Source: Centruroides vittatus (taxonomy: Eukaryota). From it: a DNA stretch of 64,000 bases. Positions 1 through 64,000 of the stretch are shown here, piece after piece; positions within the stretch are counted from its first letter, which is position 1, and each line of letters opens with the position of its first letter. A program made the translations under genes and the position numbers. The stretch is from positions 1,738,938 through 1,802,937 of the forward strand of contig NW_027122681.1 of the NCBI RefSeq assembly GCF_030686945.1, in the 5' to 3' direction. A model generated the notes under the pieces. It ran no database searches and was not told the DNA's origin. It saw only the letters and a program-made list of their open reading frames with translations.

Positions 1-594
1 AGAATTTCTTTTGATAAATTTAAGCCGATAAATCTTAGAGTGGGGGAAAATTGTACAGATTTCTAAGTGACAACTTCGTGTATGTGACATCTCATTCAAA
101 AATGCCCAATAAATATTAATGCAAACGTTGTGAAATGAATAAAACGACAGACTTGAAAAAATTCGTGAAGCTCGAAAAAAATAAAATAAAAGGAAAGGGA
201 AAGTTATCATTGTTTCTTGACAAATCACTGCATTCCTAATAGCTTCACTTGACCTTTAGGGCTTATACCATCAAATTTGTAACGATAAAGAAAGGATGCC
301 ATTGGTTTATTTTCTTTTTTTTTTATTTATTTTTTATTTTTTATTGTGTTCGTCCCCACTCCATCTCTGTTTTAAAAATAAATAACCTTCGCTATATTTC
401 ATAGAAAATTCATGTAAGTTCAAATATCTTCGAAAGCCCGGGGATAACATTTTTTTTTCGAAAATGGCCTCGTCAAAATAACATAACTTTGTATGGAGTC
501 GATAAGCTTGAGGGGTTGGAATTTTCTTTGTTTATTTATTTATTTCCGTATCGAATTATGTAGCCTTACAGAACAGGTTATCGCCTCCTCTTTA

Positions 595-1110
595 CTTTCT
601 CGGCTGTTATATATGAGGAAAGGTACGGCGATCGGTCAAAAATGACCTCCTTCCACAAGATTTTTACATTTTTGGGCTTAGGACACCTTTAAATGTCGAA
701 ATGCAAAAAAAAATTCGGGTTTTTTTTTTTCGTATGGATGTATGGATGTTAGTGTGTGTGGGAGGCACGATTTCGTTCATCCACTTTGAAGCTTAATAAC
801 TTCTGTGCTTTTTGTCGAAAATTTGTGAAATTTTGCAGGGACGTTTGTTTATTACGGGGATCGATGCTATTAAATTTTGGTGGTTAACGGTCGAGGGGTT
901 GAGGAGATAGTCGTGTGCATCTCCAGTAGGGTCGGACTTAATGACGATTTTACTCGTTATTAACATTAACAATTTTTTTCTATAAAACCCATTTCTACTC
1001 TCGACATTAAGCTTTTTGCCATTTTATAATAGTTAAAAACTTTTTAATAAAACATGATAACAGATGGCGCCACCAAGTGTTGCCGGGAAAGTTAAGCAAC
1101 TCGTATTTTT
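595..1110. mobile_element. Copy 1 of a composite dispersed repeat ('R1'). Its four blocks are also found at 7600-8340, with partial copies at 10240-10440 and 23560-23700.
   Basis: Four blocks recur in the same order at 7600-8340: 600-700 vs 7600-7700, 770-850 vs 7920-7990, 880-960 vs 8100-8180, and 1025-1105 vs 8258-8335. The last block contains the motif cagatggcg. Confidence 0.5.
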
Positions 1111-1189
1111 TTTAATGGAGGAAGTTCAAAAAATTATCGCGACATTTTCACAATGCCGGCCTGCAAGTCTTAATCGTGTTTTTTTTAAA

Positions 1190-1480
1190 ATAATTTATTT
1201 AATTTAAATTACATCCTCTCGATCTCAAATTACTAGTATCTTGCCCCTGTACATCATACTTTTCCCGATAACAACAGGGTCGTGCGTAACTCCATTCTGG
1301 GGAAAACTTTAGAATTGAAATCACGTGACTTCTGTTCTAGAAGTTCGTATATAGAAATAATAGGAGGCCCGGTAAGCTTTCCATATCTGCTCTCGACTTT
1401 CATCTATCAAACAACGTTCTCGAGATTAAAGAAGGACAGACAGACGGACGACAGTGAGAATTTATAGGTCTACAGTCCTA
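1190..1480 (-). mobile_element. SINE-like or 5'-truncated LINE retroposon, copy a. On the minus strand it ends in a poly(A)-like tail.
   Basis: About 75-80% identical to 21290-21590 and 49740-49955. The block ends ...gacagacagacggacgacagtgagaatttataggtctacag. A T-rich run on the plus strand at the low-coordinate end corresponds to poly(A) on the minus strand. Confidence 0.45.
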
Positions 1481-2459
1481 TATATATTATATACACCCTT
1501 CTATACGCGACTGTAACTCTGTAAATTTAAAAAAAAGGGAGACGTGTCGAATACGTGGTCTCTATTTATTCTCTTTTAGGACGAGATAACTAGATGTAGA
1601 CATTTTTCGATTTATGTAAATAGAAGGAATATGACTTTTGAAAATTTTACTTGAGGGTGTAAGTCATTTTCATGGCATGTTTATCTTTACGAGCGGGATC
1701 TGTTTGAATTTTATCTAGAAGAGATCAAACAGAATCGAGCCAGGTCGTAGATAAAGCTGTTGAAAATCGTCCAGGTGTGATATGACTGCATCATGTCGCC
1801 CGTAAAATTTTAAATTTTAATGTGTTTAAAAGGCGTATTATGCGGCCGGCACACAAGGAAAATTGTAATCCCTATCGAATGTTTTGTTTGTACTCCCCGT
1901 AACGTCACTTTATTATTATTACATATCCTTAAGTAACGCGATACTTTATTGCCATTTTAAATTTATTATTATCGATTGGTGTGTGTAGGATCATCATCAT
2001 CATCAATGCAGGCTGATTAATTTTTAAGTCAGTTTGGAGTCCACGCTCGGTAACTTTCGGCATTGGTGAAGGGGGAAAAATTAGAAATTCGTTCAAATTC
2101 CGATTATTCATCATTTGTTATGGAGTAGGAAAGTAAGTATACAATTTAAATGAAACCCGCTAGATAATAACTCATTCTATACGCTTGACTACTAGACAAT
2201 AGAAGCGAATTCTAATAAATGTTTACCAGTTATTATCTGGAGTAATATCTCATCAAACAATCCAGAGAAATTGTTGATGTATATATTATATACAGCTGAA
2301 AAAAAAAATTGTTTATTTAATCTAATAATTTAGATACTAACTTTATATGGTTTACTATAAATTTTCATATTTGAGACCTTAATGTTTCATTATTTTTTTA
2401 TACGCTTTTTCTTCTCCAGAATGCTTAATATTTGTGTATTTTAATTGTGCAAATTAAAA

Positions 2460-3190
2460 AATAAAATCCAACAGAGAAATGTACGTGTTAAAAATTACGT
2501 AATTTAAAATGTACAAGCAAAAATTCTAGATACAGTTTCTTTATCTAGAATTGTTATATGTACAGTACACTTCTAATTATGCAATTTTTCACTCCAGGAT
2601 TTTAATTTGCGTATTTCTTTATCTAGAATTTTGCTTGTACATTTCCAATTGTAGAAAATTTAAATATGTACATTTCTCTTATACAAAATTAAAAATCGTA
2701 AGAGAAATACGCATTTAAATTTTCTACAATTAGAAATGTACAAGTAAAATTCTAGATAAAGAAATATACAAATGTTAAAAATCGTATTTCTTTTTCTTTA
2801 TCTAGAATTTTTCTTGTACATTTCTTTATTGTAAAATATTTAAATGTGTATATTTCTCTTACGATTTTTAATTTTGTATAAGAGAAATGTACATATTTAA
2901 ATTTTCTACAATTAGAAATGTACAAGCAAACTTCTAGATAAAGAAATATGCAAATTAAAATCCTAGAATGAAAAATTGCATAATTAGAAATGTACTGTAC
3001 AAATAAAAATTCCAGATAAAGAAATACGATTTTTAAATTTGTATATCTAGAATTTTTATATGTACTATACAGTACATTTCTAATTATGCAATTTTTCATT
3101 CTAGGATTTTAATTTGCATATTTCTTTATCTAGAATTTTGCTTGTACATTTCCAATTGTAGAATAGTTTAATGTGTGCATTTCTGTTTTA
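2460..3190. repeat. Array of nested palindromic satellite units, about 180 bp each, bounded by tctaga sites.
   Basis: Alternating direct and inverted copies of motifs such as tctagaattttgcttgtacatttccaattgtagaaaatttaaatatgtacatttctcttatac, with hairpin centres near 2690 and 2870. A larger inverted pair lies at 2540-2610 vs 2930-3010, and a direct copy at 3045-3130. Confidence 0.7.
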
Positions 3191-3676
3191 AAAATGTTTA
3201 AATAAAGAAATATACAAATTTAATGTTTTCACGTGTACATTACTCTTTCAAGAATTTTTTTAATTTTTAAATTTCTTGATATTGAATACTTCTACAAATT
3301 CCTCCATCCTGATTTTTTTTTAAACTATAATATACAAGTAGCAGATCCTGATTCAGTTAAGCCGGGAAATTTTTCAATAGCTGTAAATGCCTCTCACCGG
3401 AAAGTATTACTGCAACTCTTAAAACTACTTTAAAATTTGTTGTTTTTTTTCTTTATAAACAAGAAAAATTTATACGATTTTTACTAGAAATAATATTATT
3501 ACTACTAATAAAAAATACATACGTGTGCACCATCTCCAGCACTTTAATATACTTTAATAAAATATAACGAGGATTTAAAACGTTTTCGGACTTTTATAAT
3601 CTTATAAATAATTTTAATTAAATTTATTGATTGTAAATTTCATTAAAAATTAAAATTATCTCGTTTTTTCCGTTAG

Positions 3677-3762
3677 GTTAAAAGGAAAAAAAATAGGAAG
3701 AAACGTATAAAAAAAAATGGATCAGAATCGAGGAAAGATGATGATGAAAAAATTCCATTCAG
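3677..3762 (+). CDS. Candidate first coding exon. ATG at 3717, then MDQNRGKMMMKKFHS, ending in a GTAAAG donor.
   Basis: Acceptor-like ttttttccgttag|G at 3675-3676. A-rich context before the ATG. Strong donor CAG|GTAAAGTG at 3763. No downstream exons were identified. Confidence 0.25.
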
Positions 3763-4619
3763 GTAAAGTGAATAAATTTAAATCTTTTAAACTAATAAAA
3801 GTGACAAGATTAAAACTTTATTTAGCATACAAAATAGAAATTAAACAAAAATCTCATTAAATAAAACCTATTAACGAAACTTACTGAACAATATAACAAT
3901 AGGAGGATAAGATTTTAATTTTGTTTCCTTCTCCTCCTTTATTTTATTTTCTTTATTTTTATAACAAAAATGTTGTTGGTTTTTTTTGTTCATTTGATAA
4001 ATATCAAAAAATGGCGACGGTAAGAAAAAAATATATATATATCGTCGAGTAAATTACATGCAGCTCTCCCTTTCTCTTCTCTCTCTAATTGCACGTTTTA
4101 CTATTATAACAAGCATATATATAGATATGGCGAGTAGTTTTATTACTTTTTTGTTGGAAAACGGAAATAAATAAACATAGACAACCGGATATTTTAAAGA
4201 AAACATCTGGTTATAAAAGTATATCAAGAGATATCTTCCAATGTAGTAGAGCTACAAACATTAACCTGGTTATCTAAACAGTATGACAAATGGACATCAT
4301 TTCACTTCCCTCGTTAAAGTGCAGCATTATCTTCAGTAAATCATCCGAGTTACTTGTGCAAAGCACTGTTTCATTATTTATGATCTCAAAATTTTCGAAT
4401 TTATAGTAATCAGTGGATATCTTCCGGAAGATTGGATGATAAAAATTATTGTTTTCCATGAATGAATCAATCATCCATTCGAAATTGATATTTTAGGAGT
4501 TTGACGTATTTGTTAAAGTTTTATTTATATAATTTTTTTTTTTAAATTTGAAATAAAATATATATATATATATATATTTTATTTCAAAATTTAAAAGTTA
4601 GAATTCTAAGAATATGAAA

Positions 4620-5040
4620 TAAAATGCTTAAAATCGATTTGAATTCAATTAATCGTAAAAATACGCTTAATGTTAATAGTTTATCAAGTAAATACATTGA
4701 TTAATCGATTTAAAATGACTCAGTTTAGTATCGATTAATAAATAAATCGATTTGAAATCGATTAATTGTAATAACAACTTAAATATTAATTTCTATTTTA
4801 TTACGATTAATCGATTTGAAATCGATTTATTTATTAATCGATTACTGATTAATCGATTTAAAATGGATCGATTTATTTATTAATCGATACCAAATTGATG
4901 TTAAATCGATTAATCGATTTCTGTTGTGTTAAATAACAATTAATTTATAACTTATCGAGTAAATTCGATTAATTAATCGATTATCACCAGCTTACATTCG
5001 AATAATAGACGAATCGATTATTGTTGTATTACAACTTAAT
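4620..5040. repeat. Dense array of about 15 palindromic TTAATCGATTAA-type motifs in roughly 420 bp.
   Basis: Repeated taatcgatttgaaatcgattaat and ttaatcgatt units. ATCGAT is otherwise rare in this AT-rich sequence. No unique spacers, no ORF. Confidence 0.7.
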
Positions 5041-5778
5041 GATTTAAAATAATTTTAATGAAATATTTTAAAAATTTAAATTAATAATTTTATTATTATG
5101 AATAAAAATAATAATATAATGAGATTGTTATTGTTTATTAACGTTTACGTAGAAGTAATTTGAACTAATTAAATAATTTTAAATTCACAATTAAAAAAAA
5201 AAAATAGAAAATTAATCCACTTAAATCCAATCTCTTAAGACTATAGAAAAATATTTTTCGCGAAATTTTTCCAGACAAACCTTTTATTTATTTTTATTTC
5301 TTTCCCCCGTTTTCTCGCTTGTACTATTTGAAATATTTGGCGTGGAGATTCTTCAAATAACTCGAATAAAAGTCAGGATTTAGAATACATATATTTATAT
5401 AAATATGCCACTTGTTAAAAATTTTATATAAACTTCTCTCTTCCATTTTACAATGTTCATAAATATTTTTTAAACCATTTTCTTTCGAGTTAAAGTAATA
5501 AAAAAATTTCCTGTATTATGCGGTAAACTAAAACGACGTTTATAAAAAAATTAATTTCAGGTATACGTCATTGTAAAAGATCTTAATACAATCCTGAAAC
5601 AGCCTTGCTGATTTCCTTTTTATTATTATTATTATTATTATTATATATTATATTTTACTTTTTTCGCTACTCCAATCTGATGTAAATAGCCACACGCTGT
5701 TCCACATGTATAACATTACTAATTCAGAATCCATTATTCAAATTGAATCAAGCTTTTTCCTCTTTACTTTCCCCCCCT

Positions 5779-5810
<32 letters not shown>

Positions 5811-6159
5811 TTTTCTATTTTCCTCCCCTTCTCCTGTGCTTTCTGGAAGAGACTTTTCATAAATTTCCCTTTTCACTTTACTGATATGCATATAAAGATA
5901 TCAATCTCTGTATAATCCTATCATAATAATTTTTAAACTTTTAGTCAAGTTTAAATTTAATTCTCTAAAAATCAATGGAGTGTTTTTTTTTTTTTGTGTA
6001 GGTGTGTATTCTTGTAAAGTCTTCTATGTAAACTTAATGTTCTAATGGTTTTTGTAATAGATTTAATGGAAATTAATCAAGATAATTATGTTTTTAAACA
6101 GATTAAAGCGTGTAAAAATATTTCTTGCTGCTTTTCAAAAAAATATAATCGAAAACTTG

Positions 6160-7090
6160 CTTAGAAATACAGTAAAACCTGCGTAAACCGGTATGGCTCG
6201 GTACCAAATATGTCTTTTTTCCTCTGACAGGTTTCCATTTTTTGCAGGTTTTTGTTTTAACATTGGAAATAGATTGGCTCCGAAGAATCTTTCCGTTTTA
6301 AGCAGGTTTTACTGTTTAAATCAAGACTAAACCGACTCTTAAAAGATTTAAATCGTAAAAACATTACAAATATTTAAAAATATAAATTTGTTATAAGTAA
6401 AACCTGTCTAAAACGGAAACCTGTCGAACAGGGAAAAATATTCGGTACCGTGCTGTTCCGGTTTATACAGGTTTTACTATATTTTTAAGGTTTCTAAGCA
6501 GGTTTTTTAATTATTTTCAAGTGTTTAATAGCCTTAAATAATTAACTTTTAAATTATTTGAATTATTACTATAATATAGTAGTGTAATAAAGTATAAAAA
6601 TATTATGCTATATTATTTTAATTACCATTAAATTACTTTAATAGTAATTAAAATAATTGATAATACTAATAAAAATCCTATAAAAGTGCATAAAATACCG
6701 TAATGAGTTACTATAAAATCTATAAAAAATGTAATAAAGGCCACTAAAATGTTTAAAACCTTTCATATTGTAAGCTTATGAGCCCAAATAATTAATTTTA
6801 AAATTAATTGTTTGAACTGGAAAAATATTTTAGATTAACTCATTACAGAATATTTTACGTAAAAATTTAATGCCTTTTTCATAGGAGTTTTATCGTTATG
6901 TATACCAGTAAAACCTGTGTAAACCGGAATCGCACGGTACGGATTTTTTCAGGTTTGGCAGGTTTCCGTTTCAAACAGGTTTTTAACACAAGAAAATTCG
7001 TTTCTTTCTTCGAATTACAGTATTTCGGTTTAGGCAGGTTTCCGTTTTATACGAGTTCCGTTTCAGACAGGTTTAATAATAAAACGTGGA
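6160..7090. mobile_element. Cluster of fragments of one MITE family. Terminal motif is cagtaaaacctg...ccggtttatacaggttttactg. Other copies at 8015-8097 and 22650-22790.
   Basis: 6160-6250, 6400-6490 and 6895-7085 each carry cagtaaaacctg(t/c)NNaaaccgg / ccggtttaNacaggttttact ends. The family is TA-flanked at 8015-8097. Confidence 0.55.
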
Positions 7091-7599
7091 TTTTTGGTGT
7101 ATATATATATATTTTTTCGTCTCGTAAAAAATGAAGTTTTAATAAAGTAAACTGGTGGTAAATTGCAGTTAACAACTTTTCAAAATGGCTTGTTGTAAAC
7201 ACGATTAAAAAAGGATAAATTTTCCAGAAACTTTTAGTAGCAGAAGCGAAAGAAATTAGGTTTTAACTTTATCTAGAAAGTTTCTTTGCTCTGCCCTTCA
7301 CAAGAGACAATGGAATTTACTTAGTTTTGCTTCAGATAATAGAAAGCGATTGATGTTTCATTAGGACAGATAAAGGTGGCTGATACGTTGATTAATGTGC
7401 CCGATCAGAACAAAGTACCAATGGCAATAAGATCTTACATACCCCATAGCTAATACTCGGGGCATTATCTAACAGAAGATATAATTTGAATTAGATGTTT
7501 ATCGATGGAAAGCAATTTATATCTCGTTTGCTGTATTTCAGCTTGAAATTTCAAGCTTTTCCAGTTGTAAATAACCAATTTCTTTTATTATTTTTTTTG

Positions 7600-8340
7600 T
7601 AATTTTTTGGCTGTGGGGGGAAAGTATGGCCACTGGTCAAAAATGACCTCCATTTTTGTACTGAAACTTCCAGAAATGTAAAAAAGTTGGTGGGCTTTTT
7701 GTATTAATGCGTGAAGGAGGCCAGTAGGCCCAGACAAATTTGAATTAGGGGGCCGTGTACTTTGCTGACTTCAGACATTTTCCTTCGGGGAATTTTTGGG
7801 ACTTTTTTCGACATTTTTGGGAGGAATATTTTCTTATAAAAGATTGGTTTGGAGCCCCCTGTTAGTGGGGGAGGGTTCAGGCAATTGCCCTTTTTGCCCT
7901 GATAACGCGCCACTGGAGGAGGCACTGTTTTGTTCGCCCACTTTAAAGCTTAATAACTCCTGTGTCTTCTGTCGGAAATTTCTGAAATTTTGTGTATTAG
8001 GGGTATTGATAGTATTACAGTAAAACCTGTCCAAAACGGAAACCTGCCAAAATATTCGGTATCGTGCGATTCCGGTTTACACGGGTTTTACTGTATATTT
8101 TGGTGGTTAAAGGTCAAGAGGGGGTTCGCGTGTCGTATCTCCTGTGTGATCGGACGTTGTGATTTTGTTATTAGCATTTACATTTTTTTTTTCTTTTTAA
8201 ATAAAACTCGTCTCTAACCTAAAGTTAAGCTTTCTTTTGTGTCATTCTATAATAGTTAATAAAAATAAAATCTGACAACAGATGGCGTCACAAGCAATAT
8301 TTAACTTTATCGCCGGGAAAGTTACGCAACTCTGCTAGAT
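7600..8340. mobile_element. Copy 2 of composite repeat R1, carrying a nested MITE insertion at 8015-8097.
   Basis: Same block order as 595-1110. The nested MITE is an 83-bp ta|cagtaaaacctg...ggttttactg|ta insert between blocks B and C. Confidence 0.5.
8015..8097. mobile_element. Stowaway/Tc1-like MITE with a TA target-site duplication.
   Basis: cagtaaaacctgtccaaaacggaaacctg...ccggtttacacgggttttactg flanked by TA on both sides. It interrupts the R1 repeat relative to copy 1. Confidence 0.6.
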
Positions 8341-11300
8341 CTTTTCCTCTCTTCAGCTAAGCGCATAAAAGTCAGCAAGTAAGACGATAAAGATTTTAGC
8401 GAAAGCGAAAATTAAATTTAGTTATAATAAAGTAAAAATTCTTATCGTCGCAGTTTATCTTTTTAATAAATTGCAAGTTAAACAAACAGGGAAAAGGTTG
8501 TTTGCCGTAGCGAAAACAAATGAAAACGGAGGGAGAAAAAATGGAGTCCATCAATAGATTTAATCGTAAGAAATCGTTAATTTCCGTTAAGAATTAAAAT
8601 AAACTTTATTTATTTATTTATTTTTTACTGAATGGATTAAGATGGATGAGTGTTTGTTTTATATTTATGGAAGTGTCGCGGGGGGGAGTCTAATTTAGGC
8701 CAGGTGTCGACGTCTCGTCATTGTAAGTGGCTGTTCAAACGTATTGTGACACAGACCGATTTGTCAAACCACTTCGATAAACGGGTGTTTTGTCATAAAG
8801 TGATGGATAATGTCACAACTCCCAGAAACCAATTTACTTCTTTTGTACAACTCAATCGATGAGAGTGTAAACAATAAGACTAGTCTCACTTTTATGATGT
8901 ATTCAAGAGATTTCGGGGGATTTAAAAGGGAAAAAAAGACGGGGGGGGAGCATATTTTATGTATGATAAAAGCCATATAAAAATTTCGTCTACCTTAAAA
9001 TTCGAAGTTAATAAATAGGGTTTCGCACCGAAAGATTATTAGTTTATGCTTCACTTGTCTTATGACATGGACTCTTTAATCGGCTTAATTATTATCTCCG
9101 TTCTGTTAAAGGATTTACTTCTCTTGAAAGAGATTCCATCCATGGATGCTCTTAACCTTTAACACAGAGGTGAGGCAAGTCGTTAATAAGAAAAATCCAA
9201 TAAATTTGCCTGATTAGAAGTGAGAAATTTGACTTTCTCCACTCCGTTAGATGCGGACGAGGCATCGGAAACTGCAGAAAATCCTTGTTTTTTCCCACCC
9301 CCTTCTCCTTTTAATGTTTAGAAAGTAAACAAAGTAGAGAGATAAACCAGTTATTAAAAGACGTGAATCACTTCTCAGTTTATAAAAGGCGTATACCCGG
9401 CTGTTAGTTTATATAAACAACCTTATCCGCTTCGCAATTACACGGCCCTTCTCCTTATATAAGCATAGAAATGAGTTGTTTATGACCCCCCTCAGTGTAA
9501 ACAGTGAATAAGAATAGAAAGACTTTATCCGCTCCTGTGGTTATATCTACTGACGAACACGAACACGAATACTATAGGCATTCTGCTGTACATAATCTGT
9601 ACGTACTTATAAACAGTGTAATAAAATTTAACTAGTGGGAATTAATTATCGAGTGAGTTATTACAACTTATTCCTTCCCGTTAGATGGATTGTTGTTAAT
9701 GTCCGCTGTGATAATTTACATAAATCACGAATGAATGTCGAGTGCACCAGCTTAAAAATAAAGCTAATTTATGGGGTTAGAAATGGGCTCTTATTAACAT
9801 TCTTTTACCCTTCCCTCCCCCACGTGTAATGTATTCATAATTACTTGGATAATTATGATGATTACGTGGATCCAAATTGGCTCTTGGTTTAGATATTCAA
9901 ATTAGTCGAGAAATTATCTCCATTTTTATGTATTTAGCAAGACGGATTAATTGTTTATTCCGTTATTAAATTACTCACACTTATAAATGGCAAAGGAATT
10001 AAGAAAAATGTAAATAAATTGCAAGTAAATTAATTATGATAATTACGAGACCTTGCTTATGAAGATTTTAATTAATTAAACTTGTGTATACTCTTATCGG
10101 ATAATGCGCAGATTTATTATTATAATTTAGAAAAGTTAGAATCATTTTTTTCCTTCTAATTTTTAAGCATTTAATTAAGGATTTTTGACGCTTAAATTTA
10201 TTTTACTTTCTCACTCTGTTTTGTAACAAAGGGTTTATTTGGGAGCGCAATTTTGTTCGCCCACTTTGAAGCCTAATAACGCCCGTGCCTTTTGTCGAAA
10301 ACCTCTGAAATTTTGCAGGGAGGTTTGCGTGTTAGGGGAAAGCGTTTGTAGAAATTTTCAGGAAAATCGGACCATTGGTTCGAGAGATATGGTCCCCCGC
10401 CTTCTTAATATCTCCCGAACCAATCTGAAGAATGAAAGGGAATAGTAGCAATTATTAGGGATGAAAAGAAATAAAAAATGCCGAGAAAATTCAGAACAAA
10501 TCCTATTTTTATTGTGTACAAATTGAGTGATATTTGTATATTTGAAGCTTAAATTTTCTCATAGATGCATAAATTTAGAATAAGAAGACGTAGACGAAAA
10601 CAAAAACATAACCTTTTGCTCTGTTTAAAACTTGAACGACAAACATACTCGAGTATAAATAATTCGAGAGATCGAAAGCATTTCTAGAGAAAAATACACC
10701 TAATTTTCGACAATTGCACGATGTTAATGGTTGCATAGTATGTACCTTAATTATATAATCCATAGAGACAAAGTTTAAATCCATTTTAGGAATCCCCCTT
10801 TTACATTTCGCTAATTATCGCTTGCCTGTCATTCGAGATAAACATGTGTAGTTACCGACATTGGGGGCACGTAACAGGAATAGTAATTAGCATTCCGCAT
10901 TATCTACCAATTTATGCAAATTTTTCGATAGAGCAAGAAAAAACGGTTCCCCCCCGCTCTGTTCTTTCAGTTTACGCTGTCGTTTCTTTATAGCTGCATA
11001 AAATTCGATAAGATTCGATAAGGGAGGTAATAATAACAAAATTTAGCCCATTTAATCTCTTTATTTTGCATAAAAACATCCGGATAAATCGCAAAATTAC
11101 CTTTATTTTAGTGATTTACGTACGTAAAAATTCTGCGCGCTGCGAGAATGGCGATGGATTAACTCGAAAATTCGAAGAAACTAGCTTACAACGGACTGAA
11201 ATTTTAAAATTTTAAAAATGTAAATAACGGAAAATGACGTATAAAATCTCGTAAAAACGTGTAAATTTCCGGCGAGATCGAGTTTACTCGCGTTAATGAC

Positions 11301-12169
11301 ATTTTTTTCCCCTCTTCTTCTTCTTCCTTTCTTCTATGTTGAGAGGAACAAATTGAATAACTCAATTTACCAGATAACATAAATAATGTAAATCAATAAT
11401 AATTCTCGAGATGGAAACACATTATTTCATCTCACTTTTTTAATATTTCGTAAGAGAATTCGACCGTAAAATATATATATTTTCGGTTTTATAACATCAA
11501 CAATTTATTTATTTATGTTTGCTACTGTCTATAATATATATATATACAGTATATAAAATGAATTACGGATAGAAAGGGAATACTAAATAAATAAAAATAA
11601 AGAAGATTCGGTATTTTCTGACGACAAAATAAATTTATTTTCACTTTCATTTTGGATTTGGAAATATTTCCTACGTGGTAACATTAATAGAAAAATAGTT
11701 TGACGCTTCTTTAATGGCCGACAGTAGCAATTTAAAAAAACCATTTAGGGATTATTGTGTAGCTCTTCTCTTTAGTTTATATATATATATATTTTCTAAT
11801 TTGGAAAAAAAGGAAAGTTAATTATTGAATCGATAGGCCCTCTTCTAAATTTAACGCTTCTATTTTTTACTATTAATTTGCTTAATTCGAAATTACTTTC
11901 CTGTGTTTTACACTGTGTTTTACACTGTGTTTTCCCATTTACTTTACTATATTTACATTGTTATAATAGGGAAAAAAATAATTAGAATGACCTGTTTTGT
12001 TGCTTAATTTTTTTTTTGTCTTGTGGGCCTTTTAAAAGGCGATCGACGGGGTCCTACATATAAGGGACAGGTCGCGTATGAGCGTTTCTGGGGGTTTTGA
12101 TCGCTCGGATTCGAAAAGGATCCCCAGAGCGGTGAAGTAATTACCCTACTGTACTTTTTTAAACAACTC

Positions 12170-12540
12170 TTTCCGCCCCGAGAGCACTAAGAGGGCCTTT
12201 TTTTTCCCAGGCCCACAATAGTGGTGAGGGACGGGACCAGACATATCTTACGTGGACCACTCCCGAAAAGTTCCTGGGGTTTTTTTCGACTCGTTCGGAT
12301 TCGATTCCCATCAGTGACCGAGTGGATAAAACCGCCGGACACTGGTGGTTGATCGTGGGTTCGCTCCTCGCCACACGAACTTTCCCGGGTTTTCTCCGTA
12401 TTGTAACACCTAAATAGGGCCAGTTTCCCATAGGAAGTTTTCCCGGGAGGCATCCCCCCTCGGCAGATCTCCGACTTGTCACTTTGCCGTATACAAATAC
12501 ACTAGACTCTCGCTAATCCGGCCATTCCTGGCACGGAGGA
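12170..12540 (+). mobile_element. tRNA-derived SINE. The head resembles a tRNA D-arm and T-arm, and the body contains aaatagggccagtttccc.
   Basis: Head 12296-12375 reads gaccgagtggataaaaccgccgg...gtgggttcgctcctcgcc. The body is shared with 34310-34520 (ttttctcc..gtaa..cctaaatagggccagtttccc..ggcatcccccc..ggcagatc). The head is homologous to the minus-strand copy at 25400-25600. A partial inverted copy follows at 12720-12840. Confidence 0.5.
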
Positions 12541-14920
12541 AATCCGGATTACTGAGCGTATAGGACTAAAGGCAATGACAACGACAAGGCGCCCTTCCGT
12601 ACTGATTCTTTTTGGAGCTGTATTTTGTTGATACAGTAATTGCAAGTGTAACATTAATAAAGAATTAAAAGTATACTACATATATTAAAAAAAAAAATAA
12701 TAATAATAATAACGAACATATTCCGATGGGTATGCCGGATTAGCAAAAGTCTAGTGTAATTCAATCCGAGTTCAATTCTGGGTCTCCCAGAGCAGTAGGC
12801 TCGACACGGACATCCGGCCCCTCTGTAATTATCCTACCAGAAAAGCATGGATTAAAATTAAGATAAACAAACGTACAGACGTTAAGTAAATTATTATAAA
12901 GTTTCTCTGGCCATTCTGACTTTCATTAATCATACGAACATCAACAAATAACCCGTCTGCGCCGCGACGTTAAACAAACGTTAACTAATACTCGATACGG
13001 GTGTATACTTCTACGCCATTATCTTTAAAACCCTTCTTACTTAATATACCACTATCAAACTAAGTGCAATGTGCTGTAGACTTAAAATTTATAGAGCTAA
13101 GAGGAGGACGGATAAAAAAAAAAGATCATCCAGCGATCTTAACTAATTAAACTATAAAAATAATTCTTAATCAGTTTTAAAGGGCTATTAACTACCGAAT
13201 TATCTAGAGAAATACACCGAAAAGTTTCGGTTTACTACTTCGTACCCCTTCTCTAATTTATTATTATTTTAATTGTTTGGTTTTAAGTAAATTTATGGAG
13301 TTTCGGTTTACAAATTATTCGGATGGGGATAAATCACTCCCTGTTTATTAATGCTCGTTACGGGTGGTCTTAAGTGTTACTCTTCTTCATCACCGCGTAT
13401 TGGAGCCGCGAAAGAAATGTAGGAAGGTAGAAAATTGAAGCTGTTTTTATGTTGCCATTGTAGCTCCAACAGTAAAAACTTGGCGATCAGTTCTACTTAA
13501 ATTATTAATCACAAAAATGGCGAGATTGTTTTAGAGAGAATTAGGGTATCTCTCTCTCTCTCTCTCTCTCCTCCCTTTCCCCCCTCTCCCACACTCTCTA
13601 TCTCTGGAATCGATAAACTTTCCCATTGGAAAAATGGCAAAGTTGTTAAATATTTATTACTAACGAGTTATACCTTATCTGGAAGATCTCATTGGTTACT
13701 AAAAAAAGAACTCTAATCATTTTCTAATCATCTAGAAGGCGTTAAGAGTAGAAAAATAATTTTCGCAATGGAGAATTACGCCACACTCTAAATATAAATC
13801 TAGTTTAATTCGGGGGGGAGGCACCACCACGCGAAAATTCTCCTCCTCCCCCCCTTCCCAAACTAGCTTGACTCTTATTGGCACTTTTCCCAATATCTTT
13901 ACCGAATGGCGACCCCAGACACTGATTGCAACTGTCAATGGATTCTGCGCTATGTCATTATTGGAAGGAAACGTCGTTTGGGAGGACAGCTTCCATCTGA
14001 AAGAAGAGGTCGTTTGCAAGAGGGAGAGGAGGAGGAGGAGAAGAAGAAGGAAAAGGGGAAAAAAAGTGGAAGCATTCTTTGATATATGATTGAATGGCAG
14101 AAAGGTAAATTCTTTTGCCTGCCTGCCACACATTTGTGCAACAGGAGAAACGTAAATGCTCATATAAAATTTCAATTCGAAAATTTCCACCCTATACCTG
14201 CTGTATCTGCCGCTTTCTTTCTTATCTGTATCAAATTCTAGACGTATTTTTGCATAAGAAACAAGGAGGAACCCCCCTTTTACCACTCATCCATATTTCT
14301 GATATTCTAGGATACATATTTTTCTGTAAGCCGTTTCTGTAAAATACTCTTAGATTTTTATTTAGTCAACGTAACAGATGGGATGAAAGGAAATCATAAA
14401 TTCTTATAAAATTCGAATTTCGCTTTTTAAAAATAAATAAATATCGAATAAATTTACCGTAACATAGTAGACATTTTTTTTTTTAAATTTTAAAAATACG
14501 TACAGTACAGTACAATTTGACGTCTTTCGGTCGCAGAAAAAAAAATCTATGCTAAACTCCTTTTAGTATTCTTCTTGGTTGTAAACATACATCATTGGGA
14601 TATTTCTAGAAGTTCTTATTCTTTTATAGTTTCTTTGACCTTTGCACTTAGTTTCAATTTGATTTCTGCTCAACCATCGGTGCAGAATTTTGTCTTTAGC
14701 ACGCTTGGTTAATTCCGTCCCGGAAGACACAACTGCAGATGGCAAGTTGATTCACAGGTTTTCATTTATATCGACGTTAAAAATCTTCCAGAAACACAAG
14801 AAATTTCTCGAAATTTTAGCTAAATAAGGCTCTAAAAATTTAATACAATATATCACGTTCTTTGAATATATCCTTAGAGACTTATTTAGCTGAAATTTTA
14901 ATTTCTCGTAGTGTTGTGTA

Positions 14921-15153
14921 CAAAGAAATTTCGGTTAATGTTACCTATGGTTCCAAGATGGCGGCTCGTCTCCGATTCCAGCAAATAGAAGAAGGGAAAC
15001 AGTGGGGACGCACGTTCTAACCTAACCTATTCTAATAAATTACCATAATTATTACCAATCAAATTATTTTCCCACTGTTTCCCCATGTTTCCTTGCTGGA
15101 ATCAGACAAGCCGCCATCTTGGAACTATAGGGTAACATTAACCGAAATGTCTC
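14921..15153. mobile_element. MITE of about 230 bp with roughly 55-bp terminal inverted repeats.
   Basis: atttcggttaatgttacctatggttccaagatggcggctcgtctccgattccagcaa at 14921-14982 is the reverse complement of ttgctggaatcagacaagccgccatcttggaactatagggtaacattaaccgaaat at 15098-15153. Confidence 0.6.
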
Positions 15154-16469
15154 GTGTTTCTATAAGATTTTAACACGTGTTTTTAAGACTTTAAGATAAT
15201 GGCTTATACACAAATATATATATTACGTCCTTGTTTATATATAATATATATTGATCATTAATCCCGAAAGTGATATATCGTAGCAGGTTTAAATCTAAGT
15301 TTAATCGCTGCTCGTGAAATTTAAATGAACCACTATAAATCACTGTCGAAATTAACGTCCGTTCTTCTACGTTTATTCATCCTTTACCCGAGGAAAGTAG
15401 CATAAAAATTCGATTACAAATGCTATTTTCGTAATTTCGTAAAATTAATCTTTAGGAATTCCGTTCCACGGGAGTCGATGAGAGACAACTCTTTTCCAAA
15501 CTTTAGACCACCTCTTACTCTCTCTCTCTCTCTCTCTCTCTAGCAGCACACTACTTCTCTTCTTGCAGCACACTACTAGAAATTGGAAGTGTACTTTAGT
15601 AATTCAATCTCGGGTTTTGAGAAAATCTAGTTGTCACAAAAACCAAAATCGAATTTGTTTCTCTTTTTTCACTCTAAGTGATGATTCTATTTTCCATTCG
15701 AAGTAAGAAGAGACTACCTTGAATTCTTATACCAAACTTCTTCAGGTGTACGGTTCCTTCCTTCCTTCTATATAATTCTTTCGCTCCCTCCTTCCACAGA
15801 TCGGAAAACATAACTCGAATTCCCCCTTAGTACTTATTCGTTTTTTAAAAGATACAATTCTATTCTAATTTTAGGCGCGAAAGTATAATACCTTCCGTGT
15901 TTTCTCACCAGATATATACAGTTAAAGATTGAATTTTTAAATGAAAGAGGAGGGCGGTAAAGGGAGGATGATGATGAGATCTTCTTCAATTGTTGCCACG
16001 GTAAAATATAATAGGGTTTATTTATTTAAAAAAAGGAAGGTAGAAGAGATTGCTTTAGGTATTTTTCCTTCTGTCAAAGAAGAGAGATGGAAGAAGTGTT
16101 CCATCTTTTGTTGCGAGACTTGAAACAAATTTATATTTACTCCATTCTGTAGAGAGGGGGTAAAATAAAAATAAAATTTTTCCCCTATTTTCCCTTTCTT
16201 TCTGAGACAGAGATGAATGTTTTCGAGATGGAAAAGAACTATGATAAGTAAATAGAAGTTTTTTTCATTAAAAAAAAAAAATTTAAAGCGGGGAAATAGT
16301 GTAAATTTTAAGCTCGAGTTGCATAAAAAAAAATATTTTTTTTTCCTTTCTCCTTAATCGGAAAAAATTTAATTCAAAAAATTTTTACCGTTTATATAAA
16401 TTTATAATTCTTCTTGACGTTTTGATCGAAGATAAAAATAAAAAAAAAAAACCTGCGAATGGATGGGAA

Positions 16470-16990
16470 CATAAAACTGTCCGTCGTTTGGAGGTTATTT
16501 TGTAAGGAATTTCCGTTCGGGAGGGGAAAAAATCATATGAAATTATGGCCGCTTTTTAGTGGTGGCCGTTATTGCAGGTTACGTATGAAATTCTATTCGG
16601 AATTTTGTTTTAATAGTCGCTGTTTAAAGGGTTTTTTTTTAAAAACAAATATGCATACGAAATAGTTTACGAAAAATGGCCGTTGTTTGGAGGTTATCTA
16701 CGAATTGTTACCATTCAGAAGTTTGCTTTACTGGTCGCTGTTTGAAGGTTTTTTTGAGCAAAACTGCGTACAAATAGTTTGTGAAAAATGGCCGTTGTTT
16801 GAAGGTTATTTTGTATACACTTTTGTTCAATATAATTGCTAGAAAATGGCCTCCGTTTACAGGTGGCCGTTAATGGAGGTTACGCATACATCTTATTGAA
16901 ATAAAGGGAGAAAAGTTGGAGAAAAAGTGATTGTTGTTTAGAAGCGGCCGTCATAGAGAGGTGTCCGTCGTCGGAGGTTCGACTGTAAAA
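16470..16990. repeat. Degenerate minisatellite with a 55-110 bp unit. The repeated core is tggccgttgtttggaggttat.
   Basis: Core and variants appear at about 16488, 16548, 16678, 16734, 16790, 16848 and 16950. Confidence 0.55.
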
Positions 16991-19900
16991 CGTTTAAATT
17001 TAAGTGTAAATCTTTAAAAATTACCCAGGCGAGTAAAATCATAGATTATTATTATTAATTTTTTCTCCAGTTTTGTTACATTAAAAACATCGTTTCGATG
17101 ATAATTTCTCAGATTGTATCTCAATTAGCGATAAACGTTTATCTTCTATCAAAAGTTCTAAAAATTGCCGTGAAAACAGAATTAAAGCGAATATATTGGC
17201 CATTAAAATGGGAATTTGTTTTTATTAATGCATTAAAACGAAGAAAAATTGTATTAATTTTAAATAATAGACTTTAAAAAAAAAAGAAAGATGGAGGATG
17301 AGGAGGAGCGAGCTTATTATCAATTGATCGATAGAGGCGAATAGATTTATTTAATTAGATGAAATCATTTTAGTAGCAATAATTAACTAAACAAGAAAAG
17401 AAAACTAATTAAAGCGTATGAAAGTTCCATACTGTTAAGCGGTTTACAAATTAAATTAAAACCCACTAAGCAACCCGAATTAGGCAAATCCTTTGAAAAG
17501 CGTCACGCGAACCTTTAAGCATCATCTCGTCAAACGCGTCATCGGTGTTCGTAACTTCCGTCACAATTTACTAACTTCAGTTTAAAAATCTTTACGGTAA
17601 TTCTTAAGAAATTCTAAAGAGCGACGGAAACTTCTTCCGGTTGCTTAATTATTCAATTTAATTTCGATTAATTATTGCGGTTTAAGGTTGAAAATCTTAC
17701 GCGTACGTACGTATACGGAATACGTTTTCAAGCGCCATCTATGATCGAATTTCGTTACTAATTGCGAATATTAATTTTTGTGCTTTTAAAGAGGGGAGGA
17801 AGAGATTTTATTTTATTATTATTTTTTTTATTAATAATTAAATTGTTTAATGGTTATGAACTGTGTTAAAAAGGGAATTTAAAAGAATTTTTCTTCCTTT
17901 TTTTTTTATATTAAAGTGATCGAAGAAATACACTTTCGATACATTATTGAAAGGAAAATAAAATGGCCTGATAGTTCCTTACGGAGAACGTTTTATCATT
18001 TTTATCTATATGACATGTTACGTTTTATCTACACTAACAGAACATTGGATTAAAGCTCGCTCACCATTCTAAGACCATTTGAAACATTTTCTATTCTGAT
18101 GATTCTTTCAACGATACTTCCACCCTCGATATTTAGCGAAAATTCCAAGATCCACGCCATTACTCCCATCCGTTTACGATCTATTAAACGACGGCACCCT
18201 TTTTTAATATTTCCCCATTTTTTTAATTCTTATTCCTAACGGTAGATGGCGCCAACTTACAGATCGTTTAAAATTCAAATTTTTAAATACCTCTCGTGTT
18301 GTGACGTGTATTTTAAATTCGAATTTTTAATTTTTTCCGGGGGAATTCACGTATGTATTACATATTATAGTCATACCAGAAACTAATTCTCGTATAATGT
18401 TAAAGTTTTAATGAAATTAATTAATTAAGCTTTGGTCCATCAATCAATCAATTTTTAATTAAATTATTATCAAGTAATTTTAAAATATTTTCCGAATTTA
18501 TTAATTTATATTATTATTATTATAATAATAATTCAAATTTTGAATTTTTTTACATTTTTTTTTCCGGTCATTTTTGTGCTAATTTCTCTGGTAAATTAAC
18601 GAAAATTTACTATAAAATACTTAAAATAAAATAATTTTATTTTATTTTTAAAAATTTATTCTTTAAAATTTGAGAATAGAATTTTTTTATCTTAATTTTT
18701 TTTTTTTTTTTTTGAATTTTTCAAAGCATAAATTTGTTATTTGATATTTTCCGGATGCAATTTTTGTAATTAAAAAATGGATTTTTGTAAAAAATAAAAT
18801 AATAATAATAATAATAAATCTTTCAGATGATTTTCGTGATAACATGGAATTAATTTTAGAAAATGGATTAAAATATGGAGGAATAAAATTAAAAAAAAGT
18901 AGCAAATGTTATTAAAATCCCAGGAAAAATATTAATTTCCGTAATATTTGTATTTAAATATTTAATTATAAATACGCACAAAGCTGTATTAATTAATACG
19001 GTGGCCCAAAATTCGGTTAATTATTGAAAAAATTAAAATCATATTTCTCTACCAATTAAACTCGCGAGTCAGTTTACCGGCGGTAACTAGAACACGAGCG
19101 GTACGGTTAATCGATTAGACGTTATACTCGATACAATAAATAATTTACAGCACTCGAACGGTCGGAAATCGTGTAATACCGAGCGGAATAAGGGGGAGGA
19201 GAGGGTGTAAAAAAAAAGCCCCGGCCACCCAATTGATGCTTCGATTGCGTGATGAATGGGAAAGAGAAGCGAGTGTTTAATACGTTCCACCATAAATGCA
19301 AATCTGAAACTCATTTGAATAACGTCTTTAATGGCAAATCATCTGCTTGACATGCAAATGCGTAATTTTAACACTGTGTTTATGTATCCTGTTATCTTAT
19401 TATGTTACCGTCGTATCCGCTCTATCTATATTGCTTTATGGTAGAGTCAAATATAGTCATTTAAAATCATCAATTTGATTATCATTTTAGCATTTATCAG
19501 TATTTAATATACAAGCGTAGAGATAGGGTCGGCCGTGAAGGAAATTTAATAAGTGGGGGATTACTCTCGTGTATATTTTGATTTAGTAGATTTATAATCG
19601 TTGTAAAGACGTCTATAAATTATATTAGAATGTCTATTTTAGTTTGTTTATAAGTCGTAACAAAAAAACAACGTTATTTTAAATAAAACAATAGCATTTT
19701 TATTGTATTTTTTCCCTCTTGTTTATCGCTTAATGACGCGTGAGTATTTAGAGATTAAATTTATTTTATATTTTTTCCGAATTTTTTCTGACGTTTTAAA
19801 ATTAGAAAAAAAATTTATATTAATATATTATTTAATTTTAAAAAAATTTTATGTAGCTTACCAAATACGGATATAAATCCAGTTTAAGCGCGAGATAAAA

Positions 19901-20039
19901 TTATGGAAACAGGAAAAATAAATACATAAAAGCGTAAATGACGTAATATAAAATACCGTTATAATCATAATTAAACTTTTATTATCGTCTCTGGCGTTAT
20001 GGCACGGGAATACGATACCTCACATCGTACGTAATTTCA

Positions 20040-20090
20040 GTCTGGTGACGTCATATATGAGCAATTTGGTTCTTTGTTTCGACGTCATCT
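20040..20090. promoter_or_regulatory. Paired CRE-like TGACGTCA motifs flanking a tcatatatga segment.
   Basis: Perfect palindrome tgacgtca at 20046-20053. A second gacgtcat at 20081-20088. Further TGACGT motifs at about 19938 and 20258. This is motif-level evidence only. Confidence 0.15.
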
Positions 20091-21289
20091 TTTCGTTACA
20101 GTCCTTAATAAATAGTTACAATGCCATTAATTAATACGTAATTATTGTCATTGTTAGCAATAGACAGAGAAAATTAACGAGAATTTATTATTGATATAAA
20201 CTGACCAAAAAATTAAAAAATATATCATATAAGAAAATTTTAATTAAAATTTTTCAAATGACGTGTAATTTTATTTTATTTTATTTTCTGACTTAGTATA
20301 GAAACGAAGGAAAGTCGCAGAAAAATGATTTATTTATTTTCCTTTCTACAGAAAGGGATTTGTGTAAATCAGATTTTCTGATAGAATGAACAGTGCGATT
20401 TTTATTATTGGAAAAAGTAATCCCACTGCAGAATATTAAACTAAAAATAGTTTATATTATTATCAATAATAATAATAACCCATTCACGCTACATTGAAGT
20501 CATTAGAAAATTTTTAAAACAAAGGATTTATCCAAAAGGGGAAGAGGACAAAGTATAATAATAATTTTAAACGTAATCTATAACATTTAGTTTCACATCT
20601 TTAAATTATTTTAATTGGAAATTATAAAAATAAACTTTCACATTAATTCATTTACCCCCTTTTTTTAAATTTAAAGAGAATCGAGCGCCCATTTAAATCA
20701 ATTACGATTTAGTTTTATTTTTTTTCAACAGATGGCGCACTGTGTATTTATTTAAATTATTTTATATTTAACAGTTAAACATTGAATTAATGGCTTAATT
20801 GTAATTATAATGTTTTAATTTTAATTGTAAAAAATAAAATTAAAATTTTAATTTTTTTATGGGTTTAAAACCAATATTAATATAAATAATTTTATCCCGC
20901 TGCTAAATGGATTTATTGTTGACTCGCTTATAGATTTTCACTTGATTTAATTATAATTATAATGATAGACAAGATTAAAGTAAATGATAAATCATCAGAG
21001 ATTAAATGGGATTATTAGCTTTTCACTTTGTCTAATTAAATTCAAATACCTCATCAATTTTAATAAACAAAGAATAAACGTTCTTATTAAAATAAGAAAT
21101 ATTTATCGTTAATTCGGAATTTTTATACGGCGTAAAAATATTTTTTTAAGCTGGCTTAATTAAGATTTATGGAAGAGCGCCATTGAAGGGTGTATTAATT
21201 TCAATACACGAAAATGACCATGATGATGTCTTAAAGTCACGGTTAAGTTTGTTTATTTTTTATTGTTATTTTTAGTTTTTTTTTTTTTT

Positions 21290-21590
21290 TCATTTAAAAT
21301 ATACGCGCTCCACCTCAAATTAGTAGTGGCTTTTTCCCTGTACATCATACTTTCCCATTAACAATAGAGTCGTGCCGGTCTAACACCTGTCGGGGGAAGA
21401 ATTTCGAATTGGAATGACGTGACTTCCGGTTTGAGTCGGATGCTCGTAGATAGTTAATCGGGGCTTTTTGCCCCTAAGGTTTCCATATATGGTCTCGTTT
21501 TTCACCTATCTAACTTCGTTCCCGAGATTAAGGACGGACAGACTGACAGACGACATTGGGAATTTATATCACTACAGTTTATTTTTCAAA
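21290..21590 (-). mobile_element. SINE-like retroposon, copy b, with a 16-nt poly(A) tail.
   Basis: Homologous to 1190-1480 over the full length. A plus-strand T16 run at 21282-21297 abuts the homology boundary, which places the poly(A) tail on the minus strand. Confidence 0.5.
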
Positions 21591-22062
21591 TTGCGGCCCG
21601 AAAAGTCTGTAAAATCAAGGTCATTTCGGACGATTATTGGCGAGCATACAATTACAATCGCTTTATACGTGGGTTAATATCGATATTAACCTAGATTAGA
21701 TTTATAAATGATTATTTCAATGTAATATCGAATCTTGCTGTGGTATAGTACGTGTTTTTATATGCCGTATGTAGTTTGAAATTCTGGTATGAATTGTATT
21801 CATTCATAACCGAAGTAAATGCAGTTGGTAAGACATCAGAAGGGATCAATAAGCAATTACTGTAGCAAGAATGCAATATAGAGTTATTACAGTAAATAAC
21901 CTCCGTCATATCAATCGGAAATTATTAAATGATTGATTTTATATGGCGAATTCTGAAGAAGGAAAAAAAGGGCAAGAAACAACTACTTTACGAATATTTC
22001 GTAACGAATTAGAAAAAAGAATTGGAACTACAGAAAGCTCTTTAAAATAGTTTCGTATTCTC

Positions 22063-22170
22063 ACGTAACAGAGCAAATCCCGTGTTTGAGAATAGGGGAC
22101 AAAGCAAATCCCGTGTTTGAGAATAAACACAGGATTTGCTCCGTCCCCTATTCTCAAACACAGGATTTTA
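22063..22170. repeat. Nested palindrome: a 35-bp outer inverted repeat enclosing an inner hairpin.
   Basis: Outer arm gtaacagagcaaatcccgtgtttgagaataggggac matches the reverse complement of gtcccctattctcaaacacaggattttactgttac. The inner hairpin is gcaaatcccgtgttt gagaat aaacacaggatttgc. Confidence 0.6.
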
Positions 22171-22649
22171 CTGTTACTGGGAGGGAGGAGAGCGAGGTAG
22201 ATAAGTTTTAACTTACATCAAAAGTAATTTTTTTATTCTTTTATATAGACATGTATTAAAATAAAAACAATGTAACTCATTTAATGCCATAAATTTGATT
22301 TTGTTTAAAATTAAACCGCGTTAAAGTGAATTGGTATAAATAGAGGAGGAGGGATCACTGTAATAAAACACTAAATTATAAAGCATGACGTTACGAAAAG
22401 AATCCGATGTTTCTCTACCTCGTTCTCCCAAATTTGCGTTAAGGTATACCAAGTCAAATTCGAAATTTGGCAGATAAATTTCTTAAATATTGTAATTAAG
22501 AATTCCATTATATTTACTAGGCGAAAATATTGGAATTTTTCTAAATAATTAAACTCTTCCGAGTAACGAAGCGTGTACTTAATTTCAAGCTTATATCAAT
22601 ATATAACAGCGGCTCATTGATTTCGTGGAAATGTAAAGGATAGTTGCAA

Positions 22650-22790
22650 TAAAACCTGTCTGAAACGGAACCTGAATAAAACGGAACGGAGCGAATTTTC
22701 TCGTGTTAAAAAAAAAAACAAACCTGTCAAACCGGAAGAAATATTTGGTAACGTGGATTCAGGTTTATATAGGTTTTTCCGTATTATGAT
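22650..22790. mobile_element. Another copy of the cagtaaaacctg MITE family.
   Basis: aaaacctgtctgaaacggaacctg ... ggtttatataggtttttccg; shares its ends with the 6160-7090 fragments. Confidence 0.4.
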
Positions 22791-24206
22791 TTCTAAAGGT
22801 AAATTAATTATAATCTTTTTAAATTGAAACCGCTGGAAATTTTAAAGTTTTAATTTACGAAACTTGATTTTCGTTTTAATGAATAAAAGATGATCCGTCG
22901 ATTAGTTTAAATAAATTAATAATAATATTTAATTAATAATCTGGCAATATCGACGGTAATTTGACAGCAGCAGCAGGCGCATTTGGACGAAAAGAATAAT
23001 AAATTTCTTTTTTTTTTTCATTAACGAAATTGTAATAGTTGCTTTTGTTTGGAAGATAAATTGTTAAAATGGCTACTTTTTAATAAATTAAACGATAAAA
23101 ACACCGCATTTACTCGGTTAAATTGAACGGAAATTGAAGCTTCCAGTACAAATACTAGTTCTGTAAAGTCCACAATGACAGATAAACAAATGAAGGAAAG
23201 CCATCAGAATAAAATAAATCCGTAACTGTGTAACAATTCTGTAAAAAAAAACAGTACAAAAAACAACAATAATTGACATTTCTTTGACTTTCCCGGTTGT
23301 TACAACACAGGGAAGTATTGTATTCGTCTCTCTACTTTTCTGGATGTTATAACAGAGGAAAAAGTATTGTAATCGTCTCAAATTTTTCTGTCTGTTATAA
23401 CGTAACAGCTGTTACTTTCTCTGTTGTTATTATATTATAATCGTGAAACGTTCGACACTCTGGGTATTTGGAATGTCGACGTTTTGAACCCCAAAAAAAA
23501 AATCAAAGAATGGTACTTTGTGTGTGTTAGATATTAGTATTTCAGAATGGGGTAAAGATTAAGAAATTTGGACCGTAACTTGTGTGTAAAAGGCATTGGT
23601 ACTATTAAATTTTGGTGGTTAGAGGTCGCAGGGTTCGGGTGTCGTATCTGGAGTGGGGTCGGACTTGATGATTTTACTTGTTATTGGCATTTACGATACT
23701 AGATTATTTCTAGCAACTCTTATCTACCCGGAAATTAAGCCTTTTTTTGGCCTTTTCAATATTGATATTATTAAAAAATAACTTTTATATTATCTCGTAA
23801 CAGGTAACGCGTATATTATGGTACCGTACGTCTGAGTGGCAAGCGGTATCCAGACAAATACTAGTTCTGTAACATAGTACGCGAATCGATGACGTGTTTC
23901 GTATAAAACGAGCTACGTTATTGGCTCGCTCACTTGTCACACTAGATGCACCCTTATAGTAATGTTTATCTTTAGTTTTGAATTTATTAGGTCATGTGTC
24001 ATTTTATCGTTCTTTGTTAAGAGGATTTTTCCTAAAAATATACAGTCGCCTGCAAATCTTTCTCAAAGAGACGTCATCATCATTTGTATGAAGTAAAGTA
24101 TAAAACTTTACAGAAAACTGAGCAATAAAATCTCTATTTAATCTCTACTTCGTTTCTATTAAAGTAATTATATAAATTAATTAAATCTCATAAATCTGAT
24201 TTAAAT

Positions 24207-24304
24207 TTCAAATTAACCAATTACGTTTCAGCTTTATCGGTTAATTTGAAATTAACCAATTACGTTTCAAATCGAGTTCGAATTTAAAATATTCGAATAT
24301 ATAG
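24207..24304 (+). promoter_or_regulatory. Candidate core promoter: two CCAAT-box direct repeats plus a TATA box upstream of the 24388 ATG.
   Basis: Direct repeat (a)aattaaccaattacgtttca at 24207-24230 and 24247-24270, with CCAAT at 24217 and 24256. TATATAG at 24297-24303, about 85 bp upstream of the ATG. Confidence 0.35.
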
Positions 24305-24387
24305 AAAAGAACGTTTCCTCTAACGAATTTCTCTACGTTCTCGAACGATATTTTTTCTATTCGATTTGTGTTTAAAGAAAAAGCATT

Positions 24388-24723
24388 ATGGACGATTCCT
24401 CCGTGAAGAAAATAAGAAATCCCGTTGGCGATCCTCCCTCATTAGGAGAAGACCCTTCTCGATTGGAAAGGGAGGAACCCCCAAATGAAAAACTGAATGG
24501 AAACATGGAAGACGTGTTGCCAGTTGCAGGTACGTCCGTCGTCAAGAAGAATCGAAAGATTAATGTAAGAAGAAGTATCGAACGCCGAACAGTTAGAAAA
24601 CGAAAAAGATCCGTGTCGGGAGGGAGATCGAGGAATAGGAAGATCAGGCGATCCAGGTCGAAGGTAAGGAGCAGTGGCAAGAAGAAGAGAGGACCCAAGA
24701 GGAGACGGAGGGTTTTATTTTAA
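24388..24723 (+). CDS. Putative small basic protein of 111 aa. The N-terminus is acidic and the C-terminus is Arg/Lys/Ser-rich, reminiscent of protamine/SNBP or SR-tail proteins.
   Basis: ORF MDDSSVKKIRNPVGDPPSLGEDPSRLEREEPPNEKLNG...RRSIERRTVRKRKRSVSGGRSRNRKIRRSRSKVRSSGKKKRGPKRRRRVLF. Locally more GC-rich than the surroundings. Promoter motifs lie upstream. An internal CAG|GTACGT at 24528 could alternatively be a donor. The antisense strand is also open because of purine bias. Confidence 0.35.
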   Translation: MDDSSVKKIRNPVGDPPSLGEDPSRLEREEPPNEKLNGNMEDVLPVAGTSVVKKNRKINVRRSIERRTVRKRKRSVSGGRSRNRKIRRSRSKVRSSGKKKRGPKRRRRVLF

Positions 24724-25399
24724 GATCGATTAAGTGCCAACGTTGACAAAAGGAATGGATTTGGCGGTCAAACGGCTCTTTTCAGAGCCAACTTTTTACT
24801 GGTTAAAAGTAGTCGAATATATTTTAAACGATATTAACACATTACACATTTTTAAGTAATATTAATCGAGCTATAACTTCAAAGGTATTAAGTACAAAGT
24901 ATGTAAATCTGGATAATTCGTAGTAGCGAGTATTTCGTCCCCCGAATTTCGAACTAACGAGGATTTTCTGTGTATTTTTATCAGTTGTAGCAGTTTCTTC
25001 TCGAACATCTATAGAAATAATTGTAACGCATTATATTTTAAAATTATTCTTTAGAATACTGTACTCGTCATTGCTAGGTTCACGTGGAAAAAGGAAGTCT
25101 GCAATCCACTGGTTATGGAATCTCTGCATCCTAGAGGGGGATTCTTCGAGAGGTTTTATTCTAACAACGTGACAGGGCCATTGCCACTAGCTGTTTTATC
25201 CTCCTGATATAACTAATATCAGAAGGATAGAACAGCTAATTTTATCCTTCTGATAGATGTTTTATTAGAAAATGGCCGAGAACGGATGATGGAGTCTAAC
25301 AATTTCATTATCCGTTCCAATGGTCTCCAAGACAAACTATGTGTGTTTCTGGAGGGGCGCCAATAAAGTGTCGGCGCCAGTTATGTTCGCTACACCACT

Positions 25400-25600
25400 G
25401 AAAACGATGACGTTGTCTTCGAAATTTGAAATTCGCGGGGCCACGTGGAGTTTTATGGGGTTTTCTTCACGTTATTAAACACGCAAAGAATAGTCGGAAG
25501 AGCACGTAGCAAATCGTTGGCGATGCTCGAACCCGCGATCACTGCCAGTGTTCAATTGTTTTATCCACTCGGCCATCGGTGGGCCCTCTATTAAGAACAC
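25400..25600 (-). mobile_element. tRNA-derived SINE head, same family as 12296-12375.
   Basis: Reverse complement of 25520-25590 reads ccaccgatggccgagtggataaaacaattgaacactggcagtgatcgcgggttcgagcatcgcc. This parallels 12300-12370, including the ccgagtggataaaac and gggttcg motifs. Confidence 0.45.
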
Positions 25601-26186
25601 TTAATGCAACATGCCATTAAAATGTTTAATTAATTAAATTCTGTTAAAGAACAAAATACGACCAATTACATCTGGAAAACCTATAATACTGGAAACCTTT
25701 TCCGGATTCGAAAGGAGAATAGACAGTGGTCACGTGTGGTCGGACTTAATGAAGATCTTTACTCGTTAAAATTTGTTTAATAAAACTAAATGCTATTTAT
25801 TTATTATGATTAATAATATAAAAGTTATATTCTAAGTAAAATCTCGTAACGTTACGAAACTCGTTACTATAGACTTTTTTTTTTTGAAATTGAAATTAAT
25901 ATTACGTAGCGTTACAATCTTAAATAAACAAAGGAAATACAATTAACAATATTAATATTTCTAACCAACAATTGCTCGAAGCTTAAATTTTTCTCAATGG
26001 ACAACGAAAACTCTTCAATAAGTTTATGGCCAAGGCCGATAATTACGGAATAGAATTGTGTAGATATTAAAGATTCCATCTCTAATCGTTTAGTATACGA
26101 AGTGCGGAAAGAAATTCTTTATTCTCTTCCCAACCACTTTTCTACTCACAAATCACTCCGAGTTGATGAAATGGCCACGATTCGAG

Positions 26187-26247
26187 ATACAGTAGACCCC
26201 CTATAACACGGTAGATACGTTCCGTGTTATAGGGGGGGTCTACTGTA
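26187..26247. mobile_element. Minimal Tc1-like element that is effectively two 25-bp TIRs plus a 10-bp spacer, flanked by TA.
   Basis: ta|cagtagacccccctataacacgg tagatacgtt ccgtgttatagggggggtctactg|ta. The arms differ only by C5 versus G7 homopolymer length. The TIR resembles the 39731 and 51737 elements (cagt.g..cc.c.tataac). Confidence 0.5.
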
Positions 26248-29034
26248 TTTTTACGTATTTACAGCGAGTGTACCTGGACGAAAACAAACCGGAAAGTGTG
26301 TATAATCTAGGATCGATCCTTTAAAACACGAAGGAAAAACTACAGACAGAAGCAGTCTTGTTAATTACGGGTTAATTTCTAATGTTTTATACGAAGAAGA
26401 ATCTGAAAATGCATTTTTGGAACCTTCAAAGCAGTTTTATCGAGTGGAGAATGGCAAATTTTTATCGGAAAACCACGCTTTTATCTTATGTGGAAAAGGT
26501 GGGATTGTGATTTCGGGAAGAATTAGAAAGGGCGAGAGAATGTCTAACCAAAACAAGCGAAAAATGCATTTAGATATTTTAGACGATGAATTAATTAGAA
26601 AAAATATCAAAGCATTACTAGAAATGAAATTCGGGTGTAGTTATACACTATCGTAATATAAAATGGTAATATAACCATAACTATTGTTCTTATATTTTAT
26701 TTTGAGTTATTTTCATGGGTACATTACTTTTGTACATGTACCCATGAAAATAACTCGAAATAAATTTTTAAATAATTTATTTATCCATGTTAATTTTCCA
26801 CGGGTCCGGCCACGACTTTTCAAGCTAATTACTATGCGTTAACATATTCATTCTCCTTTCTCCATTGAAAAATCCTAATATTTTCGACCAAACGTCAGAG
26901 ATCTGGCCCAGTGAGGAGTTGAGAGATTTCCAGTTATCTCCTAATGTAAAAAGTATAAACAACGTTCTTATAAAAAGTGAAGAGCAGCAAAGAATTAGAA
27001 AGCATGGGAGGTCGTTGTGGGAAGGAAAGACGAAAAGAGAGACTGGAAGAGGCAGAGGCACGAGAGCCTCCATGCTGAGAAAAAAAAAGGAAAAGATCGA
27101 AGTCAAAGAAAGAGAACAACAAAAGGGGAGCTCGAAGAATCAGAAAAAAAAGACGTCTTAAGAAATATCGACGTGCCCTAGCTCAGAATTGGTAGACGTC
27201 GATGGTTTTGTATCCAAATGGCCCTTTTCGGAGCCACGATTTAATGGTTAAGAGCAGCTTTATTGGTATGTTGAAAGCGATGCATTTACTCCAGTCTCAA
27301 AATAAATTTATTGTAAGCATCAAAATGTTTTTGCAAATCTATTTCGAATGGCCAGATTTTAAAAATTTGAACGATAAACATATACCTAAAGAAAAATATA
27401 TTCTAAGATTTATTTGTTCAAAAGATAATTAAAAAATAATAAGTTTTATCACGTGAAATGGCAAATTGTGCGTTCGAGTCAGAAGGTGTAGACAGGTGTA
27501 GATTCGTAAGTAAGTGTGACAGACACCGAGACAGACTCGATAATTACAAAAAAGAAAGGCATTTTTAGTAAGTATGTGGGAGTTGAGAGTGAAGTTGAAG
27601 ATGCAACCAAGATCTGGCATTGAGAAATCTCAGGGAGAAGCTCTTCCGTCCTTAAAATTTAAGGTTGTTATTATTTTTGCCCATTCTGATTGGTCGCCAT
27701 TCCTCGTTTTCGCTTTCTAAGTGTAACGATATCTCAATTTAGATCGCGAGATGAGTCAAAATCTACATTTAATTCGATCCCAGCTGAAGATATTTCCTCT
27801 TGAGACTTACATTGTCTAGATTTCCTTTGTCAAGTTATATTCTTTCTTTAAAAGGAAAAATAATCAAACACAAACAGGTAAGCCCATATATCTAATGTTT
27901 CTAACCGATTTTTGCTACTCTTAACTATTAAATATTGGCTCTAAAAAGAGCAGTTTGGTTAGGACCAGCATAATCTAACAATTCTAAAGCAAGATATGCT
28001 GAAGATGAGATTTTCTTCGGTTGTTCTAAATGTCACACAAATGGAGTCACATAACTAATCCTTATTTGCATAGATCTCTTAACAAAGATGTTGAAAATAA
28101 TAATGTCTTTATGGTAATTAGATTAATTGATGGAGGGCAGAAAGATGGGTAACATGTCTGTCCGAATTTAATGCAATATCTGAATAAGATTCAAAATATT
28201 GGAAAGTGTTTTCTATTATATTTATGGGAAAATTTTCACTGTTTCTGTGAACTATTTCAAATATTGTTCGAGAACGTCAAAATTTCGTTATTCTGCTTTA
28301 TTCTTACTGAAGAACTAACCTTCATTCTAATTGGATGAGGTCTGGAATGTCTTTAATCCAATGAAATTTGTTTTTTGCTCTTGATGATGATTCTAAGAAG
28401 TTGAAAGTATGGGGATTATGTCTAAGACTTGCTTTTTATTAATTCCCCAATAAAGTAGTTCTTAAAGACTTGAGTATGTAAGGTGTTGCTGATTCTTATA
28501 TGATATAGCATTTTGCAAATGATATTAACAGTATACTTTGTATTACTTATATTTATTTATTATTGACAGTTCAAAAATAGGTAAATCACAATAAATGTTG
28601 AAAACACATCTCTGGTAAACATAATGTGAAAAATTCAATACAAACTAATATATATCTTCAATAAAATGCATATGACATATGTTGATCCATAGACAGGACT
28701 CTCTTGTTTTCTTTTATAAATATTAGAAAACTAATTCAGTTTAAATTGTATAAAAATATACGTAAAATATTTTTGTTCTTGTGTATGTTCAGAAATTAAT
28801 TACCAAACAATGTGTTTTAATCTGACATTTACGATTTCTCGTTTAACGTATGGGACTAGTATCATTACTAAGTGTTACAAAATAGAAGGATTGCTTATTG
28901 TTTGTAATTTCAAATCACAGTATATTATATTTTTAATTATTTATATGCTAACATTAAATTCAATGACATAGTAACAACTTTAAATAGCTCTTGCATCTGA
29001 TTTTTGATTATTCAATATGTTAAGGATTGTGGCA

Positions 29035-29339
29035 CTAAAGCAAGGGTTCCCGAATAAAATCTAATATGAAATCTTCCCAATTTTTGCCTACACCGAGAGA
29101 CTGGCAAGCCATGGAATGCTTGTGTTGCATACAAATTATAAATCTGATCATTTTAATAATGGGTATCAAGTCTGCCCAGAGTATTGTTTCGGCTAGAAAA
29201 TCTGCAAGGTGTTGTAGTTTATCAATTTCGGTACTTCCAGAGATCTTTTTCTTAGAAAACTGGACAAAGTAGGATGCACAGAACAGGAGAAAGGCTAATG
29301 TGGATACCATGAATTCTATATCTTTAGAAGCTTTCGTTC
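29035..29339 (-). CDS. Terminal exon 3 of a three-exon gene. Protein unknown. Exon reads ...TKASKDIEFMVSTLAFLLFCASYFVQF...WEDFILDFIREPLL, then stop.
   Basis: Acceptor ...aattatttag|GAACGAAAG after a 64-nt intron (29340-29403). The reading frame continues in phase from exon 2 and ends at TAG at 29035-29037. Confidence 0.6.
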
Positions 29340-29403
29340 CTAAATAATTTAGTAAATTGTTAAAACCTAAGGATGAATTCTTAAAAAGAAAATATAATCT
29401 TAC

Positions 29404-29706
29404 CTAGAGAATTTAAACCGGCTTCTCTGAGATGTAACAAAAATGGCTTTTTAAGAACTCCTTTCTGGAGGAGGATTCCTTCTGTGCAAAATCCACCATT
29501 CTGAAAAATTTCAAACAATTCTATTAAATTTTGGCAAGTTTTTGTTATGTACATTCTTAATATCAAATTTGACTTTAAGGGCTTTTGAAAATTTAATTTG
29601 CTTACTTTATTAATAATGTTAGACAAATCTATGATTGTTTTTCGTACTTTATCGTCGCAGTCCAAGTCTAAAATTTCTGGTTCCGGTTCTGAAATAGCAT
29701 TTTCAC
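29404..29706 (-). CDS. Exon 2 of the same gene, 303 nt, beginning ENAISEPEPEILDLDCDDKVRKTIIDLSNIINK and ending ...GILLQKGVLKKPFLLHLREAGLNSLG.
   Basis: Acceptor ttatcgtttttcag|GTGAAAATGC at 29707. Donor CTCTAG|GTAAGATT at 29403. Open over 100 codons with phase-1 boundaries that are compatible with exons 1 and 3. Confidence 0.6.
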
Positions 29707-29980
29707 CTGAAAAACGATAATACTTTATTATCTAATCTAATTTTTGTGATTCATGCTGTATGACCTATTGGTCTGGTGACGGTCCGGCCAAACATTGTGT
29801 GAATGCCTTAATTAAAATGCGTAATACAAACTGTTGATATCTCTGACAAGAAAGTTTTTGACAGTCAGTTGAATAACACTAAAAAAAATAGTAAGTTACT
29901 TGACTTCTGTGCTTTTAGTTAGAGTTAAAAATGAAAAAACTTTCTGCCGTGTGGATATTAAGAGGGCTTATTTTCCATAC

Positions 29981-30056
29981 CTGTTGTAGGTTTATTCAAA
30001 TCTGGATGGGACAGACAGGATACAGTGCCCATGAAAAATTCTTTGGGGTTGCTCAT
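29981..30056 (-). CDS. Exon 1 of the same gene. ATG at 30056..30054, then MSNPKEFFMGTVSCLSHPDLNKPTT.
   Basis: An in-frame TGA sits immediately upstream of the ATG. Donor ACAACAG|GTATGG at 29980. The second Met is followed by GTVSC, which is a possible N-myristoylation/palmitoylation motif. Confidence 0.5.
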
Positions 30057-30512
30057 TCAGATTTGATTCTGGATTCCTCAGTATGATGCCTGTAATTACC
30101 TCAGCCATATGGCCGTCGCCAATAAAACAGTGACAATTATATAAAAGGGAAAATTGTCAGTCTGGTGATTGGCAGATGCAGACAACCAACTGCTGTATAG
30201 TGTGAAGCAACTTTTCACATGCAATATGTCACAGCAGTGGTGTGCCATGACATTTGATGATAGGGAAGCTGTGTTTCTGTAAGAAGACGACTTCCAGGGG
30301 CAATCAGTGATGGTCTAGAGTCCATTTATATTCGTTTGTTCAATAAGCCAGTAAGAACTGTAGACTTCTCTAAATGTATTTTTAATAGATTATCTGATAT
30401 ATTGAACTTGTTTATTTATTAAGTACATCAAATATTTTAATGGATTTTTTTAAAACTCCTGTCAACTATACAAAACATAACCCAACCGATAGGAGTTTCC
30501 TGGTAAGTTATA

Positions 30513-31067
30513 CGTGGTACGATCCAAAAGTTCGGGGACTGCAGTAATCTATGACAACAAAAGCATGTATTTGAAGTTACGGCGTATGAAATGGATTCTA
30601 CCAAACCACCTCTACGTGTTCAGGTTAATTTCACCCATGTCATGTGATTAAACCGCGAGCGCTGCTGTTTTTTTCCGGAGATAGTTACCTTTGTTCTGCG
30701 ACATAATAAAAGTAGAGTTTCAAGAACAACCTCCAACATTAAATTTTGTCAGCGTTTAGGTAAAACACCTACGGAGATTTTAAAATTGCTAAGAAAGGTG
30801 TACGGTGATTCTACGGTGAAAGGTCACGATGAAGTCGAAATGTTGGAGGTTGTTCTTGAAACTCCACTTTTATTACGTTGCAGAACAAAGGTAACTATCT
30901 CCGGAAAAAAAACAGCAGCGCTCGCGGTTTAATCACATGACATGGGTGAAATTAACCTGAACACGTAGAGGTGGTTTGGTAGAATCCATTTCATATGCTG
31001 TAACTTCAAATACATGCTTTTGTTGTCATAGATTACTGCAGTCCCCGAACTTTTGGATCGTACCACG
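30513..31067. mobile_element. Mariner-derived foldback MITE, copy 1. About 555 bp, fully palindromic, with a TA target-site duplication.
   Basis: ta|cgtggtacgatccaaaagttcgggg...ccccgaacttttggatcgtaccacg|ta. The arms 30513-30790 and 30800-31067 are reverse complements. The arm encodes FCQRLGKTPTEILKLLRKVYGDSTV, a mariner N-terminal HTH-like segment. Confidence 0.75.
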
Positions 31068-31856
31068 TAAATCAAGGGCAAGGGCGGCCAAATATCTAGC
31101 ACGCAGGTGACTAACAGCCCAGAATTGGTCCTGGATAGAATCATTGGAAGCGTTATACGATATTTTGGTGTGTGGCTTCCACTAGCTAAACCACGTCAGG
31201 TTGGTGCTCTGTAAAGTGCATGCGCAAATGCCTATAATCTGGTTGTTTTACTTCATTCGCCATGGAAGCTGTCCTGTATTCAACAATACAGCAAACACTT
31301 CCATTGGGAATATCCCTATATGAATTTATATTTGAAAATACAATAGCAATCTTATCGTTTTTTTCACATGTAGTATAGAAATTTGTAATAAAATATATAT
31401 TGCGGTTATAATAAAATGTAAATTTTAATTAATTCAAAGTATATTCAAATATGAAAATAATTGCGCAATATGTATTTATAGTTTAGAAAATACAAGGAAA
31501 GTGGCACTTCCAAGAACGGCACGCCACTGTGTCACAGTGAAGTCAGACCAGTTTGCATGACATGAATAGTGCTATTAATGCCATATGTTTTCACATTCAT
31601 CACACTTGTCACTTTAAAACCAAATGAAAATTTTTTAAACAGGCAAATTTATTGAAACCTGTTAATTCCCTTTGTACACGATTTGTTTTGATCTAAACAT
31701 TTTTCAAGATTGTGTAAAAAAAAATCTGTGTTTTATAATGACAAATAATCTGTATTAAATAAAAACATTAACATAACAAAACATACTTTAGAATTTTATC
31801 AGTTATAAAATAAAAAAAAATAAAAAAATAAGAGACTTATTTCAAACTTACAATAC

Positions 31857-31975
31857 GGGATATTCTTTAATAACTCGAGTAATTCTTCATTATTTTCTTT
31901 CATTGCAGTATTTTGGATATTAGTAAATACAAAGTCACATAATGGCAAACCACCTTTACATTTAACCCATTCTAT
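31857..31975 (-). CDS. Candidate internal exon encoding EWVKCKGGLPLCDFVFTNIQNTAMKENNEELLELLKNIPY.
   Basis: Acceptor ttaatttttttcatag|AATGGG at about 31976. Donor TATT|GTAAGTTTG at about 31856. Open frame across the exon. Gene assignment unknown. Confidence 0.35.
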
Positions 31976-32949
31976 GAAAAAAATTAAATTTAAGATTAGC
32001 ATAACATAATTTTATTGAAAATTTCAAATTTTTCTTATTATAATTATAGTTATAAACTGTGTATTTATTGAATTTGTTTCTAACTATTCTATTCTTTTAA
32101 AATTAAGTCACTTAAAAACAAATTTTTCATTGAAAATATCAAAAACTGTTAAACCCTTCAGACTGATATGCAGAGTGTCATCATACACCAAGCACATCAA
32201 AATAAAAGTAATGATTTTAAAAAATTGTCACTCAGCACCTAGGCTTAAAAGGTCTGTCGTACTGGGTACCTATTCAATATCCCACCCACCCAAAGATCCA
32301 TGGCTACAATCAACGCATAATGCAGAATCTGAGGAGGTGGTTGTCCCGTCCTCGGCAGAAATCCCAGACTCCTAGAGTGGCCAATAAATTAATGACTAGT
32401 ATTTGTATTTTACTGTACAAAATTACATTTAATTGATACTCGGAGAGAAATTTCACAAGTTTAATATTAGGTATCTTATTATAGGACTGTTTTAAAGAAA
32501 ATAGAAAGATTGTTGCATATGACAAAAAAAGGATGATTGGCAAAAGAATTAAAGAATATATATTACAGAAAATGAAATGTAATTGGTCCTCTGTATCTGT
32601 GGGTTATACATTTATGAATTCAGCCAATTTTGGATTGTAAAGATCTGAAAAAAATCCAAAAAGCAAAACTTGTATTTGCTTGAATTTTATTTATTTATTT
32701 AATTAGAAATGTTTAGTGACAGAATATTTAAAATTTATTGTGCTTTTTTGTTTCAGAACATATTGAATATTGCAAGACATCTTATCATCAAAGAAGAGGG
32801 AGACCATGCAGCCATTGTGGCATACATGTTTGCACCTTCACTTAACAGTATCCAACAACTGTCTGCGAGTGTGACATCTCTCGTCTGTATGTTATTCAGC
32901 ATGCATTAATACAATGTGCAGTACACAAGGATGATGAACAGCAGAAAAT

Positions 32950-33400
32950 AGATTGGATTCACATCATATCATATTATAAAATTGTACCAAACTTCATTGC
33001 AAACGTCTGTGGACTGATGAATTCAAATTTAATCGAGATGGAATATTCCCACATAACATGCATTACTGGATCTAAAAGAATCCACGTTGGGCAAGGGACA
33101 CTCACCATCAAGTGAAATGGTCTATCAACATTTGATGTGATGTTTGGGGAACGGTTAATTGGTTCTGTGTTTTACACGAACTGTATGTGTCCAATCAACA
33201 TTTGAACAGTTGCAGAGTTCATAGAAAATACTACTGGAAATCAAAAAGGTGTGTTTCATTATATAATCATTTTGCATTCCAGTATACCTTTAAAATATTT
33301 TGACTGCTCATAGAAAACCTGCCATTGCAACACTTGTGCACCCTATGGTTTTCAATACAATGGATCTCCACGATGGATACCAGTTTTCGTTTAGTGTGCA
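32950..33400 (+). pseudogene. Degenerate Tc1/mariner-superfamily (IS630-Tc1-mariner DDE) transposase relic.
   Basis: Translation gives VWTDEFKFNRDG (compare the Tc1 SDESKFNLFGSDG), then NPRWARDTHHQVKWSINIWCDVWGTVNWFCV (compare the KVNVWCGI...IGPYF region), then GFQYNGSPRW (compare FQQDNDPKH). The frame is interrupted by stops and frameshifts. Confidence 0.5.
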
Positions 33401-34309
33401 TTATTGTGGAAGACAGTTATTTTAAGTATGTACAATAAATAGCACATGCAAACATCTGTATTATACTATGTTTTTTATTTAATGGCATTTGATATTTTCA
33501 ACTAAATTAGGTTAGCAGTGTTATGGATATACAAATGATCTAAACCTAACTATACTTGCATTCCCTGCAATGCAATGTGGAAAGAGGAGTTTTCTGACCT
33601 CTGATAGGAAATGATGATTTTCCCCAATGAAAAGTTTTACTTGCATTATGCAGTGATGCACTCACCTGTCATATTTGGCAGCCTGTTAGAGGATTCTATT
33701 TGATATTTTGGAATGTACTAAAAGTAGTAGTATGTATTTTTTCATATGCTACAATATTACCCTATTTCCATTGCCCTCTCTCCCAAAAGAGTTGGAGGGG
33801 GCAGAAATTTACACCACTATTTAATGCATGTTTGATATGGTATATGTTGGCAAAGGTCTACAGTGATTGCTGTATTAGTTTCTGAAATAATGGGCCTAGG
33901 AGACACTTTTCTTATCATCCTGCATAAACTTTTATAAAAATAATAATAAAATAAGCAAACTAACAAAATTTTTCTTGTTAAAGAAAGAATCAATAATAAT
34001 TGTCTACTTAAAGTTAATTTTAATGAAAATTATAATGCTTTTTTTATTAGAATTCAATTTTTATTGTTGTTCTATAAAATAACATGTGCAGGTATTGTGT
34101 TTATAAAAATATTGTGTCTTAAATAACTTAGGAAACAATATGATGCTACAGACTTCTGAATAATATAGCACAATCCACCTTTTGCAATTGCAGGTATGTT
34201 TTTGGAATTAGCAAAACAATACATTTCAATTTCAGTTAAAATTATCATTATCTTCAGCTATTTTTTAAGTCATCATTTTGCACTATTGACCTTAACATGT
34301 GGTTGACAA

Positions 34310-34520
34310 TGTGAAGAGTGGCCAAGCGGTCTTCGTACCCTGAACACTGGGAGCTCGGTTGTGGGTTTGCGCCTTGCTCGGACAGGCTGGCCACATGCAA
34401 TTTTCCAGGTTTTCTCCACGTCTGTAATGCCTAAATAGGGGCCAGTTTCCCTTAAAAAGACCTCCCAGAAGGCATCCCCCTAGGCAGATCGCCCAAGTGT
34501 TGCATTGCCATAACTAAACA
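34310..34520 (+). mobile_element. tRNA-derived SINE, same body as 12370-12520.
   Basis: Head agagtggccaagcggtcttcg...gttgtgggtttgcgcc. Body ttttctccacgtctgtaatgcctaaataggggccagtttccc...ggcatcccccctaggcagatcgcc. Confidence 0.5.
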
Positions 34521-35042
34521 AACAGAAACAATGTGAAATTGTCATTGGTTAACCAGGGCTTTAAACTACAATACTGCAAGTAAATAATACTTTAAATGTT
34601 GAACATTAAACATTTTAAATAAGAAATGCCAGCAATTTAAATGTTAACTGTTGTTAAAGACATTACTGAAATAAACAGTAGGCAAATAACACTTATTAAT
34701 TAATAACAATAATTGTAATTAATAAAGCTTCAAGTTATACTTTAAATAATGGATGTATAACAAGGATATGTTAAGACAATTTTTAATTGTCTTAACATAG
34801 CCTTTTAGAGTCAACAAAACATAAATTTCCACTAACTTTACCCTATTAGAAACTGTACAGAGTTTTGAGACACTTGATTCCTACTCACTCTGTGTGTAGG
34901 ACCACATACCCCTTAACGATCCCCTTAAACTGTACACATAACATGAAGAGGTTGTCCATTAATTAATGGTATAGGAGTGCTTCAAAGTAATACAATAAGT
35001 TGATTTCTCCAAGCTTAAAAAATTGTTTTTCTTTCTCATACC

Positions 35043-36408
35043 TTTTAATTCAATGAATATTGAATAGGTAGTTAATTCCTTCTGTGTAATTTCTGTTTCT
35101 CCGTCTTTGACGACAATTTCAGTATCACCAAATTTAACTACTTTTGATCCTGACTTCTTGGAAGAAAAATCTACAGGTCTATGCCTTTTCATTACAGATT
35201 GTTGAGGAAGAGACAATGGATATGTTTGCATAGAGAATTCTCGTAATTTAAGAAGATGTTGCTTTTGGAGCTGCTCCCCTTCATCTGATGAAACTGTTGA
35301 AAAATTATCATCATTAAATTTAAAATCTGAAAATGAAAAATAGATATTTGATATTTTTTTTACTTGAAGAAGGTAAGTTAGGTGGTACACCAGGTCGACT
35401 AACAAATTCTACTAATGTGGCTGATGGACTGCTTCCAAAACATGGTACTGAGGAGGGGGAGTGACCACTTCCAAAGCCTGAAACTGAGGAGGGAAATGCA
35501 CCACTTCTAAAACATGGTACTGAAGACTGTGTTGGACCACCTCCAAATTGTGGTACTGGAGGTGTTGGACCACTTCTAAAACATGGTGCTAGAGAGGGTG
35601 TTGGACCACTCCAAAAAGTTGTGGTACTGAAGAGGGTGTTGGACCACTTTCCAAAATCATGGTACTGAAGAGGGTGTTGGACCACCTACAACGATTGTGG
35701 ACTGAAGAGGGTGTTGGACCATTTCAAACAAATTGTGGTACTGAAGATGGTGTTGGACCACTTCTAAAACATGGTGCTAGAGAGGATGTTGGACCACCTC
35801 CGAATTGTGGGACTGAAGAGGGTGTTGGACCACTTCCAAAACCTCCAAATTGTGATACTGAAGAGGGCGTTGGACCACTTCCAAAACGTGGTACTGAAGA
35901 GGGCGTTGGACCACCTCCAAATTGTGGGACTGAAGAGGGTGTTGGACCATTTCCAAAACCTCCAAATTGTGGTACTGAAGATGGTGTTGGACCACTTCTA
36001 AAACATGGTGCTAGAGAGGATGTTGGACCATCTCCAAATTGTGGGACTGAAGAGGGTGTTGGACCACTTTCAGCATCTGGAAGAGGTTCATCTCCCTTCT
36101 CAGTTTCAAAGTCTGAAACCAAGTACAATGAACTGCTTCCAAACCGTGGTACTCTGGCAGAACAAGGTTGAATTTTCTGCATTAGAGCTGAGTATCCAGT
36201 TATTACTTCTTGGTTGGATACAAAATGATCCTCATGTGCTGATCTATGTGTAGTGGCCTCAAGAGATTTTCTTGAAACTGCACATAATTTTGAATTCACT
36301 GCATCGTAAGTTTCTACAAAATTTGCATCTAATTCAATGCTTTCATTTAGATAAAACCTATCTTCTCCAGTTTCTACATTTAGTTTTTTTAATTTAAACA
36401 ATACTTAA
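35043..36408 (-). CDS. Large coding exon, or exon plus mini-intron, for a low-complexity protein. It contains at least 12 tandem units of the roughly 12-aa unit GPTPSSVPQFGG, which is FG-repeat-like. Local frame breaks mean it may be a pseudogene or may contain assembly errors.
   Basis: Minus-strand frames that read ...LPDAESGPTPSSVPQFGDGPTSS...SGPTPSSVPQFGGFGSGPTPSS...: 35724-36401, 35320-35685, 34959-35405. The last two frames join cleanly if a 37-nt intron (CTTCAA|gtaaaaaaaatatcaaatatctatttttcattttcag|ATTTT, about 35325-35361) is spliced out. 3' donor TTAAAAG|GTATGAG at 35042. 5' acceptor tttctaaatag|TTTAAG at about 36409. A stop and indels in the repeats lie around 35620-35730. Confidence 0.45.
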
Positions 36409-36574
36409 ACTATTTAGAAACTCTTTACTTTGTATAATATAATATTTTATACTTAATATGTTTTTTTAAAAAAAATAATAAAATATGTACCTGTTTGATT
36501 TAAACTCTTAACACGACATTTCCTTCCTGTGATAATAAAAATTCAAAAATCAATTTTAAAGCTTTCATAAAAAA

Positions 36575-37500
36575 TCCTCGTTACTTCGAACTCGGTTTGA
36601 AATATTGTTAGTTCGTAACTGTACTTTTGTCTCGGCTGGGGATATAGAGATGTACAGTACACGTTAAGGAATCTGATTAGTTCGAAATACGATTACTTTG
36701 AAATTCAAAGTGAAAATTCTGTCCATACTGTGATATGAGTATGTTAACTTGTTCATTTAGATCAAAATGCCTCCATGTTATAAGAGAACAATAGACCAAG
36801 AACAATGCTAAACTAGTCAATATGGCTTTGCTTTTACAGTAACACATTTTATCTCTTATCTCATAAAATATGGCTGAGTTTTTGGAATGGCAAGATTGGA
36901 CTATAAGTAGCAGATAGAGATATTTGTAGGGCTCTAGGGCAGAGCCAGCGCTAGAGGGTATACTGCTCAAGGCAAGACATGCATTTCACATTCCTTATCC
37001 CCCTACATAAAATGAAAAAAATTGTGTTTTGAATTGCCATACACCTTACTCTGTCAATTGAGAGTCAACTCGTGCCATGTAATATAAATAAATATAAAAA
37101 ATATGCCTGAAAATTGTGTGTAAATTTATGAAAATTTACCACCCAGGGAAAATGTCCAGTTTGCCCATATGGTAGCATCAGCCTTGGCTCTAGGTTACTA
37201 AATTTGTGCAACTTACTACTTTTTGGGCTGCTGTAAAAATAATTTGGACTCTATTTCAAGGAACTCTGCTTTATTTTTTTTTTATAAAACCTATCCAGCA
37301 ACCTTTAAGGTTATCACTGAACATGTGCTGTTTACTTGCAATTTATTTATAAGTAATTATTAACAAAAATAGCATTCTGTATATATGTATTCCATTTGCT
37401 TAATAAATCAATTAAATGGCATGTGGCATGTTATACGGAAATGTGTAAATCTCTGAATTATCTAGTTTTGATGTTTTCATCCCTTGAATTTCGAACTAAC
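36575..37500. mobile_element. MITE family 'M2', copy 1, about 930 bp, with TIR aaatcctcgttagttcgaa...ttcgaactaacgaggattt.
   Basis: 5' end aaaaaatcctcgttacttcgaactcgg at 36570. 3' end cccttgaatttcgaactaacgaggatttcc at about 37470-37500. Internally collinear with 53410-54145. An isolated 3' end is also present at 24880-24970. Confidence 0.55.
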
Positions 37501-38069
37501 GAGGATTTCCTATATTTAAATATAATTTCTTTGATGATTTATTATTATTAAAACAACATAAAAGGAAATAATTTACCATATTTTTGTGCATATAACCCAC
37601 AGGTTATTTGCATTTGATATACAGATTATATGATAGGGCAAACTATAGGCTAATTTTAAATTCAATTACAAACCTGTTAAATGTCTGTTCCTTCGTCTAA
37701 AGCCACCAAGAATAGTGCCAAACATTGGGTATATGGGTATCCATAACTATGATTAACTTTTTAGAAAATTACATGTAACTCATGCATGAACAATGAGCAA
37801 AATAATTTATTAAACACTTCTTATAATTTAACCTTTTTTCACTCTTTCCACCCTTTGAGCACAGAGATTCTTTTAATTGCATGCATTATGGGTCCGGCCA
37901 ATCGGAGAGAAATGAGGCCCAATGTATCTGGGATATACCATCTATGAAAAATCTCTGGTGTTCTCTGCTTGCATTCAATCCTTGGTCCCCAAGAGTGGCA
38001 GGCTGAGGCCTTTACTGCTCCAGTCACTGTCCAACACATTACATTGTATTAGGAGCTTGGAGCTAACAC

Positions 38070-38384
38070 CAGGGGCAGATCTAGGGGCCTAGGGCTTATT
38101 GAAGTCCTATGGGGCCCCATTTTTTGTTAGATTAAGAATCTTTAAATTGGGATTTAAAATTACAACTTGGTGACCTGACCTGACCAATTACGTTACATTG
38201 ATTACAATAAACAAATACTATAAATTATCATTATTATTAATATTAACCATTTTTTACTATATGATAGCTGCTCTTTGTTAATGAAAAAGTATTAAAAATT
38301 TATGATAATTCAAATTTTGCAGGTCCTTGACACTTGGGGGCCCAGGGTTTTAAGCCCTATTAGTCCCTATGTAGATCTGCCCCT
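38070..38384. mobile_element. hAT-like MITE of about 315 bp with an 8-bp TSD gctaacac, inserted into another dispersed repeat.
   Basis: TIR caggggcagatctaggggcctagggcttattgaagtcc vs the reverse complement at 38335-38384. gctaacac is duplicated at 38062-38069 and 38385-38392. The host repeat (37850-38069 plus 38393-38430) is homologous to 45240-45450, which lacks the insert. Confidence 0.6.
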
Positions 38385-39730
38385 GCTAACACTTCATACG
38401 GAGCACACTCTTCTCCCCGTAGCATTTTATAATTTATTAATAATAATACTATTTATTTTTGTCAATAATATGTCTATGGATAAGCATTTGTATTATTTAC
38501 ATGTGAAGTTTAATACATTCCTCTCAGATTTTTTTTTTGGTCATTTCCCATTTTTTATAATTGCATCTAAAATGAAGAAAAACAATATTCTAATGTTTGA
38601 CATGATATCTTATAAACACAATTTATAAGATACCATGTCAAACATCTACTAATACCATGATTTAAATGGCTACTCCAGAGTTGTGGGACATGTTTTGCAA
38701 AGTTTTTATTTTCATTCTAGCAATTTTCTGCAAGTTATATGCCATTGCAAGTTATACACACAAAAATACAGTACTTAATTTTGGTACATCATCATCAAGC
38801 AATAACTGATGTAATTCTGTATTTTGTTCCCATGAAGTTTCATGTAAATTAGTGTGTGAATGCAAATACCTCTTTTCGTTATTTTTATACCGATAACTGA
38901 AACATCAGAACTAGACTTTAGTCGGAATTTCATGTTAACAAATAATCTAAAGAAAGTTCATCATTTCTTCCAAAATCTTCCAAAATAAATGCTAACCATT
39001 TTAAATCACTGTAATTATATTAATTATTATTTGAGAGGTATGAGATACACACTAATCAATACAGTAACCATCAGAGCTTCGACTAGATTCTGAAAATATA
39101 CAGCATAAAATGCTGCATATTTACACAAACAAGTAGAATGTCAAAACAAGTACCAGAGTGTTTATTAGCAATTTTGTTTAAAGATATTGATTTTGGAACA
39201 TTATTTATATCAAGAAAATTCAAAGATGTAATTGAAAGTATTCCAAAAACATTAATATTCTACAATTAAAAGCTTTACTGGCTCAAATGTTTCAAGCATA
39301 TTTTGGTATTTTTGTAAAATTACAAAGTCCTTTATCAATTTTATTTGAGATTCAGAGTATAAAAGCTAAGAAACTGAAAATAAAAAATATTGCATTATAA
39401 TTAAATACAAATTACAGATTCTTTTTTCAATTACTGCATTGAAAATGGTTATTAAATTAAAGAAATAATTTATAGTAGCCCTTCAATTTAATTAACAGAC
39501 TTAAACAAAAAGTTATGAATTTTTCCTTTAGGATAGAAAATTTTTTTCTTTATGTATAGACCACACTAAAAGATTGGGCCAATAAGGCAATGAGTACAAA
39601 TTACTCAATATACATTATATTTTATTCATACATTGTAACATCTGATACGTTGTACAGTGGCATGTGATCCTATGGACAAAAAGCTCAATTGCCTGAGGCC
39701 TCCCATACAAATCTTTTATAAAAAAAAAAT

Positions 39731-40502
39731 ACAGTGGTGCCTCATATAACGTACTTAATCCGTTCCAGGTGCACGTCCGTTAAGTGAAACGTCCGTTATA
39801 CGAAACGCATTTTCCCATAGAAATACATGTTAAAAAATCTAATTCGTTCCGCAGCATAAAATAACCGTACTGTATCATAAAAAAATGAACATGGGGTGCG
39901 TTCTTTTATTCCTCCGCCTAACTCTGCGCGAGCGACATCCGTTTAAAAATTCCTGCGGAACGCGTTCCTAAATTCCAGTGGGAGTGCGCGCCGTCGAACG
40001 GCAAAAACGACCGCTTGTAGCAGTAGTTTTCGGTGGAAAGCAACATGGCGTCCTCCATGGCTCAGATAGTTTCGTTTCCGGGTCCATTATGTGGTTTTAT
40101 GAATAAGAATTTAGAAATTGTGAAAGCGCAAGTTAGCGCACGCGGGGATGTAAGTGTCTTTACGAGTTTTTTTCGAAGCTATTTTGAATGCTCTTTCAAC
40201 AAATAATCTATTTTATGGTTAAATTTTACAATTGGGACCCTTTTTTGCCTTTTAAAGCTCATATTTTAGAATTATAGATTCCTCCATCACGATACTATCG
40301 ATAGTGCGGGCGCCACCATCTTTCTTTCTTTCACCGTCGTTCCTAAATGCCTACAAACAGCAGCGCACTCCCATAGTAGCGGAGACGCAGAACGACCGCT
40401 ATTAAAGAACGCACCCATGGAGCAGTCACCAATTATGCCGGAAAGTCCGTTGTTCGCAGCCAGTCCGTTGCTCGAGGCATACGTTATATGAGGCACCACT
40501 GT
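39731..40502. mobile_element. Tc1-like non-autonomous element of about 770 bp with TA TSD, CAGTG termini and long subterminal inverted repeats.
   Basis: ta|cagtggtgcctcatataacgtac...gtacgttatatgaggcaccactg|ta. An internal inverted pair is gggagtgcgcgccgtcgaacgg / catggggtgcgttc...gaacgcacccatgg. The insertion is absent from the paralogous position in copy B of the duplication. Confidence 0.7.
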
Positions 40503-40863
40503 ATTCCCAAAAAATTTTCCCTAAGAAAAAAATGTCTGAAGTCAACAGGTAAGTAGAACCCCCTAATTCAAATCTGCCTGGACCCCATGAAGCTATAACA
40601 CACCACTGACGTTGTAAGTTCATAATTAATATGTGTATTTAAACATACTTGGTCTAACAGGCTTTAAGCAATAGTGGAACCCTTCACCCAATTGGTTTCT
40701 TAAATTGAGGACCTACCAGACTAAAAATAATTTCAATTCTCACTAGAATAATCAAATTTGATACAATTATATCTCCAATTCAAATTAATTCATATTAATT
40801 GTAGTATATTAATGTTACAATAAATTAAAATGAAAATATAATATATACTTTTTTCTCGTTTAC

Positions 40864-40920
40864 CAATAATTTCCTCAGAATCCTCAGCAATGGCTGAGTG
40901 TAATGTTGCAACTCTTTTAA
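40864..40920 (-). CDS. Second 57-nt exon, in frame with the previous one, encoding VKRVATLHSAIAEDSEEII(G).
   Basis: Intron gtatttttaagtatacaaatttagactttcttttataccatttttttaatgttttttttttccag|TTAAAAGAG. Donor ATTATTG|GTAAACGAG. The frame is continuous from exon 40986-41042. The copy-B counterpart has diverged (acceptor ccag mutated to ccgg). Confidence 0.45.
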
Positions 40921-40985
40921 CTGGAAAAAAAAAACATTAAAAAAATGGTATAAAAGAAAGTCTAAATTTGTATACTTAAAAATAC

Positions 40986-41042
40986 CTTCTGTAGGGAATA
41001 CTTGCACTGAGGAAAGTACTGTAGCAGGCATATCTTTATCCA
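40986..41042 (-). CDS. 57-nt symmetric (phase 1-1) exon encoding (V)DKDMPATVLSSVQVFPTE.
   Basis: Acceptor ttttactttcag|TGGATAAAG. Donor ACAGAAG|GTATTTTTAAGT. It is followed by a textbook 62-nt intron with a polypyrimidine tract. The paralogous exon at 48394-48450 keeps the frame with nonsynonymous changes (VNKDASATEPTSVQVFPTE). Confidence 0.5.
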
Positions 41043-42644
41043 CTGAAAGTAAAATAAATTAAAAATAGGAAATTAGAATTTATGTAATATTAGCAATAAA
41101 TTTCATTATACTGTATTGTAAACTAAAAGCTATTTACGTCCGATGACGTACATTGTAGTTTATATTCAAAAAATGGTAAAATCCCAAATAAAATATAACT
41201 CATCGAATTTGACCAAAAAGCTAAAAATCATAATTTAATTTTTAAAATTAACAAAGAAAAAACTTCATATGCATAAAAGTAGTTCAAGAAGTCATTTATT
41301 TGTGTTAGAATTAATGGAATAAGGAGCAATGCAACACTCGAGTTATCTGCTACGGGAGTGGTACCACACAGGATGAAATTCTATGGAAAACCAGCCCAAT
41401 TTAAGTGTTAGGCATGCGAAGAAAACCTGGAAAACAATACTGAAGGGTACAAACTAACAATCAACTACCAGTATTTGTGCTTTTGTGTAGTAAACTGTGG
41501 ATTTATTCAGGATAAAATGTTTTTCAAAATAGCAACACCTTATTGTCAGGTCCAACTGAAAGAACAGAATTTGAATAAAAATATCACCAGATTGTTCTAA
41601 AAAACTGTTTTCTGGCTTTTTGAACACACAGGCAATGTTGTTTTCATTCAAATTACATTCTTTCAGATTCTAGTTGGATCTAATAAAGAGATGTTGCTGC
41701 CATTGTGATAAATGTTTTATAGATTAAACTATCTTCTTACCAGATTACTGGAATGAATCACACACAATCAAGAACCTTTAAAATCCAGTAACATTTCATT
41801 AAAATTTGTGTTACTGAACTTTTAAGAACCTTTAATGTTTTATTCTGAATAAACCTGACTCCAAGGAATGGTTTATAGTATTTACACAGATTTGTTTGTT
41901 TATCTACAGAATCATTAATGTTAGAACATATTTTAAAACCTGGCCAGTGATTTAAATAGGGTTTGGCCAGGCCAGTGACTAGATGGCCAAGGAATGGCCA
42001 TCTAGTCATTGGCCTGCGGGCCCAACATATCCAGAATGGACCAACCTCAAAAATTTCCTGTTGTTTTTTTCACCCATCTGGATTTGTTTTTGGGTCATCT
42101 GTGGCAGTAGGCTGACACTTTAACCATTCAGCCGTCTGCCCATCATCAAAATACATTTATAATATACAACAAATTTTCTTGAAATACTTTTTCATAGCTA
42201 GCCATTATTACATCATCATCAAAATAAAATTGGTATGGACTGACTTAATTTGAGTGCAGTTGAATCTATTGCTATAGAAAATACATCTGGCAAGAATATT
42301 GATCTCTATAAAATATTTATATCAATAACATTTTTATTTTTATTGTTTGTACCATATTGACCTGCAAACTCGACTTCACAAAGACTGAGTAAACCAAGTC
42401 TCTGAAAATGACAAGTTTATAGTGACGACGCTAGTCTAAATATGGGGCTCCTACTCAAATTTTTGTTTTAAATTCCACGATTTTGATGACTTTTCCTGAG
42501 CAACTTTCTACAAATTCCGACCCTCACGTCCCCTACAGGATGGCACATTGACAAAATAAATCAGCATTTGACTTATTATGCACATATGCTATTGCTTCTC
42601 CAACTTTTTAGTTAGTTATTTTTTTTTTCTAATTAACAGTTATA

Positions 42645-43516
42645 CGTGGTACGATCCAAAAGTTCAGGGAATGCAGTAATCTATGACAACAAAAGCATGT
42701 ATTTGAGGTTACAGCATATAAAATGGATTCTACCAAACCTTATCTACGTGTTCAGGATAATTTCGCCCATGTCACGTGATTAAACCGCGAGCGCTGCCAT
42801 TTTTTTCCGGGGATAGTTACCTTTGTTTGGCGACGTAATAAAAGTGGAGTTTCAAGAACAACCCCCAACATTAAATTTTGTCAGCGTTTAGGTAAAACAC
42901 CTACGGAGACTTTAAAATTGCTAAGAAAAGTGTACGGTGATTCTACCATGGCGAAGTCGAAAATGTACGAATAGCATTGGCGTTTTAAAGAGGGCCGAGA
43001 ATCCATCGCAGACAATCAACGCTCTGGCCGACCTTCGATTTAACAGGATACACAGGTTGAGTTTATCCTGCAAACACATTGAGCATTGAGAGACAACTCA
43101 ACATTTTCCTCATTCTGTTAAATCGAAGGTCGGCCAGAGCGTTGATTGTCTGCGATGGATTCTCGGCCCTCTTTAAAACGCCAATGCTATTCGTACATTT
43201 TCGACTTCGCCATGGTAGAATCACCGTACACTTTTCTTAGCAATTTTAAAGTCTCCGTAGGTGTTTTACCTAAACGCTGACAAAATTTAATGTTGGGGGT
43301 TGTTCTTGAAACTCCACTTTTATTACGTCGCCAAACAAAGGTAACTATCCCCGGAAAAAAATGGCAGCGCTCGCGGTTTAATCACGTGACATGGGCGAAA
43401 TTATCCTGAACACGTAGATAAGGTTTGGTAGAATCCATTTTATATGCTGTAACCTCAAATACATGCTTTTGTTGTCATAGATTACTGCATTCCCCGAACT
43501 TTTGGATCGTACCACG
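42645..43516. mobile_element. Mariner-derived foldback element, copy 2. 872 bp, perfectly palindromic about position 43075, with a TA target-site duplication.
   Basis: ta|cgtggtacgatccaaaagttcagggaatgcag...ctgcattccccgaacttttggatcgtaccacg|ta. Each arm retains the mariner 5' end and translates to CQRLGKTPTETLKLLRKVYGDSTMAKSKMYE*HWRFKEGRESIADNQRSGRPSI. This is HTH_48-like (compare [25 protein letters not shown]), with an in-frame stop. Confidence 0.8.
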
Positions 43517-45239
43517 TATATATATATATATTTATTTATTTATTTATTTATAATTGTCAAATTATTCAAATTAAAAATTAAATGTTTTATTAAATTAAAG
43601 TAGTTTATCCTGTTATTAATTCACAACCATAAATCTACATGGCTTTGAAAAAAAGACACAAGCAATTATTTTATTATTCATTAACAAATTCTTTATAATC
43701 CATGTACAAAGTATATATTAAATTTATCCCTTAATACACTGGAAAAAAAATCAGAAATTGACATTCGCTTTGTGGTATTTTGCAGTGGCATCTTGGTAAT
43801 ATATCATATTCTTTGTTAAGACATGGAATTTATGCTATTTTCGACTGTCTCCAGAAAAGAATGACAACTTATTTAATCTTAACATTAAGTTGTAGATATA
43901 AAATTAGATTATACGTATTTCTTTTTTTTTTTTTTTTTGGACGACATGACAAGTTTTACAGAATGACAAGTTATTGAGAGTCGAGTTTCTGGGACTATAG
44001 TTTATTCTAGTTGTATATTTACAATTTAATGTTAAAATAATGCTGAAAGTAAAAAAACCGTCTAACAACATTACAGTGGTGACTTGTGCTTTTAATTTGA
44101 CTCATTCCAAGAAACCATTTAAAGTCCAAAGCAATTTTTTTCTATTAGAAATAACAAAGTGAGTTAATCCATTCTCTGACCCTAAATAATACTCATTTCG
44201 ATAAACTTAAAACGGCAAATATATGTAAGTTAAGGTAAAAATAACAATTGAATGCCCTAACAATAAAATATGTAAATACTGTCTAATAAAATGAAAATTG
44301 CATTTATTGGTTGCACACCATGAACTTTGACATCTTAAACATGGCTGCCAGATTTGCCACATATATTGCTTTCATGCTTTGCGATAAGTTACTTTTTCAT
44401 CTCAATTGTTGTTACAATCTACTTCTTAGATGTTGTGGTCAATAGGTACAAGGTGTATTGGGTTGAACAGAAAGTTTTTGTCAACTATTTTTAACAGCTG
44501 TCTTTACTTAACATAAATGTATGATTTAATTATAATAGTTGCAAAATTTAACACTATCGTAACACACTGTTCATACTGTTTTTTTTATTTGGATTTCTCC
44601 TGAAGATGAGTTATAATTTTGTCAAAAGTACTTGTGAATTTTACCATAATTAAATTTTAATTAATTTTAATAGAGAGTTTTTCTTTATTATAAGTTTAAT
44701 TAGTTTATTATTAAATATTAATTATTTATTATATAAATTTTTATTTATAGTTACAGAATTGCTAAATTAAATACTAAAGTTATCATCTTACAAGATCGTT
44801 TTCTAAATTCAGAACTTTTTGATTTCTCTCTGGTACGACCTATTCAAAAAATTAAATATACATTTAATAAAAAGCATTATCAAGTTTTACAGACAGACAT
44901 AATTAAAATAAGAACAATGAATGATGACGGAATTACAAATGCACATAATAATATAAACAAAATATAGGGAAAGATCAAAACACAGTGAACGACCGAATAA
45001 AAACTTGACATATTTTCATTAATTGCAGTTGAAATTGCTAAAAAAATTCTCATTACATGTGAATTATAATTATGGAAAACTGATCACTAACAGAAGCTAA
45101 TATAAAATTGCAAACAGACAAATAAAAATGGTTAGTGCAAACATCATTGAGTCTGTACAAACAAGAAGGAATTCAGGATTCTCATCCGTGTTAGCATATT
45201 TGAAATATGTTATGCATGTATAAATTTAAGAGGAAACAA

Positions 45240-45450
45240 CTTCAGCCAGGCTTACAATGAAGATGGCCAATTGGGGAAGAACAAAGCCCAACATATCTAT
45301 GATAAATCTCTGGGGTTCTCTGCCTGAATTCACTCCATGGTACTCAGAGTGGCAAGCTGATGTCATTACTGCCTTAGCCACCACCTGACTCATCAGACTA
45401 TGCGAGGAGCTTGGCCCAATTCTCTACGGAGCATATTCTTCACTGGTTGA
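45240..45450. repeat. Copy of the dispersed repeat that is also found, interrupted, at 37850-38430.
   Basis: agcccaacatatctatgataaatctctggggttctctgcctgaattcactcc...ggagcttggcccaattctctacggagca aligns to 37910-38069 plus 38393-38420. Confidence 0.45.
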
Positions 45451-46151
45451 ATTTTTAATTAATTATTATGTTACAAATATCATGCTCAGCTGGTACTGGT
45501 GCCAAGTGCTATGCTGGACTAAAATCAAAGTATAGCTATCCAAACAAATGTAACATTAAGCTGTGTTATTGGTATGTGTCAACATCTAGAAATTTCCTGT
45601 CAGTGTGGCATGTTCAATATTACAGCTTTCTGTAGTACCATGTATATGTTTTTATTAAGGTTTAATGTTTCTAGACTTTTGCATAGTATATGTGGTGTAA
45701 CACCAGTAGAAGAGAGGACAACAGATACAATAAATACCTTATCCATCCTCCACATCTGTCTTATTTCTTGAGCGAGTGGAGTGTACATGTTGATTTTTTC
45801 ATTGTGAGTATTTTTTGTTATGAGTATTTGGAATGGAGATGTCTATTATATAAGTGATCTTACTACATTTGTCAGAGTGATGTCGGGTCTATTGTGATGA
45901 ATTGTTTTATCTGTGATTATGACACTGTCGTAGTATATTTGTAGTATGGTAGATGGGTGTTTAATAATCTGTGCTTTTGTGCAAACTCTTGGTGTATTAC
46001 ATTTGCTATTTGATTATGCCTATGTAAATAGTCTGTCTGTGCTAAGAGTTTGCAAACAGAAGTTATATGTTGTATTGTTTCTGGCAGAATGTGGCATTTT
46101 CTGCAAGAGTCATTTGTTAGTGATGTATCCTTCAGGATGTGTTTTCTGTAG

Positions 46152-46565
46152 TTTTTATAGGGTACGTTCGTTAAGTCGAACGAGTTAAACGCATTAGTAA
46201 CGAATCGTTCGAAAAGTAGTAGTCTTGCTCAGTGCACATGCTCTGCGGTAATGACGTATCGAACGAAACTCTAACGAAGCTCACGAAGGAAAGAGTTAGT
46301 TTACTTCGTTAAGAAAATGGCGCCCGACGATATCGATGTTTCTAGATCTACTCGAGTGTTTAAATTGTGAATTAAAAGGTGAAATGATTGAAATAACTGT
46401 CCATCCGAAGTAACCTAAGAAAAATATTTTGGATAAAGCTGCACTAGCAACATTCATATCTTTGATTTTAGAAACAGCCATTTAGTTTAACGAATCGTTC
46501 GAAAAGTCTAACAAAACAAGAATAACGATGATGTCATTCTCGTTTAACTCGTTTGACTTAACGAA
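46152..46565. mobile_element. MITE of about 415 bp with roughly 33-bp TIRs and subterminal direct repeats.
   Basis: gggtacgttcgttaagtcgaacgagttaaacg vs the reverse complement of cgtttaactcgtttgacttaacgaacgtaccc. Internal taacgaatcgttcgaaaagt is duplicated at 46195 and 46488. Confidence 0.6.
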
Positions 46566-46849
46566 CGTACCCATAATTATTCTTAATTGACAAAAATAAA
46601 GCATTATTCTTAAACAGGTGTTTGTATCTTCCACACATGAAATTTGATACATTCCCTCTCAGTTTCCATTTCGTTTCATTTCACTTATTTTATAATTATG
46701 TTTATAATGATGAATGAACGAAGAAAAATGTTTGAGATGGTACCTTATAAACTGTGTAATAGTGCCATGGTTTCAAGAATTAATCCAAAGCTAATGGGTA
46801 TGTAGTGGGGTGGGTTCTGAACAAAAGTTTTTTCATATTTCTGTTGTAG

Positions 46850-49460
46850 AAATTTTTTGTGAACTGTATACCATTGCTGGTTACACACACAAAAATACGG
46901 TACTTGATTTTGTTACATCATCATCGAACAGTAACAAATCTATGTTCTGCTCCTATCAATTTTTATGTACTGTACATTAGAGCAGTGATCTCCAAACATT
47001 TTTGATTATGAACACCTAAGATGAAAATAATTATAAGTTGTACCCTCTGTATTACATTATAATTTGCTAAATTTCCACTATAAATACATAATTCCTGCTA
47101 AATTTCCCACTACCCGCACAATTTGAGTTTTTTCCATGTATGATCGCAAGTGATTGTGAACCTACTTCTTTGGGAGGATGAATAAGATTAGACAGACTGC
47201 AGACAGACACACATACAGTATTTTGAAGGAAAACTTGCCATACCCCATGGGATATGCATACCCCACTTTGGAAACCACTGCATTAAAGCATGAATGATAA
47301 TACCTCTCTTAATTATTTTTATAACAATAACTGAAACATTAAGTGTATTCTGAATATATTTAGATTTTTGCCTGAATTTAACGTTATCAAATAATGTAAA
47401 AAAAATTCAAGCAGATCCAGGAATGTATTTGTAAATATTCTAAAAGCATTAATCATTCTACAATTAAAAAGATTTTCTGGCTACTTAAACGTTTCCAATG
47501 TGTTTTGATATTTTTTGTAAAATTATGAAGCTACTTTGTTACATTATACTTTGAAATCTCAAGTAAAAAGCTATCAAAGCTAAGAAATTGAAGCAAAAAT
47601 ATTACTACATAATCAAATACAAATTAAAGATTTTTTTTCTCAGTTAATTTGAAATGTTTATTACATTAAAGAAATAATTTGCATCATTTATAGGAAAAAT
47701 TAAATACAGTAAACCTTTGATTTAACAGACTTCAGACTTAACAAAAAGTTATACATTTTTCCTTTAGGACAGAAAATTCTTTTTAATATTCATGTATAGA
47801 GCACACTAAAACATTAGGCCAATGAGTCAACAAGTATAAATTACTCAATATACATTATAACAACATTCCAATACATCCTGTATGGTGTAAGTTTGTAATA
47901 AGTATGTGTTTAAAAACCTATTTGATAGTGTTTTAAACCTATTACATTTAATAGACTTTCAGCAATAGTGGAACCCCTTCCCCTAATTAGTTTCTTAAAT
48001 CAAAGGCCTACCAAACTAAAAATAATCTCTCTTCTCATAAGAATAATTAAATTTGATATAATTATATCTCAATTCAAATTAATATGAATAATGTTACAAT
48101 AAATTAAAACAAAAGTGTAATATATACTTTTTTCTTCTTTCTCAGTGATTTCCTCATTGGCACTAAGAACTTCTAACCTTACTACAATTAAATTTGATAT
48201 AATTATATCTCAATTCAAATTAATATGAATTAACGTTACAATAAATTAAAACAAAAGTATAATATATACCATTTTCTAGTTTCTCAATGATTTTCTCATT
48301 GGCACTAAGAGAGAGTAACCTTCCTACAACCGGAAAAAAACCATTAAAAAAAATAGTATAAAAGAAAATCTAAATTTGTATATTTAAAAATACCTTCTGT
48401 AGGGAATACTTGCACTGAGGTGGGTTCCGTAGCAGAAGCATCTTTATTCACTGAAAGTAAAATAAATTAAAAATAGAAAATTAGAATTTATGCAATATTT
48501 ACAATACAGTATAACAAAATTTATTGCTAACTAAAAGCTATTTACGTCCGATGACGTACATTGTGGTTTATATCCAAAAAATGGTAAAATCCCAAACAAA
48601 ACATAACTCATTGAATTTGACCAAAACACTGAAAATCATATATTTTAATTTTTAAAATTAACAAAAAAAGAGAACTTCGTACGTGTAAAAATAGTTCAAG
48701 AATTCATTTATTTGGGACAGGATTGATGGAATAATGGGCACAATACAACACTTTGGTAATCTACCAACGGAAAGGTGCCACACAAGAAGAGTTTCTATAG
48801 GAATTCTGTCTCCTATTTACGTGTTAGGCAGGTGAAGAAAACCTGGAAAACTCTACAATTTCCAAGCTTTTGTATGTTTGTCGGTTGATTTCTTCCAGGA
48901 AGAAAGCAACCACCTTTTCATCCAACTTCACAAACTTGCAGCCAATAACTAATGTTTGTGGTTTTATGCACTTGACCACCGATTTATTTGGGACAAAATA
49001 TTTTTCCAAACAGTAACATCATCTTGTCAGATCCAACTAGTTTCAGAAAGAACATGATTTGAATAAAAACATTATTGCAAGAGTGTTCTAAAAACTTTTT
49101 TTCTGACTTTTCAAACACACTGGTGACATTTTAGATCTGATGAGATATTGCTGCTCTCTTGATAAATGTTTTATTCTGAATAAACCCAACTCCATAAACT
49201 ATTTGTAGTGTTTGGAATGATTTGTTTATCTATGGCGTCATTAACATTACATCCCATTTTAAAGCCCAGCCAGTGATTTATATAGGGTTTGTCCCAGGCT
49301 CATGACGACGTTGCCAAGTGCTGAAGGACAGGACTTCACTTATCCAAGTTGGGTTCCCCCAAAAAATTCTCAGGATTTTGACCCGTTTGGATTTGTTTTT
49401 GGATCATCCACAGCAGTAGGCCAACACCTTAACAGAATAGCTGCTTTCAACACTGTAGCT
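46850..49460. repeat. Segmental duplication copy B, the partner of 38690-42140.
   Basis: See copy A. Copy B contains the paralogous mini-exon at 48394-48450. Confidence 0.75.
48394..48450 (-). CDS. Paralogous 57-nt exon (VNKDASATEPTSVQVFPTE) in duplication copy B. The downstream partner exon appears degraded.
   Basis: Same acceptor and donor context as 40986-41042. The reading frame is preserved. The following acceptor ccag is changed to ccgg. Confidence 0.35.
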
Positions 49461-49699
49461 GCTCTCTACACATGTGTTACTGGTCTGCATAAGTACATTA
49501 TGGTGCCAACCCTGTCAGATACACCTGTATTTGTACATGGTGTATGTGATGGGGTTGATGCGATGATGTCATCACGCCGGGTACTTGCATGTGGATATAT
49601 CTGCATGTGGGTGGACCCATCTGGAGACAGATAGAGAAGCGATGTCTTGGTTCCTAAGACATGGGAAATATGTTTTCTGATGGTCTTAGACAACACCTG

Positions 49700-49955
49700 T
49701 GAAAGGGTCATTCGAACCCCAAAGGGTCGTGACCCACAGGTTGAGAACTGCTGATCTAATACCTTTCAGGGGAGAATTTTTGAATTGAAATACCATGATT
49801 TCCAGTTTGCATCAGAAGTTCTTATATAGTTAATTGGAGCTTCCTGCCCCTAAGGTTTCCATTTATGGTCTCATCTTTCATCTACCTAACTTGTTCGCAA
49901 GATTAAAATAAAGACGGACAGACAACAATGGGAATTTATAGGTCTACAATTTTTC
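49700..49955 (-). mobile_element. SINE-like retroposon, copy c. Its low-coordinate end carries a tRNA-like T-arm (GGGGTTCGAATGACCC on the minus strand).
   Basis: Homologous to 1255-1475 and 21340-21580 from agggtcgtg...gaattgaaat...taaggtttccat..atggtctc...gacagac...gggaatttata..tacag. Confidence 0.45.
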
Positions 49956-52900
49956 AAATTGCAGTCCAATAATACCCATTTGTAAAGGTACACATGTACA
50001 GTGGTACAGTGAAAGTAAAGAAATGTTAAGATTGTCATTGTAACATACTGATTTTTATTCAAATTTCACCTGAAGTTAAGTTATAATTTTGTCAAAAGTA
50101 CTTGTAAATTTTACTGTAATTAAATTTTACTAACTTCAATAGACAGTTTTCCTTTAATTATAGATTATTATTACATATTAATTATTTATTATATAAATTT
50201 TTATTTAAAATTAGAGAATTTTAAGTTTAATTGCTAAACCAAATAAAAAAATGATCCATTATCTGTCTTAAAAAAATCATTTTACATTTGACTCACAATC
50301 AAAATCACCATCAAAACATTTCTTCTTCTTCTTCTCGATAGGACCTATTCGAAAAATGGAATATATATTTCATAAAAAGCATTATGAGGTTTGACTTAAA
50401 CAATTAAAACAAGAAAAGACAATGCTGATTGAATTACAAATGCATAAGATATTATAAACAAAATGTACGAAAAGGTCAGAACACACTGGACAACAGAATA
50501 GAAACTTGATATAATATAATATGTTACAAAGTTTAAAGACTAAACAACACAAAAAGAAAAAAAAAAGGAAAGATTTTTCTGCGTAGAGTCTTCTATTCAT
50601 TCATTTACAGCTGTCGAAATACAATTAATGACAGTGGAGTTAATCTTTCTTTAGCGACTCTTCTCCACCCATAAGCATGCAAATTGTCTAAAAATTTTTG
50701 AATCACTTGTAAAATTAATTTTAAAAAAGTTATTTAAAAATTCAGGACGATAAAGAAAGGTCAACTCTGCTATTGTTAACCAACTGTTGTGAACAGACAA
50801 ATCGAAGACTTCATACAGAAAAATCTCCCTTTTCTTGTGTCGTTTAGTCTTTATATTTTGTAATATTTTAATATACATCATCCTTAATTTTTAAACAATT
50901 TTTTCAAAATTATTTTTTACTATTGACCGCAGCAGTGAAGAGCATTAAATTAATTTTTAAAAACCTAAAGTAGGTAATTCCATATTATTTTCAATCTTAT
51001 GTGAAGAAATGGGTAGAGAGCATAAGCATTTTCTCTTCAACTGCCATCGTAGCTAAGTAATACAACTTGCCGAAGGAAATTGCTTTGCTCATTTGTATGA
51101 ACTGAGACAAGTAGTTCAAGTCTTCCTCTCTGAGAGTATGAACTTAGTGACAAATTTACAGATGAGCAAGGGACATGAAGGTTAGCTTTCTTGATTTGAT
51201 ATCTTCCAGCAACAGAATGAGTTGAATAAACATCTATAGAGTAAACATACAACATCCTTCACAGTTCATGATAAAATAAAAGCTTTAAGAAAGAAACTTC
51301 ACTTTGCAACAAAAAAAGACATGAATGGGCAACTTCATTCTTTCCATTCTTAGAATATTTTTAGAAAAAATAAACTCGAGCTTTCTGGTTCTTTTACAAC
51401 ATAGACAACATAACGGAGCATTGTCTACATTTGATTGAAGACTTTAAAGAATATTTCTGAGAATTCAGACAGCAAGTTCTGGATGCAGAACTCTTTCTGT
51501 GGTAGAAGACTCCAGTCTACTAGACTTCTTTTCAACGAAAGGAAAGAAAGAAATTATCGAACTGTTCTATGATGAAATTTTTGAATTCAATTCAAAAAAA
51601 TATTTTTGACAGACTTTTGGTTGAGGACTAAATACATTTTCTCATATTGCTGTCCATGTCTTCAAGTTTATGATTCATTTCTTAACAACAAATCTATGTG
51701 AGAATGAGTTTTTATATTAAAAAGTAAGTACAGGTATCCCTCATATAACACAGTAGTTCTGTTCCGAAAAAGTGCCATGTTATACAAATCCATGCTATAC
51801 GAAACAAAGGACTAATGCAAAATATGGAATTAGGTTCCAAAAGTTAACAAAAGTATCCTATTCTTTTTTGTTACTAAGAGAAATATGTTTATTAAAGTAA
51901 TCGATAATTTATTTCCAATCAATGATTAATTAAAAATTACAATATTATGCATTAATATTAATTTTAGTTAAATGAGGGCATTTTCTTTTTACAAAGTATC
52001 GTTATCATCTGAGCATTTTTGTTGATCTTGGTCAGAAATATCAGCAATGTCTTCATTTTTCTTATTTTTACCATAAAAACTTTTATGGATGACAAAATAA
52101 AAATGCGTTATTAATCAAAAATTTTTTCTAGGGGCCCTCGTTTGTTTGGTCGAGTACCAAGCAATTTTTCTCCGGAATTTGTGTTTGAATACTGAATTAT
52201 TCGAGTTGGAAATTGTTCAAGTACTGAGATACCACTGTATCTGCACTTAAAAATTGTGAAATTTTGTACTGACAATTTCCTGAACTTTTGAACTGCTTTA
52301 GAGTGAATGTATGGGGGATATTCCTAATTTTCCAACTGTGTTAGAGCAAAACTGCATTGTAGAAATGCCTTGTTGTATAATGGATACCTGTAGTGCATAA
52401 ACTAAATTTGAAGTTGGATCTTTTCTTGAAAATTTTGACAGGACAATCAAACATCAGAAAGCCGTGTCAAAGGCACACATCTCACTGAAAACAAAGATGA
52501 ACCAATAAATAACCAGCCAAAAACAACAGCATAACTGGTTATTTATAGACCCACACTTACATTTGAGGATTCACAATCTCCAATTTCAGAGAACTTCAGA
52601 ATTAGGATTAGAGATTTTTATTTTTGAACAGGTTTAATTTTACTTCTTATATATTTTTTAAACTGATCATAACTAATCCCAATAAATGATGATGTTAAGA
52701 TAATAAAAGTAGGATTTTTATTAATAGTATATTTATTTTCAATAGATTAAAAACTACCTGCAAAATTACTGAGTCATAAGAATCTTTTAAAATTATCATA
52801 TGGAAAATATTACTGTGAGGAGTAGACCTTTGTTTAGATTAGTCATAGCCAGGGGTACAAAGTTTGAGAATAATTGTTTTATACTGAAATTAATAACATA

Positions 52901-53409
52901 TTAAAATTTAATATATTAAAAAATACAAAAGTACTTGATTGAAAACATATAGCTGTCCGTTCTTCCTCATTACATTCTGAGGACACAGATCCTCCTGCTA
53001 AATTAAAATAGAAACAAAATTAACTGAAAATGTTCATTAATTAATAAACGATGTAATATATTATTTTGAATAGAGATAATATTAATTTATTATATGCCCT
53101 AAGTTTAGATAATTTACTAATACCACACTTTTATTCCTCAGAATATTACTTATAATATACTAATGCTAGGTATGTTTTATACTTCATCATTTGAGAAATA
53201 TTTTATGAAGAATCCGTTTAAACTATGTGCTGTTGCAACAAAATTGTGTATTGGCACTAAATTATTTATTTCCATTGACTGCTATAGCATTCATATTTAG
53301 GTGAAATGAAAACCAAAAATAATTCAAAAGGATAATACCACAGTTTCCATATTTAAACTCAGAAATAATTTATCCAGTATGTTATTTCTCAAATGATATA
53401 CAGTAAATC

Positions 53410-54145
53410 CTTGTTAATTCGAACTAAAGTTCGAATCCCATTAGTTTGTAACTGTACTTTTGTCCTGGCGGGGATATAGAGATTTACACATTAAGGAATT
53501 CGGTTAGTTCTAAATATGGCTACTTCAAAATTAGAAGTGAAATTTCTGTCCAAACTGTCATATGCATACGTTAACTCATTCATTTCAATCGAAGTGATTC
53601 CATGCTGTAAGAGAACAACAGACCAAGAACAAATCTAATCTGGTCAATATGGCTTTGCTTTTACAGTAACACATTTTCAGGTGTCACCTTACCCATAAAC
53701 TACCCCTTTTGTTCTCTTACCTCTAAAATATGGCTAGTTTTCGGGATTGCATGACTGGGCTCTGAGTAGAAGACTGAGATATTTGTAGGGCTGTAGGTTA
53801 CTACATTCAGGCAATCTACTTTTTGGGCCATTTTAAAAATAATTTGGACTAGATTTCAAGGAATTCTGTTTTACATTTTATAAAAGCTATCTGGCGACCT
53901 GTGAGGTTCTCACTGAATACGTGCTGTTTACTTGCAGCTTATTTATATTATTATTAATAATTATTAATTAATGAAAATAGCAATTTGTATAGGTAGCTGT
54001 ATTCCATTTGCTTAATAAATTACATCAGTTACAGCATTTGGCAACTTATACAGAAATATATAAATCTCAGATAATTTGAAATTTGATAATTCAAAGTTGC
54101 GAATATTTTGTCCCCTGAATTTCGAACTAATGAGGATTTTCTGTA
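53410..54145. mobile_element. MITE family M2, copy 2.
   Basis: Collinear with 36575-37500: gtaactgtacttttgtc..gg.ggggatatagagat...atatggctttgcttttacagtaacacatttt...ctactttttgggc...gtgctgtttacttgca...tccatttgcttaataaat...cccctgaatttcgaactaatgaggattttctg. Confidence 0.55.
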
Positions 54146-54442
54146 TTTATTTTTAGTCAAGTGTAAACATTCTCTTATCAAGAAATCTGCTATTTTATCT
54201 ATTCATTTTGTTTTATATTCTCATTTGATTACAGCAACATACAATGGAATTTGTATTCTAAAAAATTATACACCACACCTTGAACGTATGTGCAATTATG
54301 TGTTACTGTATTTATGTGCTAAATTTCTAGTATTACAGTAACAGCTGTACATAACTGTTCTAGTAATTACAGTAGTACTGTTTTGAGTCTAATATTATTA
54401 GTAATAGAATTAGAAGTGACAATGATGTTAAGAGAGACATAC

Positions 54443-54552
54443 CTGAACGAGACTTAGACGATGCAGAATCTACTATTAAATCTTCATAAGTATAATCTGC
54501 TGACAAAAGTATAAAATCTGCTGCCAAAGGCATAGAATCAGTACAACGATAA
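54443..54552 (-). CDS. Exon 2 of a minus-strand gene, encoding (S)YRCTDSMPLAADFILLSADYTYEDLIVDSASSKSRS.
   Basis: Acceptor ttttgtatttttattatatgttag|TTATCG. Donor CGTTCAG|GTATGTC. The phase matches exon 1 (2+1). Confidence 0.4.
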
Positions 54553-55144
54553 CTAACATATAATAAAAATACAAAATAAGTTTCATAATCACAGTAAGAA
54601 AAATTTCATATTTTATTTTTTGATATTAACATAATACTAAAGCAGAAAATCTGATCATTAATTTTATATTAAGTTTTGATGAATGATATTCATTAAACTA
54701 CAAAACAAAACAAAGAACCTTTAAGAATCAGAACAAATATTAGAATTGAGATAGCTTTCTCAAAGTTAAATATGACCAGAGTACATTAAAATCATTTTGA
54801 CATTGTATTAGTCAACATATACAAATACTTTCCTGTAATAATGTATATTTTTTTAAATTAAATATATACTGTACTTAAACTAAAAATACACCATTGAAAT
54901 GACTGAATTTGATTTATATATAAATTTAGTTCACTTCAACAAGTTCAACTTTATATAATCTGTATTAATAAGCGTAAAAATAATCAACGTTTAAGCTTGC
55001 ATTGACAAAGAGTGAAATCAATTTTGATCCTGTTTGAACTCCCCAATACAAATAAACTTTTGCCATTTGATGCTCAATTTGTTTACAGATTGCTTACACA
55101 CAAACATAAATTGTGACATACACTATTATAGATCAAAAACTAAC

Positions 55145-55218
55145 CTTTCATTTAAATCTCTGGCAGAATAGCCTGCTTTATAAGAGAATTCTGAAGTATC
55201 GGAGTCATCAGTCTCCAT
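55145..55218 (-). CDS. Exon 1 (start) of the same gene: METDDSDTSEFSYKAGYSARDLNE.
   Basis: ATG at 55218..55216, with an in-frame TAG 10 codons upstream. Donor AAATGAAAG|GTTAGT at 55144. Confidence 0.4.
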
Positions 55219-55515
55219 CTCTTTGTGGAATTGACAAAGTTGCACGAACTAGCAAACATAAAATCAAACTTAATTTACTATTATATTGTTTATTCATGAT
55301 ATAGCAACATTTTTTTTAAGATACAATATATCAATATAATGTATAGTAAATAAATATCTCTACAAAGCAAAATATTGATGATCAAGAGAAAACCTTATAA
55401 GTCATGACACCACTGATTTCAGGCCGATACACTCAAGTTTAGCCCATAAAATCCAAAAATATGTGTTTTTCAATAGTCCAAATCCAAAATTTTTTATTGT
55501 GTTTTTTACTTAGAC

Positions 55516-55903
55516 CAGGGATGGGCAACCTGCGGCCCACATTCATATATTTTGCAGCCTACAATGCATAAAATGTGAATAAATATATCAATTTCCCAGC
55601 TTAAGGAAGTATGCAGCAAAAATTCAAACGTTATTTTCTACAACTTATGTATGTGCATAGTTTTTCCCGCAATGAATTTAGTAAAAATTAAAACAAGAAA
55701 CCGGCACATCAAAACGAATTTAAAACTAGCAGTGACATCAGTTCCAGAAGCTAAATTAAGTTTGCCTATGCTAATTTATAATTATATATGAATAAATAAT
55801 TCTGATTTACCAACATTTTTTTCTCTTTCTCTTGTATGCGGCCCGCATCAGTTCAAAAGTCTTAAAATGCGGCCCTTACATAGAAAAAGGTTGCCCATCC
55901 CTG
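55516..55903. mobile_element. hAT-type MITE of 388 bp with an 8-bp TSD ACTTAGAC.
   Basis: TIR cagggatgggcaacctgcggccc vs gggccgcattttaag...ggttgcccatccctg (compare the Ac-type CAGGGATG terminus). acttagac is duplicated at 55508-55515 and 55904-55911. Confidence 0.7.
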
Positions 55904-56699
55904 ACTTAGACCCTCATATATTGAAACCATTTAAAAAATGTAATAAAATTAAAACTTTTAAAAATACCAAAAAATTTCATACATTTATAATTAAATAATT
56001 AAAATAAAATGCACAGATATTAAAATGATTATATATAAATCATTAAATACTTTCGAACTATTGAGAAGAAAGCAGCTACCTCAACAAAACTGACAGTTTG
56101 AGTGCGGGAGAAATATTTGAGGACCAGTTTTGACTCACGATATCATTCAAAACGAACACAGGATATACACACTGTTCCAGATGCATATGAAATTTAAAAT
56201 TTAAATTTATTATATTATATTAATAAATGTTAAATAAAATTATAAACAAACGACATTGCAATCTGAATCTAGGTCCAAAAATGTTTCTCCTTTACTTAAA
56301 GTTTCTTTAAAGTAGCCACATTTTCTTCTCAATAGTTTGAAAATAGCATTAAGTCTTATAGAAGTTGCTGATATTTTCAAACTAAAATTTGTTTGAACAA
56401 AAAAATTTTGAGGATTTATAACAACTTCAATTACAAAAATTTATTATTTTATTTTAAAAATTACTATAACTACATTAAATAATACAATTACTTAACATTA
56501 GTCATATACATTTATTTTTAATGTTCCAATTTGGAGAACTGCTGTACGCACGCCATAAGTTAATCGTGCGGTGCATAATTTATTTTTTCAAATGTTATAT
56601 TGTAAATGAAATGATAAAATAAGCAAAATTAGAGTATTTTCATTGATTTTTATTTCAAAACCTTTGGGAATATAGTTAACAAACCTCTTAAATGTGACA

Positions 56700-56850
56700 G
56701 CCAGATTGCCGAGCGATTAAGGCGTCAGCATATCATTCTGGGGGCCAAAAATAAATCTGGGCGAGTCGAGAAAACCCCGAGAATTTTTTGGGGGTAGTCT
56801 GTCCCAGATACGTTGGGCCTCGTCCCCCCACCACCTGGCTGTCCCATTGC
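56700..56850. other. GC-rich tRNA-Ser/Leu-like fragment. Likely a tRNA-derived SINE head or a tRNA pseudogene.
   Basis: ttgccgagcgattaaggcgtcag resembles the D-arm region tggccgagcggttaaggcgtctg of tRNA-Ser. No intact anticodon stem or T-arm follows (gggcgagtcgagaaaacccc). Confidence 0.25.
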
Positions 56851-57987
56851 GGACAACCAGATGACAAGAGAGAATTTTTGTTCTTAACTTTTAATTCTGT
56901 ATTATATTCTACTCAATGTTAGATTCTATTCTGTTAGAAAAAAACATTTTGATTCTAAACTTCAATTCTGTTCTGTATCTATGTTGGCTAGAGAATGGCA
57001 TAATGTATGCCAAAAACACTTGCAATTAAATATATATGTAACTTCTATGCTTTTGTCTTTTGATCTAAAAATATTTTAAGCTTGAATACAAAATTCATCC
57101 TCACATAATGCATCCACCTTTCTATATTTATATTGTCTTTTGAGCAAATGTATTATGAATTATTTAAATTGATTGATGAAAATTTCTGTCCAACATATCT
57201 GTAGAATTACAAAAAGATTGTAGTTGTTATAATAATTAAAAGAACTCTGTAATTTCATGAATTGGTATATGCCGAGCTTACAGTTCTGTGTATGTTTTGA
57301 TTGAATTACAGTGCAACCCTGATTTACAAGAATACTTTGTTCCCAAAAGCCTATCATAAATCAAAAACCTCATAAATAAATAGAAATTTATTTGCTAAGA
57401 AACAAAGGTAATATATTGAAGCACCTCTACTTACTTTATAAGGTTGAACACTGATCATTATATAAATAAGTCAGCCTTTAACACTTATAAACATTTTGCA
57501 AGACAAATGTCTTGTTGCCAAATCAATCGACTATAGAATGATATTTATCATATAAATAAACCAATCGTCATCAAAGATTAGCTTCTTTAAATGTATAGTG
57601 TATGGTATTTGGTGTATAATGAAGCATTGTTTCATTGCACGAGGATGAACTATCTTATGTCGACTTCTAACAAAATTTGCATTTAAAGACTGTACTATAA
57701 AAGATTATTATAGTGTACCCTGTATTTTATTTTTATTTATTGGTACCAAGAATTAATATTAAAAAATAATATGCATAAATTTCATGTAAATGAAAACTAA
57801 TTATTATATTAAAAGAGTAAAATGCTAACTGAACTTTTCTATCTTCAAAAGAGTATTATTTTTTAATTAAATTATTAAAAAAAATACTATTTTAAACATC
57901 TCAAAACTAGTAAATATTCCAATGACATGACTTTCTTTGTAATTTAAGTTTAATTCTAACAACTTGTCAAAAGAGTTATATTTTTAA

Positions 57988-59159
57988 TAGTGATGTAACG
58001 AATAGTATATTTGGCCTCAGCCGAATACCGAATATTCGGCTAGGAGCGTGGCTGAATGGCCGAATATTCGGCCAAACTATTCGGCTTGCTTAACGTACGA
58101 AAATTGGCGCACAAACCGCATCATGGCAAGGATCGCGCACTCTGCTCTCTATTGGCCCGCTGTCACTACGATTTTTTCTTCCAGTAGATCTAAATTATTT
58201 AAATTAATTAATTAAATTATAATTATTAAAGTTAATATGAGATGGAGCCTAACGTCTACCTCTAGTGCCAAATTGGTTTATAATTTATGTAATAGCCGTA
58301 AATAGCCCGATATGATTCGGCAGTTGTTGGTATTTAGATGTAAGTTATAACTTACAAGTTATTTTATTTGCAATCAATCTTTTTAACTAAAATTTTGTTT
58401 TTACTACGTATTTGTAGACTGAATAGTGCCCTAAGGATATACTTTAGTGGGGACATATGGTCTAATTTCTGCCCAGTTGTGGAACAGTTCAAATATATTA
58501 TTGGGGGTTTTCTATTTGAGAAGTTTTGTGATATTTTGTTACTATTGTTTTTGTCAATATTTTTAAAATTAACATGATTTCAAATGTTATCTTTTGCATA
58601 TAATGAAAAATGCTCATTCTTTGCTTTATATATAAAATAAATTATATATTAGTTACTCATCTTCTAGAAATAGATAAATAATTCTTTCATTAAATACGAT
58701 AAGTTTCAATAAAACGTTTCGTAAATCATTTTAAAATATCGTAAAAATATAAAAATATACGCGAATACGAATATAACATAATTAACTAAACAATAATATT
58801 AATGCCCGATACATTCTAACCTACACGCCATCGATGCCATAAGATATCGGGCTATAGTATAAGATAAAGGCTATAATAATATTTAATTATGAAATAATTT
58901 AATACTAGAGTTAGATGCCATTTCTTATTAACTTTAATAATTATAGTTTAATTTTCAGCATTAATAAAAGTTACCAAAATGATTAATTTACTGTGTTTTT
59001 GTTATTTCTTACTCCTGTTTTTAGGTATTCGGTATTCGGCCAAATAGTCACTAAATATTCGGTATTCGGCCAAATATTGATTTAAATATTCAGTATTCGG
59101 CCAAATAGTGAAAAATAGGCCGAATACCGGGTAGTAACCGAATATTCGTTACATCACTA
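57988..59159. mobile_element. Non-autonomous hAT element of about 1.17 kb with an 8-bp TSD ATTTTTAA.
   Basis: TIR tagtgatgtaacgaatag...cgaatattcgttacatcacta (TAGNG start). Subterminal repeats aatattcggtattcggccaaata occur three times near the 3' end. atttttaa sits at 57980-57987 and 59160-59167. No intact transposase ORF. Confidence 0.7.
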
Positions 59160-60389
59160 ATTTTTAACATTGTTCTCGACCTCCTTCAGCTAGCGGTGTG
59201 TGCACAAGTTGGTCGCACACTAGCATGTCGGTGTACCACTAAAGATACTTTTACATGTATTAACAAAATGCAATGTTAAAGATTTGCAGTATTTTTACAT
59301 AAAAATAAGCAAATAATATTAAAATATAAACAGAAAATTAGCATTTTAAAATGATTTTCTGAATATTTATAGTTTATGTACAATAAGTTTGTGACACACC
59401 AGTTCATAACCACTGTACTAAACCATTCTTCTACAATCTAACCCATTGAAATTTTTCTATTTTTACATAAATTAACTAAGCCACACCCTTCTTCATTGCC
59501 TTAAACATTGCTAATTTAAAATTTATAGCTAAAAATATACTACATTTATTTTAATTGAATCAAACCAGCCATTTAGTTTCATTTGTAATTGTTTATAACT
59601 ATAAATAATTGAAATCAAAGACATTTAATCGACTTAATTCAGTACACAAAACACTTTCTATACCAAATTAAATTACTCAGAATTATGCTTTGATGCAATG
59701 TATTCTGTTGCAATATAATGTCGCGTAACTTTTATTTTAATGTGAAAAGTTTCAATTGTCGATTAACATAAATAAATTTAATATATTATTAAGAAAATAA
59801 TGTTAACCATACTCTATTTATTTTATAATGATATATTCTATATAACCTAAATGTATTTAATATTTGGAGGAAATTCAATTTCCATTTGACTTGATACATT
59901 GAGCTTATACTTGAGCTTATTTTCTGTAACTTGTGGTTAACTTTTATGATTTTGGCAATATAATTTACGTTAGATTAATGGTTTTCTCTCATATGTTTAA
60001 TTATTTAGATGTATGTATCAATGGCTATATTTTAAAGTATAAATCAATATATCTACAGCTAAATTTAGACTTGCTTTGGTCCTAACTTATAACACATAAA
60101 AAGCCCTTTACCCCACCCACTAAGGAACAATAAATTTAAGTTTGAAGCCCTAAAATTGTACCCTAATAATGAAAGATCAAGGCCATAACTTGTTTAATTC
60201 ATATGTGAATCTGATTTTTTTTGTTTCACAATAAAATGTCTGCATTTAAAACTTTTACACCAACAAAGAACCACAAAATTCCAAAATTTTCTTCAAAACC
60301 ACTACAATTGTCTTCTCAAGGTTAATACTAACCTACTTTTGTCTTTTAATAATCTTATTAGACAAGAGATATGTCTAAAGCAAACTCAC

Positions 60390-60531
60390 CATTTCTGATC
60401 ATTCCGAGTGCTAGACATTTCTGTAAGCGGCAATACTCACACCTATTTCTGTTTACTTTATCAACAATACAATTTTTCTGTCCCATGCAATAATAATTTA
60501 CTTGTTTAAATTGGCTCCTCCTGAAGAAACC
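60390..60531 (-). CDS. Exon encoding the second zinc finger of a nuclear hormone receptor DNA-binding domain: [47 protein letters not shown].
   Basis: Acceptor ttcctttag|GGTTTCTTCAGGAGG. Donor AGAAATG|GTGAGT. The C-x5-C-x9-C-x2-C spacing matches nuclear-receptor finger 2, and KCLxxGM matches the start of the T-box. The exon begins exactly at the conserved CK|GFF intron position. Confidence 0.8.
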
Positions 60532-61185
60532 CTAAAGGAAAACTTAAACATTAAAGAGTTTTAACTAATCACATTGACACAATTAATTTTTGTATATTGT
60601 ATAACTATATATAACAAGTATGGAACAGATAATGTTAAGCTGGGTATCCACATGAGTGATTTCATCACATCAAGTCAACATATAATCATGCAACTTTCAT
60701 GCAAACTGCATCACTGATATCCACTACACTTCATTTATACACTAACTGGTAGAAAGAACAGAGAGTAAATCAAAGATGAATGATGATGATACAACAATTT
60801 TAGTGATACATGTGTTGCTAGTATCACACCTGTTATAGAAAAAACAACAAACAAAAACAAAACATCAATTTATTATCATTTTTATCACTTTTATCTTTAC
60901 ATTTTCCATCCCTTTTATCTCAAGTTTCAGGAAAATTGTAAACTAGTATTAATTTCTCAGTTGCTGCATCTATGCACCAAGCAATTTTGTAGAATATGAC
61001 ATGAAACAACTTGACGGCAATTACTCATTATTGATTGGCTGCATTTGATTCATGTGATGAAAAAGGACATCCAGCTCAATCATCTAAATCATGATTTAGA
61101 CATTCATTTATTTGAAATCATTTGTGCACAGTGCCAAAAGTATTTAAATTCCTCATATAAGGAATACATTTAATTATCACTCTGA

Positions 61186-61232
61186 AAGTTACGCAACATC
61201 CCAGTATCATATACTGGGATGTTGCGTAACTT
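61186..61232. repeat. Perfect 21-bp inverted repeat with a 3-nt spacer.
   Basis: agttacgcaacatcccagtat cat atactgggatgttgcgtaact. It lies inside the nuclear-receptor intron. Confidence 0.7.
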
Positions 61233-63666
61233 TGTTGTATCGCAATAAAATTGAGGCAAAGCCAGAAAGAAATAAGCGATCCCTGAACTTATTAGGCACA
61301 GAAAAGATGATCCTTGTACCTGATGGATGTGAACAAGTGACTTTGGCACTTGACATCACCAAAAAAAAACTAACCTTGTACCTGCCAGCCATGGGAGAGG
61401 TGATCCTTGCACTTGCTGACATAGAGTGGCAATCTATGGTAACTGCTTTGTTCTTATGTTTTGTTTGTTTTTCAAGCCTATTTTTCGTTAGGCACACATA
61501 GTACTGTTTTTTTATTTTTCTCTCCTAAAATCTGTTACATTTGCTCAATTGCATCAGGGAGCATAGACATTGTCACATTGATCCCATTGTATATTGAAAA
61601 TGAAGTCATAGATACCTATTTTTTGCATTTAAATGGACCCTCATTACATTTTTGGATTCCTCATTGCAATTAATAAAAAATGGCATTGTTTTGTCAAAAT
61701 TGGCCCATCAGATTTTGAGAACAAACTCAATTCTATAAGCCCGTAGATGATGTGCTACCAACCATGGGGCATCACCCGACAAAGTCATGCAATTTTTGCA
61801 ATATTGCTCTGTCACACACATTCATGCCAAGACCTTCTTTCTCAAAACAAAGTCATGGATCCCCATTTTTGTAACATTTTTAAATTCCTCGTCACAATAA
61901 ATGGAAAATGGCAAAATTTTATCAAAATCAATCAAACAAATCATGAGACGGAATGCAATATTGTAAGCCGCATAGAAGAGGCTTTGCTAACACTCCACCT
62001 TAATTATAGATATGGTAGATAAGGTAACGTATTTTGCTAACAAAACAACATAGTAATAAGCAATTAAATAATAACAAATTAATTTAAATTATAAAAATCT
62101 AGAGACTGCTCTTGTTGAATTATTCTTAAAAAATACTCCTGAAGTACAGCTTTATTATTAATATATCCAGCTGGTAACAAGGACGCAAATCAGGTTTTTT
62201 TTTTTATCATCAGAGGCTTGAATTTAATTATCACTCTAATCCTATCCTTTTTTGATTGTAACCTGTAACCTTTTAAGTACATGACTGATCAATCCACAAG
62301 TGCAATAATAAATAATTTTCCTAACTCATGATTTGTTTTGTCATTTCAACAGATTGTATCATTGTGAATTTACTTTACTTTTCACTAATAGAAATTTAAC
62401 TTCGTTTTTAAGAACAGTAAAATAGTAATTACGTATTCATATCAGTTTTAATTTTCAGGAAATTATATTCATAAAAAGATATTTATATACAATAATTCAT
62501 TAAAAATGTCTAGTGCACAAACTGATAATGATAAATGGAATTGTGAATGCATTTTGGTACTAATATTAATGAATTTTAAACCACTATTATGATTATCATA
62601 AAGGCTCGCAGTCAAAATTTTTCAAAGTATTCATGGTCTGCCTAGAATTGCAAGCATAGAAAATATAATTGAAGATTTTCAAGCAAATTTTTGATAATGT
62701 AACAAATCAAGCGATAAAACTATAAAAATTTCAAAGAACTCGGTTGATTTTTTCAGGCTTATTCAATTATAATTCAGCAGAGCTCTGGTTAAGTTGAACT
62801 GTTTTGTCTGTGATCAAAGTTTGTATTGTATTGTATTGAATTTAAAGATAAGAAGGGCTATCTGTGTAAGCAACAGACTTTGCCCTGTGTGAAAAGGAAG
62901 GGAGAAGTAATAGAAAGTAGAATTAGAGGAAGAGGAAATAAAGGAGGAAAGGAAAGTGTGAAATAAGCAACCTTAAGCCCATGGGACCCCATGGGCGTCT
63001 GCCTCGCTTTTATTGAAAGAAAACAATTAAAGTATATTGAAGTCTGTGATCAAAGTTTAAAGAAATCACGCAACCACTAAATATGATTTTTTGCAAATAT
63101 ATACAACTTATCAATGAAGCTGAAATTTTGAAATTCAATCTCTGGGCTGAGATATTTAAGGTCAATGTTTATGCCCGTAAGGTCTAAGGTCTGATTGGCA
63201 AGCTGGCACACACTATGTGTCAAGTGAGTTTCCAATTGCTGTCAATTTACATTGATCTCTATGAAAATTATTTATTTTTATTATTTCATTTTATTATGAA
63301 TGACCTGTAGCAATAAGCCTGTGTTTTAACTGGTTGCTGCAGCTGGTAACACACATTTGTGTTTTAAATGTTTGACATTTTTGTCAGTTATGCCATTGGA
63401 CATGCACGTCCTCCCCAAAACCTGCACATTTTAAGCTACTTTAGACAAAACACCTAGTAGAATTTTTTATCATTACAGTATAATTCGAAACTTTTAACAA
63501 TTTATAATTATTTTTGTTTTAAAAGAAAAACATTAATGTATTAATTCATATAAACGATATCATTCCACAAAGAGAAGAATCATCTACATGATAAAGTTAT
63601 TATAATGCATAAATTAAATAATATTGCATTCAAATGAATCTGAAATTACTCTATATCAAAACATAC

Positions 63667-63726
63667 CTTACAACTCTCGCATGTTATAACACCATAATGC
63701 ATACCCAACGACTCGTCGCCACAAAC
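63667..63726 (-). CDS. Exon (core) encoding the first zinc finger of the same nuclear receptor: (HCK)[20 protein letters not shown]. The 5' boundary is uncertain and could extend to 63752.
   Basis: Donor TGTAAG|GTATGT at 63666. The peptide matches the C-x2-C-GD-x-A/S-x-G-x-HYG-x-x-x-CE(G/S)CK nuclear-receptor finger 1 and joins in frame to GFFRRS of exon 60390-60531. An in-frame TAA 6 codons upstream means either an AAG|GTT acceptor is used or the 5' part is degraded. Confidence 0.65.
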
Positions 63727-64000
63727 CTTACAATGAACATTTTCAATTTAAGCTATAAAAATATGAAATTATCACATTACATTTTGTACAAATGTGACTT
63801 TGACACATTTTACTGCTAAAACAACTTAGTTGCTTAGGCTCATTAATTCAGTTATTGACTTAAACTCCAGTCTTGATCATAAAAGGCAAAAACATGCAAA
63901 TTAAGAGATATGTTTAGACTTTGCCCACAGTTCCAAGAAATGCAAAATTCTGTAAAAGCATGCAATAGTTATTATTCAGTAAGTGCAAAAGTTCTCCATA

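What the first reader, a model, noticed from the sequence alone, without database searches (positions are those of the whole stretch)
4620..5040. Cluster of about 15 palindromic TTAATCGATTAA sites
ATCGAT-cored palindromes recur every 20-40 bp, often as inverted pairs separated by tga or aaa. They sit in a region with no coding potential.
- The motif is close to, but not identical with, the insect DRE (TATCGATA) bound by DREF/BEAF-type factors.
- It could be a satellite, a binding-site array for a dimeric factor (insulator-like), or the repetitive core of an unknown transposon.
- The periodic ClaI sites make it easy to test.
Basis: seen in the sequence. Interest (0 to 1): 0.5.

Follow-up and report, generated by a model that had tools for sequence, protein, structure and literature searches.

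The report
Decaying AT-rich palindrome studded with ClaI sites
The cluster of ATCGAT sites is real, but it is best read as one roughly 360-bp stretch of non-coding DNA that was repeatedly copied onto itself, forwards and backwards, so it looks like an ordinary hairpin-forming repeat and not a regulatory or insulator site array.

Summary
There are 15 ATCGAT sites at 4633-5018, against 16 in the other 63.6 kb, and no shuffle gave more than 3 in 420 bp. Twelve of the 15 are AATCGATT. The stated 12-mer TTAATCGATTAA never occurs exactly, and the median spacing is 16 bp, not 20-40.

The sites are not independent. The locus is one degenerate palindrome (about 4630-4987) around a 23-nt centre, with a later 46-bp tandem duplication in the right arm. 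It is built from a 42-48-bp unit carrying three ATCGAT sites. Arm-to-arm identity peaks at 97% near the centre and fades to background outward. As single-stranded DNA it folds with z = -9.4.

Cores are not significantly better conserved than spacers (p = 0.06). None of the sites is the DRE octamer TATCGATA, and there are only three CGATA motifs. No credible TIR or target-site duplication brackets the array, and the window holds no second copy. No Pfam domain lies within 10 kb. The host looks like an arachnid, not an insect, on weak evidence.

The most likely reading is a locally generated foldback repeat under no detectable selection. A relic of a foldback-type MITE, or a CUT/ONECUT-type site array, cannot be excluded without the whole genome.

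The parts
4633..5018 (.). The 15 exact ATCGAT (ClaI) palindromes. 12 of them are AATCGATT.
   Evidence: Positions are, and significance is (maximum of 3 per 420 bp in 200 shuffles). Five further one-mismatch relics lie at 4696 and 4894 (ATTGAT), 4863, 4954 and 4964.
4630..4774 (.). Left arm of the degenerate palindrome
   Evidence: The reverse complement of the left half was aligned globally to the right half. The score was 140, against 52 +/- 7 for shuffles. Identity in 30-column blocks from the centre outward was 70, 97, 77, 53, 60 and 53%, then background.
4775..4797 (.). Central 23-nt non-palindromic spacer, the loop of the hairpin
   Evidence: This is the gap between inverted-repeat arms 4730-4774 and 4798-4842 (I2), and it is the loop in the ssDNA fold.
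4798..4987 (.). Right arm of the palindrome, including a later internal duplication
   Evidence: alignment. Inverted-repeat pairs I1, I2, I5 and I11.
4843..4888 (+). 46-bp tandem duplication inside the right arm. It adds three ATCGAT sites.
   Evidence: TRF reports period 46, 2.0 copies and 87% matches over 4800-4888. Removing 4843-4888 raises the arm-to-arm alignment score from 124 to 140.
4727..4846 (.). Youngest core: a near-perfect hairpin of about 120 nt, with 45-nt arms that are 96% complementary
   Evidence: I2. MFE of the whole array is -77 kcal/mol against a shuffle mean of -41, z = -9.4. One of the two arm differences is a CG-to-TG change (AATTGT against AATCGT).
5004..5031 (+). Outlying degenerate partial copy carrying the last ATCGAT (5013)
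   Evidence: Direct repeat D8: 4904-4931 against 5004-5031, 79% identity.

Best explanation
The locus is a single, locally generated, AT-rich foldback repeat, and not a set of independently maintained binding sites.

A short seed rich in the self-complementary octamer AATCGATT grew into a unit of about 42-48 bp. Its consensus is roughly TTATTACGATTAATCGATTTGAAATCGATTTATTTATTAATCGATTACT. That unit was then copied next to itself in inverted orientation, giving a palindrome of about 4630-4987 around a 23-nt centre. Later a 46-bp tandem duplication arose in the right arm.

Shown: the two-fold symmetry, the tandem copy, the identity gradient, the strong hairpin potential, and the lack of extra conservation of the ATCGAT cores.

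Inferred: the mechanism. Because AATCGATT reads the same on both strands, it offers microhomology in either orientation. This favours hairpin-mediated slippage and template switching during replication. Intrastrand pairing and gene conversion would keep the part near the loop homogeneous (97%), while the outer parts drift and lose sites, partly by CpG-to-TpG transitions. On this view the 15 ClaI sites are passengers of duplication, and the locus has no sequence-specific function. Its main biological consequence would be a propensity to form hairpins or cruciforms, and so local instability.
For: (1) Removing one 46-bp tandem copy turns the locus into a single palindrome. The alignment score is 140 against 52 +/- 7 for shuffles. 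Identity is 97% near the centre and falls to background by about 4630 and 4985 (supported).
(2) All sites fall within 7 aligned unit copies, 4 on the + strand and 3 on the - strand.
(3) ssDNA folding gives z = -9.4.
(4) ATCGAT cores are not significantly better conserved than spacers: 24/157 against 35/146 mismatches, Fisher p = 0.06, on an alignment that is itself anchored on the cores. The outer units have lost sites.
(5) The window holds no other copy of the array and only one other AATCGATT, against 2.6 expected. The word is therefore not a commonly used signal in this 64 kb.
(6) Close-spaced inverted duplications recur in this window at 2536-3203, 30511-31069, 42641-43520 and 22075-22168. 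The process that would make such a structure is evidently active in this genome, or in this assembly.
(7) No credible TIR or target-site duplication was found. No Pfam domain lies within 10 kb.
Against: The ratio of intact to degenerate sites is high (15 exact against 5 one-mismatch). CpG observed/expected is 4.8 in the array against 0.91 in the window. The core-versus-spacer trend leans toward core conservation (odds ratio 0.57, p = 0.06). These facts fit recent amplification but also fit weak constraint. An identity gradient that is highest near the centre is not a unique signature of gene conversion. Genome-wide copy number could not be measured, so a mobile-element origin of the seed remains open. 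The replication-slippage and template-switch mechanism is inferred, not observed.
Confidence: 0.55

Rival explanations
1. It is a relic of a small non-autonomous DNA transposon of the foldback or MITE type. In that case the ATCGAT palindromes were internal or subterminal transposase-binding repeats.
For: The overall foldback architecture fits. Unrelated eukaryote-like metagenome contigs that carry the same doublet AATCGATTTCAAATCGATT belong to dispersed repeats. One JAAUXW01 family is a bounded element of about 130 bp with TIRs of about 22 bp (CCCGAGTTGAGGTGGAATTGAT ... ATCAATTCCACCTCAACCCGGG) and an internal ATCGAT cluster. L009 and L017 share 2.6 kb at 96% identity, and that shared stretch ends about 20 bp after an ATCGAT cluster. 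The window is littered with transposon debris and other dispersed repeats.
Against: The window holds no second copy. The only TIR/TSD candidates are low-complexity A/T runs. Arm identity is highest at the centre and lowest at the outer ends, the opposite of what is typical for MITEs, whose termini are the conserved part. There is no sequence homology to the metagenome elements beyond the seed used to find them.
Confidence: 0.25
2. It is a homotypic cluster of binding sites for a dimeric sequence-specific factor that recognises ATCGAT. Candidates are a CUT/ONECUT-class homeodomain protein, or a BED-finger protein of the DREF or transposase type. The cluster would act as an enhancer, boundary or tethering platform.
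For: ATCGAT is the functional core of CUT/ONECUT sites in C. elegans (bioRxiv 10.1101/2021.12.10.472091). 13 of the window's 17 TAATCGAT/ATCGATTA words (ATCGAT joined to a TAAT/ATTA word) lie in the array. The high intact-to-decayed site ratio and the retained CpGs also fit. A 72-codon open frame starting with Met lies about 150 bp from the array on the minus strand.
Against: The number of sites is explained by duplication of a few units. Cores are not significantly more conserved than spacers. Spacings of 8, 11, 15-16, 22 and 26 bp are not helically phased. The motif is not enriched anywhere else in 64 kb. No recognisable gene lies within 10 kb, and the adjacent open frame has no homologue. 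For DREF and BEAF specifically, there are 0 TATCGATA and only 3 CGATA (against the definitions in PMC2605929).
Confidence: 0.1
3. It is a hairpin-RNA or miRNA-like locus. Transcription through the 120-nt near-perfect hairpin would yield small RNAs.
For: There is a long, near-perfect hairpin. Sub-threshold matches to miRNA-precursor models cover exactly the hairpin (mir-2513, 35 bits, E = 5e-5).
Against: All Rfam matches are far below gathering scores (35 against 89 bits), and the same hairpin matches four unrelated miRNA families. That is the behaviour of any long hairpin. The stem is about 48 bp of almost pure A/T, unlike animal pre-miRNAs. There is no expression evidence.
Confidence: 0.04
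4. It is an assembly artefact: a chimeric palindrome created from long reads.
For: The window contains one perfectly palindromic 880-bp structure (42641-43520, arms 100% complementary) and one that is 99% complementary (30511-31069). Both could be artefacts.
Against: The arms of the ATCGAT array are 53-97% identical, with indels, an internal tandem duplication and graded decay. That is evolutionary divergence, not a read folded back on itself.
Confidence: 0.02

Closest known systems
Palindromic AT-rich repeats (PATRRs) and local inverted duplications that form hairpins or cruciforms
   Same: Single-locus, a few hundred bp, about 79% A+T, near two-fold symmetry around a short asymmetric centre, and very strong predicted hairpin formation.
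   Different: It is built from an internally repetitive unit that contains a CpG palindrome. It is more degenerate than the classic human PATRRs. No instability or rearrangement data exist for it. The comparison with PATRRs rests on my own knowledge and was not tested.
Foldback-type transposons and MITEs, for example Drosophila FB elements whose long inverted arms are arrays of short subrepeats with periodic TCGA (TaqI) sites (from my own knowledge), and the JAAUXW01 MITE family seen here
   Same: Inverted arms composed of short subrepeats that carry a TCGA-cored restriction palindrome. The MITE family found carries the very same ATCGATTTCAAATCGAT doublet.
   Different: There are no conserved termini, no target-site duplication and no second copy in 64 kb. 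Conservation is highest at the centre, not at the ends.
DRE/DREF promoter element (TATCGATA) and BEAF-32 dual-core insulators (clusters of CGATA)
   Same: They share the ATCGAT core, and the motifs are clustered in AT-rich DNA.
   Different: None of the 15 sites has the T...A flanks of the DRE. Only 3 CGATA/TATCG motifs are present and there is no second cluster, whereas dual cores need two clusters of about 3 CGATA separated by about 200 bp (PMC2605929). The host is probably an arachnid.
CUT/ONECUT (CUX, HNF6, CEH-48) binding sites
   Same: The ATCGAT core, often extended to TAATCGAT/ATCGATTA, matches the core reported for these factors. That the extended form is the composite CUT-plus-homeodomain motif is from my own knowledge of JASPAR-type motifs.
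   Different: Known functional sites are single or few and lie near target genes. Here there are 15 sites produced by duplication, with no target gene and no conservation evidence.
Minisatellite or satellite DNA
   Same: Short AT-rich repeat units at a single locus.
   Different: There are at most 2 head-to-tail copies. The units are in mixed orientation, the total is only about 360-400 bp, and it is not repeated elsewhere in the window.

Membership tests
DRE (DREF-binding element) | Octamer TATCGATA | tested here: not met
   There are 0 occurrences in the array and 2 elsewhere in the window. The flanks are A at -1 in 13 of 15 sites and T at +1 in 14 of 15, giving AATCGATT.
DRE (DREF-binding element) | Location within a few hundred bp of a transcription start site | not testable with these tools
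   No transcript data are available. The only nearby open frame (4277-4492, minus strand) has no homologue and no Pfam domain.
BEAF-32 dual-core insulator | Two clusters of at least 3 (or at least 2) CGATA motifs within 100-200 bp each, separated by an AT-rich spacer of about 200 bp (PMC2605929) | tested here: not met
   Only 3 CGATA/TATCG motifs in total (4729, 4885, 4953), and no second cluster.
Satellite or minisatellite DNA | Many head-to-tail copies of one unit | tested here: not met
   TRF's best result is 2.0 copies of a 46-bp unit and 4.2 copies of a weak 15-bp period. The units occur in both orientations.
MITE or foldback DNA transposon | Defined terminal inverted repeats flanked by a target-site duplication | tested here: not met
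   A systematic scan found 5 candidates, all A/T low-complexity runs. Matched control positions gave 0.29 on average and up to 7.
MITE or foldback DNA transposon | Multiple dispersed copies in the genome | tested here: inconclusive
   There is no second copy in the 64-kb window.
Local AT-rich palindrome (inverted duplication) | Two-fold sequence symmetry around a short centre | tested here: met
   Arm-to-arm alignment score of 140 against 52 +/- 7 for shuffles. The central arms are 96-97% identical.
Local AT-rich palindrome (inverted duplication) | Hairpin or cruciform potential well above that of composition-matched sequence | tested here: met
   MFE is -77 against -41 +/- 3.8 kcal/mol, z = -9.4, and 0 of 100 shuffles folded as well.
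Homotypic transcription-factor site cluster (CUT/ONECUT-type) | Presence of the recognition core ATCGAT | tested here: met
   15 exact cores, and 13 TAATCGAT/ATCGATTA words. The core is as.
Homotypic transcription-factor site cluster (CUT/ONECUT-type) | Sites conserved more strongly than the intervening sequence | tested here: inconclusive
   Among the paralogous units within the locus, mismatches were 15% in cores against 24% in spacers, p = 0.06, on a core-anchored alignment. Orthologous loci were unavailable.
Virus 'homologous region' (hr)-type palindrome array | Repeated imperfect palindromes embedded among viral genes | tested here: not met
   No Pfam domain in 1-14900. Viral-contig scans gave 0 hits for the doublet and only isolated, unclustered hits for the tandem octamer.
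miRNA or hairpin-RNA precursor | Match to a curated RNA family at its gathering score | tested here: not met
   The best match is 35.4 bits against a gathering score of 89. Nothing matched at gathering thresholds in the whole window.

The most novel reading that the evidence does not exclude
The array is a maintained platform of about 15 palindromic ATCGAT sites for a dimeric CUT/ONECUT-like or BED-finger factor in a chelicerate genome. It would act as a boundary, tethering element or enhancer, and its repeated re-duplication and CpG retention would reflect selection for site number. This would be an arachnid counterpart of the insect DRE/BEAF-type ATCGAT-core elements, built on a different flank specificity (AATCGATT).
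Probability: 0.07. Interest if true: 0.5.

Novelty: new member of a known kind. Interest (0 to 1): 0.2.

Why it matters
If the main reading is right, the finding matters little. It is one more hairpin-forming AT-rich inverted duplication in a repeat-rich intergenic region. It is useful mainly as a caution that a striking cluster of 'binding-site-like' palindromes can be produced entirely by local duplication of a unit that happens to contain a self-complementary word. Such loci can be fragile or hard to assemble, which is relevant to assembly quality here, given the perfect palindromes elsewhere in the window. If instead the sites were shown to be occupied or conserved, it would point to an ATCGAT-reading architectural factor outside insects.

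Tried and rejected
- Exact 12-mer TTAATCGATTAA: absent.
- Literature searches for AATCGATT and TAATCGATTA: only primers and incidental hits.
- Identifying the species and fetching orthologous loci: three protein searches found nothing (my 1e-10 cut-off was too strict). Exact ORF look-ups also found nothing. The exhaustive HMMER search of the Cullin-like exon gave only 14 weak hits, the best two from the scorpion Centruroides vittatus at 48-49% identity.
It was replaced by concatenated open frames, which gave no hit.
- Metagenome scan with the 19-mer doublet: 60 loci, none homologous to the array beyond the seed. These were used only as analogies.
- The L017/L009 element: no ORFs, so no transposon superfamily could be named.
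- TIR/TSD search: only low-complexity candidates.
- Viral scans: no clusters.
- Rfam: only sub-threshold generic-hairpin matches.
- DRE/BEAF reading rejected on motif counts.
- Satellite reading rejected on TRF results and unit orientation.
- Assembly-artefact reading rejected because the arms have diverged.

Full report
**Observation.**
The region was read directly and the motif was counted. The hexamer ATCGAT occurs 31 times in the 64-kb window, and 15 of these lie between 4633 and 5018. The octamer AATCGATT occurs 13 times, 12 of them here. Composition predicts about 2.6 in the whole window. In 200 dinucleotide-preserving shuffles of the window no 420-bp interval held more than 3 sites. Shuffling only the local 901 bp gave a mean of 1.7 and a maximum of 6, against 15 observed. 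Among all 64 palindromic hexamers, ATCGAT has the largest cluster in the window.

The flanks are A at -1 (13 of 15 sites) and T at +1 (14 of 15), with mixed A/T beyond. The words that really recur are GATTAATCGATT and AATCGATTT[G/A]AAAT, each with 4 copies in the window, all in the array. Spacings between sites are 8-71 bp, with a median of 16.

The array is 21-22% G+C. Every reading frame has 8-20 stops. So the cluster is real and non-random, but the stated consensus and spacing are only approximate.

**Anatomy.**
Repeat finding showed nested direct and inverted repeats. These include a pair of 45-nt arms that are 96% complementary (4730-4774 and 4798-4842) and a 46-bp tandem duplication (4800-4888, 2 copies, 87% matches). 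Aligning seven unit copies, four on the + strand and three on the - strand, gives a consensus of about 42-48 bp with three full ATCGAT sites and a half-site.

I then aligned the reverse complement of the left half to the right half. Removing the 46-bp tandem copy (4843-4888) raised the score from 124 to 140, against 52 +/- 7 for shuffles. Identity in 30-column blocks from the centre outward is 70, 97, 77, 53, 60 and 53%, and then falls to background. The whole array is therefore one degenerate palindrome, about 4630-4987, around a 23-nt centre (4775-4797). An additional partial copy lies at 5004-5031 (D8). As single-stranded DNA the array folds at -77 kcal/mol against -41 +/- 3.8 for shuffles (z = -9.4). 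The fold is dominated by a hairpin of about 120 nt (4727-4846) and a second hairpin at about 4847-4916.

**Are the sites themselves under constraint?**
Across the aligned units, positions inside ATCGAT cores differ from the consensus in 24 of 157 cells, and spacer positions in 35 of 146 (Fisher p = 0.06). The alignment is anchored on the cores, which biases the comparison toward core conservation. The outer units have lost sites. At least three of the degenerate positions are CG-to-TG changes: ATTGAT at 4696 and 4894, and AATTGT against AATCGT between the central arms.

The array still holds 19 CpGs, 14 of them inside ATCGAT, for an observed/expected ratio of 4.8 against 0.91 in the window. 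That fits young copies as well as it fits constraint. I conclude that duplication alone explains the number of sites, and that there is no positive evidence of selection on them.

**Context.**
The window is an AT-rich eukaryotic sequence (31% G+C, and 24% in the 2-6 kb stretch around the array) with fragmented exons, no tRNAs and no Rfam families. No open frame of at least 40 aa within 1-14900 has a Pfam domain. A 72-codon open frame (4277-4492, minus strand) lies next to the array, but it has no homologue, no domain and no exact record.

The only recognisable domain found is a Cullin fragment at 26306-26653. Its best matches among 1.84 billion representatives are two 'cullin-3-like' proteins of the scorpion Centruroides vittatus, at 48-49% identity. 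This suggests an arachnid host, on weak evidence. The species itself is apparently absent from the searchable collections. Genome-wide copy number and orthologous loci could therefore not be examined.

**Transposon test.**
The array has no second copy in the window. A systematic search for inverted termini with target-site duplications bracketing the array returned only A/T low-complexity candidates.

By analogy, however, ATCGAT clusters do occur inside mobile elements elsewhere. A metagenome scan with the doublet AATCGATTTGAAATCGATT returned 60 loci, none homologous to the array beyond the seed. Several of them carry their own clusters of 5-8 ATCGAT. Ten contigs of one assembly (JAAUXW01) fall into two short interspersed families. 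In one family, L021 shows both ends of an element of about 130 bp with 22-bp terminal inverted repeats and the ATCGAT doublet inside. L009 and L017 share 2.6 kb at 96% identity, ending about 20 bp after an ATCGAT cluster. That element has no ORFs, so no superfamily can be named.

These cases show what a transposon version looks like: sharp ends and many copies. The window array shows neither, and its conservation is highest at the centre, not at the ends.

**Binding-array test.**
DREF requires TATCGATA. BEAF binds paired clusters of CGATA ('dual cores') (PMC2605929). The array has 0 TATCGATA and 3 CGATA/TATCG, so both readings fail their defining features. ATCGAT is the core of CUT/ONECUT sites (bioRxiv 10.1101/2021.12.10.472091), and 13 of the window's 17 TAATCGAT/ATCGATTA words are in the array. 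In vitro such a factor would probably bind here. But there is no enrichment of the word elsewhere in the window, no helical phasing, no nearby recognisable gene and no conservation signal.

**Other rivals.**
Permissive Rfam matches to four unrelated miRNA-precursor families sit on the hairpins, but at 19-35 bits against gathering scores of 60-89. This is generic hairpin resemblance. Viral scans gave no clustered hits, so a virus hr-type origin has no support. An assembly artefact is unlikely because the arms have diverged and carry indels.

**Why local duplication is the preferred mechanism.**
Close-spaced inverted duplications are a recurrent feature of this window. There is a foldback array of 180-bp units at 2536-3203 (arms 174 nt, 95%), a 560-bp palindrome at 30511-31069 (99%), a perfect 880-bp palindrome at 42641-43520, and a small one at 22075-22168. 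A self-complementary octamer gives microhomology in both orientations. This should favour hairpin-mediated slippage and template switching, and intrastrand pairing would homogenise the part next to the loop. This mechanistic step is inference.

**Verdict.**
The array is a real, statistically striking cluster, and the best explanation is ordinary: a single-locus, AT-rich, hairpin-forming foldback repeat (confidence about 0.55). A decayed foldback MITE (about 0.25) and a true ATCGAT-factor site array (about 0.1) are the live alternatives. It is a new instance of a known kind of sequence, and interest is low (0.2). One BLAST search of the array against the source genome, plus a look at the orthologous locus in relatives, would settle the matter.

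Noticed in passing
window 2450-3250: A second, unrelated foldback array lies 1.4 kb from the finding. It consists of direct and inverted copies of a unit of about 180 bp carrying TGTACA (11 sites) and TCTAGA (8 sites). The inverted arms 2536-2709 and 2851-3024 are 95% complementary, and TRF reports period 182 with 1.9 copies. It is single-copy in the window.
   Followed up: partly
window 42641-43520: A perfect palindrome: 409-nt arms that are 100% complementary, with a 62-nt loop. It is either a very recent inverted duplication or a long-read assembly artefact.
   Followed up: no
window 30511-31069: A palindrome of about 560 bp (arms of 164 nt at 99%, plus 73 nt at 96%). It overlaps an open frame that looks by eye like a mariner-type HTH (30648-30929, '...FCQRLGKTPTEILKLLRKVYGDSTV...'). 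Pfam was negative.
   Followed up: no
window 4539-4596: A 58-bp palindrome centred on (AT)10 lies immediately upstream of the array, with 29-nt arms that are 93% complementary and no gap between them (I6). The perfect 12-bp palindrome TTAGAATTCTAA follows at 4600-4611.
   Followed up: no
window 4277-4492 (minus strand): A 72-codon open frame in 24% G+C DNA, with a Met at its 7th codon, lies about 150 bp from the array. It has no homologue, no Pfam domain and no exact record. It could be a chance ORF, an orphan first exon or a transposon remnant.
   Followed up: partly
window 6160-7000 and 8019-8100: A dispersed repeat of about 85 bp (core AGTAAAACCTGTGTAAACCGG...) is present in both orientations within a patch, with a further copy 1 kb away at 72-82% identity. 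It is probably a SINE or MITE family.
   Followed up: partly
window about 650-800, 7770-8020 and 10230-10440: Similar translated strings ('...CSPTLKLNN.C.FCRKF.KFC...') recur in three places. This suggests another interspersed repeat family (seen by eye).
   Followed up: no
window 35425-36404 (minus-strand ORF 35727-36404): A long open frame with a tandem repeat of 36/117/234-bp periods encodes GPTPSSVPQFGG-like FG repeats. It has no Pfam domain and no homologue below E = 0.001. It may be a lineage-specific FG-repeat protein exon.
   Followed up: partly
window 26306-26653 (+): A divergent Cullin-like exon (Pfam PF00888, E = 2e-6, below the gathering score). Its best relatives are two short 'cullin-3-like' proteins of the scorpion Centruroides vittatus at 48-49% identity. 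It may be a member or pseudogene of a lineage-specific Cullin-3 expansion. It is the only clue to the host taxon.
   Followed up: partly
window 41941-41995: Four TGGCCA palindromes lie within 55 bp, in a small locally palindromic patch (ggccagtgac...atggccaaggaatggccat).
   Followed up: no
L005, L021, L045, L051 (JAAUXW01 metagenome contigs): A MITE family of about 130 bp in an unidentified eukaryote, with 22-bp terminal inverted repeats (CCCGGGTTGAGGTGGAATTGAT) and an internal ATCGATTTCAAATCGAT doublet plus further ATCGAT sites. A second family (L008, L022, L023, L029, L048) combines ATCGAT and CCATGG repeats.
   Followed up: partly
L009 2438-2550 and L017 3210-3300: Two contigs share 2.6 kb of ORF-less, 30% G+C sequence at 96% identity. 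The shared stretch ends about 20 bp after a cluster of 5-8 ATCGAT sites and abuts unrelated 50% G+C DNA. It looks like the end of a degenerate mobile element in a GC-richer genome, perhaps fungal.
   Followed up: partly

Follow-up and report, generated by a model that had tools for sequence, protein, structure and literature searches.

A probable divergent PARP4 MINT domain encoded by an uncharacterized gene of the scorpion Centruroides vittatus

The annotated gene and its surroundings

The window, by which is meant the whole 64,000-nt stretch of Centruroides vittatus contig NW_027122681.1 that was analysed, carries on its minus strand a gene of five coding exons (Table 1) for XP_067141085.1, a 270-aa protein named "uncharacterized protein" in RefSeq. 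The exons in the window are 100% identical to this record, and their exact GT-AG reconstruction from the window DNA reproduced XP_067141085.1 from its N-terminus (MQTYPL) onward, with an uninterrupted frame of 270 codons and canonical GT-AG sites throughout; exon A is indispensable for this exact rebuild. The region flagged for study (29035-30056) contains the last three coding exons (C, D and E), and the other two (A and B) lie 2-5 kb upstream of it.

Table 1. Features of the locus, in the order of transcription of the gene
Feature	Positions	Strand	Remarks
Degenerate 36-nt tandem repeat	35425..36069	minus	Directly upstream of exon A; found with TRF; 17 copies, 71-86% identity
Coding exon A	35231-35042	minus	ATG 35231-35229; 63 codons + 1 nt; donor GTATGA at 35041; within a 148-codon ORF
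Coding exon B	31971-31852	minus	EWVKCKGGLPLCDFVFTNIQNTAMKENNEELLELLKNIPYC; acceptor tttttttcatag; donor GTAAGT
First exon of the sequence-only reading	30056-29981	minus	MSNPKEFFMGTVSCLSHPDLNKPTT + G; within the B-C intron; unsupported
Coding exon C	29706-29606	minus	ENAISEPEPEILDLDCDDKVRKTIIDLSNIINK; first third of exon 2 of the sequence-only reading; donor GTAAGC at 29605
Intron, 105 nt	29605-29501	minus	GTAAGC...TTTTTCAG; in-frame, stop-free
Coding exon D	29500-29404	minus	NGGFCTEGILLQKGVLKKPFLLHLREAGLNSLG; corresponds approximately to human PARP4 residues 1583-1616
Intron, 64 nt	29403-29340	minus	GTAAGA...TTTAG
Coding exon E (last)	29339-29035	minus	TKASKD...FIREPLL; stop TAG 29037-29035; C-terminal two thirds of the MINT-like domain

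The flagged region had previously been interpreted from its letters alone as a clean three-exon gene with short 64-nt introns and a 227-aa product. A spliced protein-coding gene is indeed present on the minus strand, with exons matching XP_067141085.1; the three segments of this sequence-only reading (30056-29981, 29706-29404 and 29339-29035) join in frame as a 684-nt CDS of 227 aa plus stop, all of the quoted junctions (CAG/GTATGG, tttttcag/GTG, CTAG/GTAAGA and tttag/GAACG) were found, and RefSeq has the same acceptor (29706), 64-nt intron, frame and stop codon (29035). The intron length is right for the second intron of that model but not for the first, which measures 274 nt. The gene is not a clean three-exon one, as five coding exons are annotated, one of the predicted exons hides a 105-nt intron and the first is unsupported. 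The 227-aa product contains a false 35-aa insert (VSKLNFQKPLKSNLILRMYITKTCQNLIELFEIFQ) because its exon 2 conceals this intron, which reads through owing to a length that is a multiple of 3 and the lack of a stop codon; about 12% of 105-nt intronic windows at this locus are stop-free in a given frame. The G+C content of the 105-nt intron is 0.23, that of the 64-nt intron 0.19 and that of the exons 0.28-0.39, and the 35 residues of the insert are missing from XP_067141085.1.

On the strand of the gene, the 36-nt repeat encodes FG-like units of the form (G)PTPSSVPQFGG, and a 225-codon repeat ORF runs from 36401 to 35724. The frame of the repeat unit shifts from 2 to 1 to 0, one stop interrupts it, and no third-codon-position bias was detected in 13 units, so there is no sign of protein-level constraint. 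The repeat could be what is left of a longer 5' coding region, or could still belong to one. Between the repeat and exon A, 58 codons of open frame precede the ATG, an acceptor-like sequence (ttttcattttcag) is present at approximately 35330, and an A8 homopolymer is located where the frame of the repeat and that of exon A would meet. The only upstream exons on the minus strand encode a nuclear receptor DNA-binding domain of the ROR/HR3 type, for which no ligand-binding-domain exons were retrieved by a signature regular expression, by Pfam or by tblastn with an approximate RORgamma ligand-binding domain as query. Neither Rfam nor a tRNA scan found anything in the window.

Similarity to the MVP-interaction domain of PARP4

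The protein family, which the sequence-only reading had left unassigned, is probably that of the MVP-interaction domain (MINT/MVPID) of PARP4, to which an exhaustive HMMER search led. Among 1.84 billion representatives, phmmer found one genuine non-self match of XP_067141085.1 (E 1.2e-5): P0003, a 2198-aa BRCT-PARP-VIT-VWA protein from the transcript assembly of run SRR3401116, whose domains (BRCT, PARP_reg, PARP, VIT and VWA) are those of the PARP4 architecture. The alignment pairs residues 71-265 of XP_067141085.1 with residues 1985-2183 of the 2198 of P0003, starting inside exon B and stopping five residues before the scorpion C-terminus; pairwise BLASTP gave E 2e-12, and the identity is 27% over approximately 195 residues up to the C-terminus. 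The tail of P0003 in turn matches the human MINT domain (residues 1563-1724) with E 3e-7, and the scorpion domain matches human MINT directly with E 4e-4 in pairwise BLASTP. When the scorpion domain was compared with a two-sequence profile of P0003 and human MINT by hhalign, the probability was 96.3% (E 2e-9, 135 columns). A profile of the scorpion domain and P0003 searched against PDB matched human PARP4 residues 1580-1637, which is the right place, with a weak E of 0.82. The second match of the exhaustive search, P0002, was rejected as spurious, being a tandem-repeat protein from Hydra whose score comes from 11 weak repeats.

Similarity to P0003 is significant for exon D (z 6.1) and exon E (z 12.4) each taken alone, marginal for exon B (z 2.0, p 0.05) and not significant for exon A with its upstream open frame (p 0.26); tblastn with P0003 over the window found exon E alone. 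The junction across the 64-nt intron is backed by homology, as the residues on its two sides (SLG/TK) are contiguous in P0003 (SLGTK) and in human PARP4 (S1614-LGV-K1618). Nothing is inserted in P0003 or human PARP4 where the 105-nt intron lies, and no similarity to P0003 was found for the 35 translated residues. Exon D aligns to human QTEDGFW...GIQSLG, and the central motif singled out in the sequence-only reading (FCTEGILLQKGVLKKPFLLHLREAGL) falls in the segment aligned to human residues 1585-1612. The exhaustive phmmer search returned no vertebrate PARP4 at E <=1e-3, and nothing was matched among PDB sequences by the 227-aa product or the P0003 tail (phmmer), or in PDB by a profile of the last 65-80 residues. 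No Pfam family was assigned to the 227-aa product, its intron-removed version or XP_067141085.1; Pfam has no model for the MINT domain.

The human MINT domain (residues 1562/1570-1724; PDB 9BW6, 9BW7 and 11JF) occupies the extreme C-terminus of PARP4, as does the scorpion domain, which is of similar length. Human MINT is all-helical (PMC10450202), secondary structure prediction for the scorpion domain likewise yielded all helices, and the two align collinearly. They share a G[IL]xSLGxK motif, which includes S1614 and K1618, and a C1687..L..G..W1696 block, but are only about 25-28% identical, and the scorpion protein has Ser in place of R1689 and Lys in place of Q1682. Human PARP4 also has BRCT, PARP, VIT and VWA parts, all of which the annotated scorpion protein lacks. 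P0003 resembles the scorpion domain in the SLGTK motif and in Ser at the R1689 position, but it is a full-length PARP4-type enzyme, whereas the scorpion model is 270 aa long and its exon A has no P0003 counterpart. The only other MVPID-like fold reported in human proteins is the C-terminal helical domain of VWA5A (Suskiewicz et al. 2023, PMC10450202), which follows a VIT-VWA region and, like the scorpion domain, is devoid of an equivalent of Arg1689; no VWA5A-type protein was retrieved in database searches with the scorpion sequence. AlphaFold2 models of XP_067141085.1 alone (pLDDT 40) and from a two-sequence alignment (pLDDT 44) were unusable for fold comparison, and Foldseek matches of the latter were discarded as noise.

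Taken with the exact rebuild of the RefSeq model, these comparisons make it quite probable that the flagged stretch corresponds to the 3' part of the annotated gene and that residues ~105-270 of its product are a divergent MINT/MVPID homologue. A RefSeq-"uncharacterized" protein outside the coverage of Pfam would thereby gain a name and a testable function, and a PARP4 vault-docking domain with two validated MVP contact residues would be recognisable in an arachnid.

[quoted passage not shown] In human PARP4, S1614 and K1618 are MVP contacts, the latter forming a salt bridge with MVP D214, and with the S1614/K1618 double mutant the isolated domains no longer form a complex (PMC12280208). Scorpion GLNSLGTK, P0003 GIRSLGTK and human GIQSLGVK align column for column with both contact residues conserved, and the conserved motif straddles the 64-nt intron. 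A C-x2-L-x2-G-x2-W-[DE] block is kept in exon E, matching human C1687-W1696. Human R1689, an MVP contact at the centre of a conserved surface patch, is replaced by Ser in the scorpion (CQSL) and in P0003 (CSSL) when the alignment is anchored on Cys1687, and the patch that it forms with Q1682 on helices 7-8 is not preserved. The PARP4-binding residues of MVP were found by Lodwick et al. to be conserved in vertebrates only (PMC12280208), and MVP orthologues have been reported in Chelicerata (PMC11219742). Judged from sequence, the chance that the scorpion domain docks the protein carrying it to scorpion vaults is about even, given the replacement of R1689 and Q1682.

Alternative readings of the locus

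That the resemblance to PARP4 is spurious or due to generic helical composition, and the gene a lineage-restricted orphan, appears improbable. A single match, P0003, links the two, the other match is a Hydra artefact, the PDB profile E-values are not significant and structural confirmation is absent, but the alignment is collinear and anchored at the C-terminal end of both proteins, each of exons D and E is significant individually, the weak PDB match covers 57 of the 1724 residues of human PARP4 and falls in the correct place, the residues that match have been validated as contacts by experiment, and the hhalign probability is high. With homology to MINT as the preferred reading, the extent of the gene may be considered. 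It is possible, though on the whole doubtful, that the 270-aa model is a truncated fragment, namely the 3' end of a larger PARP4-like gene that annotation split at a repeat-rich, error-prone part of the assembly. P0003 and human PARP4 are enzymes of 1700-2200 aa with MINT at their very C-terminal end; no second MINT-bearing protein was found in a search that covered the RefSeq models of C. vittatus; FG-rich repeats precede MINT in P0003 as the FG-like repeat precedes the scorpion gene on the same strand; the frame is open above the annotated ATG and would meet that of the repeat at a homopolymer; and the assembly was made from PacBio CLR reads (PMC11304958). Against such a split, neither tblastn with P0003 nor Pfam on all ORF segments detected a PARP, VIT, VWA or BRCT exon on the minus strand between 36.5 and 64 kb, so that a full-length PARP4/vPARP enzyme of PARP clade 5 was not found within the window; the exons upstream on the same strand are those of the nuclear receptor; the repeat array would need at least three frame changes, besides having a stop inside and no third-codon-position bias; and exon A is not significantly similar to P0003. 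There is a slim chance that the exons are the non-functional relic of a disrupted PARP4 gene without a working protein, in keeping with the degenerate and frame-broken repeat and with the failure to find an orthologue from another scorpion in the protein collection or an assembled transcript-derived protein matching XP_067141085.1. However, the five exons retain an open frame with canonical splice sites, and the retention of the SLGxK and C..L..G..W[DE] blocks at 27% overall identity suggests constraint. A free-standing 270-aa MINT protein, as annotated, is slightly favoured.

The remaining alternative concerns the 5' end of the product. The stop noted in the sequence-only reading, an in-frame TGA at 30059-30057, directly precedes the first ATG of its exon 30056-29981, and the second ATG yields MGTVSCLS, which fits the N-myristoylation pattern G-{EDRKHPFYW}-x(2)-[STAGCN]-{P}. 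An MG-start first exon with a lipid anchor has no support: the segment lies in a RefSeq intron, is without homology (similarity to P0003 was not found either), has no database record and occurs at chance level. Its MG methionine is internal, 8 codons downstream of the first ATG of the exon, and GTVSCL, which fits the pattern, comes after the second ATG of an exon outside the annotated gene. It is very unlikely that an internal promoter drives this first exon, with the 105-nt intron kept or removed, to give a short protein, which upon initiation at the second ATG would undergo putative Met-Gly N-myristoylation and palmitoylation on the nearby Cys, as read from the pattern alone. The exon is stop-free, has a good CAG/GTATGG donor in the right phase, is the only candidate of its type in the real intron, has a G+C content of 0.42 within a G+C-richer patch of 300 nt that is unique within the window, and is preceded by TATATAA approximately 85 nt upstream; its product would retain the whole minimal MINT domain. 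Yet the RefSeq model omits it, and none of the four possible products that bear it was found among 15 billion proteins, which included the RefSeq models of C. vittatus. When the 2145-nt interval that contains it was randomised with a first-order Markov model, 72% of the random intervals, alike in size and composition, held one or more phase-1 segments that began with ATG, had no stop and ended at a GT[AG][AT]G donor, and 28% held one of at least 76 nt. T is present at position -3 of both ATGs, so that neither is favoured, and TATATAA is calculated to arise by chance every 1.7 kb or so on each strand, given the local A+T content. As far as the evidence shows, the MG-start exon and the 35-aa insert are unsupported and not part of the gene. 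They illustrate two pitfalls of reading exons from sequence: an in-frame, stop-free intron may be taken as coding, and a chance segment from ATG to GT may mimic a first exon.

A possible free-standing MINT protein

PARP4 occupancy of vaults has been suggested to be a vertebrate innovation (PMC12280208). If true, the free-standing reading of the scorpion gene would mean that MINT-MVP docking is older than vertebrates and separable from ADP-ribosylation. Tentatively, and with considerable doubt, fission of PARP4 might have produced such a natural free-standing MINT protein, without the PARP, VIT and VWA parts, to serve in the vault lumen as an adaptor or cargo. At its most speculative, this reading would have the free-standing MINT protein tethered to membranes by way of a myristoylated, alternative first exon.

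We know of no natural free-standing MINT protein. A parallel is provided by the engineered INT/mINT tags used for loading cargo into recombinant vaults: if the 270-aa model is complete, the scorpion product would be like an INT tag that is slightly extended at its N-terminus and has no enzyme attached. The tags are artificial constructs of human sequence, whereas the scorpion product is natural, and a natural MINT-only protein, if the short model is correct, would be of interest for the engineering of vault cargo loading.

Exon structure of the gene

The stretch flagged by the sequence-only reading as a three-exon minus-strand gene is a real gene, annotated before but without a name. The proposed segments (30056-29981, 29706-29404 and 29339-29035, minus strand) form, when joined, an open frame of 684 nt that encodes 227 aa, with the quoted splice junctions present as described, a TGA directly upstream of the first ATG, and a second ATG that yields MGTVSCLS. 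The protein search suggested for this product gave one match, XP_067141085.1, a 270-aa 'uncharacterized protein [Centruroides vittatus]' from a 3.5-Mb contig; the common parts are 100% identical, with a 35-residue gap as the sole exception. The whole of XP_067141085.1 was placed on the window sequence, and its exact reconstruction on the minus strand has five coding exons (A to E) rather than three, all introns being GT-AG. The acceptor at 29706, the 64-nt intron (29403-29340), the frame and the stop of the earlier structure are correct, but an intron had been translated and two real upstream exons had been swapped for an intronic segment. Only one of the 'short 64-nt introns' has that length; the proposed intron 1 has 274 nt. 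The window is AT-rich (G+C ~31%), and the published G+C content of the C. vittatus genome is 30.85% (PMC11304958).

Coordinates of the reconstructed exons and neighbouring features (window positions)
Feature	Position	Strand	Remarks
Exon A	35231-35042	minus	XP_067141085.1 reconstruction
Exon B	31971-31852	minus	XP_067141085.1 reconstruction
Exon C	29706-29606	minus	XP_067141085.1 reconstruction
Exon D	29500-29404	minus	XP_067141085.1 reconstruction
Exon E	29339-29035	minus	XP_067141085.1 reconstruction
Nuclear-receptor zf-C4 DNA-binding domain, two exons	~63747-63667 and 60531-60391	minus	Pfam E 1.1e-30
Palindromic (foldback) element, ~560 bp	30506-31072		In intron B-C; arms ~89% complementary
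36-nt tandem repeat, ~17 copies	35425-36069		71-86% identity; FG-like GPTPSSVPQFGG units on minus strand

The translated intron (29605-29501, minus strand; GTAAGC...TTTTTCAG), inside the proposed second exon, can be read through because its length of 105 nt is a multiple of three and it contains no stop. Since ~12% of 105-nt windows from the two long introns of the gene are stop-free in a given frame, this read-through is an unremarkable coincidence. The G+C content is 0.23 in the 105-nt intron, 0.19 in the 64-nt intron and 0.28 to 0.39 in the exons. The 35 residues are absent from XP_067141085.1; P0003 (the only genuine non-self relative found) and human PARP4 both lack an insert where they would fall, and no similarity of the intron translation to P0003 was found.

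The proposed first exon (30056-29981) falls within the intron that separates exons B and C (2145 nt); no other segment of that intron combines an ATG start, a compatible phase and a good donor. Markov randomisations of this intron contained at least one equivalent segment in 72% of cases and one of at least 76 nt in 28%. Its peptide has no similarity to P0003, and none of four possible products (either ATG as start, with the 105-nt intron kept or removed) is present in a 15-billion-sequence collection that includes the RefSeq models of the species. The segment, being no better than chance and devoid of homology or a database product, is unsupported, as is the myristoylation idea. The myristoylation pattern occurs only from its second ATG, and at position -3 both ATGs have an unfavourable base. 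As an alternative first exon the segment is unsupported, not disproved. A G+C-richer patch (0.42-0.45; 30000-30300, minus strand) with no other copy in the window lies around and upstream of it, and TATATAA occurs ~85 nt upstream of its first ATG; patch and TATATAA are insufficient for a promoter call.

Similarity to the C-terminus of PARP4

The best explanation of the product is a divergent MINT domain of the PARP4 type. The C-terminal 150-160 residues of human PARP4 (vault PARP) form this MVP-interaction domain (MINT or MVPID), which is all-helical and docks PARP4 to the major vault protein (MVP) at repeats 3-5 (PMC12280208; PMC10450202). The domain has no Pfam model, and Pfam and PDB sequence searches with the product gave no match. 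When 1.84 billion representatives were searched exhaustively with HMMER, two non-self matches came up: P0002, a Hydra tandem-repeat protein scoring through 11 weak repeats and rejected as spurious, and P0003, a 2198-aa ORF on a 6.8-kb contig from the transcript assembly of run SRR3401116. P0003 contains BRCT, PARP_reg, PARP catalytic, VIT and VWA domains, the architecture that defines PARP4 (PMC2964712). Residues 71-265 of XP_067141085.1 align to residues 1985-2183 of P0003, its extreme C-terminus (E 1.2e-5 database-wide, 2e-12 pairwise); exons D (z 6.1) and E (z 12.4) each reach significance alone, exon B is borderline, and significance is lacking for exons A and C. A profile of the scorpion protein and P0003 matched human PARP4 in the PDB (11JF, 9BW6, 9BW7) weakly (E 0.82), at residues 1580-1637, inside MINT. 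Against human MINT (residues 1563-1724 in the PDB version), E values were 3e-7 for P0003 and 4e-4 for the scorpion domain, and hhalign of the scorpion domain with a P0003 and human profile gave a probability of 96.3% (E 2e-9, 135 columns). Two AlphaFold2 runs produced all-helical models of low confidence (pLDDT 40 and 44); a Foldseek result from the latter model was discarded as noise.

In a three-way alignment, GIQ-S1614-LGV-K1618 of human PARP4 corresponds to GLN-SLGTK of the scorpion and GIR-SLGTK of P0003. MVP contacts have been validated for S1614 and K1618, the latter being salt-bridged to MVP D214, and the double mutation abolishes the complex of the isolated domains (PMC12280208). The 64-nt intron splits this conserved motif (SLG|TK), which independently confirms the junction. 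A second block, [YH]-x3-C-x2-L-x2-G-x2-W-[DE] (human Y1683-D1697), is kept in all three proteins, whereas R1689, the centre of a conserved patch and also an MVP contact, is replaced by Ser in the scorpion and P0003 when the alignment is anchored on the Cys of the block, and Q1682 by Lys in the scorpion. With S1614 and K1618 kept and R1689 and Q1682 changed, the binding surface is partly kept and partly not. According to Lodwick et al., the PARP4-binding residues of MVP are conserved in vertebrates only (PMC12280208); Chelicerata have MVP (PMC11219742). That the scorpion domain actually docks to vaults would seem an even chance.

Extent of the gene and neighbouring features

We lean slightly towards regarding XP_067141085.1 as free-standing or truncated as annotated. 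That its exons are the 3' part of a larger gene is less likely, even though MINT sits at the C-terminal end of both P0003 and human PARP4, no other MINT-bearing protein of the species appeared in the searches run, and the degenerate 36-nt repeat with FG-like units immediately precedes exon A on the gene's strand, P0003 likewise having FG-rich repeats at the equivalent position. Above the annotated ATG, 58 codons are open in frame, with an A8 run and a sequence resembling an acceptor at the meeting point of the frames, and the PacBio CLR reads behind the assembly are error-prone (PMC11304958). However, no PARP, VIT, VWA or BRCT exon was detected by tblastn with P0003 or by Pfam searches that covered every minus-strand ORF segment between 36.5 and 64 kb; the repeat shifts frame at least two more times before exon A, contains a stop and lacks third-codon-position bias; and the sole upstream coding exons on the strand are those for the DNA-binding domain of a ROR/HR3-type nuclear receptor. 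A relic, or some other explanation, is less probable still. If the free-standing architecture were confirmed, the modest interest of the MINT gene would rise. Open frames run through the repeat array on either strand (minus, 35724-36401; plus, 35659-36171), with frame shifts along its length; the array may be coding sequence, a relic or a minisatellite.

With ROR-gamma as its best match in the PDB (E 4.4e-30), the receptor at ~63.7 and 60.5 kb is of HR3/ROR type; its P-box, CESCKG, is unusual. Searches of the whole window revealed no exon for a ligand-binding domain, so the receptor gene may run past the MINT gene, and the latter might then be nested within it. The foldback element looks like a mariner-derived MITE-like insertion: a related copy 12 kb away (42638-43521; 92-93% similar) weakly matches the HTH of the Mos1/mariner transposase (HTH_48, E 0.046; 43285-43199, minus strand). 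A local G+C peak of 0.41 (window ~0.31) at 12001-14300 contains minus-strand ORFs of 107 and 184 aa, the latter without a Pfam match. Two plus-strand ORFs, at 24388-24723 (111 aa) and 26865-27161 (98 aa), are overlapped by ORFs of the opposite strand. Their peptides are very rich in Arg, Lys and Ser and have no Pfam match; the ORFs could be either exons of a gene on the plus strand or low-complexity sequence.

Follow-up and report, generated by a model that had tools for sequence, protein, structure and literature searches.

Discussions of PARP4 usually present it as a part of the vaults of vertebrates, and an old, unproven idea links vaults with nuclear-pore transport. Proteins of the FG nucleoporin type, for instance Nsp1, Nup62, and Nup153 with their FxFG/GLFG domains, have many FG motifs separated by hydrophilic spacers of low charge. 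The helical domain at the C-terminus of human PARP4 (MINT/MVPID, aa 1562/1570-1724) docks the enzyme onto MVP repeats 3-5 inside the vault, and a disordered segment that evolves rapidly comes before it (PMC12280208, PMC10450202). This linker is the fast-evolving part of PARP4 in primates (PMC10450202). Our search of the literature on vaults in chelicerates gave no useful result.

Here, we analysed a window of 64,000 nucleotides from the scorpion Centruroides vittatus (contig NW_027122681.1), whose GC content is ~31%, the published value for the genome being 30.85% (PMC11304958). The minus strand carries, from 36401 to 35042, one long coding exon split into three frame segments. Considered in full (35042-36403, from open reading frames, frames, and spliced mapping), it comprises a non-repetitive N-terminal flank, a tandem repeat array, and a non-repetitive C-terminal flank. 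This is a genuine minus-strand coding exon, and its 3' part (35231-35042) is annotated coding sequence because the RefSeq protein XP_067141085.1 maps there exactly. The first-pass annotation, which was made from the letters alone, had recognized the coding exon and the non-repetitive nature of both flanks, which are present in the frames that it gave, but the limits that it proposed (35043-36408) have to be revised at both ends. The 3' end is set at 35042 by the annotated donor, as obtained by exact spliced mapping of XP_067141085.1, and the 5' end is provisional, the candidate acceptors ending at 36404 or 36374 and an in-frame TAA (36407-36405) standing just ahead of the frame-1 stretch of the exon.

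The N-terminal flank (36069-36401, minus strand, delimited by open reading frames, frames, and acceptor candidates) includes FKLKKLNVETGEDRF..., in the frame described by the first-pass annotation, and stays open in frame 1 over ~110 codons. Its first ATG, at 36182, is in frame, and the 72 codons ahead of it contain no ATG and reach back, open, to a possible acceptor. At the local base composition, we estimate that an open stretch of 72 codons would occur by chance with p ~0.003. Since the flank is open without any ATG before 36182, it is likely that one or more additional coding exons lie upstream of it. The C-terminal flank (35042-35326, minus strand, supported by the mapping of XP_067141085.1, whose annotated start, MQTYPLSL..., is at 35231) ends with ...TYSIFIELK, followed by GTATGAG. 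It provides a lead-in of ~95 residues that continues through four further exons.

Between the flanks lies the tandem array itself (35431-36068, minus strand), with 17 units and a degenerate one, which was delimited by TRF, by a unit table, by composition, and by alignment with the protein P0003 presented below. In the TRF output, the array spans 35425-36069 and has periods of 36, 117, and 234 nt (scores 510-760), and anchoring on GGTCCAAC resolved 18 units between 36065 and 35380. As 12-13 of these units are clean, the low-complexity minus-strand protein with at least 12 repeat copies that had been announced from the letters alone is well founded. The clean units encode GPTPSSVPQFGG, GPTSSLAPCFRS, GPTPSSVPQFGGFGN, and near variants, of ~12 residues each, and the unit consensus can be written (S)GPTPSSVPQFGG(FG) and GPTSSLAPCFRS. 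Units 1-8 and 13-17 measure 36, 45, or 33 nt, each divisible by three, and a higher-order period of 117/234 nt makes units 1-6 recur as units 7-12. The clean repeat peptide (179 residues) is composed of 22% S, 21% P, 17% G, and 9.5% F; it contains 17 Phe, i.e., one per 12 residues, and 11 FG dipeptides, and only 6 of its 179 residues are charged. The whole repeat segment amounts to ~215 aa of low-complexity S/P/G/F sequence, and we consider that it is most likely an FG-type disordered linker. The differences among units show no excess at third codon positions, hence nothing that would point to selection on the peptide encoded by the repeat. Two plus-strand open reading frames (35659-36171 and 35771-36001), already dismissed in the first-pass annotation as artefacts of the repeat, sit on the array and are by-products of it, because the repeat unit is stop-free.

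Such a composition recalls FG nucleoporins or other structural repeat proteins, to which the first-pass annotation had likened the product. The likeness in composition stands: the repeat does display multiple FG motifs, with a regular spacing of Phe, in low-charge hydrophilic spacers. The family does not follow, since neither a nucleoporin family nor an NPC-anchoring domain was returned when the flanks, the repeats, and XP_067141085.1 were scanned with Pfam (E <= 1), nor anything else except a sub-threshold PNRC motif, and since the folded domain attached to the repeats is homologous to the PARP4 C-terminus and to no nucleoporin anchor domain. We thus hold it very improbable that the product is a nucleoporin of the FG class or a structural repeat protein of some other sort.

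A homology search of both flanks had been proposed with the first-pass annotation. The N-terminal flank yielded no family and no homologue by Pfam and homologue searches, and the sole protein matched by the flanks is XP_067141085.1 (P0001), an uncharacterized C. vittatus protein of 270 aa in which the C-terminal flank is found with 100% identity. Word-indexed searches with the flanks, with XP_067141085.1, and with a two-sequence profile returned this same protein as their only match, and the homologue searches found no orthologue in other scorpions. The first Met of XP_067141085.1 lies inside the exon, at 35231, so that 35231-35042 forms its first coding exon; exact spliced alignment places the rest of its coding sequence, on the minus strand, at 31971-31852, 29706-29606, 29500-29404, and 29339-29035. 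The four introns (3070, 2145, 105, and 64 nt) are all GT-AG, and the four annotated donors are all GTAAG or GTATG. The four downstream coding exons (29035-31971, by spliced mapping and homology to the PARP4 C-terminus) encode a predicted helical C-terminal domain.

The nature of this domain emerged from an exhaustive HMMER scan of 1.84 billion protein representatives, in which XP_067141085.1 matched P0003 with an E-value of 1.2e-5. The alignment pairs aa 71-265 of the scorpion protein with aa 1985-2183 of P0003, i.e., with its last ~200 residues. The pairwise BLASTP comparison gave an E-value of 2e-12, with 27% identity over ~200 aa, and in a shuffle test the Smith-Waterman score was 154, against 33.9 +/- 5.3 for the shuffled sequences (maximum 58; z ~23). 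P0003, which comes from one transcript contig of run SRR3401116, in an invertebrate meta-transcriptome series, is a protein of 2198 aa with BRCT, PARP_reg, PARP, VIT, and VWA domains (Pfam), and it matches full-length human PARP4 in the PDB with an E-value of 2.2e-230. From its domains and this match, P0003 is a vault-PARP (PARP4) orthologue. Its linker contains, ~150 aa upstream of the C-terminal domain, S/T/G/F-rich repeats with IFGG and FSFGN motifs (SSTGIFGG). A conceptual scorpion protein of 607 aa is colinear with aa 1714-2183 of P0003 (~490 aa), repeats falling on repeats. By these sequence comparisons, the C-terminal ~200 aa of the scorpion protein are homologous to the C-terminus of PARP4. 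The second match of the exhaustive search, P0002, is a protein with 16 tandem copies whose E-value is summed over 11 short stretches, and we rejected it as spurious.

The resemblance to the human domain is fainter. A two-sequence profile aligned with aa 1580-1637 of human PARP4 with an E-value of 1.1, a weak match that was lost with a shorter sub-profile, and this was the best value for similarity to human MINT in all phmmer and hmmsearch comparisons against the PDB (XP_067141085.1, the C-terminal 541 aa of P0003, and two profiles). An AF2 model of the scorpion domain, built from a two-sequence alignment, is predicted all-helical at low confidence (pLDDT 42.6), and Foldseek found no PDB match with an E-value below 2.7 for this same model. 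A long disordered and fast-evolving segment just upstream of the C-terminal domain, as in PARP4, is found here, since the repeat segment of ~215 aa is colinear with the linker of P0003. From position and from the homology to the PARP4 C-terminus, we lean toward reading the exon as part of a PARP4-type C-terminal module, of which it would encode the disordered linker and the lead-in.

RefSeq treats the locus as a separate gene, and its model begins at the first Met that follows the frame problems. One of these problems is located in units 9-12 of the array (35608-35759, minus strand; unit table and comparison of cognate units), where the first-pass annotation had reported a stop and indels around 35620-35730. 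A TGA is indeed present at 35726-35724, together with eight small indel events. The four units measure 39, 37, 38, and 38 nt, a net gain of 5 nt that leads from frame 1 to frame 0. The recurrence of units 1-6 as units 7-12 provides an internal reference: units 1-2 and 7-8 differ by two substitutions and no gap, whereas units 3-6 and 9-12 differ by eight gap events and six substitutions within ~120 nt. Elsewhere in the array, indels occur only in multiples of three, and everything outside the patch is intact, i.e., the 110 codons of the N-terminal flank, 13 clean units, the C-terminal flank, and the downstream coding exons with their splice sites. The probability that all frame-disturbing events fall by chance in a single stretch of 152 nt is p ~1e-4, a rough estimate that assumes random placement over the array and uses seven events where eight were counted. 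Splicing, considered as a rescue of units 9-12, offers 26 formal GT-AG solutions; they use sequences common to every clean unit, with poor splice signals, and we discarded them.

Long-read consensus noise is typically dominated by indels, unlike natural mutation, and neutral decay is expected to scatter lesions. As for the assembly concerned here, it was produced from PacBio CLR reads pooled from a male and a female and corrected with Ratatosk using short reads, the only polishing being Flye's own (PMC11304958). Because the indels are clustered and outnumber the substitutions (8 vs 6), because the flanks and exons are intact, and because the assembly derives from noisy CLR reads, we prefer an artefact of the assembly consensus as the probable origin of the stop and frameshifts in units 9-12. 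Noisy long reads mis-piled over a length-variable repeat would have left consensus errors in these units. Misassembly, one of the readings put forward in the first-pass annotation, was therefore a reasonable suggestion.

The converse, a genuine recent lesion in units 9-12, is possible and clearly the less probable. The repeat part would then have decayed recently and be left over, for instance, from a PARP4 gene that broke up or from a partial copy of the 3' end of PARP4, which we regard as doubtful; the locus would make nothing but the 270-aa protein that starts at Met 35231, or nothing whatsoever, a proposition that we hold just as doubtful. Several observations agree with real decay: the RefSeq model starts downstream of the breaks; no catalytic, VIT, or VWA exons were detected in the window, and exons of another gene lie upstream on the same strand; other scorpions gave no orthologue; and the units bear no codon-position signal of constraint. 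The distribution and the type of the lesions speak against it. Instead of being scattered, the eight indel events are gathered in ~120 nt while the N-terminal flank, 13 units, the C-terminal flank, and the exons stay open, and the indel-dominated spectrum is the one of long-read consensus noise. If the consensus is at fault, the RefSeq truncation results from the garbling of the tandem repeat in a CLR-based assembly, and this locus is a concrete case of a repeat-coding exon damaged in that way. The annotated 270-aa protein would then be, most likely, a shortened model of a PARP4-type C-terminal module whose full product has at least 600 aa.

A further disturbance, a +1 shift, occurs between the array and the C-terminal flank, at 35363-35327 on the minus strand (frame arithmetic and inspection of splice signals). 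The first-pass annotation had noticed that two frame segments join exactly when a 37-nt GT..AG interval (GTAAAAAAAATATC...TTTTCAG) is removed, and it had seen there a support for very short introns in this genome. Formally, the removal does join frame 0 to frame 1, but the solution is far from unique: frame is restored by 34 GT-AG pairs in total, of which this is one. With the same donor, a 70-nt alternative (35363-35294) keeps the frame equally well, and its size is in keeping with the annotated introns of 64 and 105 nt. Moreover, a run of eight A (35361-35354) underlies the candidate donor, and removing one A from this run gives an open reading frame (...PPNLPSSSKKISNIYFSFSDFKFNDDNFSTV... 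/ ...PPNLPSSSKKISNIYFSFSDFKFNDD...) that needs no intron at all; the 37-nt interval is itself open in the downstream frame.

A true micro-intron, i.e., an intron of less than 40 nt formed by a unique interval with a consensus donor and a branch site, is accordingly rather improbable here. In its favour, the 37-nt interval restores the frame, is bounded by GT..AG, and finishes in TTTTCAG, which is T-rich as in the annotated introns. Its donor, however, is GTAAAA, an atypical sequence compared with the GTAAG or GTATG of all four annotated introns, the shortest of which is 64 nt, and it holds no CTAAY-like branch site. With annotated introns ranging from 64 to 3070 nt and the A8 run offering another explanation, this locus gives no support to very short introns in the genome, and micro-introns should not be inferred from frame arithmetic alone. 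The most economical reading is a homopolymer error in the A8 run, because the same CLR assembly shows indel noise 250 nt away; we see this as an even call, a 70-nt intron being a less likely outcome though a better one than the 37-nt candidate.

If the exon belongs to a PARP4-type module, the remainder of such a gene could be expected upstream. We searched the whole window by tblastn with P0003 for exons of the PARP4 body (BRCT-WGR-HD-ART, VIT, VWA) and recovered only the C-terminal exon; a permissive tblastn with aa 1-1720 of P0003 gave nothing but noise in the window, and the 27.6 kb of minus strand upstream of the exon yielded no VIT or VWA exon. The minus strand also carries two exons for a nuclear-receptor DNA-binding domain (zf-C4, E 2.5e-30), located at ~63.7 kb and ~60.5 kb, 24-27 kb upstream of the exon. 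Since these exons intervene and no body exons were detected in the window, it is unproven that the exon connects directly to a complete PARP4 gene. The module may be spliced to PARP, VIT, and VWA exons beyond the window, or it may be a stand-alone gene.

The second arrangement deserves to be spelled out. A gene derived from the PARP4 3' end would combine a short N-terminus, FG-type repeats, and a MINT-like domain without the PARP catalytic part, and its product would be a natural FG-repeat protein targeted to the vault lumen; we find both the gene and such a product rather unlikely. The lack of PARP4 body exons within 27.6 kb upstream, with nuclear-receptor exons between, would agree with this, as would the separate gene of RefSeq and the in-frame ATG at 36182. 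Yet the 72 codons upstream of this ATG, open to a possible acceptor (with the chance probability given above), indicate further upstream coding exons, and in P0003, which is the only complete relative, the module belongs to a single PARP4 transcript encoding 2198 aa.

How such a protein might work can be proposed from the order of its parts. In coding order, a short non-repetitive stretch would be followed by ~18 copies of a 12-residue S/P/G/F-rich FG-type repeat, then by the ~95-residue lead-in and by a helical domain of ~200 residues. By analogy with its human PARP4 equivalent, the C-terminal domain would anchor the protein to the inner vault wall. The repeat, judging from its position, may act as an intrinsically disordered, fast-evolving tether between an ITIH-like body and the anchor domain, a tether whose length could change quickly by gain or loss of units. 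The regularly spaced Phe and FG motifs may add weak hydrophobic, cohesive contacts. Vault docking and the tether role are both inferred. The difference between the unit sequences of the scorpion and of P0003 suggests that the repeats expanded independently and that the linker is under little sequence constraint, which fits the lack of third-codon-position excess among units. Thus, FG-type repeats in disordered linkers have probably expanded independently in two invertebrates, and the locus adds evidence for PARP4-like vault-anchor modules in chelicerates.

A bolder proposal is that the FG-type repeats form genuine domains, borne by the vault PARPs of invertebrates or by a stand-alone derivative in the scorpion, and that a MINT-like anchor ties them to the vault wall. 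We regard this as improbable. If it were true, the vault lumen would contain a cohesive FG phase, similar to that of nucleoporins, to which nuclear transport receptors could bind or in which cargo could be selectively retained, and the old idea that connects vaults with nuclear-pore transport would gain a molecular basis.

The module can finally be set against the systems that it resembles. VWA5A illustrates that a MINT-like C-terminal domain can occur outside PARP4, but it also has VIT and VWA domains, which were not found in the scorpion window. With FG nucleoporins, the scorpion repeat shares regularly spaced Phe-Gly in low-charge S/T/G/P/Q spacers that are expected to be disordered. It departs from them by a much higher proline content, by the many units that carry CFR and not FG, and by a domain context that is PARP4-like, no nucleoporin family or anchor domain having been detected.

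Human PARP4 (Q9UKK3; PDB 9bw6, 9bw7, 11jf) is closer in organization. The direct similarity of the scorpion domain to human MINT is not significant, no BRCT, PARP, VIT, or VWA exons were found in the scorpion window, and a regular 12-residue FG-type linker repeat is not described for PARP4 in the literature that we searched. The order of the parts is nevertheless the same, a disordered low-complexity segment and then, at the end of the protein, a domain that is all-helical, by prediction in the scorpion; the linker is likewise fast-evolving, as seen in primates; and the scorpion domain resembles the C-terminus of the PARP4 orthologue P0003 to a significant degree. In that orthologue, the unit is longer (~35 aa), S/T-rich, and in part acidic, whereas the scorpion unit has 12 aa and is P-rich and almost uncharged, but the two proteins have in common a C-terminal domain with 27% identity over ~200 aa and, upstream of it, a region of repeats with FG motifs.

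The exhaustive HMMER search with P0001 (XP_067141085.1), the C. vittatus protein encoded at the PARP4-like locus, gave P0002 as its second match. This 858-aa protein consists of a 52-aa unit repeated in tandem about 16 times in near-identical form, and its E-value against P0001 (2.5e-8) is reached only through the summing of 11 short stretches. We rejected it on this ground. P0002, which also gives absurd Pfam matches (i.e., G-alpha and lasso peptide), exemplifies E-values inflated by repeats and is not a homologue of P0001.

Upstream of the PARP4-like locus, two minus-strand exons (window about 63700-63640, 22 residues quoted; and 60531-60400, 44 residues quoted) encode the two zinc fingers in the DNA-binding domain of a nuclear receptor. 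Once joined, they match zf-C4 in Pfam (E 2.5e-30), with an atypical P-box, CESCK. Since a motif search of the window turned up neither a hinge nor a ligand-binding exon, the nuclear-receptor gene may extend across the PARP4-like locus or enclose it.

Two stretches (window 40620-42000 and 47920-49320) form a dispersed direct repeat, about 1.2-1.4 kb long and 73-79% identical; they probably represent two copies of an interspersed element, and their translated fragments have in common FILLSV.KD...VQVFPTEGIFKYTNLDFLLY. An ORF fragment at 43190-43381 (minus strand) is probably the remnant of a mariner-type transposon; its weak match to the HTH_48 domain of Mos1 transposase (E 0.0011) lies under the Pfam cut-off. 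On the plus strand, an ATG ORF of 111 aa (24388-24723), without Pfam match, closes with an extremely basic tail rich in Arg, Lys and Ser, KRKRSVSGGRSRNRKIRRSRSKVRSSGKKKRGPKRRRR; this ORF could be an exon of an RS-like or a nuclear protein, or else be due to chance.

No mention of PARP4 linkers with FG-type repeats was found in the literature searched. In P0003, the orthologue encoded by a complete invertebrate PARP4 transcript (locus L001, 170-6766), the disordered linker upstream of the C-terminal domain carries SSTGIFGG three times and FSFGN, a motif of the FxFG type, four to six times.

Follow-up and report, generated by a model that had tools for sequence, protein, structure and literature searches.

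The analysed window is a 64,000-nt stretch of the Centruroides vittatus genome (contig NW_027122681.1, positions 1,738,938 to 1,802,937), and all coordinates below are positions within it. It contains a minus-strand gene of about 19.5 kb with 12 coding exons (coding span 35724-55218). A first-pass annotation of the sequence had called its product unknown; it is annotated in RefSeq, though only as an "uncharacterized protein" without homologs, in four isoforms, X1-X4 (XP_067141080-83). Spliced alignment places each of the four isoforms exactly within the window, with GT-AG introns, and XP_067141081.1 is matched over 100% of its length by a query consisting of the concatenated mini-exon peptides and the ORF at 35727-36404. 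Exons 3-11 are phase 1-1 throughout. Exon usage and transcription are taken here from the automated RefSeq models of NCBI, a pipeline that normally creates alternative isoforms only when there is transcript support, and we infer from these models that the gene is actually transcribed.

The encoded protein starts with an acidic N-terminus (METDDSDTSEFSYKAGYSARDL, METDDSDTSEF...) that by inspection contains no hydrophobic, signal-peptide-like stretch, and a cysteine framework is absent from the protein. The last coding exon (35724-36313, minus strand, 590 nt) holds about 17 copies of a 36-nt repeat that encodes GPTPSSVPQFGG-type units, and the C-terminal region contains about ten such F/G-containing repeats with a 12-residue period and uncharged Ser/Thr/Pro-rich spacers. 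No homologs were found among 5.8 billion proteins, exact-protein look-ups gave no entry on record, and there were no matches in Pfam at E<=1 and no relative in PDB. Among 1.84 billion representatives, the repeats matched unrelated low-complexity proteins only. The gene is apparently lineage-restricted. The protein is predicted to be mostly disordered by AlphaFold (single sequence), with a mean pLDDT of 41 and values below 50 over residues 311-420, and confidently modelled structure is limited to a helix (residues 123-161) that matches exons 6 and 7.

The middle part of the gene consists of two units, A and B, placed head-to-tail in direct orientation with a gap of about 280 bp, both within the exon chain of the single RefSeq gene. 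Unit B (45295-50513, minus strand) lies upstream in the direction of transcription and has exons of 48, 57, 54, and 54 nt, while unit A (37940-45012, minus strand) lies downstream, with exon lengths of 48, 57, and 57/72 nt, and has grown through transposon insertions. According to self-BLAST and a repeat finder, 38487-42124 in A is collinear with 46621-49433 in B on the same strand, in eight HSPs with 68-80% identity, the best of which aligns 40750-41435 with 48186-48851 (79% identity, E=1.8e-168). This extended collinearity bears out the tandem segmental duplication proposed in the first-pass annotation. The limits given there, 38.7-42.1 kb and 46.85-49.46 kb (about 3 kb), were slightly narrow and left out two homologous pieces, 44572-45012 with 50044-50513 (72%, E=9e-71) and 37940-38060 with 45295-45414 (75%, E=2.5e-20), so that the actual unit includes a third pair of paralogous exons, of 48 nt. 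Each unit has three types of mini-exons, of 48 nt, 57 nt, and 54-72 nt. The best-conserved intron stretch is located upstream of the 57-nt exon, where 41043-41225 (minus strand) is 87% identical to 48451-48633 without any indels, and it contains a CpG-bearing palindrome, ACGTCATCGGACGT, at 41136-41149 in A and at 48544-48557 in B. At the unit boundaries, neither microhomology nor a flanking repeat indicative of how the duplication arose was identified.

The seven mini-exons, all on the minus strand and phase 1-1, are each present in all or most of the annotated isoforms. Exon 4 in unit B (50297-50344, 48 nt, peptide PIEKKKKKCFDGDFD) is a cassette exon that is skipped in X4, and its paralog in unit A is exon 8 (44792-44839, 48 nt, RTREKSKSSEFRKRS). 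The 57-nt type is represented by exon 5 in B (48394-48450, NKDASATEPTSVQVFPTE) and exon 9 in A (40986-41042, DKDMPATVLSSVQVFPTE), and the third type by exons 6 (48270-48323, 54 nt, RLLSLSANEKIIEKLEN) and 7 (48128-48181, 54 nt, RLEVLSANEEITEKEEK) in B and exon 10 in A (40849-40920). Exon 10 can end at either of two donors. With the GTATAT donor, which is paralogous to the donors in copy B, it has 72 nt (X1, X3, and X4), and with the GTAAAC donor it has 57 nt (40864-40920, X2). The 57-nt exons at 40986-41042, 48394-48450, and 40864-40920 had all been predicted earlier as part of a minus-strand model that proves to be base-perfect, coinciding exactly with the RefSeq exons, and the mapping of the isoforms confirmed the symmetric phase proposed for the paralogous pair. 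One correction concerns the intron in front of the second 57-nt exon in copy A, which is 65 nt (40921-40985) and not 62 nt. Both units are included in all four isoforms, with exons 5, 6, 7, 8, 9, and 10 present jointly in each of them.

Paralogous exons are equal in length or differ by multiples of three nucleotides (48/48, 57/57, and 54/54). Measured from the aligned CAG/CGG acceptor to the GTATAT donor, the third exon is 72 nt in A and 60 nt in B, a difference of 12 nt, and the spliced exon in copy B is 54 nt. As had been noticed from the sequence, the acceptor of this exon is mutated in copy B, with CGG where copy A has CAG. Exon 6 uses a ttgtag acceptor 6 nt downstream of this site, which is an in-frame shift of two codons. 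Exon 7 is the product of a local tandem duplication in copy B, which does exist as proposed, although not as 150 bp at 47990-48330 but as two copies of 142 bp at 48045-48329 that are 90-92% identical. The K2P distance of the 142-bp duplicate is 0.11, as compared to 0.12-0.38 for the main duplication, which suggests that the local duplication is the younger of the two.

The units also differ by copy-specific segments, in support of the later insertions that the first-pass annotation had described. A Tc1/mariner-like MITE of 770 bp (39732-40501), previously placed at 39731-40502, is present in copy A and missing from copy B. It has TA flanks at 39730-31 and 40502-03 and perfect 26-nt terminal inverted repeats that start with CAGTGGTGCC, and thus both the CAGTG-type ends and the TA target-site duplication of Tc1/mariner MITEs. 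The element sits inside another repeat (39655-39711 and 40505-40584), of which an uninterrupted copy is located at 7727-7915, and neither a second copy of the MITE nor a transposase-coding parent with matching terminal inverted repeats was found within the window. Copy A also has an 880-bp foldback element in intron 8 (42641-43520), with 409-nt arms that are 100% complementary, which is 92-93% related to 30506-31072. The insertion of about 300 bp reported for copy B at 46975-47278 was recovered as a segment of about 320 bp at 46970-47290, and either was inserted in B or has been lost by deletion from A. A second block found only in copy B, close to where the units join (45415-46620), holds a 413-bp MITE (46160-46572) with 32-nt terminal inverted repeats (97%) and, on the minus strand, ORFs that weakly match a reverse-transcriptase zinc-binding domain (zf-RVT, E=0.099, which misses the cut-off).

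The paralogs differ at 58/165 sites in the exons (35%) and at 464/2110 sites in the introns (22%; Fisher p=2e-4), and the divergence reaches 58% in the pair of 48-nt exons. Likewise, exons 6 and 7 differ at 12 of 54 sites, as compared to 2 of 83 in the adjoining intron (p=3e-4), and these changes are almost all amino-acid altering (pN 0.23, pS 0.05). The pN values are about equal to or above pS in the duplicated exons, indicating no purifying selection on the amino-acid sequence, and the coding status of the cassette is therefore judged only from the retention of the reading frame, the lack of stop codons, and the splice sites. That exons are more diverged than their flanking introns is mildly unusual.

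These features are very probably the result of an intragenic duplication of an exon cassette in one minus-strand gene of 12 exons, both copies of which have been kept in annotated mRNAs. The event is of an ordinary kind and a known way of gene lengthening, and RefSeq already lists the gene. We considered, as an improbable alternative, that the mini-exons are non-coding, such that the RefSeq ORF would be an artefact of automated prediction from a transcript that is non-coding or spuriously spliced, and the duplication a neutral one of intronic or non-coding sequence. Objects resembling mini-exons do arise by chance, with 180 open phase 1-1 AG...GT objects of 45-75 nt in 17.9 kb of the introns of this gene (12 with good signals), and because they are so common, our exon calls are based on agreement with the annotated protein and not on the sequence pattern alone. 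The absence of homologs and Pfam domains, the rapid evolution of the exons with pN about equal to pS, and a tandem repeat in the last exon that is open in several frames would also fit a non-coding origin. However, a single frame is open across the 12 exons (1260 nt) at a genome GC content of 31%, and only the coding frame is without stops in all seven mini-exons. The exon length changes are all multiples of three, as opposed to 6/33 gap events (18%) in the introns, and the splice sites in every paralog are either kept or replaced in-frame. The three annotated splice variants likewise keep the frame, with 48 nt skipped in one, the donor shifted by 15 nt in another, and a gap of 45 nt in the third.

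Even less probable is that an exon or gene was duplicated and that copy B has been decaying to a block of pseudo-exons since the loss of the second-exon acceptor, as suggested by the "degeneration of one copy" in the first-pass annotation. The CGG in place of the CAG acceptor and the high exon divergence, both overall and in the 48-nt pair, could be taken as signs of decay, but the acceptor is restored in-frame by the downstream TAG, and the extra tandem copy has the same TTGTAG. The second exon of copy B is intact, has been duplicated, and is found together with its duplicate in 4/4 isoforms. The coding frame is open through all four exons of copy B, which are included in RefSeq isoforms, and none of them has a frame-breaking indel, as compared to 27 gap events in the introns that are not multiples of three. 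We rejected a pseudo-exon status for copy B, given seven open exons, a usable TAG acceptor, and zero length changes other than multiples of three. There is next to no likelihood that the two large homologous blocks represent adjacent paralogous genes from a whole-gene duplication, mis-fused in one model, since the duplication is limited to three internal exons, consecutive in both copies within one ORF, no second copy exists of the start-codon exon, of exons 2, 3, and 11, or of the 590-nt terminal exon, and neither an ATG-bearing first exon nor a terminal exon lies between the units, which also contradicts the earlier notion of a gene duplication.

Under the intragenic cassette duplication, a sequence comparison of the copies suggests an order and timing of events. 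About 5.5 kb with three consecutive phase 1-1 mini-exons, encoding a charged linker (48 nt), a "...SVQVFPTE" segment (57 nt), and a helix-prone segment (54-72 nt), would first have been copied head-to-tail inside the gene, most likely by unequal recombination or a replication template switch. Since every cassette exon begins and ends in phase 1, such a duplication is frame-preserving, and the protein would have gained about 53 residues with its reading frame kept. The acceptor of the third exon in the upstream copy, B, would have moved by 6 nt afterwards, from a presumably ancestral CAG, and the 142-bp duplication would then have produced a fourth mini-exon and another 18 residues. The added residues may have a function. 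Finally, transposons would have entered the introns, with the nested Tc1-like MITE and the 880-bp foldback inserted into A, and the MITE, the RT-like block, a dispersed repeat, and the 320-bp piece into B. In the annotated isoforms, the cassette is also a source of splice variation through the skipping of exon 4 and the 15-nt alternative donor in exon 10.

As to the divergence pattern, the combination seen in venom genes, in which exons are more diverged than introns and KA is at or above KS, is also observed here. A tentative and rather unlikely explanation is that the duplicated mini-exons are under exon-specific accelerated (diversifying) evolution, similar to venom toxins, in an apparently non-secreted orphan protein of the scorpion. 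The duplicated exons are purine-rich low-complexity sequences, in which the excess of exon divergence could also stem from slippage or from constraints on splicing enhancers. Alternatively, selection for purine-rich splicing enhancers in micro-exon definition may shape the exon bodies, with the K/E-rich peptide as a by-product, an explanation that is equally non-standard. If confirmed, the excess would provide a small test case for positive selection versus mutational or splicing-driven turnover in micro-exons.

The locus provides a clean and datable illustration of how a gene that is young and apparently lineage-restricted may grow. A block of symmetric mini-exons would have been copied and one exon recopied, making a disordered protein longer with an unbroken frame, and a lost acceptor can evidently be rescued in-frame instead of leading to the death of the exon.

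Several known systems resemble parts of this gene. Like the FG-repeat nucleoporins, the protein has multiple FG motifs with uncharged disordered spacers, but it has no nucleoporin homology or anchoring domain, and the repeat period in nucleoporins is usually longer than the 12 residues seen here. Membership in this family was rejected, with no Pfam match at E<=1, no PDB relative, and only low-complexity matches. In mutually exclusive tandem exon arrays, such as insect Dscam1, tandem exons of near-identical length and phase are separated by short introns, as in the scorpion gene. However, exons 5-10 are co-included in each annotated isoform with no mutually exclusive use seen, and this mode of splicing was discarded as a candidate. 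In snake PLA2 venom genes, the introns are described as more conserved than the coding exons (Nakashima 1993, as summarised in PMC7285919). In terms of that summary, the similarities are the higher divergence of exons than introns, nonsynonymous changes at or above synonymous ones, and a venomous host animal, while the scorpion protein differs from the toxins in its acidic N-terminus and in lacking both a signal-peptide-like stretch and a cysteine framework. Another parallel, which follows exon-shuffling rules, is the intragenic tandem duplication of symmetric exons that encode disordered segments, as outlined by Schad, Kalmar and Tompa 2013 (PMC3632108), where disorder and internal tandem duplication have a known association with symmetric exons. 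The scorpion gene agrees with that outline in its head-to-tail arrangement within one gene, phase 1-1 exons, conserved frame, and segments predicted to be mostly disordered, and one of its duplicated exons is alternatively spliced. It differs from the system described there in that the host is an orphan without recognizable domains and in that a block of three exons was copied rather than a single exon, followed by a nested duplication of one of them.

When the mini-exon peptides proposed in a first-pass annotation, two copy-B open frames picked by eye and the long minus-strand ORF at 35727-36404 were joined into one query, a single protein was matched and 100% of the query was covered. This protein, XP_067141081.1, is annotated in Centruroides vittatus as "uncharacterized protein isoform X2", and its 90% cluster contains just the four isoforms X1-X4. 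The published C. vittatus genome has a GC content of 30.85%, with RNA-seq from carapace and telson (PMC11304958), and the window is AT-rich (GC ~31%) and eukaryotic in character. Exact spliced mapping of the four isoforms showed that the coding region comprises 12 exons and runs along the minus strand, with its ATG at 55218 and its stop codon at 35724. The ATG lies in exon 1 (55145-55218, 74 nt), which is followed by exon 2 (54443-54552, 110 nt) and exon 3 (52935-52997, 63 nt). The upstream copy of the duplicated cassette, unit B, contributes exon 4 (50297-50344, 48 nt), exon 5 (48394-48450, 57 nt), exon 6 (48270-48323, 54 nt) and exon 7 (48128-48181, 54 nt), and the downstream copy, unit A, contributes exon 8 (44792-44839, 48 nt), exon 9 (40986-41042, 57 nt) and exon 10 (40849 or 40864 to 40920, 72 or 57 nt). 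Exon 11 (36491-36526, 36 nt) and exon 12 (35724-36313, 590 nt), which holds the stop codon, complete the gene. Exons 3-11 are phase 1-1 throughout. The three mini-exons called earlier from the sequence are right to the base in this mapping, and the intron between the two copy-A exons is 65 nt rather than 62 nt. Exon usage is as annotated in the RefSeq models.

The tandem duplication claimed for this region, and its location, were borne out by a BLASTN self-comparison and a repeat finder, which returned a chain of same-strand matches, 68-80% identical, between copy A (38487-42124) and copy B (46621-49433), with a top HSP of 40750-41435 against 48186-48851 (79%, E=1.8e-168), and by a global alignment of A and B in which collinearity and copy-specific indels are visible. 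The extent proposed for it was wrong. The segment 50044-50513 matches 44572-45012 (72%, E=9e-71) in the BLASTN self-comparison, and these segments hold the paralogous 48-nt exons 4 and 8, respectively, which have the acceptor GAATAG in common. A more sensitive search matched 45295-45414 to 37940-38060 (75%, E=2.5e-20). Because of these additional homologous pieces, the alignments place the units at about 50513-45295 (B) and 45012-37940 (A), arranged head-to-tail, about 280 bp apart and with three exon types each. The insertion specific to copy B amounts to ~320 extra bases at 46970-47290, as had been noted, and the internal tandem duplication in B is also real, its unit being 142 bp, present twice at 48045-48329, rather than 150 bp at 47990-48330. 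The exon peptides, run against the window with tblastn (E<=50), revealed no further mini-exon copies, and comparisons of exons 3 and 11 with the cassette and with each other, as a trace of older paralogy, gave AT-rich chance matches only.

The exons differ more between the copies than the introns do. All aligned introns differ at 464 of 2110 positions (22%), with K2P distances of 0.12-0.20 near the exons and 0.28-0.38 further away, while all aligned exons differ at 58 of 165 positions (35%; Fisher p=2e-4 versus introns). The excess is strong in the 48-nt pair (28/48; p=5e-8 relative to the rate in introns), and the 57-nt pair is intron-like (10/57; pN 0.18, pS 0.20). Exons 6 and 7, which are related by the 142-bp duplication, differ at 12 of 54 positions (pN 0.23, pS 0.05), compared with 2 of 83 in the adjoining intron of the same duplicate (Fisher p=3e-4), and with exon 10 as outgroup derived changes were seen by eye in both exons. 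We infer both the dating and the polarity of the sequence changes. These figures indicate that the amino-acid sequence is not conserved, while the frame, the splice sites and the composition are, a pattern that fits a disordered, low-complexity linker. The evidence offered for selection on the reading frame is that gap lengths are multiples of three in only 6 of the 33 gap events among the 2110 aligned intron positions, while the paralogous exons differ in length by 0, 0, 12 and 0 nt, and that the sole frame without stops across all seven mini-exons is the coding frame. The introns of the gene also contain 180 open AG...GT segments of 45-75 nt in phase 1-1, 12 of them with good signals, and the sequence pattern alone is thus unconvincing for exon calls. 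The 48-nt and 54-72-nt exon types are purine-rich (59-70%), so their divergence is explained as well by slippage, or by selection acting on their content of splicing enhancers, as by fast exon evolution of the kind described for venom genes. Only this excess of divergence in exons over introns makes the locus modestly unusual.

A recombination substrate was sought in a direct repeat pair of ~750-950 bp with 74% identity (36572-37518 and 53405-54149), whose members lie on either side of the duplicated area, in introns 10 and 2. This possibility was rejected, as a hybrid copy is absent where the units meet and a portion of the pair (54054-54188, 37439-37528) also matches 24881-25010; the pair is probably a dispersed repeat unconnected with the duplication. 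The unit boundaries showed neither microhomology nor a repeat diagnostic of the mechanism. An inverted repeat pair at 50507-50880 (49-nt arms, 80% complementary, 276 nt apart) lies exactly at the upstream limit of unit B; this pair may represent a further MITE, which would conceal the real boundary.

Later insertions account for the size difference between the units. The MITE reported in copy A was recovered at 39732-40501 (770 bp, perfect 26-nt terminal inverted repeats starting CAGTGGTGCC, TA on each side) and has no counterpart in B. It is nested in another repeat, whose parts on either side of the MITE (39655-39711 and 40505-40584) match a contiguous copy at 7727-7915. Copy A also contains an 880-bp foldback element (42641-43520) with 409-nt arms that are 100% complementary and separated by 62 nt; a long palindrome this perfect may have been inserted very recently, or may result from an error in assembly. 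At 30506-31072 lies another foldback copy, 92-93% identical to the first, and an ORF in that copy (30648-30929, plus strand) has a weak match to the Mos1-transposase HTH_48 domain (E=0.019). The B-specific block at 45415-46620 holds a MITE-like element of 413 bp (46160-46572; 32-nt terminal inverted repeats, 97%, starting GGGTACGTTCGTTAAG), and minus-strand ORFs adjoining it (45603-46228) weakly match the reverse-transcriptase zinc-binding domain zf-RVT (E=0.099). A dispersed repeat of ~200 bp occurs in three copies that are 71-77% identical (49749-49972, 1287-1474 and 21373-21604), the first of which is placed in intron 4, within the B-specific gap. The ~320-bp piece at 46970-47290 likewise counts among the insertions that enlarged B. 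Pfam searches of the long ORFs in the window gave only items unrelated to the gene, namely the HTH_48 and zf-RVT matches and a Cullin match at 26.3 kb. The latter is an ORF fragment (26306-26653, plus strand; E=2e-6, below the gathering score), and a plus-strand gene resembling cullin is probably present at about 24-27 kb.

Conservation within the duplication is highest in an intron. Just upstream of the 57-nt exon, 41043-41225 and 48451-48633 (minus strand) are 87% identical without indels over 183 nt, and both copies have kept the palindrome ACGTCATCGGACGT with three CpGs (41136-41149 and 48544-48557, minus strand). This stretch may act in splicing or as a transcription-factor element. The idea of a structured RNA in the intron, for instance a snoRNA, was rejected on folding z-scores of -0.86 (41100-41225) and -0.50 (48508-48633), and Rfam gave nothing in the whole window at the gathering threshold, nor in 40700-41500 at E<=1.

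Copy B had also been read as degenerating, on the grounds of a mutated acceptor. The mutation is there, as the CAG acceptor of the third exon in A aligns with CGG in B, but in copy B splicing instead occurs at a TTGTAG that lies 6 nt further downstream, so that the frame is preserved. This acceptor is also carried by the 142-bp duplication that produced exon 7, and exons 6 and 7 are both present in 4/4 RefSeq isoforms, which makes a decaying copy very unlikely. Alternative usage is seen elsewhere: exon 4 is skipped in isoform X4, and exon 10 has two donors, GTATAT for the 72-nt form (X1, X3, X4), which is the one aligned with the copy-B donors, and the upstream GTAAAC for the 57-nt form (X2), which the first-pass annotation had used.

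The full protein contains no Pfam domain and has no relative in the PDB by sequence search. The four C. vittatus isoforms apart, a word-index search of 5.8 billion proteins returned no homologue at E<=1, and an exhaustive phmmer search of 1.84 billion representatives returned only low-complexity matches to the C-terminal repeat. Exact-protein look-ups for transcript or locus evidence found nothing on record. The single-sequence AlphaFold model has a mean pLDDT of 41, with one confident helix at residues 123-161 (pLDDT up to 87), encoded by exons 6 and 7, and a low-confidence helix at residues 189-210, encoded by exon 10. Judging from these predicted helices, the third exon type appears to code for a helix, amphipathic or charged, whose length was doubled by the nested duplication. 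The last exon codes for about ten GPTPSSVPQFGG units with a 36-nt period. At the nucleotide level, the 36-nt unit is repeated ~17 times in tandem across 35425-36069, where higher-order periodicities of 117 and 234 nt are also seen and both strands have long ORFs in several frames. Within this repeat lies the 45-nt "intron" (35915-35959) that sets isoform X3 apart, and which may reflect variation in repeat length instead of true splicing.

Of the initial reading, the duplication and the exon structure thus stand, while the degeneration and the extent do not. Most probably, a cassette of three exons, all phase 1-1, was tandemly duplicated within the gene, presumably by unequal crossing-over or template switching, and the nested single-exon duplication, the in-frame acceptor shift and the intronic transposon insertions came later. 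A mutually exclusive array was rejected for the cassette exons, as was gene duplication, since the duplication is intragenic. The event is of an ordinary kind, newly exemplified here in an orphan gene that had been annotated before but is uncharacterised. Genes that encode disordered proteins are classically extended in this way, by intragenic tandem duplication of symmetric exons (PMC3632108). The C-terminal GPTPSSVPQFGG units resemble FG repeats, with nothing in support of membership in a nucleoporin family, and the duplicated mini-exons resemble venom genes, in which exons evolve faster than introns (PMC7285919).

Follow-up and report, generated by a model that had tools for sequence, protein, structure and literature searches.

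Two mariner-derived foldback elements, probably built from a duplicated left end, in the scorpion Centruroides vittatus

We identified two palindromic elements, 12 kb apart, in the window, by which we mean the whole 64-kb stretch of Centruroides vittatus DNA that was analysed. Copy 1 (30513-31067, 555 bp) and copy 2 (42645-43516, 872 bp) are 93% identical to one another (6.6% divergence; n = 2 in the 64-kb window), and each is bounded on both sides by the dinucleotide TA. The positions of their parts are collected in Table 1.

The two elements lie within and beside a host gene. P0042, an uncharacterized protein of Centruroides vittatus of 415 aa, maps exon by exon to the minus strand, from 55218 to 35727 (tblastn), with 99% identity over its 199-aa last exon and 84-100% identity over the short exon matches. 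In a query concatenated from ORFs of the window, exons matched Centruroides vittatus at 98-100% identity. Copy 2 is situated inside one of the introns of this gene; copy 1 is downstream of the gene, about 4.7 kb past the last exon. Part of the intron around copy 2 has a second copy at 48.6-50.4 kb, but the similarity ends at 42124 and restarts at 44572, and the insertion site is therefore outside the duplicated part. A query with an HR3-like DBD gave a best match of 80% identity, and nothing was found by a tRNA scan.

Table 1. Positions of the parts of both foldback elements, and of the surrounding host gene, in the 64-kb window.
Feature	Position	Strand	Basis
TA target-site dinucleotide, left, copy 1	30511..30512		sequence
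Paired part of left arm, copy 1 (arm positions 1-228)	30513..30740	+	inverted repeat; blastn; arm alignment
Unpaired centre, copy 1, corresponding to copy-2 arm positions 229 to ~322 (...CQRLGKTPTEILKLLRKVYGDST...)	30741..30838	+	blastn; arm alignment
Right arm, copy 1, 229 nt; junction inside shared AATGT (30839-30843)	30839..31067	-	blastn; arm alignment
TA target-site dinucleotide, right, copy 1	31068..31069		sequence
Host gene (P0042) context: exon 44793-44837, intron, exon 40987-41046; copy 2 in the intron	40987..44837	-	tblastn
TA target-site dinucleotide, left, copy 2	42643..42644		sequence read directly
Left TIR, copy 2; sole variant A at 42666	42645..42672	+	pattern search; alignment with L001 and L002 TIRs
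Left arm, copy 2: TIR, then ~196-nt leader, then decayed N-terminal coding stub	42645..43049	+	inverted repeat; blastn
Transposase-derived stub, copy 2, ~69 codons; HTH_48 homology from 42867	42844..43049	+	Pfam HTH_48; tblastn against P0001; L002 ORF start
TAG stop at conserved Trp codon; mirrored in right arm of copy 2	42972..42974	+	translation; tblastn
TAA, second in-frame stop; mirrored in right arm of copy 2	43041..43043	+	translation; tblastn
Unpaired loop, copy 2, 62 nt; minus-strand reading extends the transposase frame (QNEENVE...)	43050..43111	-	tblastn; L002 comparison
Right arm, copy 2; reading extends into loop	43112..43516	-	inverted repeat; blastn; tblastn
TA target-site dinucleotide, right, copy 2; adjoins (TA)n/(TATT)n microsatellite	43517..43518		sequence; tandem-repeat scan

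Copy 2 consists of two 405-nt arms, recovered by an inverted-repeat search, that are complementary at 403 of 405 positions (99.5% identity; blastn of an arm against the window), with 62 nt left unpaired between them. The two mismatches are at 42666 (A versus G, within the TIR) and at 43047 against 43114, the latter at the base of the loop. A single strand of the element is predicted to fold as one long hairpin (-531 kcal/mol, z = -78 against shuffles), and its RNA form as a duplex of about 400 bp (MFE -786.9 kcal/mol, z = -72). Copy 1 likewise folds as one long hairpin from a single strand (-283 kcal/mol, z = -45 against shuffles); its arms, of 228 and 229 nt, differ by five substitutions and one 1-nt indel and enclose a non-palindromic centre of 98 nt that extends the left arm only. 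Both elements thus have the position and the TA flanks given to them in the initial annotation, and the palindromic structure proposed there is real, but these mismatches, the indel and the one-sided centre mean that neither copy is the perfect palindrome it was taken for.

The two elements have their ends in common. A 25-nt TIR occurs four times in the 64-kb window, only at the four element ends, against a shuffle expectation of 0.00 (pattern search). Every arm follows one plan, in which the TIR is succeeded by a leader of about 196 nt and then by about 69 decayed codons, and in each element the leader and the HTH_48 stub are present twice, once per arm and in inverted orientation, as in the duplication of a single end. 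No tandem repeats were found inside either element (TRF). The sequences flanking copy 1 and copy 2 are unrelated, indicating that the copies are separate insertions and not the product of a segmental duplication. In their size, their non-coding content, their TIRs and their target-site duplication (TSD) both elements are MITE-like, although copy 2 is about as large as such elements usually become.

The coding stub identifies the arms as mariner sequence. Translated in the frame from 42843, the arm of copy 2 reads SGVSRTTPNIKFCQRLGKTPTETLKLLRKVYGDSTMAKSKMYE*HWRFKEGRESIADNQRSGRPSI*Q, and this stub matches the Pfam family HTH_48 ("HTH domain in Mos1 transposase") with 33.9 bits and E = 3.5e-8, against a gathering cutoff of 24.1 bits and with the TAG read as Trp in the query. 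Only two relatives of the stub, P0001 and P0002, were found among 5.8 billion proteins, at 62-63% identity, and none in that set exceeded 63%; in tblastn the stub is 55-58% identical to the N-terminus of P0001, and over both relatives the identity is 58-63%. The contigs that encode P0001 and P0002 are large, eukaryote-like and from a single ENA assembly, and each relative stands directly upstream of a Transposase_1 ORF in which the spacing HHDNAPAH...(34)...PCDFF, counted by hand, is that of DD34D, the mariner signature.

The termini point the same way. The related mariners L001 and L002 are about 1.34 kb long with 30-nt TIRs, those of L002 beginning with TA and the ends of L001 being AA and AC in the alignment, and the TIR of the foldbacks aligns with both in register, with the common core ACG..G.T..AAAAGT. 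The foldback TIR additionally resembles irritans-type TIRs such as that of Rpmar22, CGAGGGTGGTTTGAAAAGTTCTCGGAAT (PMC4678618), in a comparison made by eye with no computed alignment. The HTH region begins 225 nt from the TIR in the foldbacks and about 238 nt from it in L001. Together with the extension of the reading frame into the loop of copy 2 (see below), the HTH_48 score, the N-terminal relatives, the register of the TIRs and the similar distance from HTH to TIR support an origin from the left end of a mariner.

The coding sequence was evidently lost before the present copies arose. When the arms are set against the beginning of the L002 ORF, the former start codon falls at 42844; none of the four arms has ATG there, the left arm of copy 1 having GTA and the other three GTG. 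Owing to a 1-nt frameshift in a CCCCCAAC run, the first codons are out of frame with the HTH region. Both defects, the missing ATG and the frameshift, are common to all four arms, indicating that the common ancestor was already non-coding. Within the frame, the TAG aligns with a conserved Trp of P0001 (tblastn), and a TAA follows it. A tblastn search with the catalytic half of a related mariner found no catalytic (DDE/DD34D) domain anywhere in the 64-kb window, and we could find no trace of C-terminal transposase coding sequence in either copy; the copies are thus non-autonomous derivatives and not complete mariners. Exact patterns of the TIR and of a 22-nt arm core were absent from JGI metagenome, prokaryote and viral contigs, collections that do not contain the host genome, and two ORFs of the arms had no exact entry in a gene-position index.

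These results agree in large part with the initial annotation, which had proposed that the left end of a mariner was duplicated in inverted orientation with its HTH stub, had translated the arm correctly and had placed the TAG at the conserved Trp. The second stop had escaped it, and the extent of the coding remnant was underestimated at roughly 45 codons per arm: there are about 69, and at least seven more in the loop of copy 2.

This loop is informative about how the palindrome turned around. Read on the minus strand from the right arm, it gives ...SGRPSI*QNEENVE, which aligns without gaps to ...SGRPSTGRTDENVE in P0001 (tblastn), and 12 nt of it, GAAAATGTTGAG, are identical in the L002 mariner. 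Read from the left arm, the loop matches P0001 more weakly and only with a gap (tblastn). We therefore interpret the loop as single-copy parental sequence joined to one arm, the right arm, whose reading runs into it, being in the original orientation at the turnaround. Such a one-sided parental loop is the residue that would be expected of a snap-back or template switch. The base of the loop is AACAG/CTGTT, a pairing which could equally be the palindrome itself. From two independent truncated insertions such a loop would not be expected.

The centre of copy 1 has a different form. Its left arm extends as far as the point that corresponds to position ~322 of the copy-2 arm and is then joined to the right arm at position 228, at a junction where AATGT is common to the continuation of the left arm and to the right arm. 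The centre additionally contains a 10-nt insertion, GGTGAAAGGT, at 30815-30824, 15 nt before the junction. This insertion is composed of two motifs, TACGGTGA and GAAAGGT, that are also present 11-25 nt upstream, suggesting that it is the scar of a templated insertion.

We consider it probable that both copies, neither autonomous nor coding, derive from a mariner (Tc1/mariner) and that the right half was replaced in them by the inverted left half through a template switch, to give 5'-5' hairpins with a "double left end". In the course of events that we propose, DNA synthesis would have switched template during post-excision gap repair or during replication, template switching or abortive gap repair appearing the most likely route. 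The nascent strand may have snapped back on itself, or a strand primed from the other end may have jumped to the wrong TIR, the two TIRs being alike; short homologies would then have served to join the ends. In copy 2 the turnaround would be marked by the single-copy loop, and copy 1 would owe its shape to a subsequent deletion, asymmetric and spanning the centre of a palindrome like copy 2, for which the AATGT microhomology and the templated-looking insertion nearby are supporting details. Once formed, the foldbacks could be cut and pasted in trans by a cognate mariner transposase, since the same transposase-binding TIR stands beside TA at both of their ends; by analogy with the Rhodnius element Rpmar49, such mobilisation is plausible. 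Transcription of the host gene would be expected to generate RNA containing an almost perfect duplex of about 400 bp from the intronic copy 2, and the production of siRNA or piRNA from the arms is plausible by precedent.

We compared the four arms over the 228 columns that all of them have. Fifteen differences are fixed between the copies and common to both arms of each; the changes specific to one arm are five substitutions and one indel in copy 1, and one substitution in copy 2. Of 21 variable substitutions in the set of four arms, 15 are therefore common to the two arms of a copy. At least two of the arm-specific changes of copy 1 are from CpG to CpA (arm positions 188 and 191). Had both copies descended from one ancestral foldback with independently mutating arms, differences common to both arms would be expected to be almost absent, and 15 were observed. 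A single origin thus needs an extra process, arm homogenisation, to account for the 15 co-varying sites, the alternative being two origins. The arm sequences accordingly leave two readings, either the separate formation of foldbacks from linear copies that had already diverged, or homogenisation of the arms within a foldback.

The same comparison qualifies the earlier view of copy 1 as an internally deleted version of copy 2. A single centre deletion at the AATGT microhomology fits the shape of copy 1, but the 15 both-arm differences and the 10-nt insertion argue that it derives from a related element and not from copy 2 itself. Copy 1 therefore appears, from its sequence, to be related to a copy-2-like element and to have undergone a deletion of its centre.

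Separate origins are also what would be expected if each foldback had formed only once and where it now stands, aberrant repair having converted a full-length mariner at each TA site to a foldback that never transposed. We regard this as unlikely, for all that several observations speak for it. The donor site is where abortive gap repair takes place, and the TA flanks could accordingly come from the insertion of the parent (the model of PMC3814204); different turnarounds and 15 both-arm differences are the expected outcome of two events on diverged parents; and the copies of Rpmar17 in Rhodnius mostly differ in their breakpoints (PMC4678618). However, an unusual 5'-5' rearrangement would be required twice within 12 kb, and the loss of the ATG and the frameshift in four of four arms would mean that both parents already belonged to one defective lineage. 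The related Rpmar49, moreover, is reported to have been amplified by true transposition (PMC4678618).

Homogenisation within a foldback would open a further possibility, that the foldbacks form a self-propagating hairpin family, maintained by conversion from arm to arm, in which intronic copies yield dsRNA of about 400 bp and, from this, endo-siRNAs directed against the 5' leader and HTH region of the cognate mariner. Arm-to-arm conversion would explain why the two arms of a copy have 15 of 21 varying substitutions in common. Small-RNA libraries exist for the congener C. sculpturatus (bioRxiv 10.1101/185694). The combined proposal is a speculative one, to which we attach little confidence; if true, a chelicerate transposon would have produced a repressor directed at its own family.

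Alternatively, the duplication could belong to the parent, the copies being simple internal deletions of an autonomous mariner with TIRs of at least 400 nt. A mariner lineage with 221-bp TIRs is documented (Rpmar49, PMC4678618). An autonomous mariner with long perfect TIRs, Mcmar1 (about 355 bp), has been described as well. Such a parent nonetheless seems improbable, the closest full-length relatives having 30-nt TIRs within 1.34 kb. It would also carry some 69 N-terminal codons at the 3' end of a working element, and we found no trace of C-terminal coding sequence in either copy.

A host hairpin-RNA gene, in which the palindrome is kept for regulatory small RNAs released by dicing and the transposon origin is only its history, is more doubtful again. 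The predicted RNA hairpin is very stable (-787 kcal/mol), copy 2 is intronic in an annotated gene with arms that are 99.5% identical, and in humans Made1 has given rise to mir-548 (PMC1784062). Against this, no Rfam family matched at gathering thresholds, the identity of the arms is explained equally well by youth, a 400-bp duplex is not miRNA-like, and copy 1 is already decaying, with its five substitutions, indel and centre deletion. Finally, chimeric foldback reads from amplification or long-read libraries can make near-perfect palindromes, but an artefact of assembly or library is barely credible here, where the palindromes stop exactly at TA-flanked mariner TIRs, occur twice with 6.6% divergence and different centres, and have unrelated, unique flanks.

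On the preferred reading, a template switch at a mariner left end, the pair provides a clean and young case (arms 99.5% identical) of the passage from a cut-and-paste transposon to a hairpin element, in which the turnaround loop is still readable as transposase and the second copy displays the next step, the loss of the centre. Models for the origin of MITEs and foldback elements might use it as a worked example. A near-perfect inverted repeat of about 400 bp in an intron is additionally likely to yield dsRNA and to form a fragile site. What is known of mariners is unchanged by the scorpion foldbacks.

The closest precedents that we identified are Rpmar49 and Rpmar17 of Rhodnius prolixus, mariners in which one end has been replaced by the other and the long TIR retains transposase homology (Filee et al. 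2015, PMC4678618). Rpmar49 has 221-bp TIRs and its amplification by true transposition is reported, and for the copies of Rpmar17 later deletions centred on the breakpoint are proposed (PMC4678618). The scorpion foldbacks share with both elements the inverted replacement of an end, long TIRs with transposase homology, a non-autonomous nature and TA TSDs, as well as breakpoint-centred deletions that differ among copies. They differ in polarity, the 3' part having taken the place of the 5' part in Rhodnius and the 5' part that of the 3' part in the scorpion; in content, the Rhodnius elements retaining about 900-970 bp with internal sequence whereas the scorpion copies are nearly arms alone (a 62-nt loop and a 98-nt centre); and in host, a bug in one case and a scorpion in the other.

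A comparable origin has been proposed for Goblin, a Stowaway-like MITE of Aedes aegypti, both sides of which go back to the same end of Ozma, a Tc1/mariner element, through template switching in gap repair and joining at microhomologies (PMC3814204). As in the scorpion foldbacks, both subterminal regions derive from the same parental end in inverted orientation, and the origin proposed is the same. Goblin, however, derives from the right end of Ozma, with its parent and junction microhomologies known, whereas the scorpion elements would come from the left end of a putative parent. Further foldback-type Tc1/mariner MITEs, PALTA1_CE, CeleTc2, CeleTc5 and Cele7 of C. elegans, are listed in the same source (PMC3814204). 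So far as that listing describes them, they resemble the scorpion copies in that nearly the whole element is a foldback, with TA-type ends and a link to Tc/mariner, but they are families unrelated in sequence. The scorpion arms keep an HTH_48 stub.

A smaller parallel is human Made1, an 80-bp MITE derived from Hsmar1 that has only 6 bp of internal sequence besides its two 37-bp TIRs, and is the source of hsa-mir-548 (PMC1784062). It too is a mariner-derived, near-perfect palindrome, often located in transcribed regions, and its transcript hairpin is processed by the RNAi machinery. Made1 is, however, of pre-miRNA size, whereas the scorpion arms (228-405 nt, with leader and coding sequence) are putatively of the size of siRNA precursors.

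Long inverted arms that can fold back are also a feature of the Drosophila elements FB and Galileo, which belong to other superfamilies and have arms of internal tandem subrepeats and TSDs of 9 and 7 bp. An identity of this type was rejected for the scorpion elements, as their arms are without tandem subrepeats and their TSD is TA. A text search of the Galileo paper gave no statement on arm homogenisation. The revision of long palindromes by breakage at the centre, with which the deletion proposed for copy 1 agrees, is described in PMC3300023, which cites Cunningham 2003.

In the literature searched we found no report of foldback mariners from a scorpion. Mariner foldbacks are already known in other animals, and the scorpion pair is a clean and fairly ordinary example of them; its novelty, relative to these precedents, is that the 5' end has been duplicated, that the elements are almost arms alone, and that they reside in a scorpion. 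Only in the co-variation of its arms does the pair go further than what the precedents describe.

We found that copy 2 of the mariner-derived foldbacks lies within an intron of a multi-exon gene matching P0042, an annotated 415-residue uncharacterized protein of Centruroides vittatus. The match establishes that the host is a scorpion of the genus Centruroides. Tandem repeats of 36 and 117 nt (35425-36069) occupy part of the last exon of this gene, where they encode GPTPSSVPQFGG-like units and contain long ORFs on both strands. Around copy 2, an intragenic segmental duplication was identified, within which short exons (...SVQVFPTEG...) have been duplicated; the other repeat of this duplication lacks any equivalent of positions 42125-44571, where copy 2 sits.

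Features identified in the window and in the related mariner loci (ENA assembly ERZ25067590)
Feature	Sequence	Positions	Strand or orientation	Remarks
AT-rich cluster	window	2536-3203	alternating	units of ~170 nt
Short repeat (..AAAACCTGTGTAAACCGGAATCGCACGGTAC..)	window	6167-6211, 6436-6478, 6906-6949, 8050-8096	both	
ORF with weak Cullin-family similarity	window	26306-26653	plus	27.2 bits, below the 33.2 cutoff
P0042 gene	window	35727-55218	minus	exon-by-exon match
Intragenic segmental duplication	window	40800-42124 vs 48100-49433; 44572-44890 vs 50044-50395		73-86% identity
LINE reverse transcriptase, decayed C-terminal fragment	window	45603-46228	minus	zf-RVT-like CxxC...H motif
HR3/ROR-type nuclear-receptor DNA-binding domain	window	60361-60531 and near 63732	minus	two exons, two zinc fingers
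DD34D mariner	L001	4796-6132		1.34 kb, 30-nt TIRs
DD34D mariner	L002	4758-6099		1.34 kb, 30-nt TIRs

The same five bases, AGTTA, precede the left TA of both foldbacks (30506-30512 and 42638-42644), which could reflect either coincidence or a target-site preference. On the right, the flanks of copies 1 and 2 share no bases beyond the TA. Both foldbacks have a GC content of 40-42%, against 31% for the window, and a CpG observed/expected ratio of 1.1-1.2. This ratio is itself mosaic across positions 1-64000: over the first 32 kb it ranges from 1.0 to 1.7, from 32 to 64 kb it is 0.38-0.73, and the two genes of the window both lie in the low-CpG half, the pattern expected from gene-body methylation.

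Other repeats were also identified. The AT-rich cluster contains inverted pairs that are 88-95% complementary, arranged around the motif AGAAATGTACAAG..TTCTAGATAAAGAAAT, and is a further hairpin-forming repeat besides the foldbacks. The AAAACCTGTGTAAACCGGAATCGCACGGTAC repeats probably represent the termini of a separate MITE-like family. The LINE fragment is 85% identical to P0073, a second annotated C. vittatus protein, and matches numerous "uncharacterized proteins" of Lepidoptera at ~40-48% identity.

For the HR3/ROR-type DNA-binding domain, the top database match is just 80% identical, an unusual divergence for such a domain, and this receptor may be a paralogue. The ORF with Cullin-family similarity, which lies upstream of copy 1, may be one exon of a cullin gene that has diverged.

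Finally, full-length mariners related to the foldbacks were identified at two loci, L001 and L002, whose contigs measure 2.8 Mb and 0.27 Mb and belong to an assembly labelled "metagenome"; the presence of these elements on contigs of such size indicates that the contigs are eukaryotic. These two mariners are the nearest known relatives of the N-terminus of the scorpion element.
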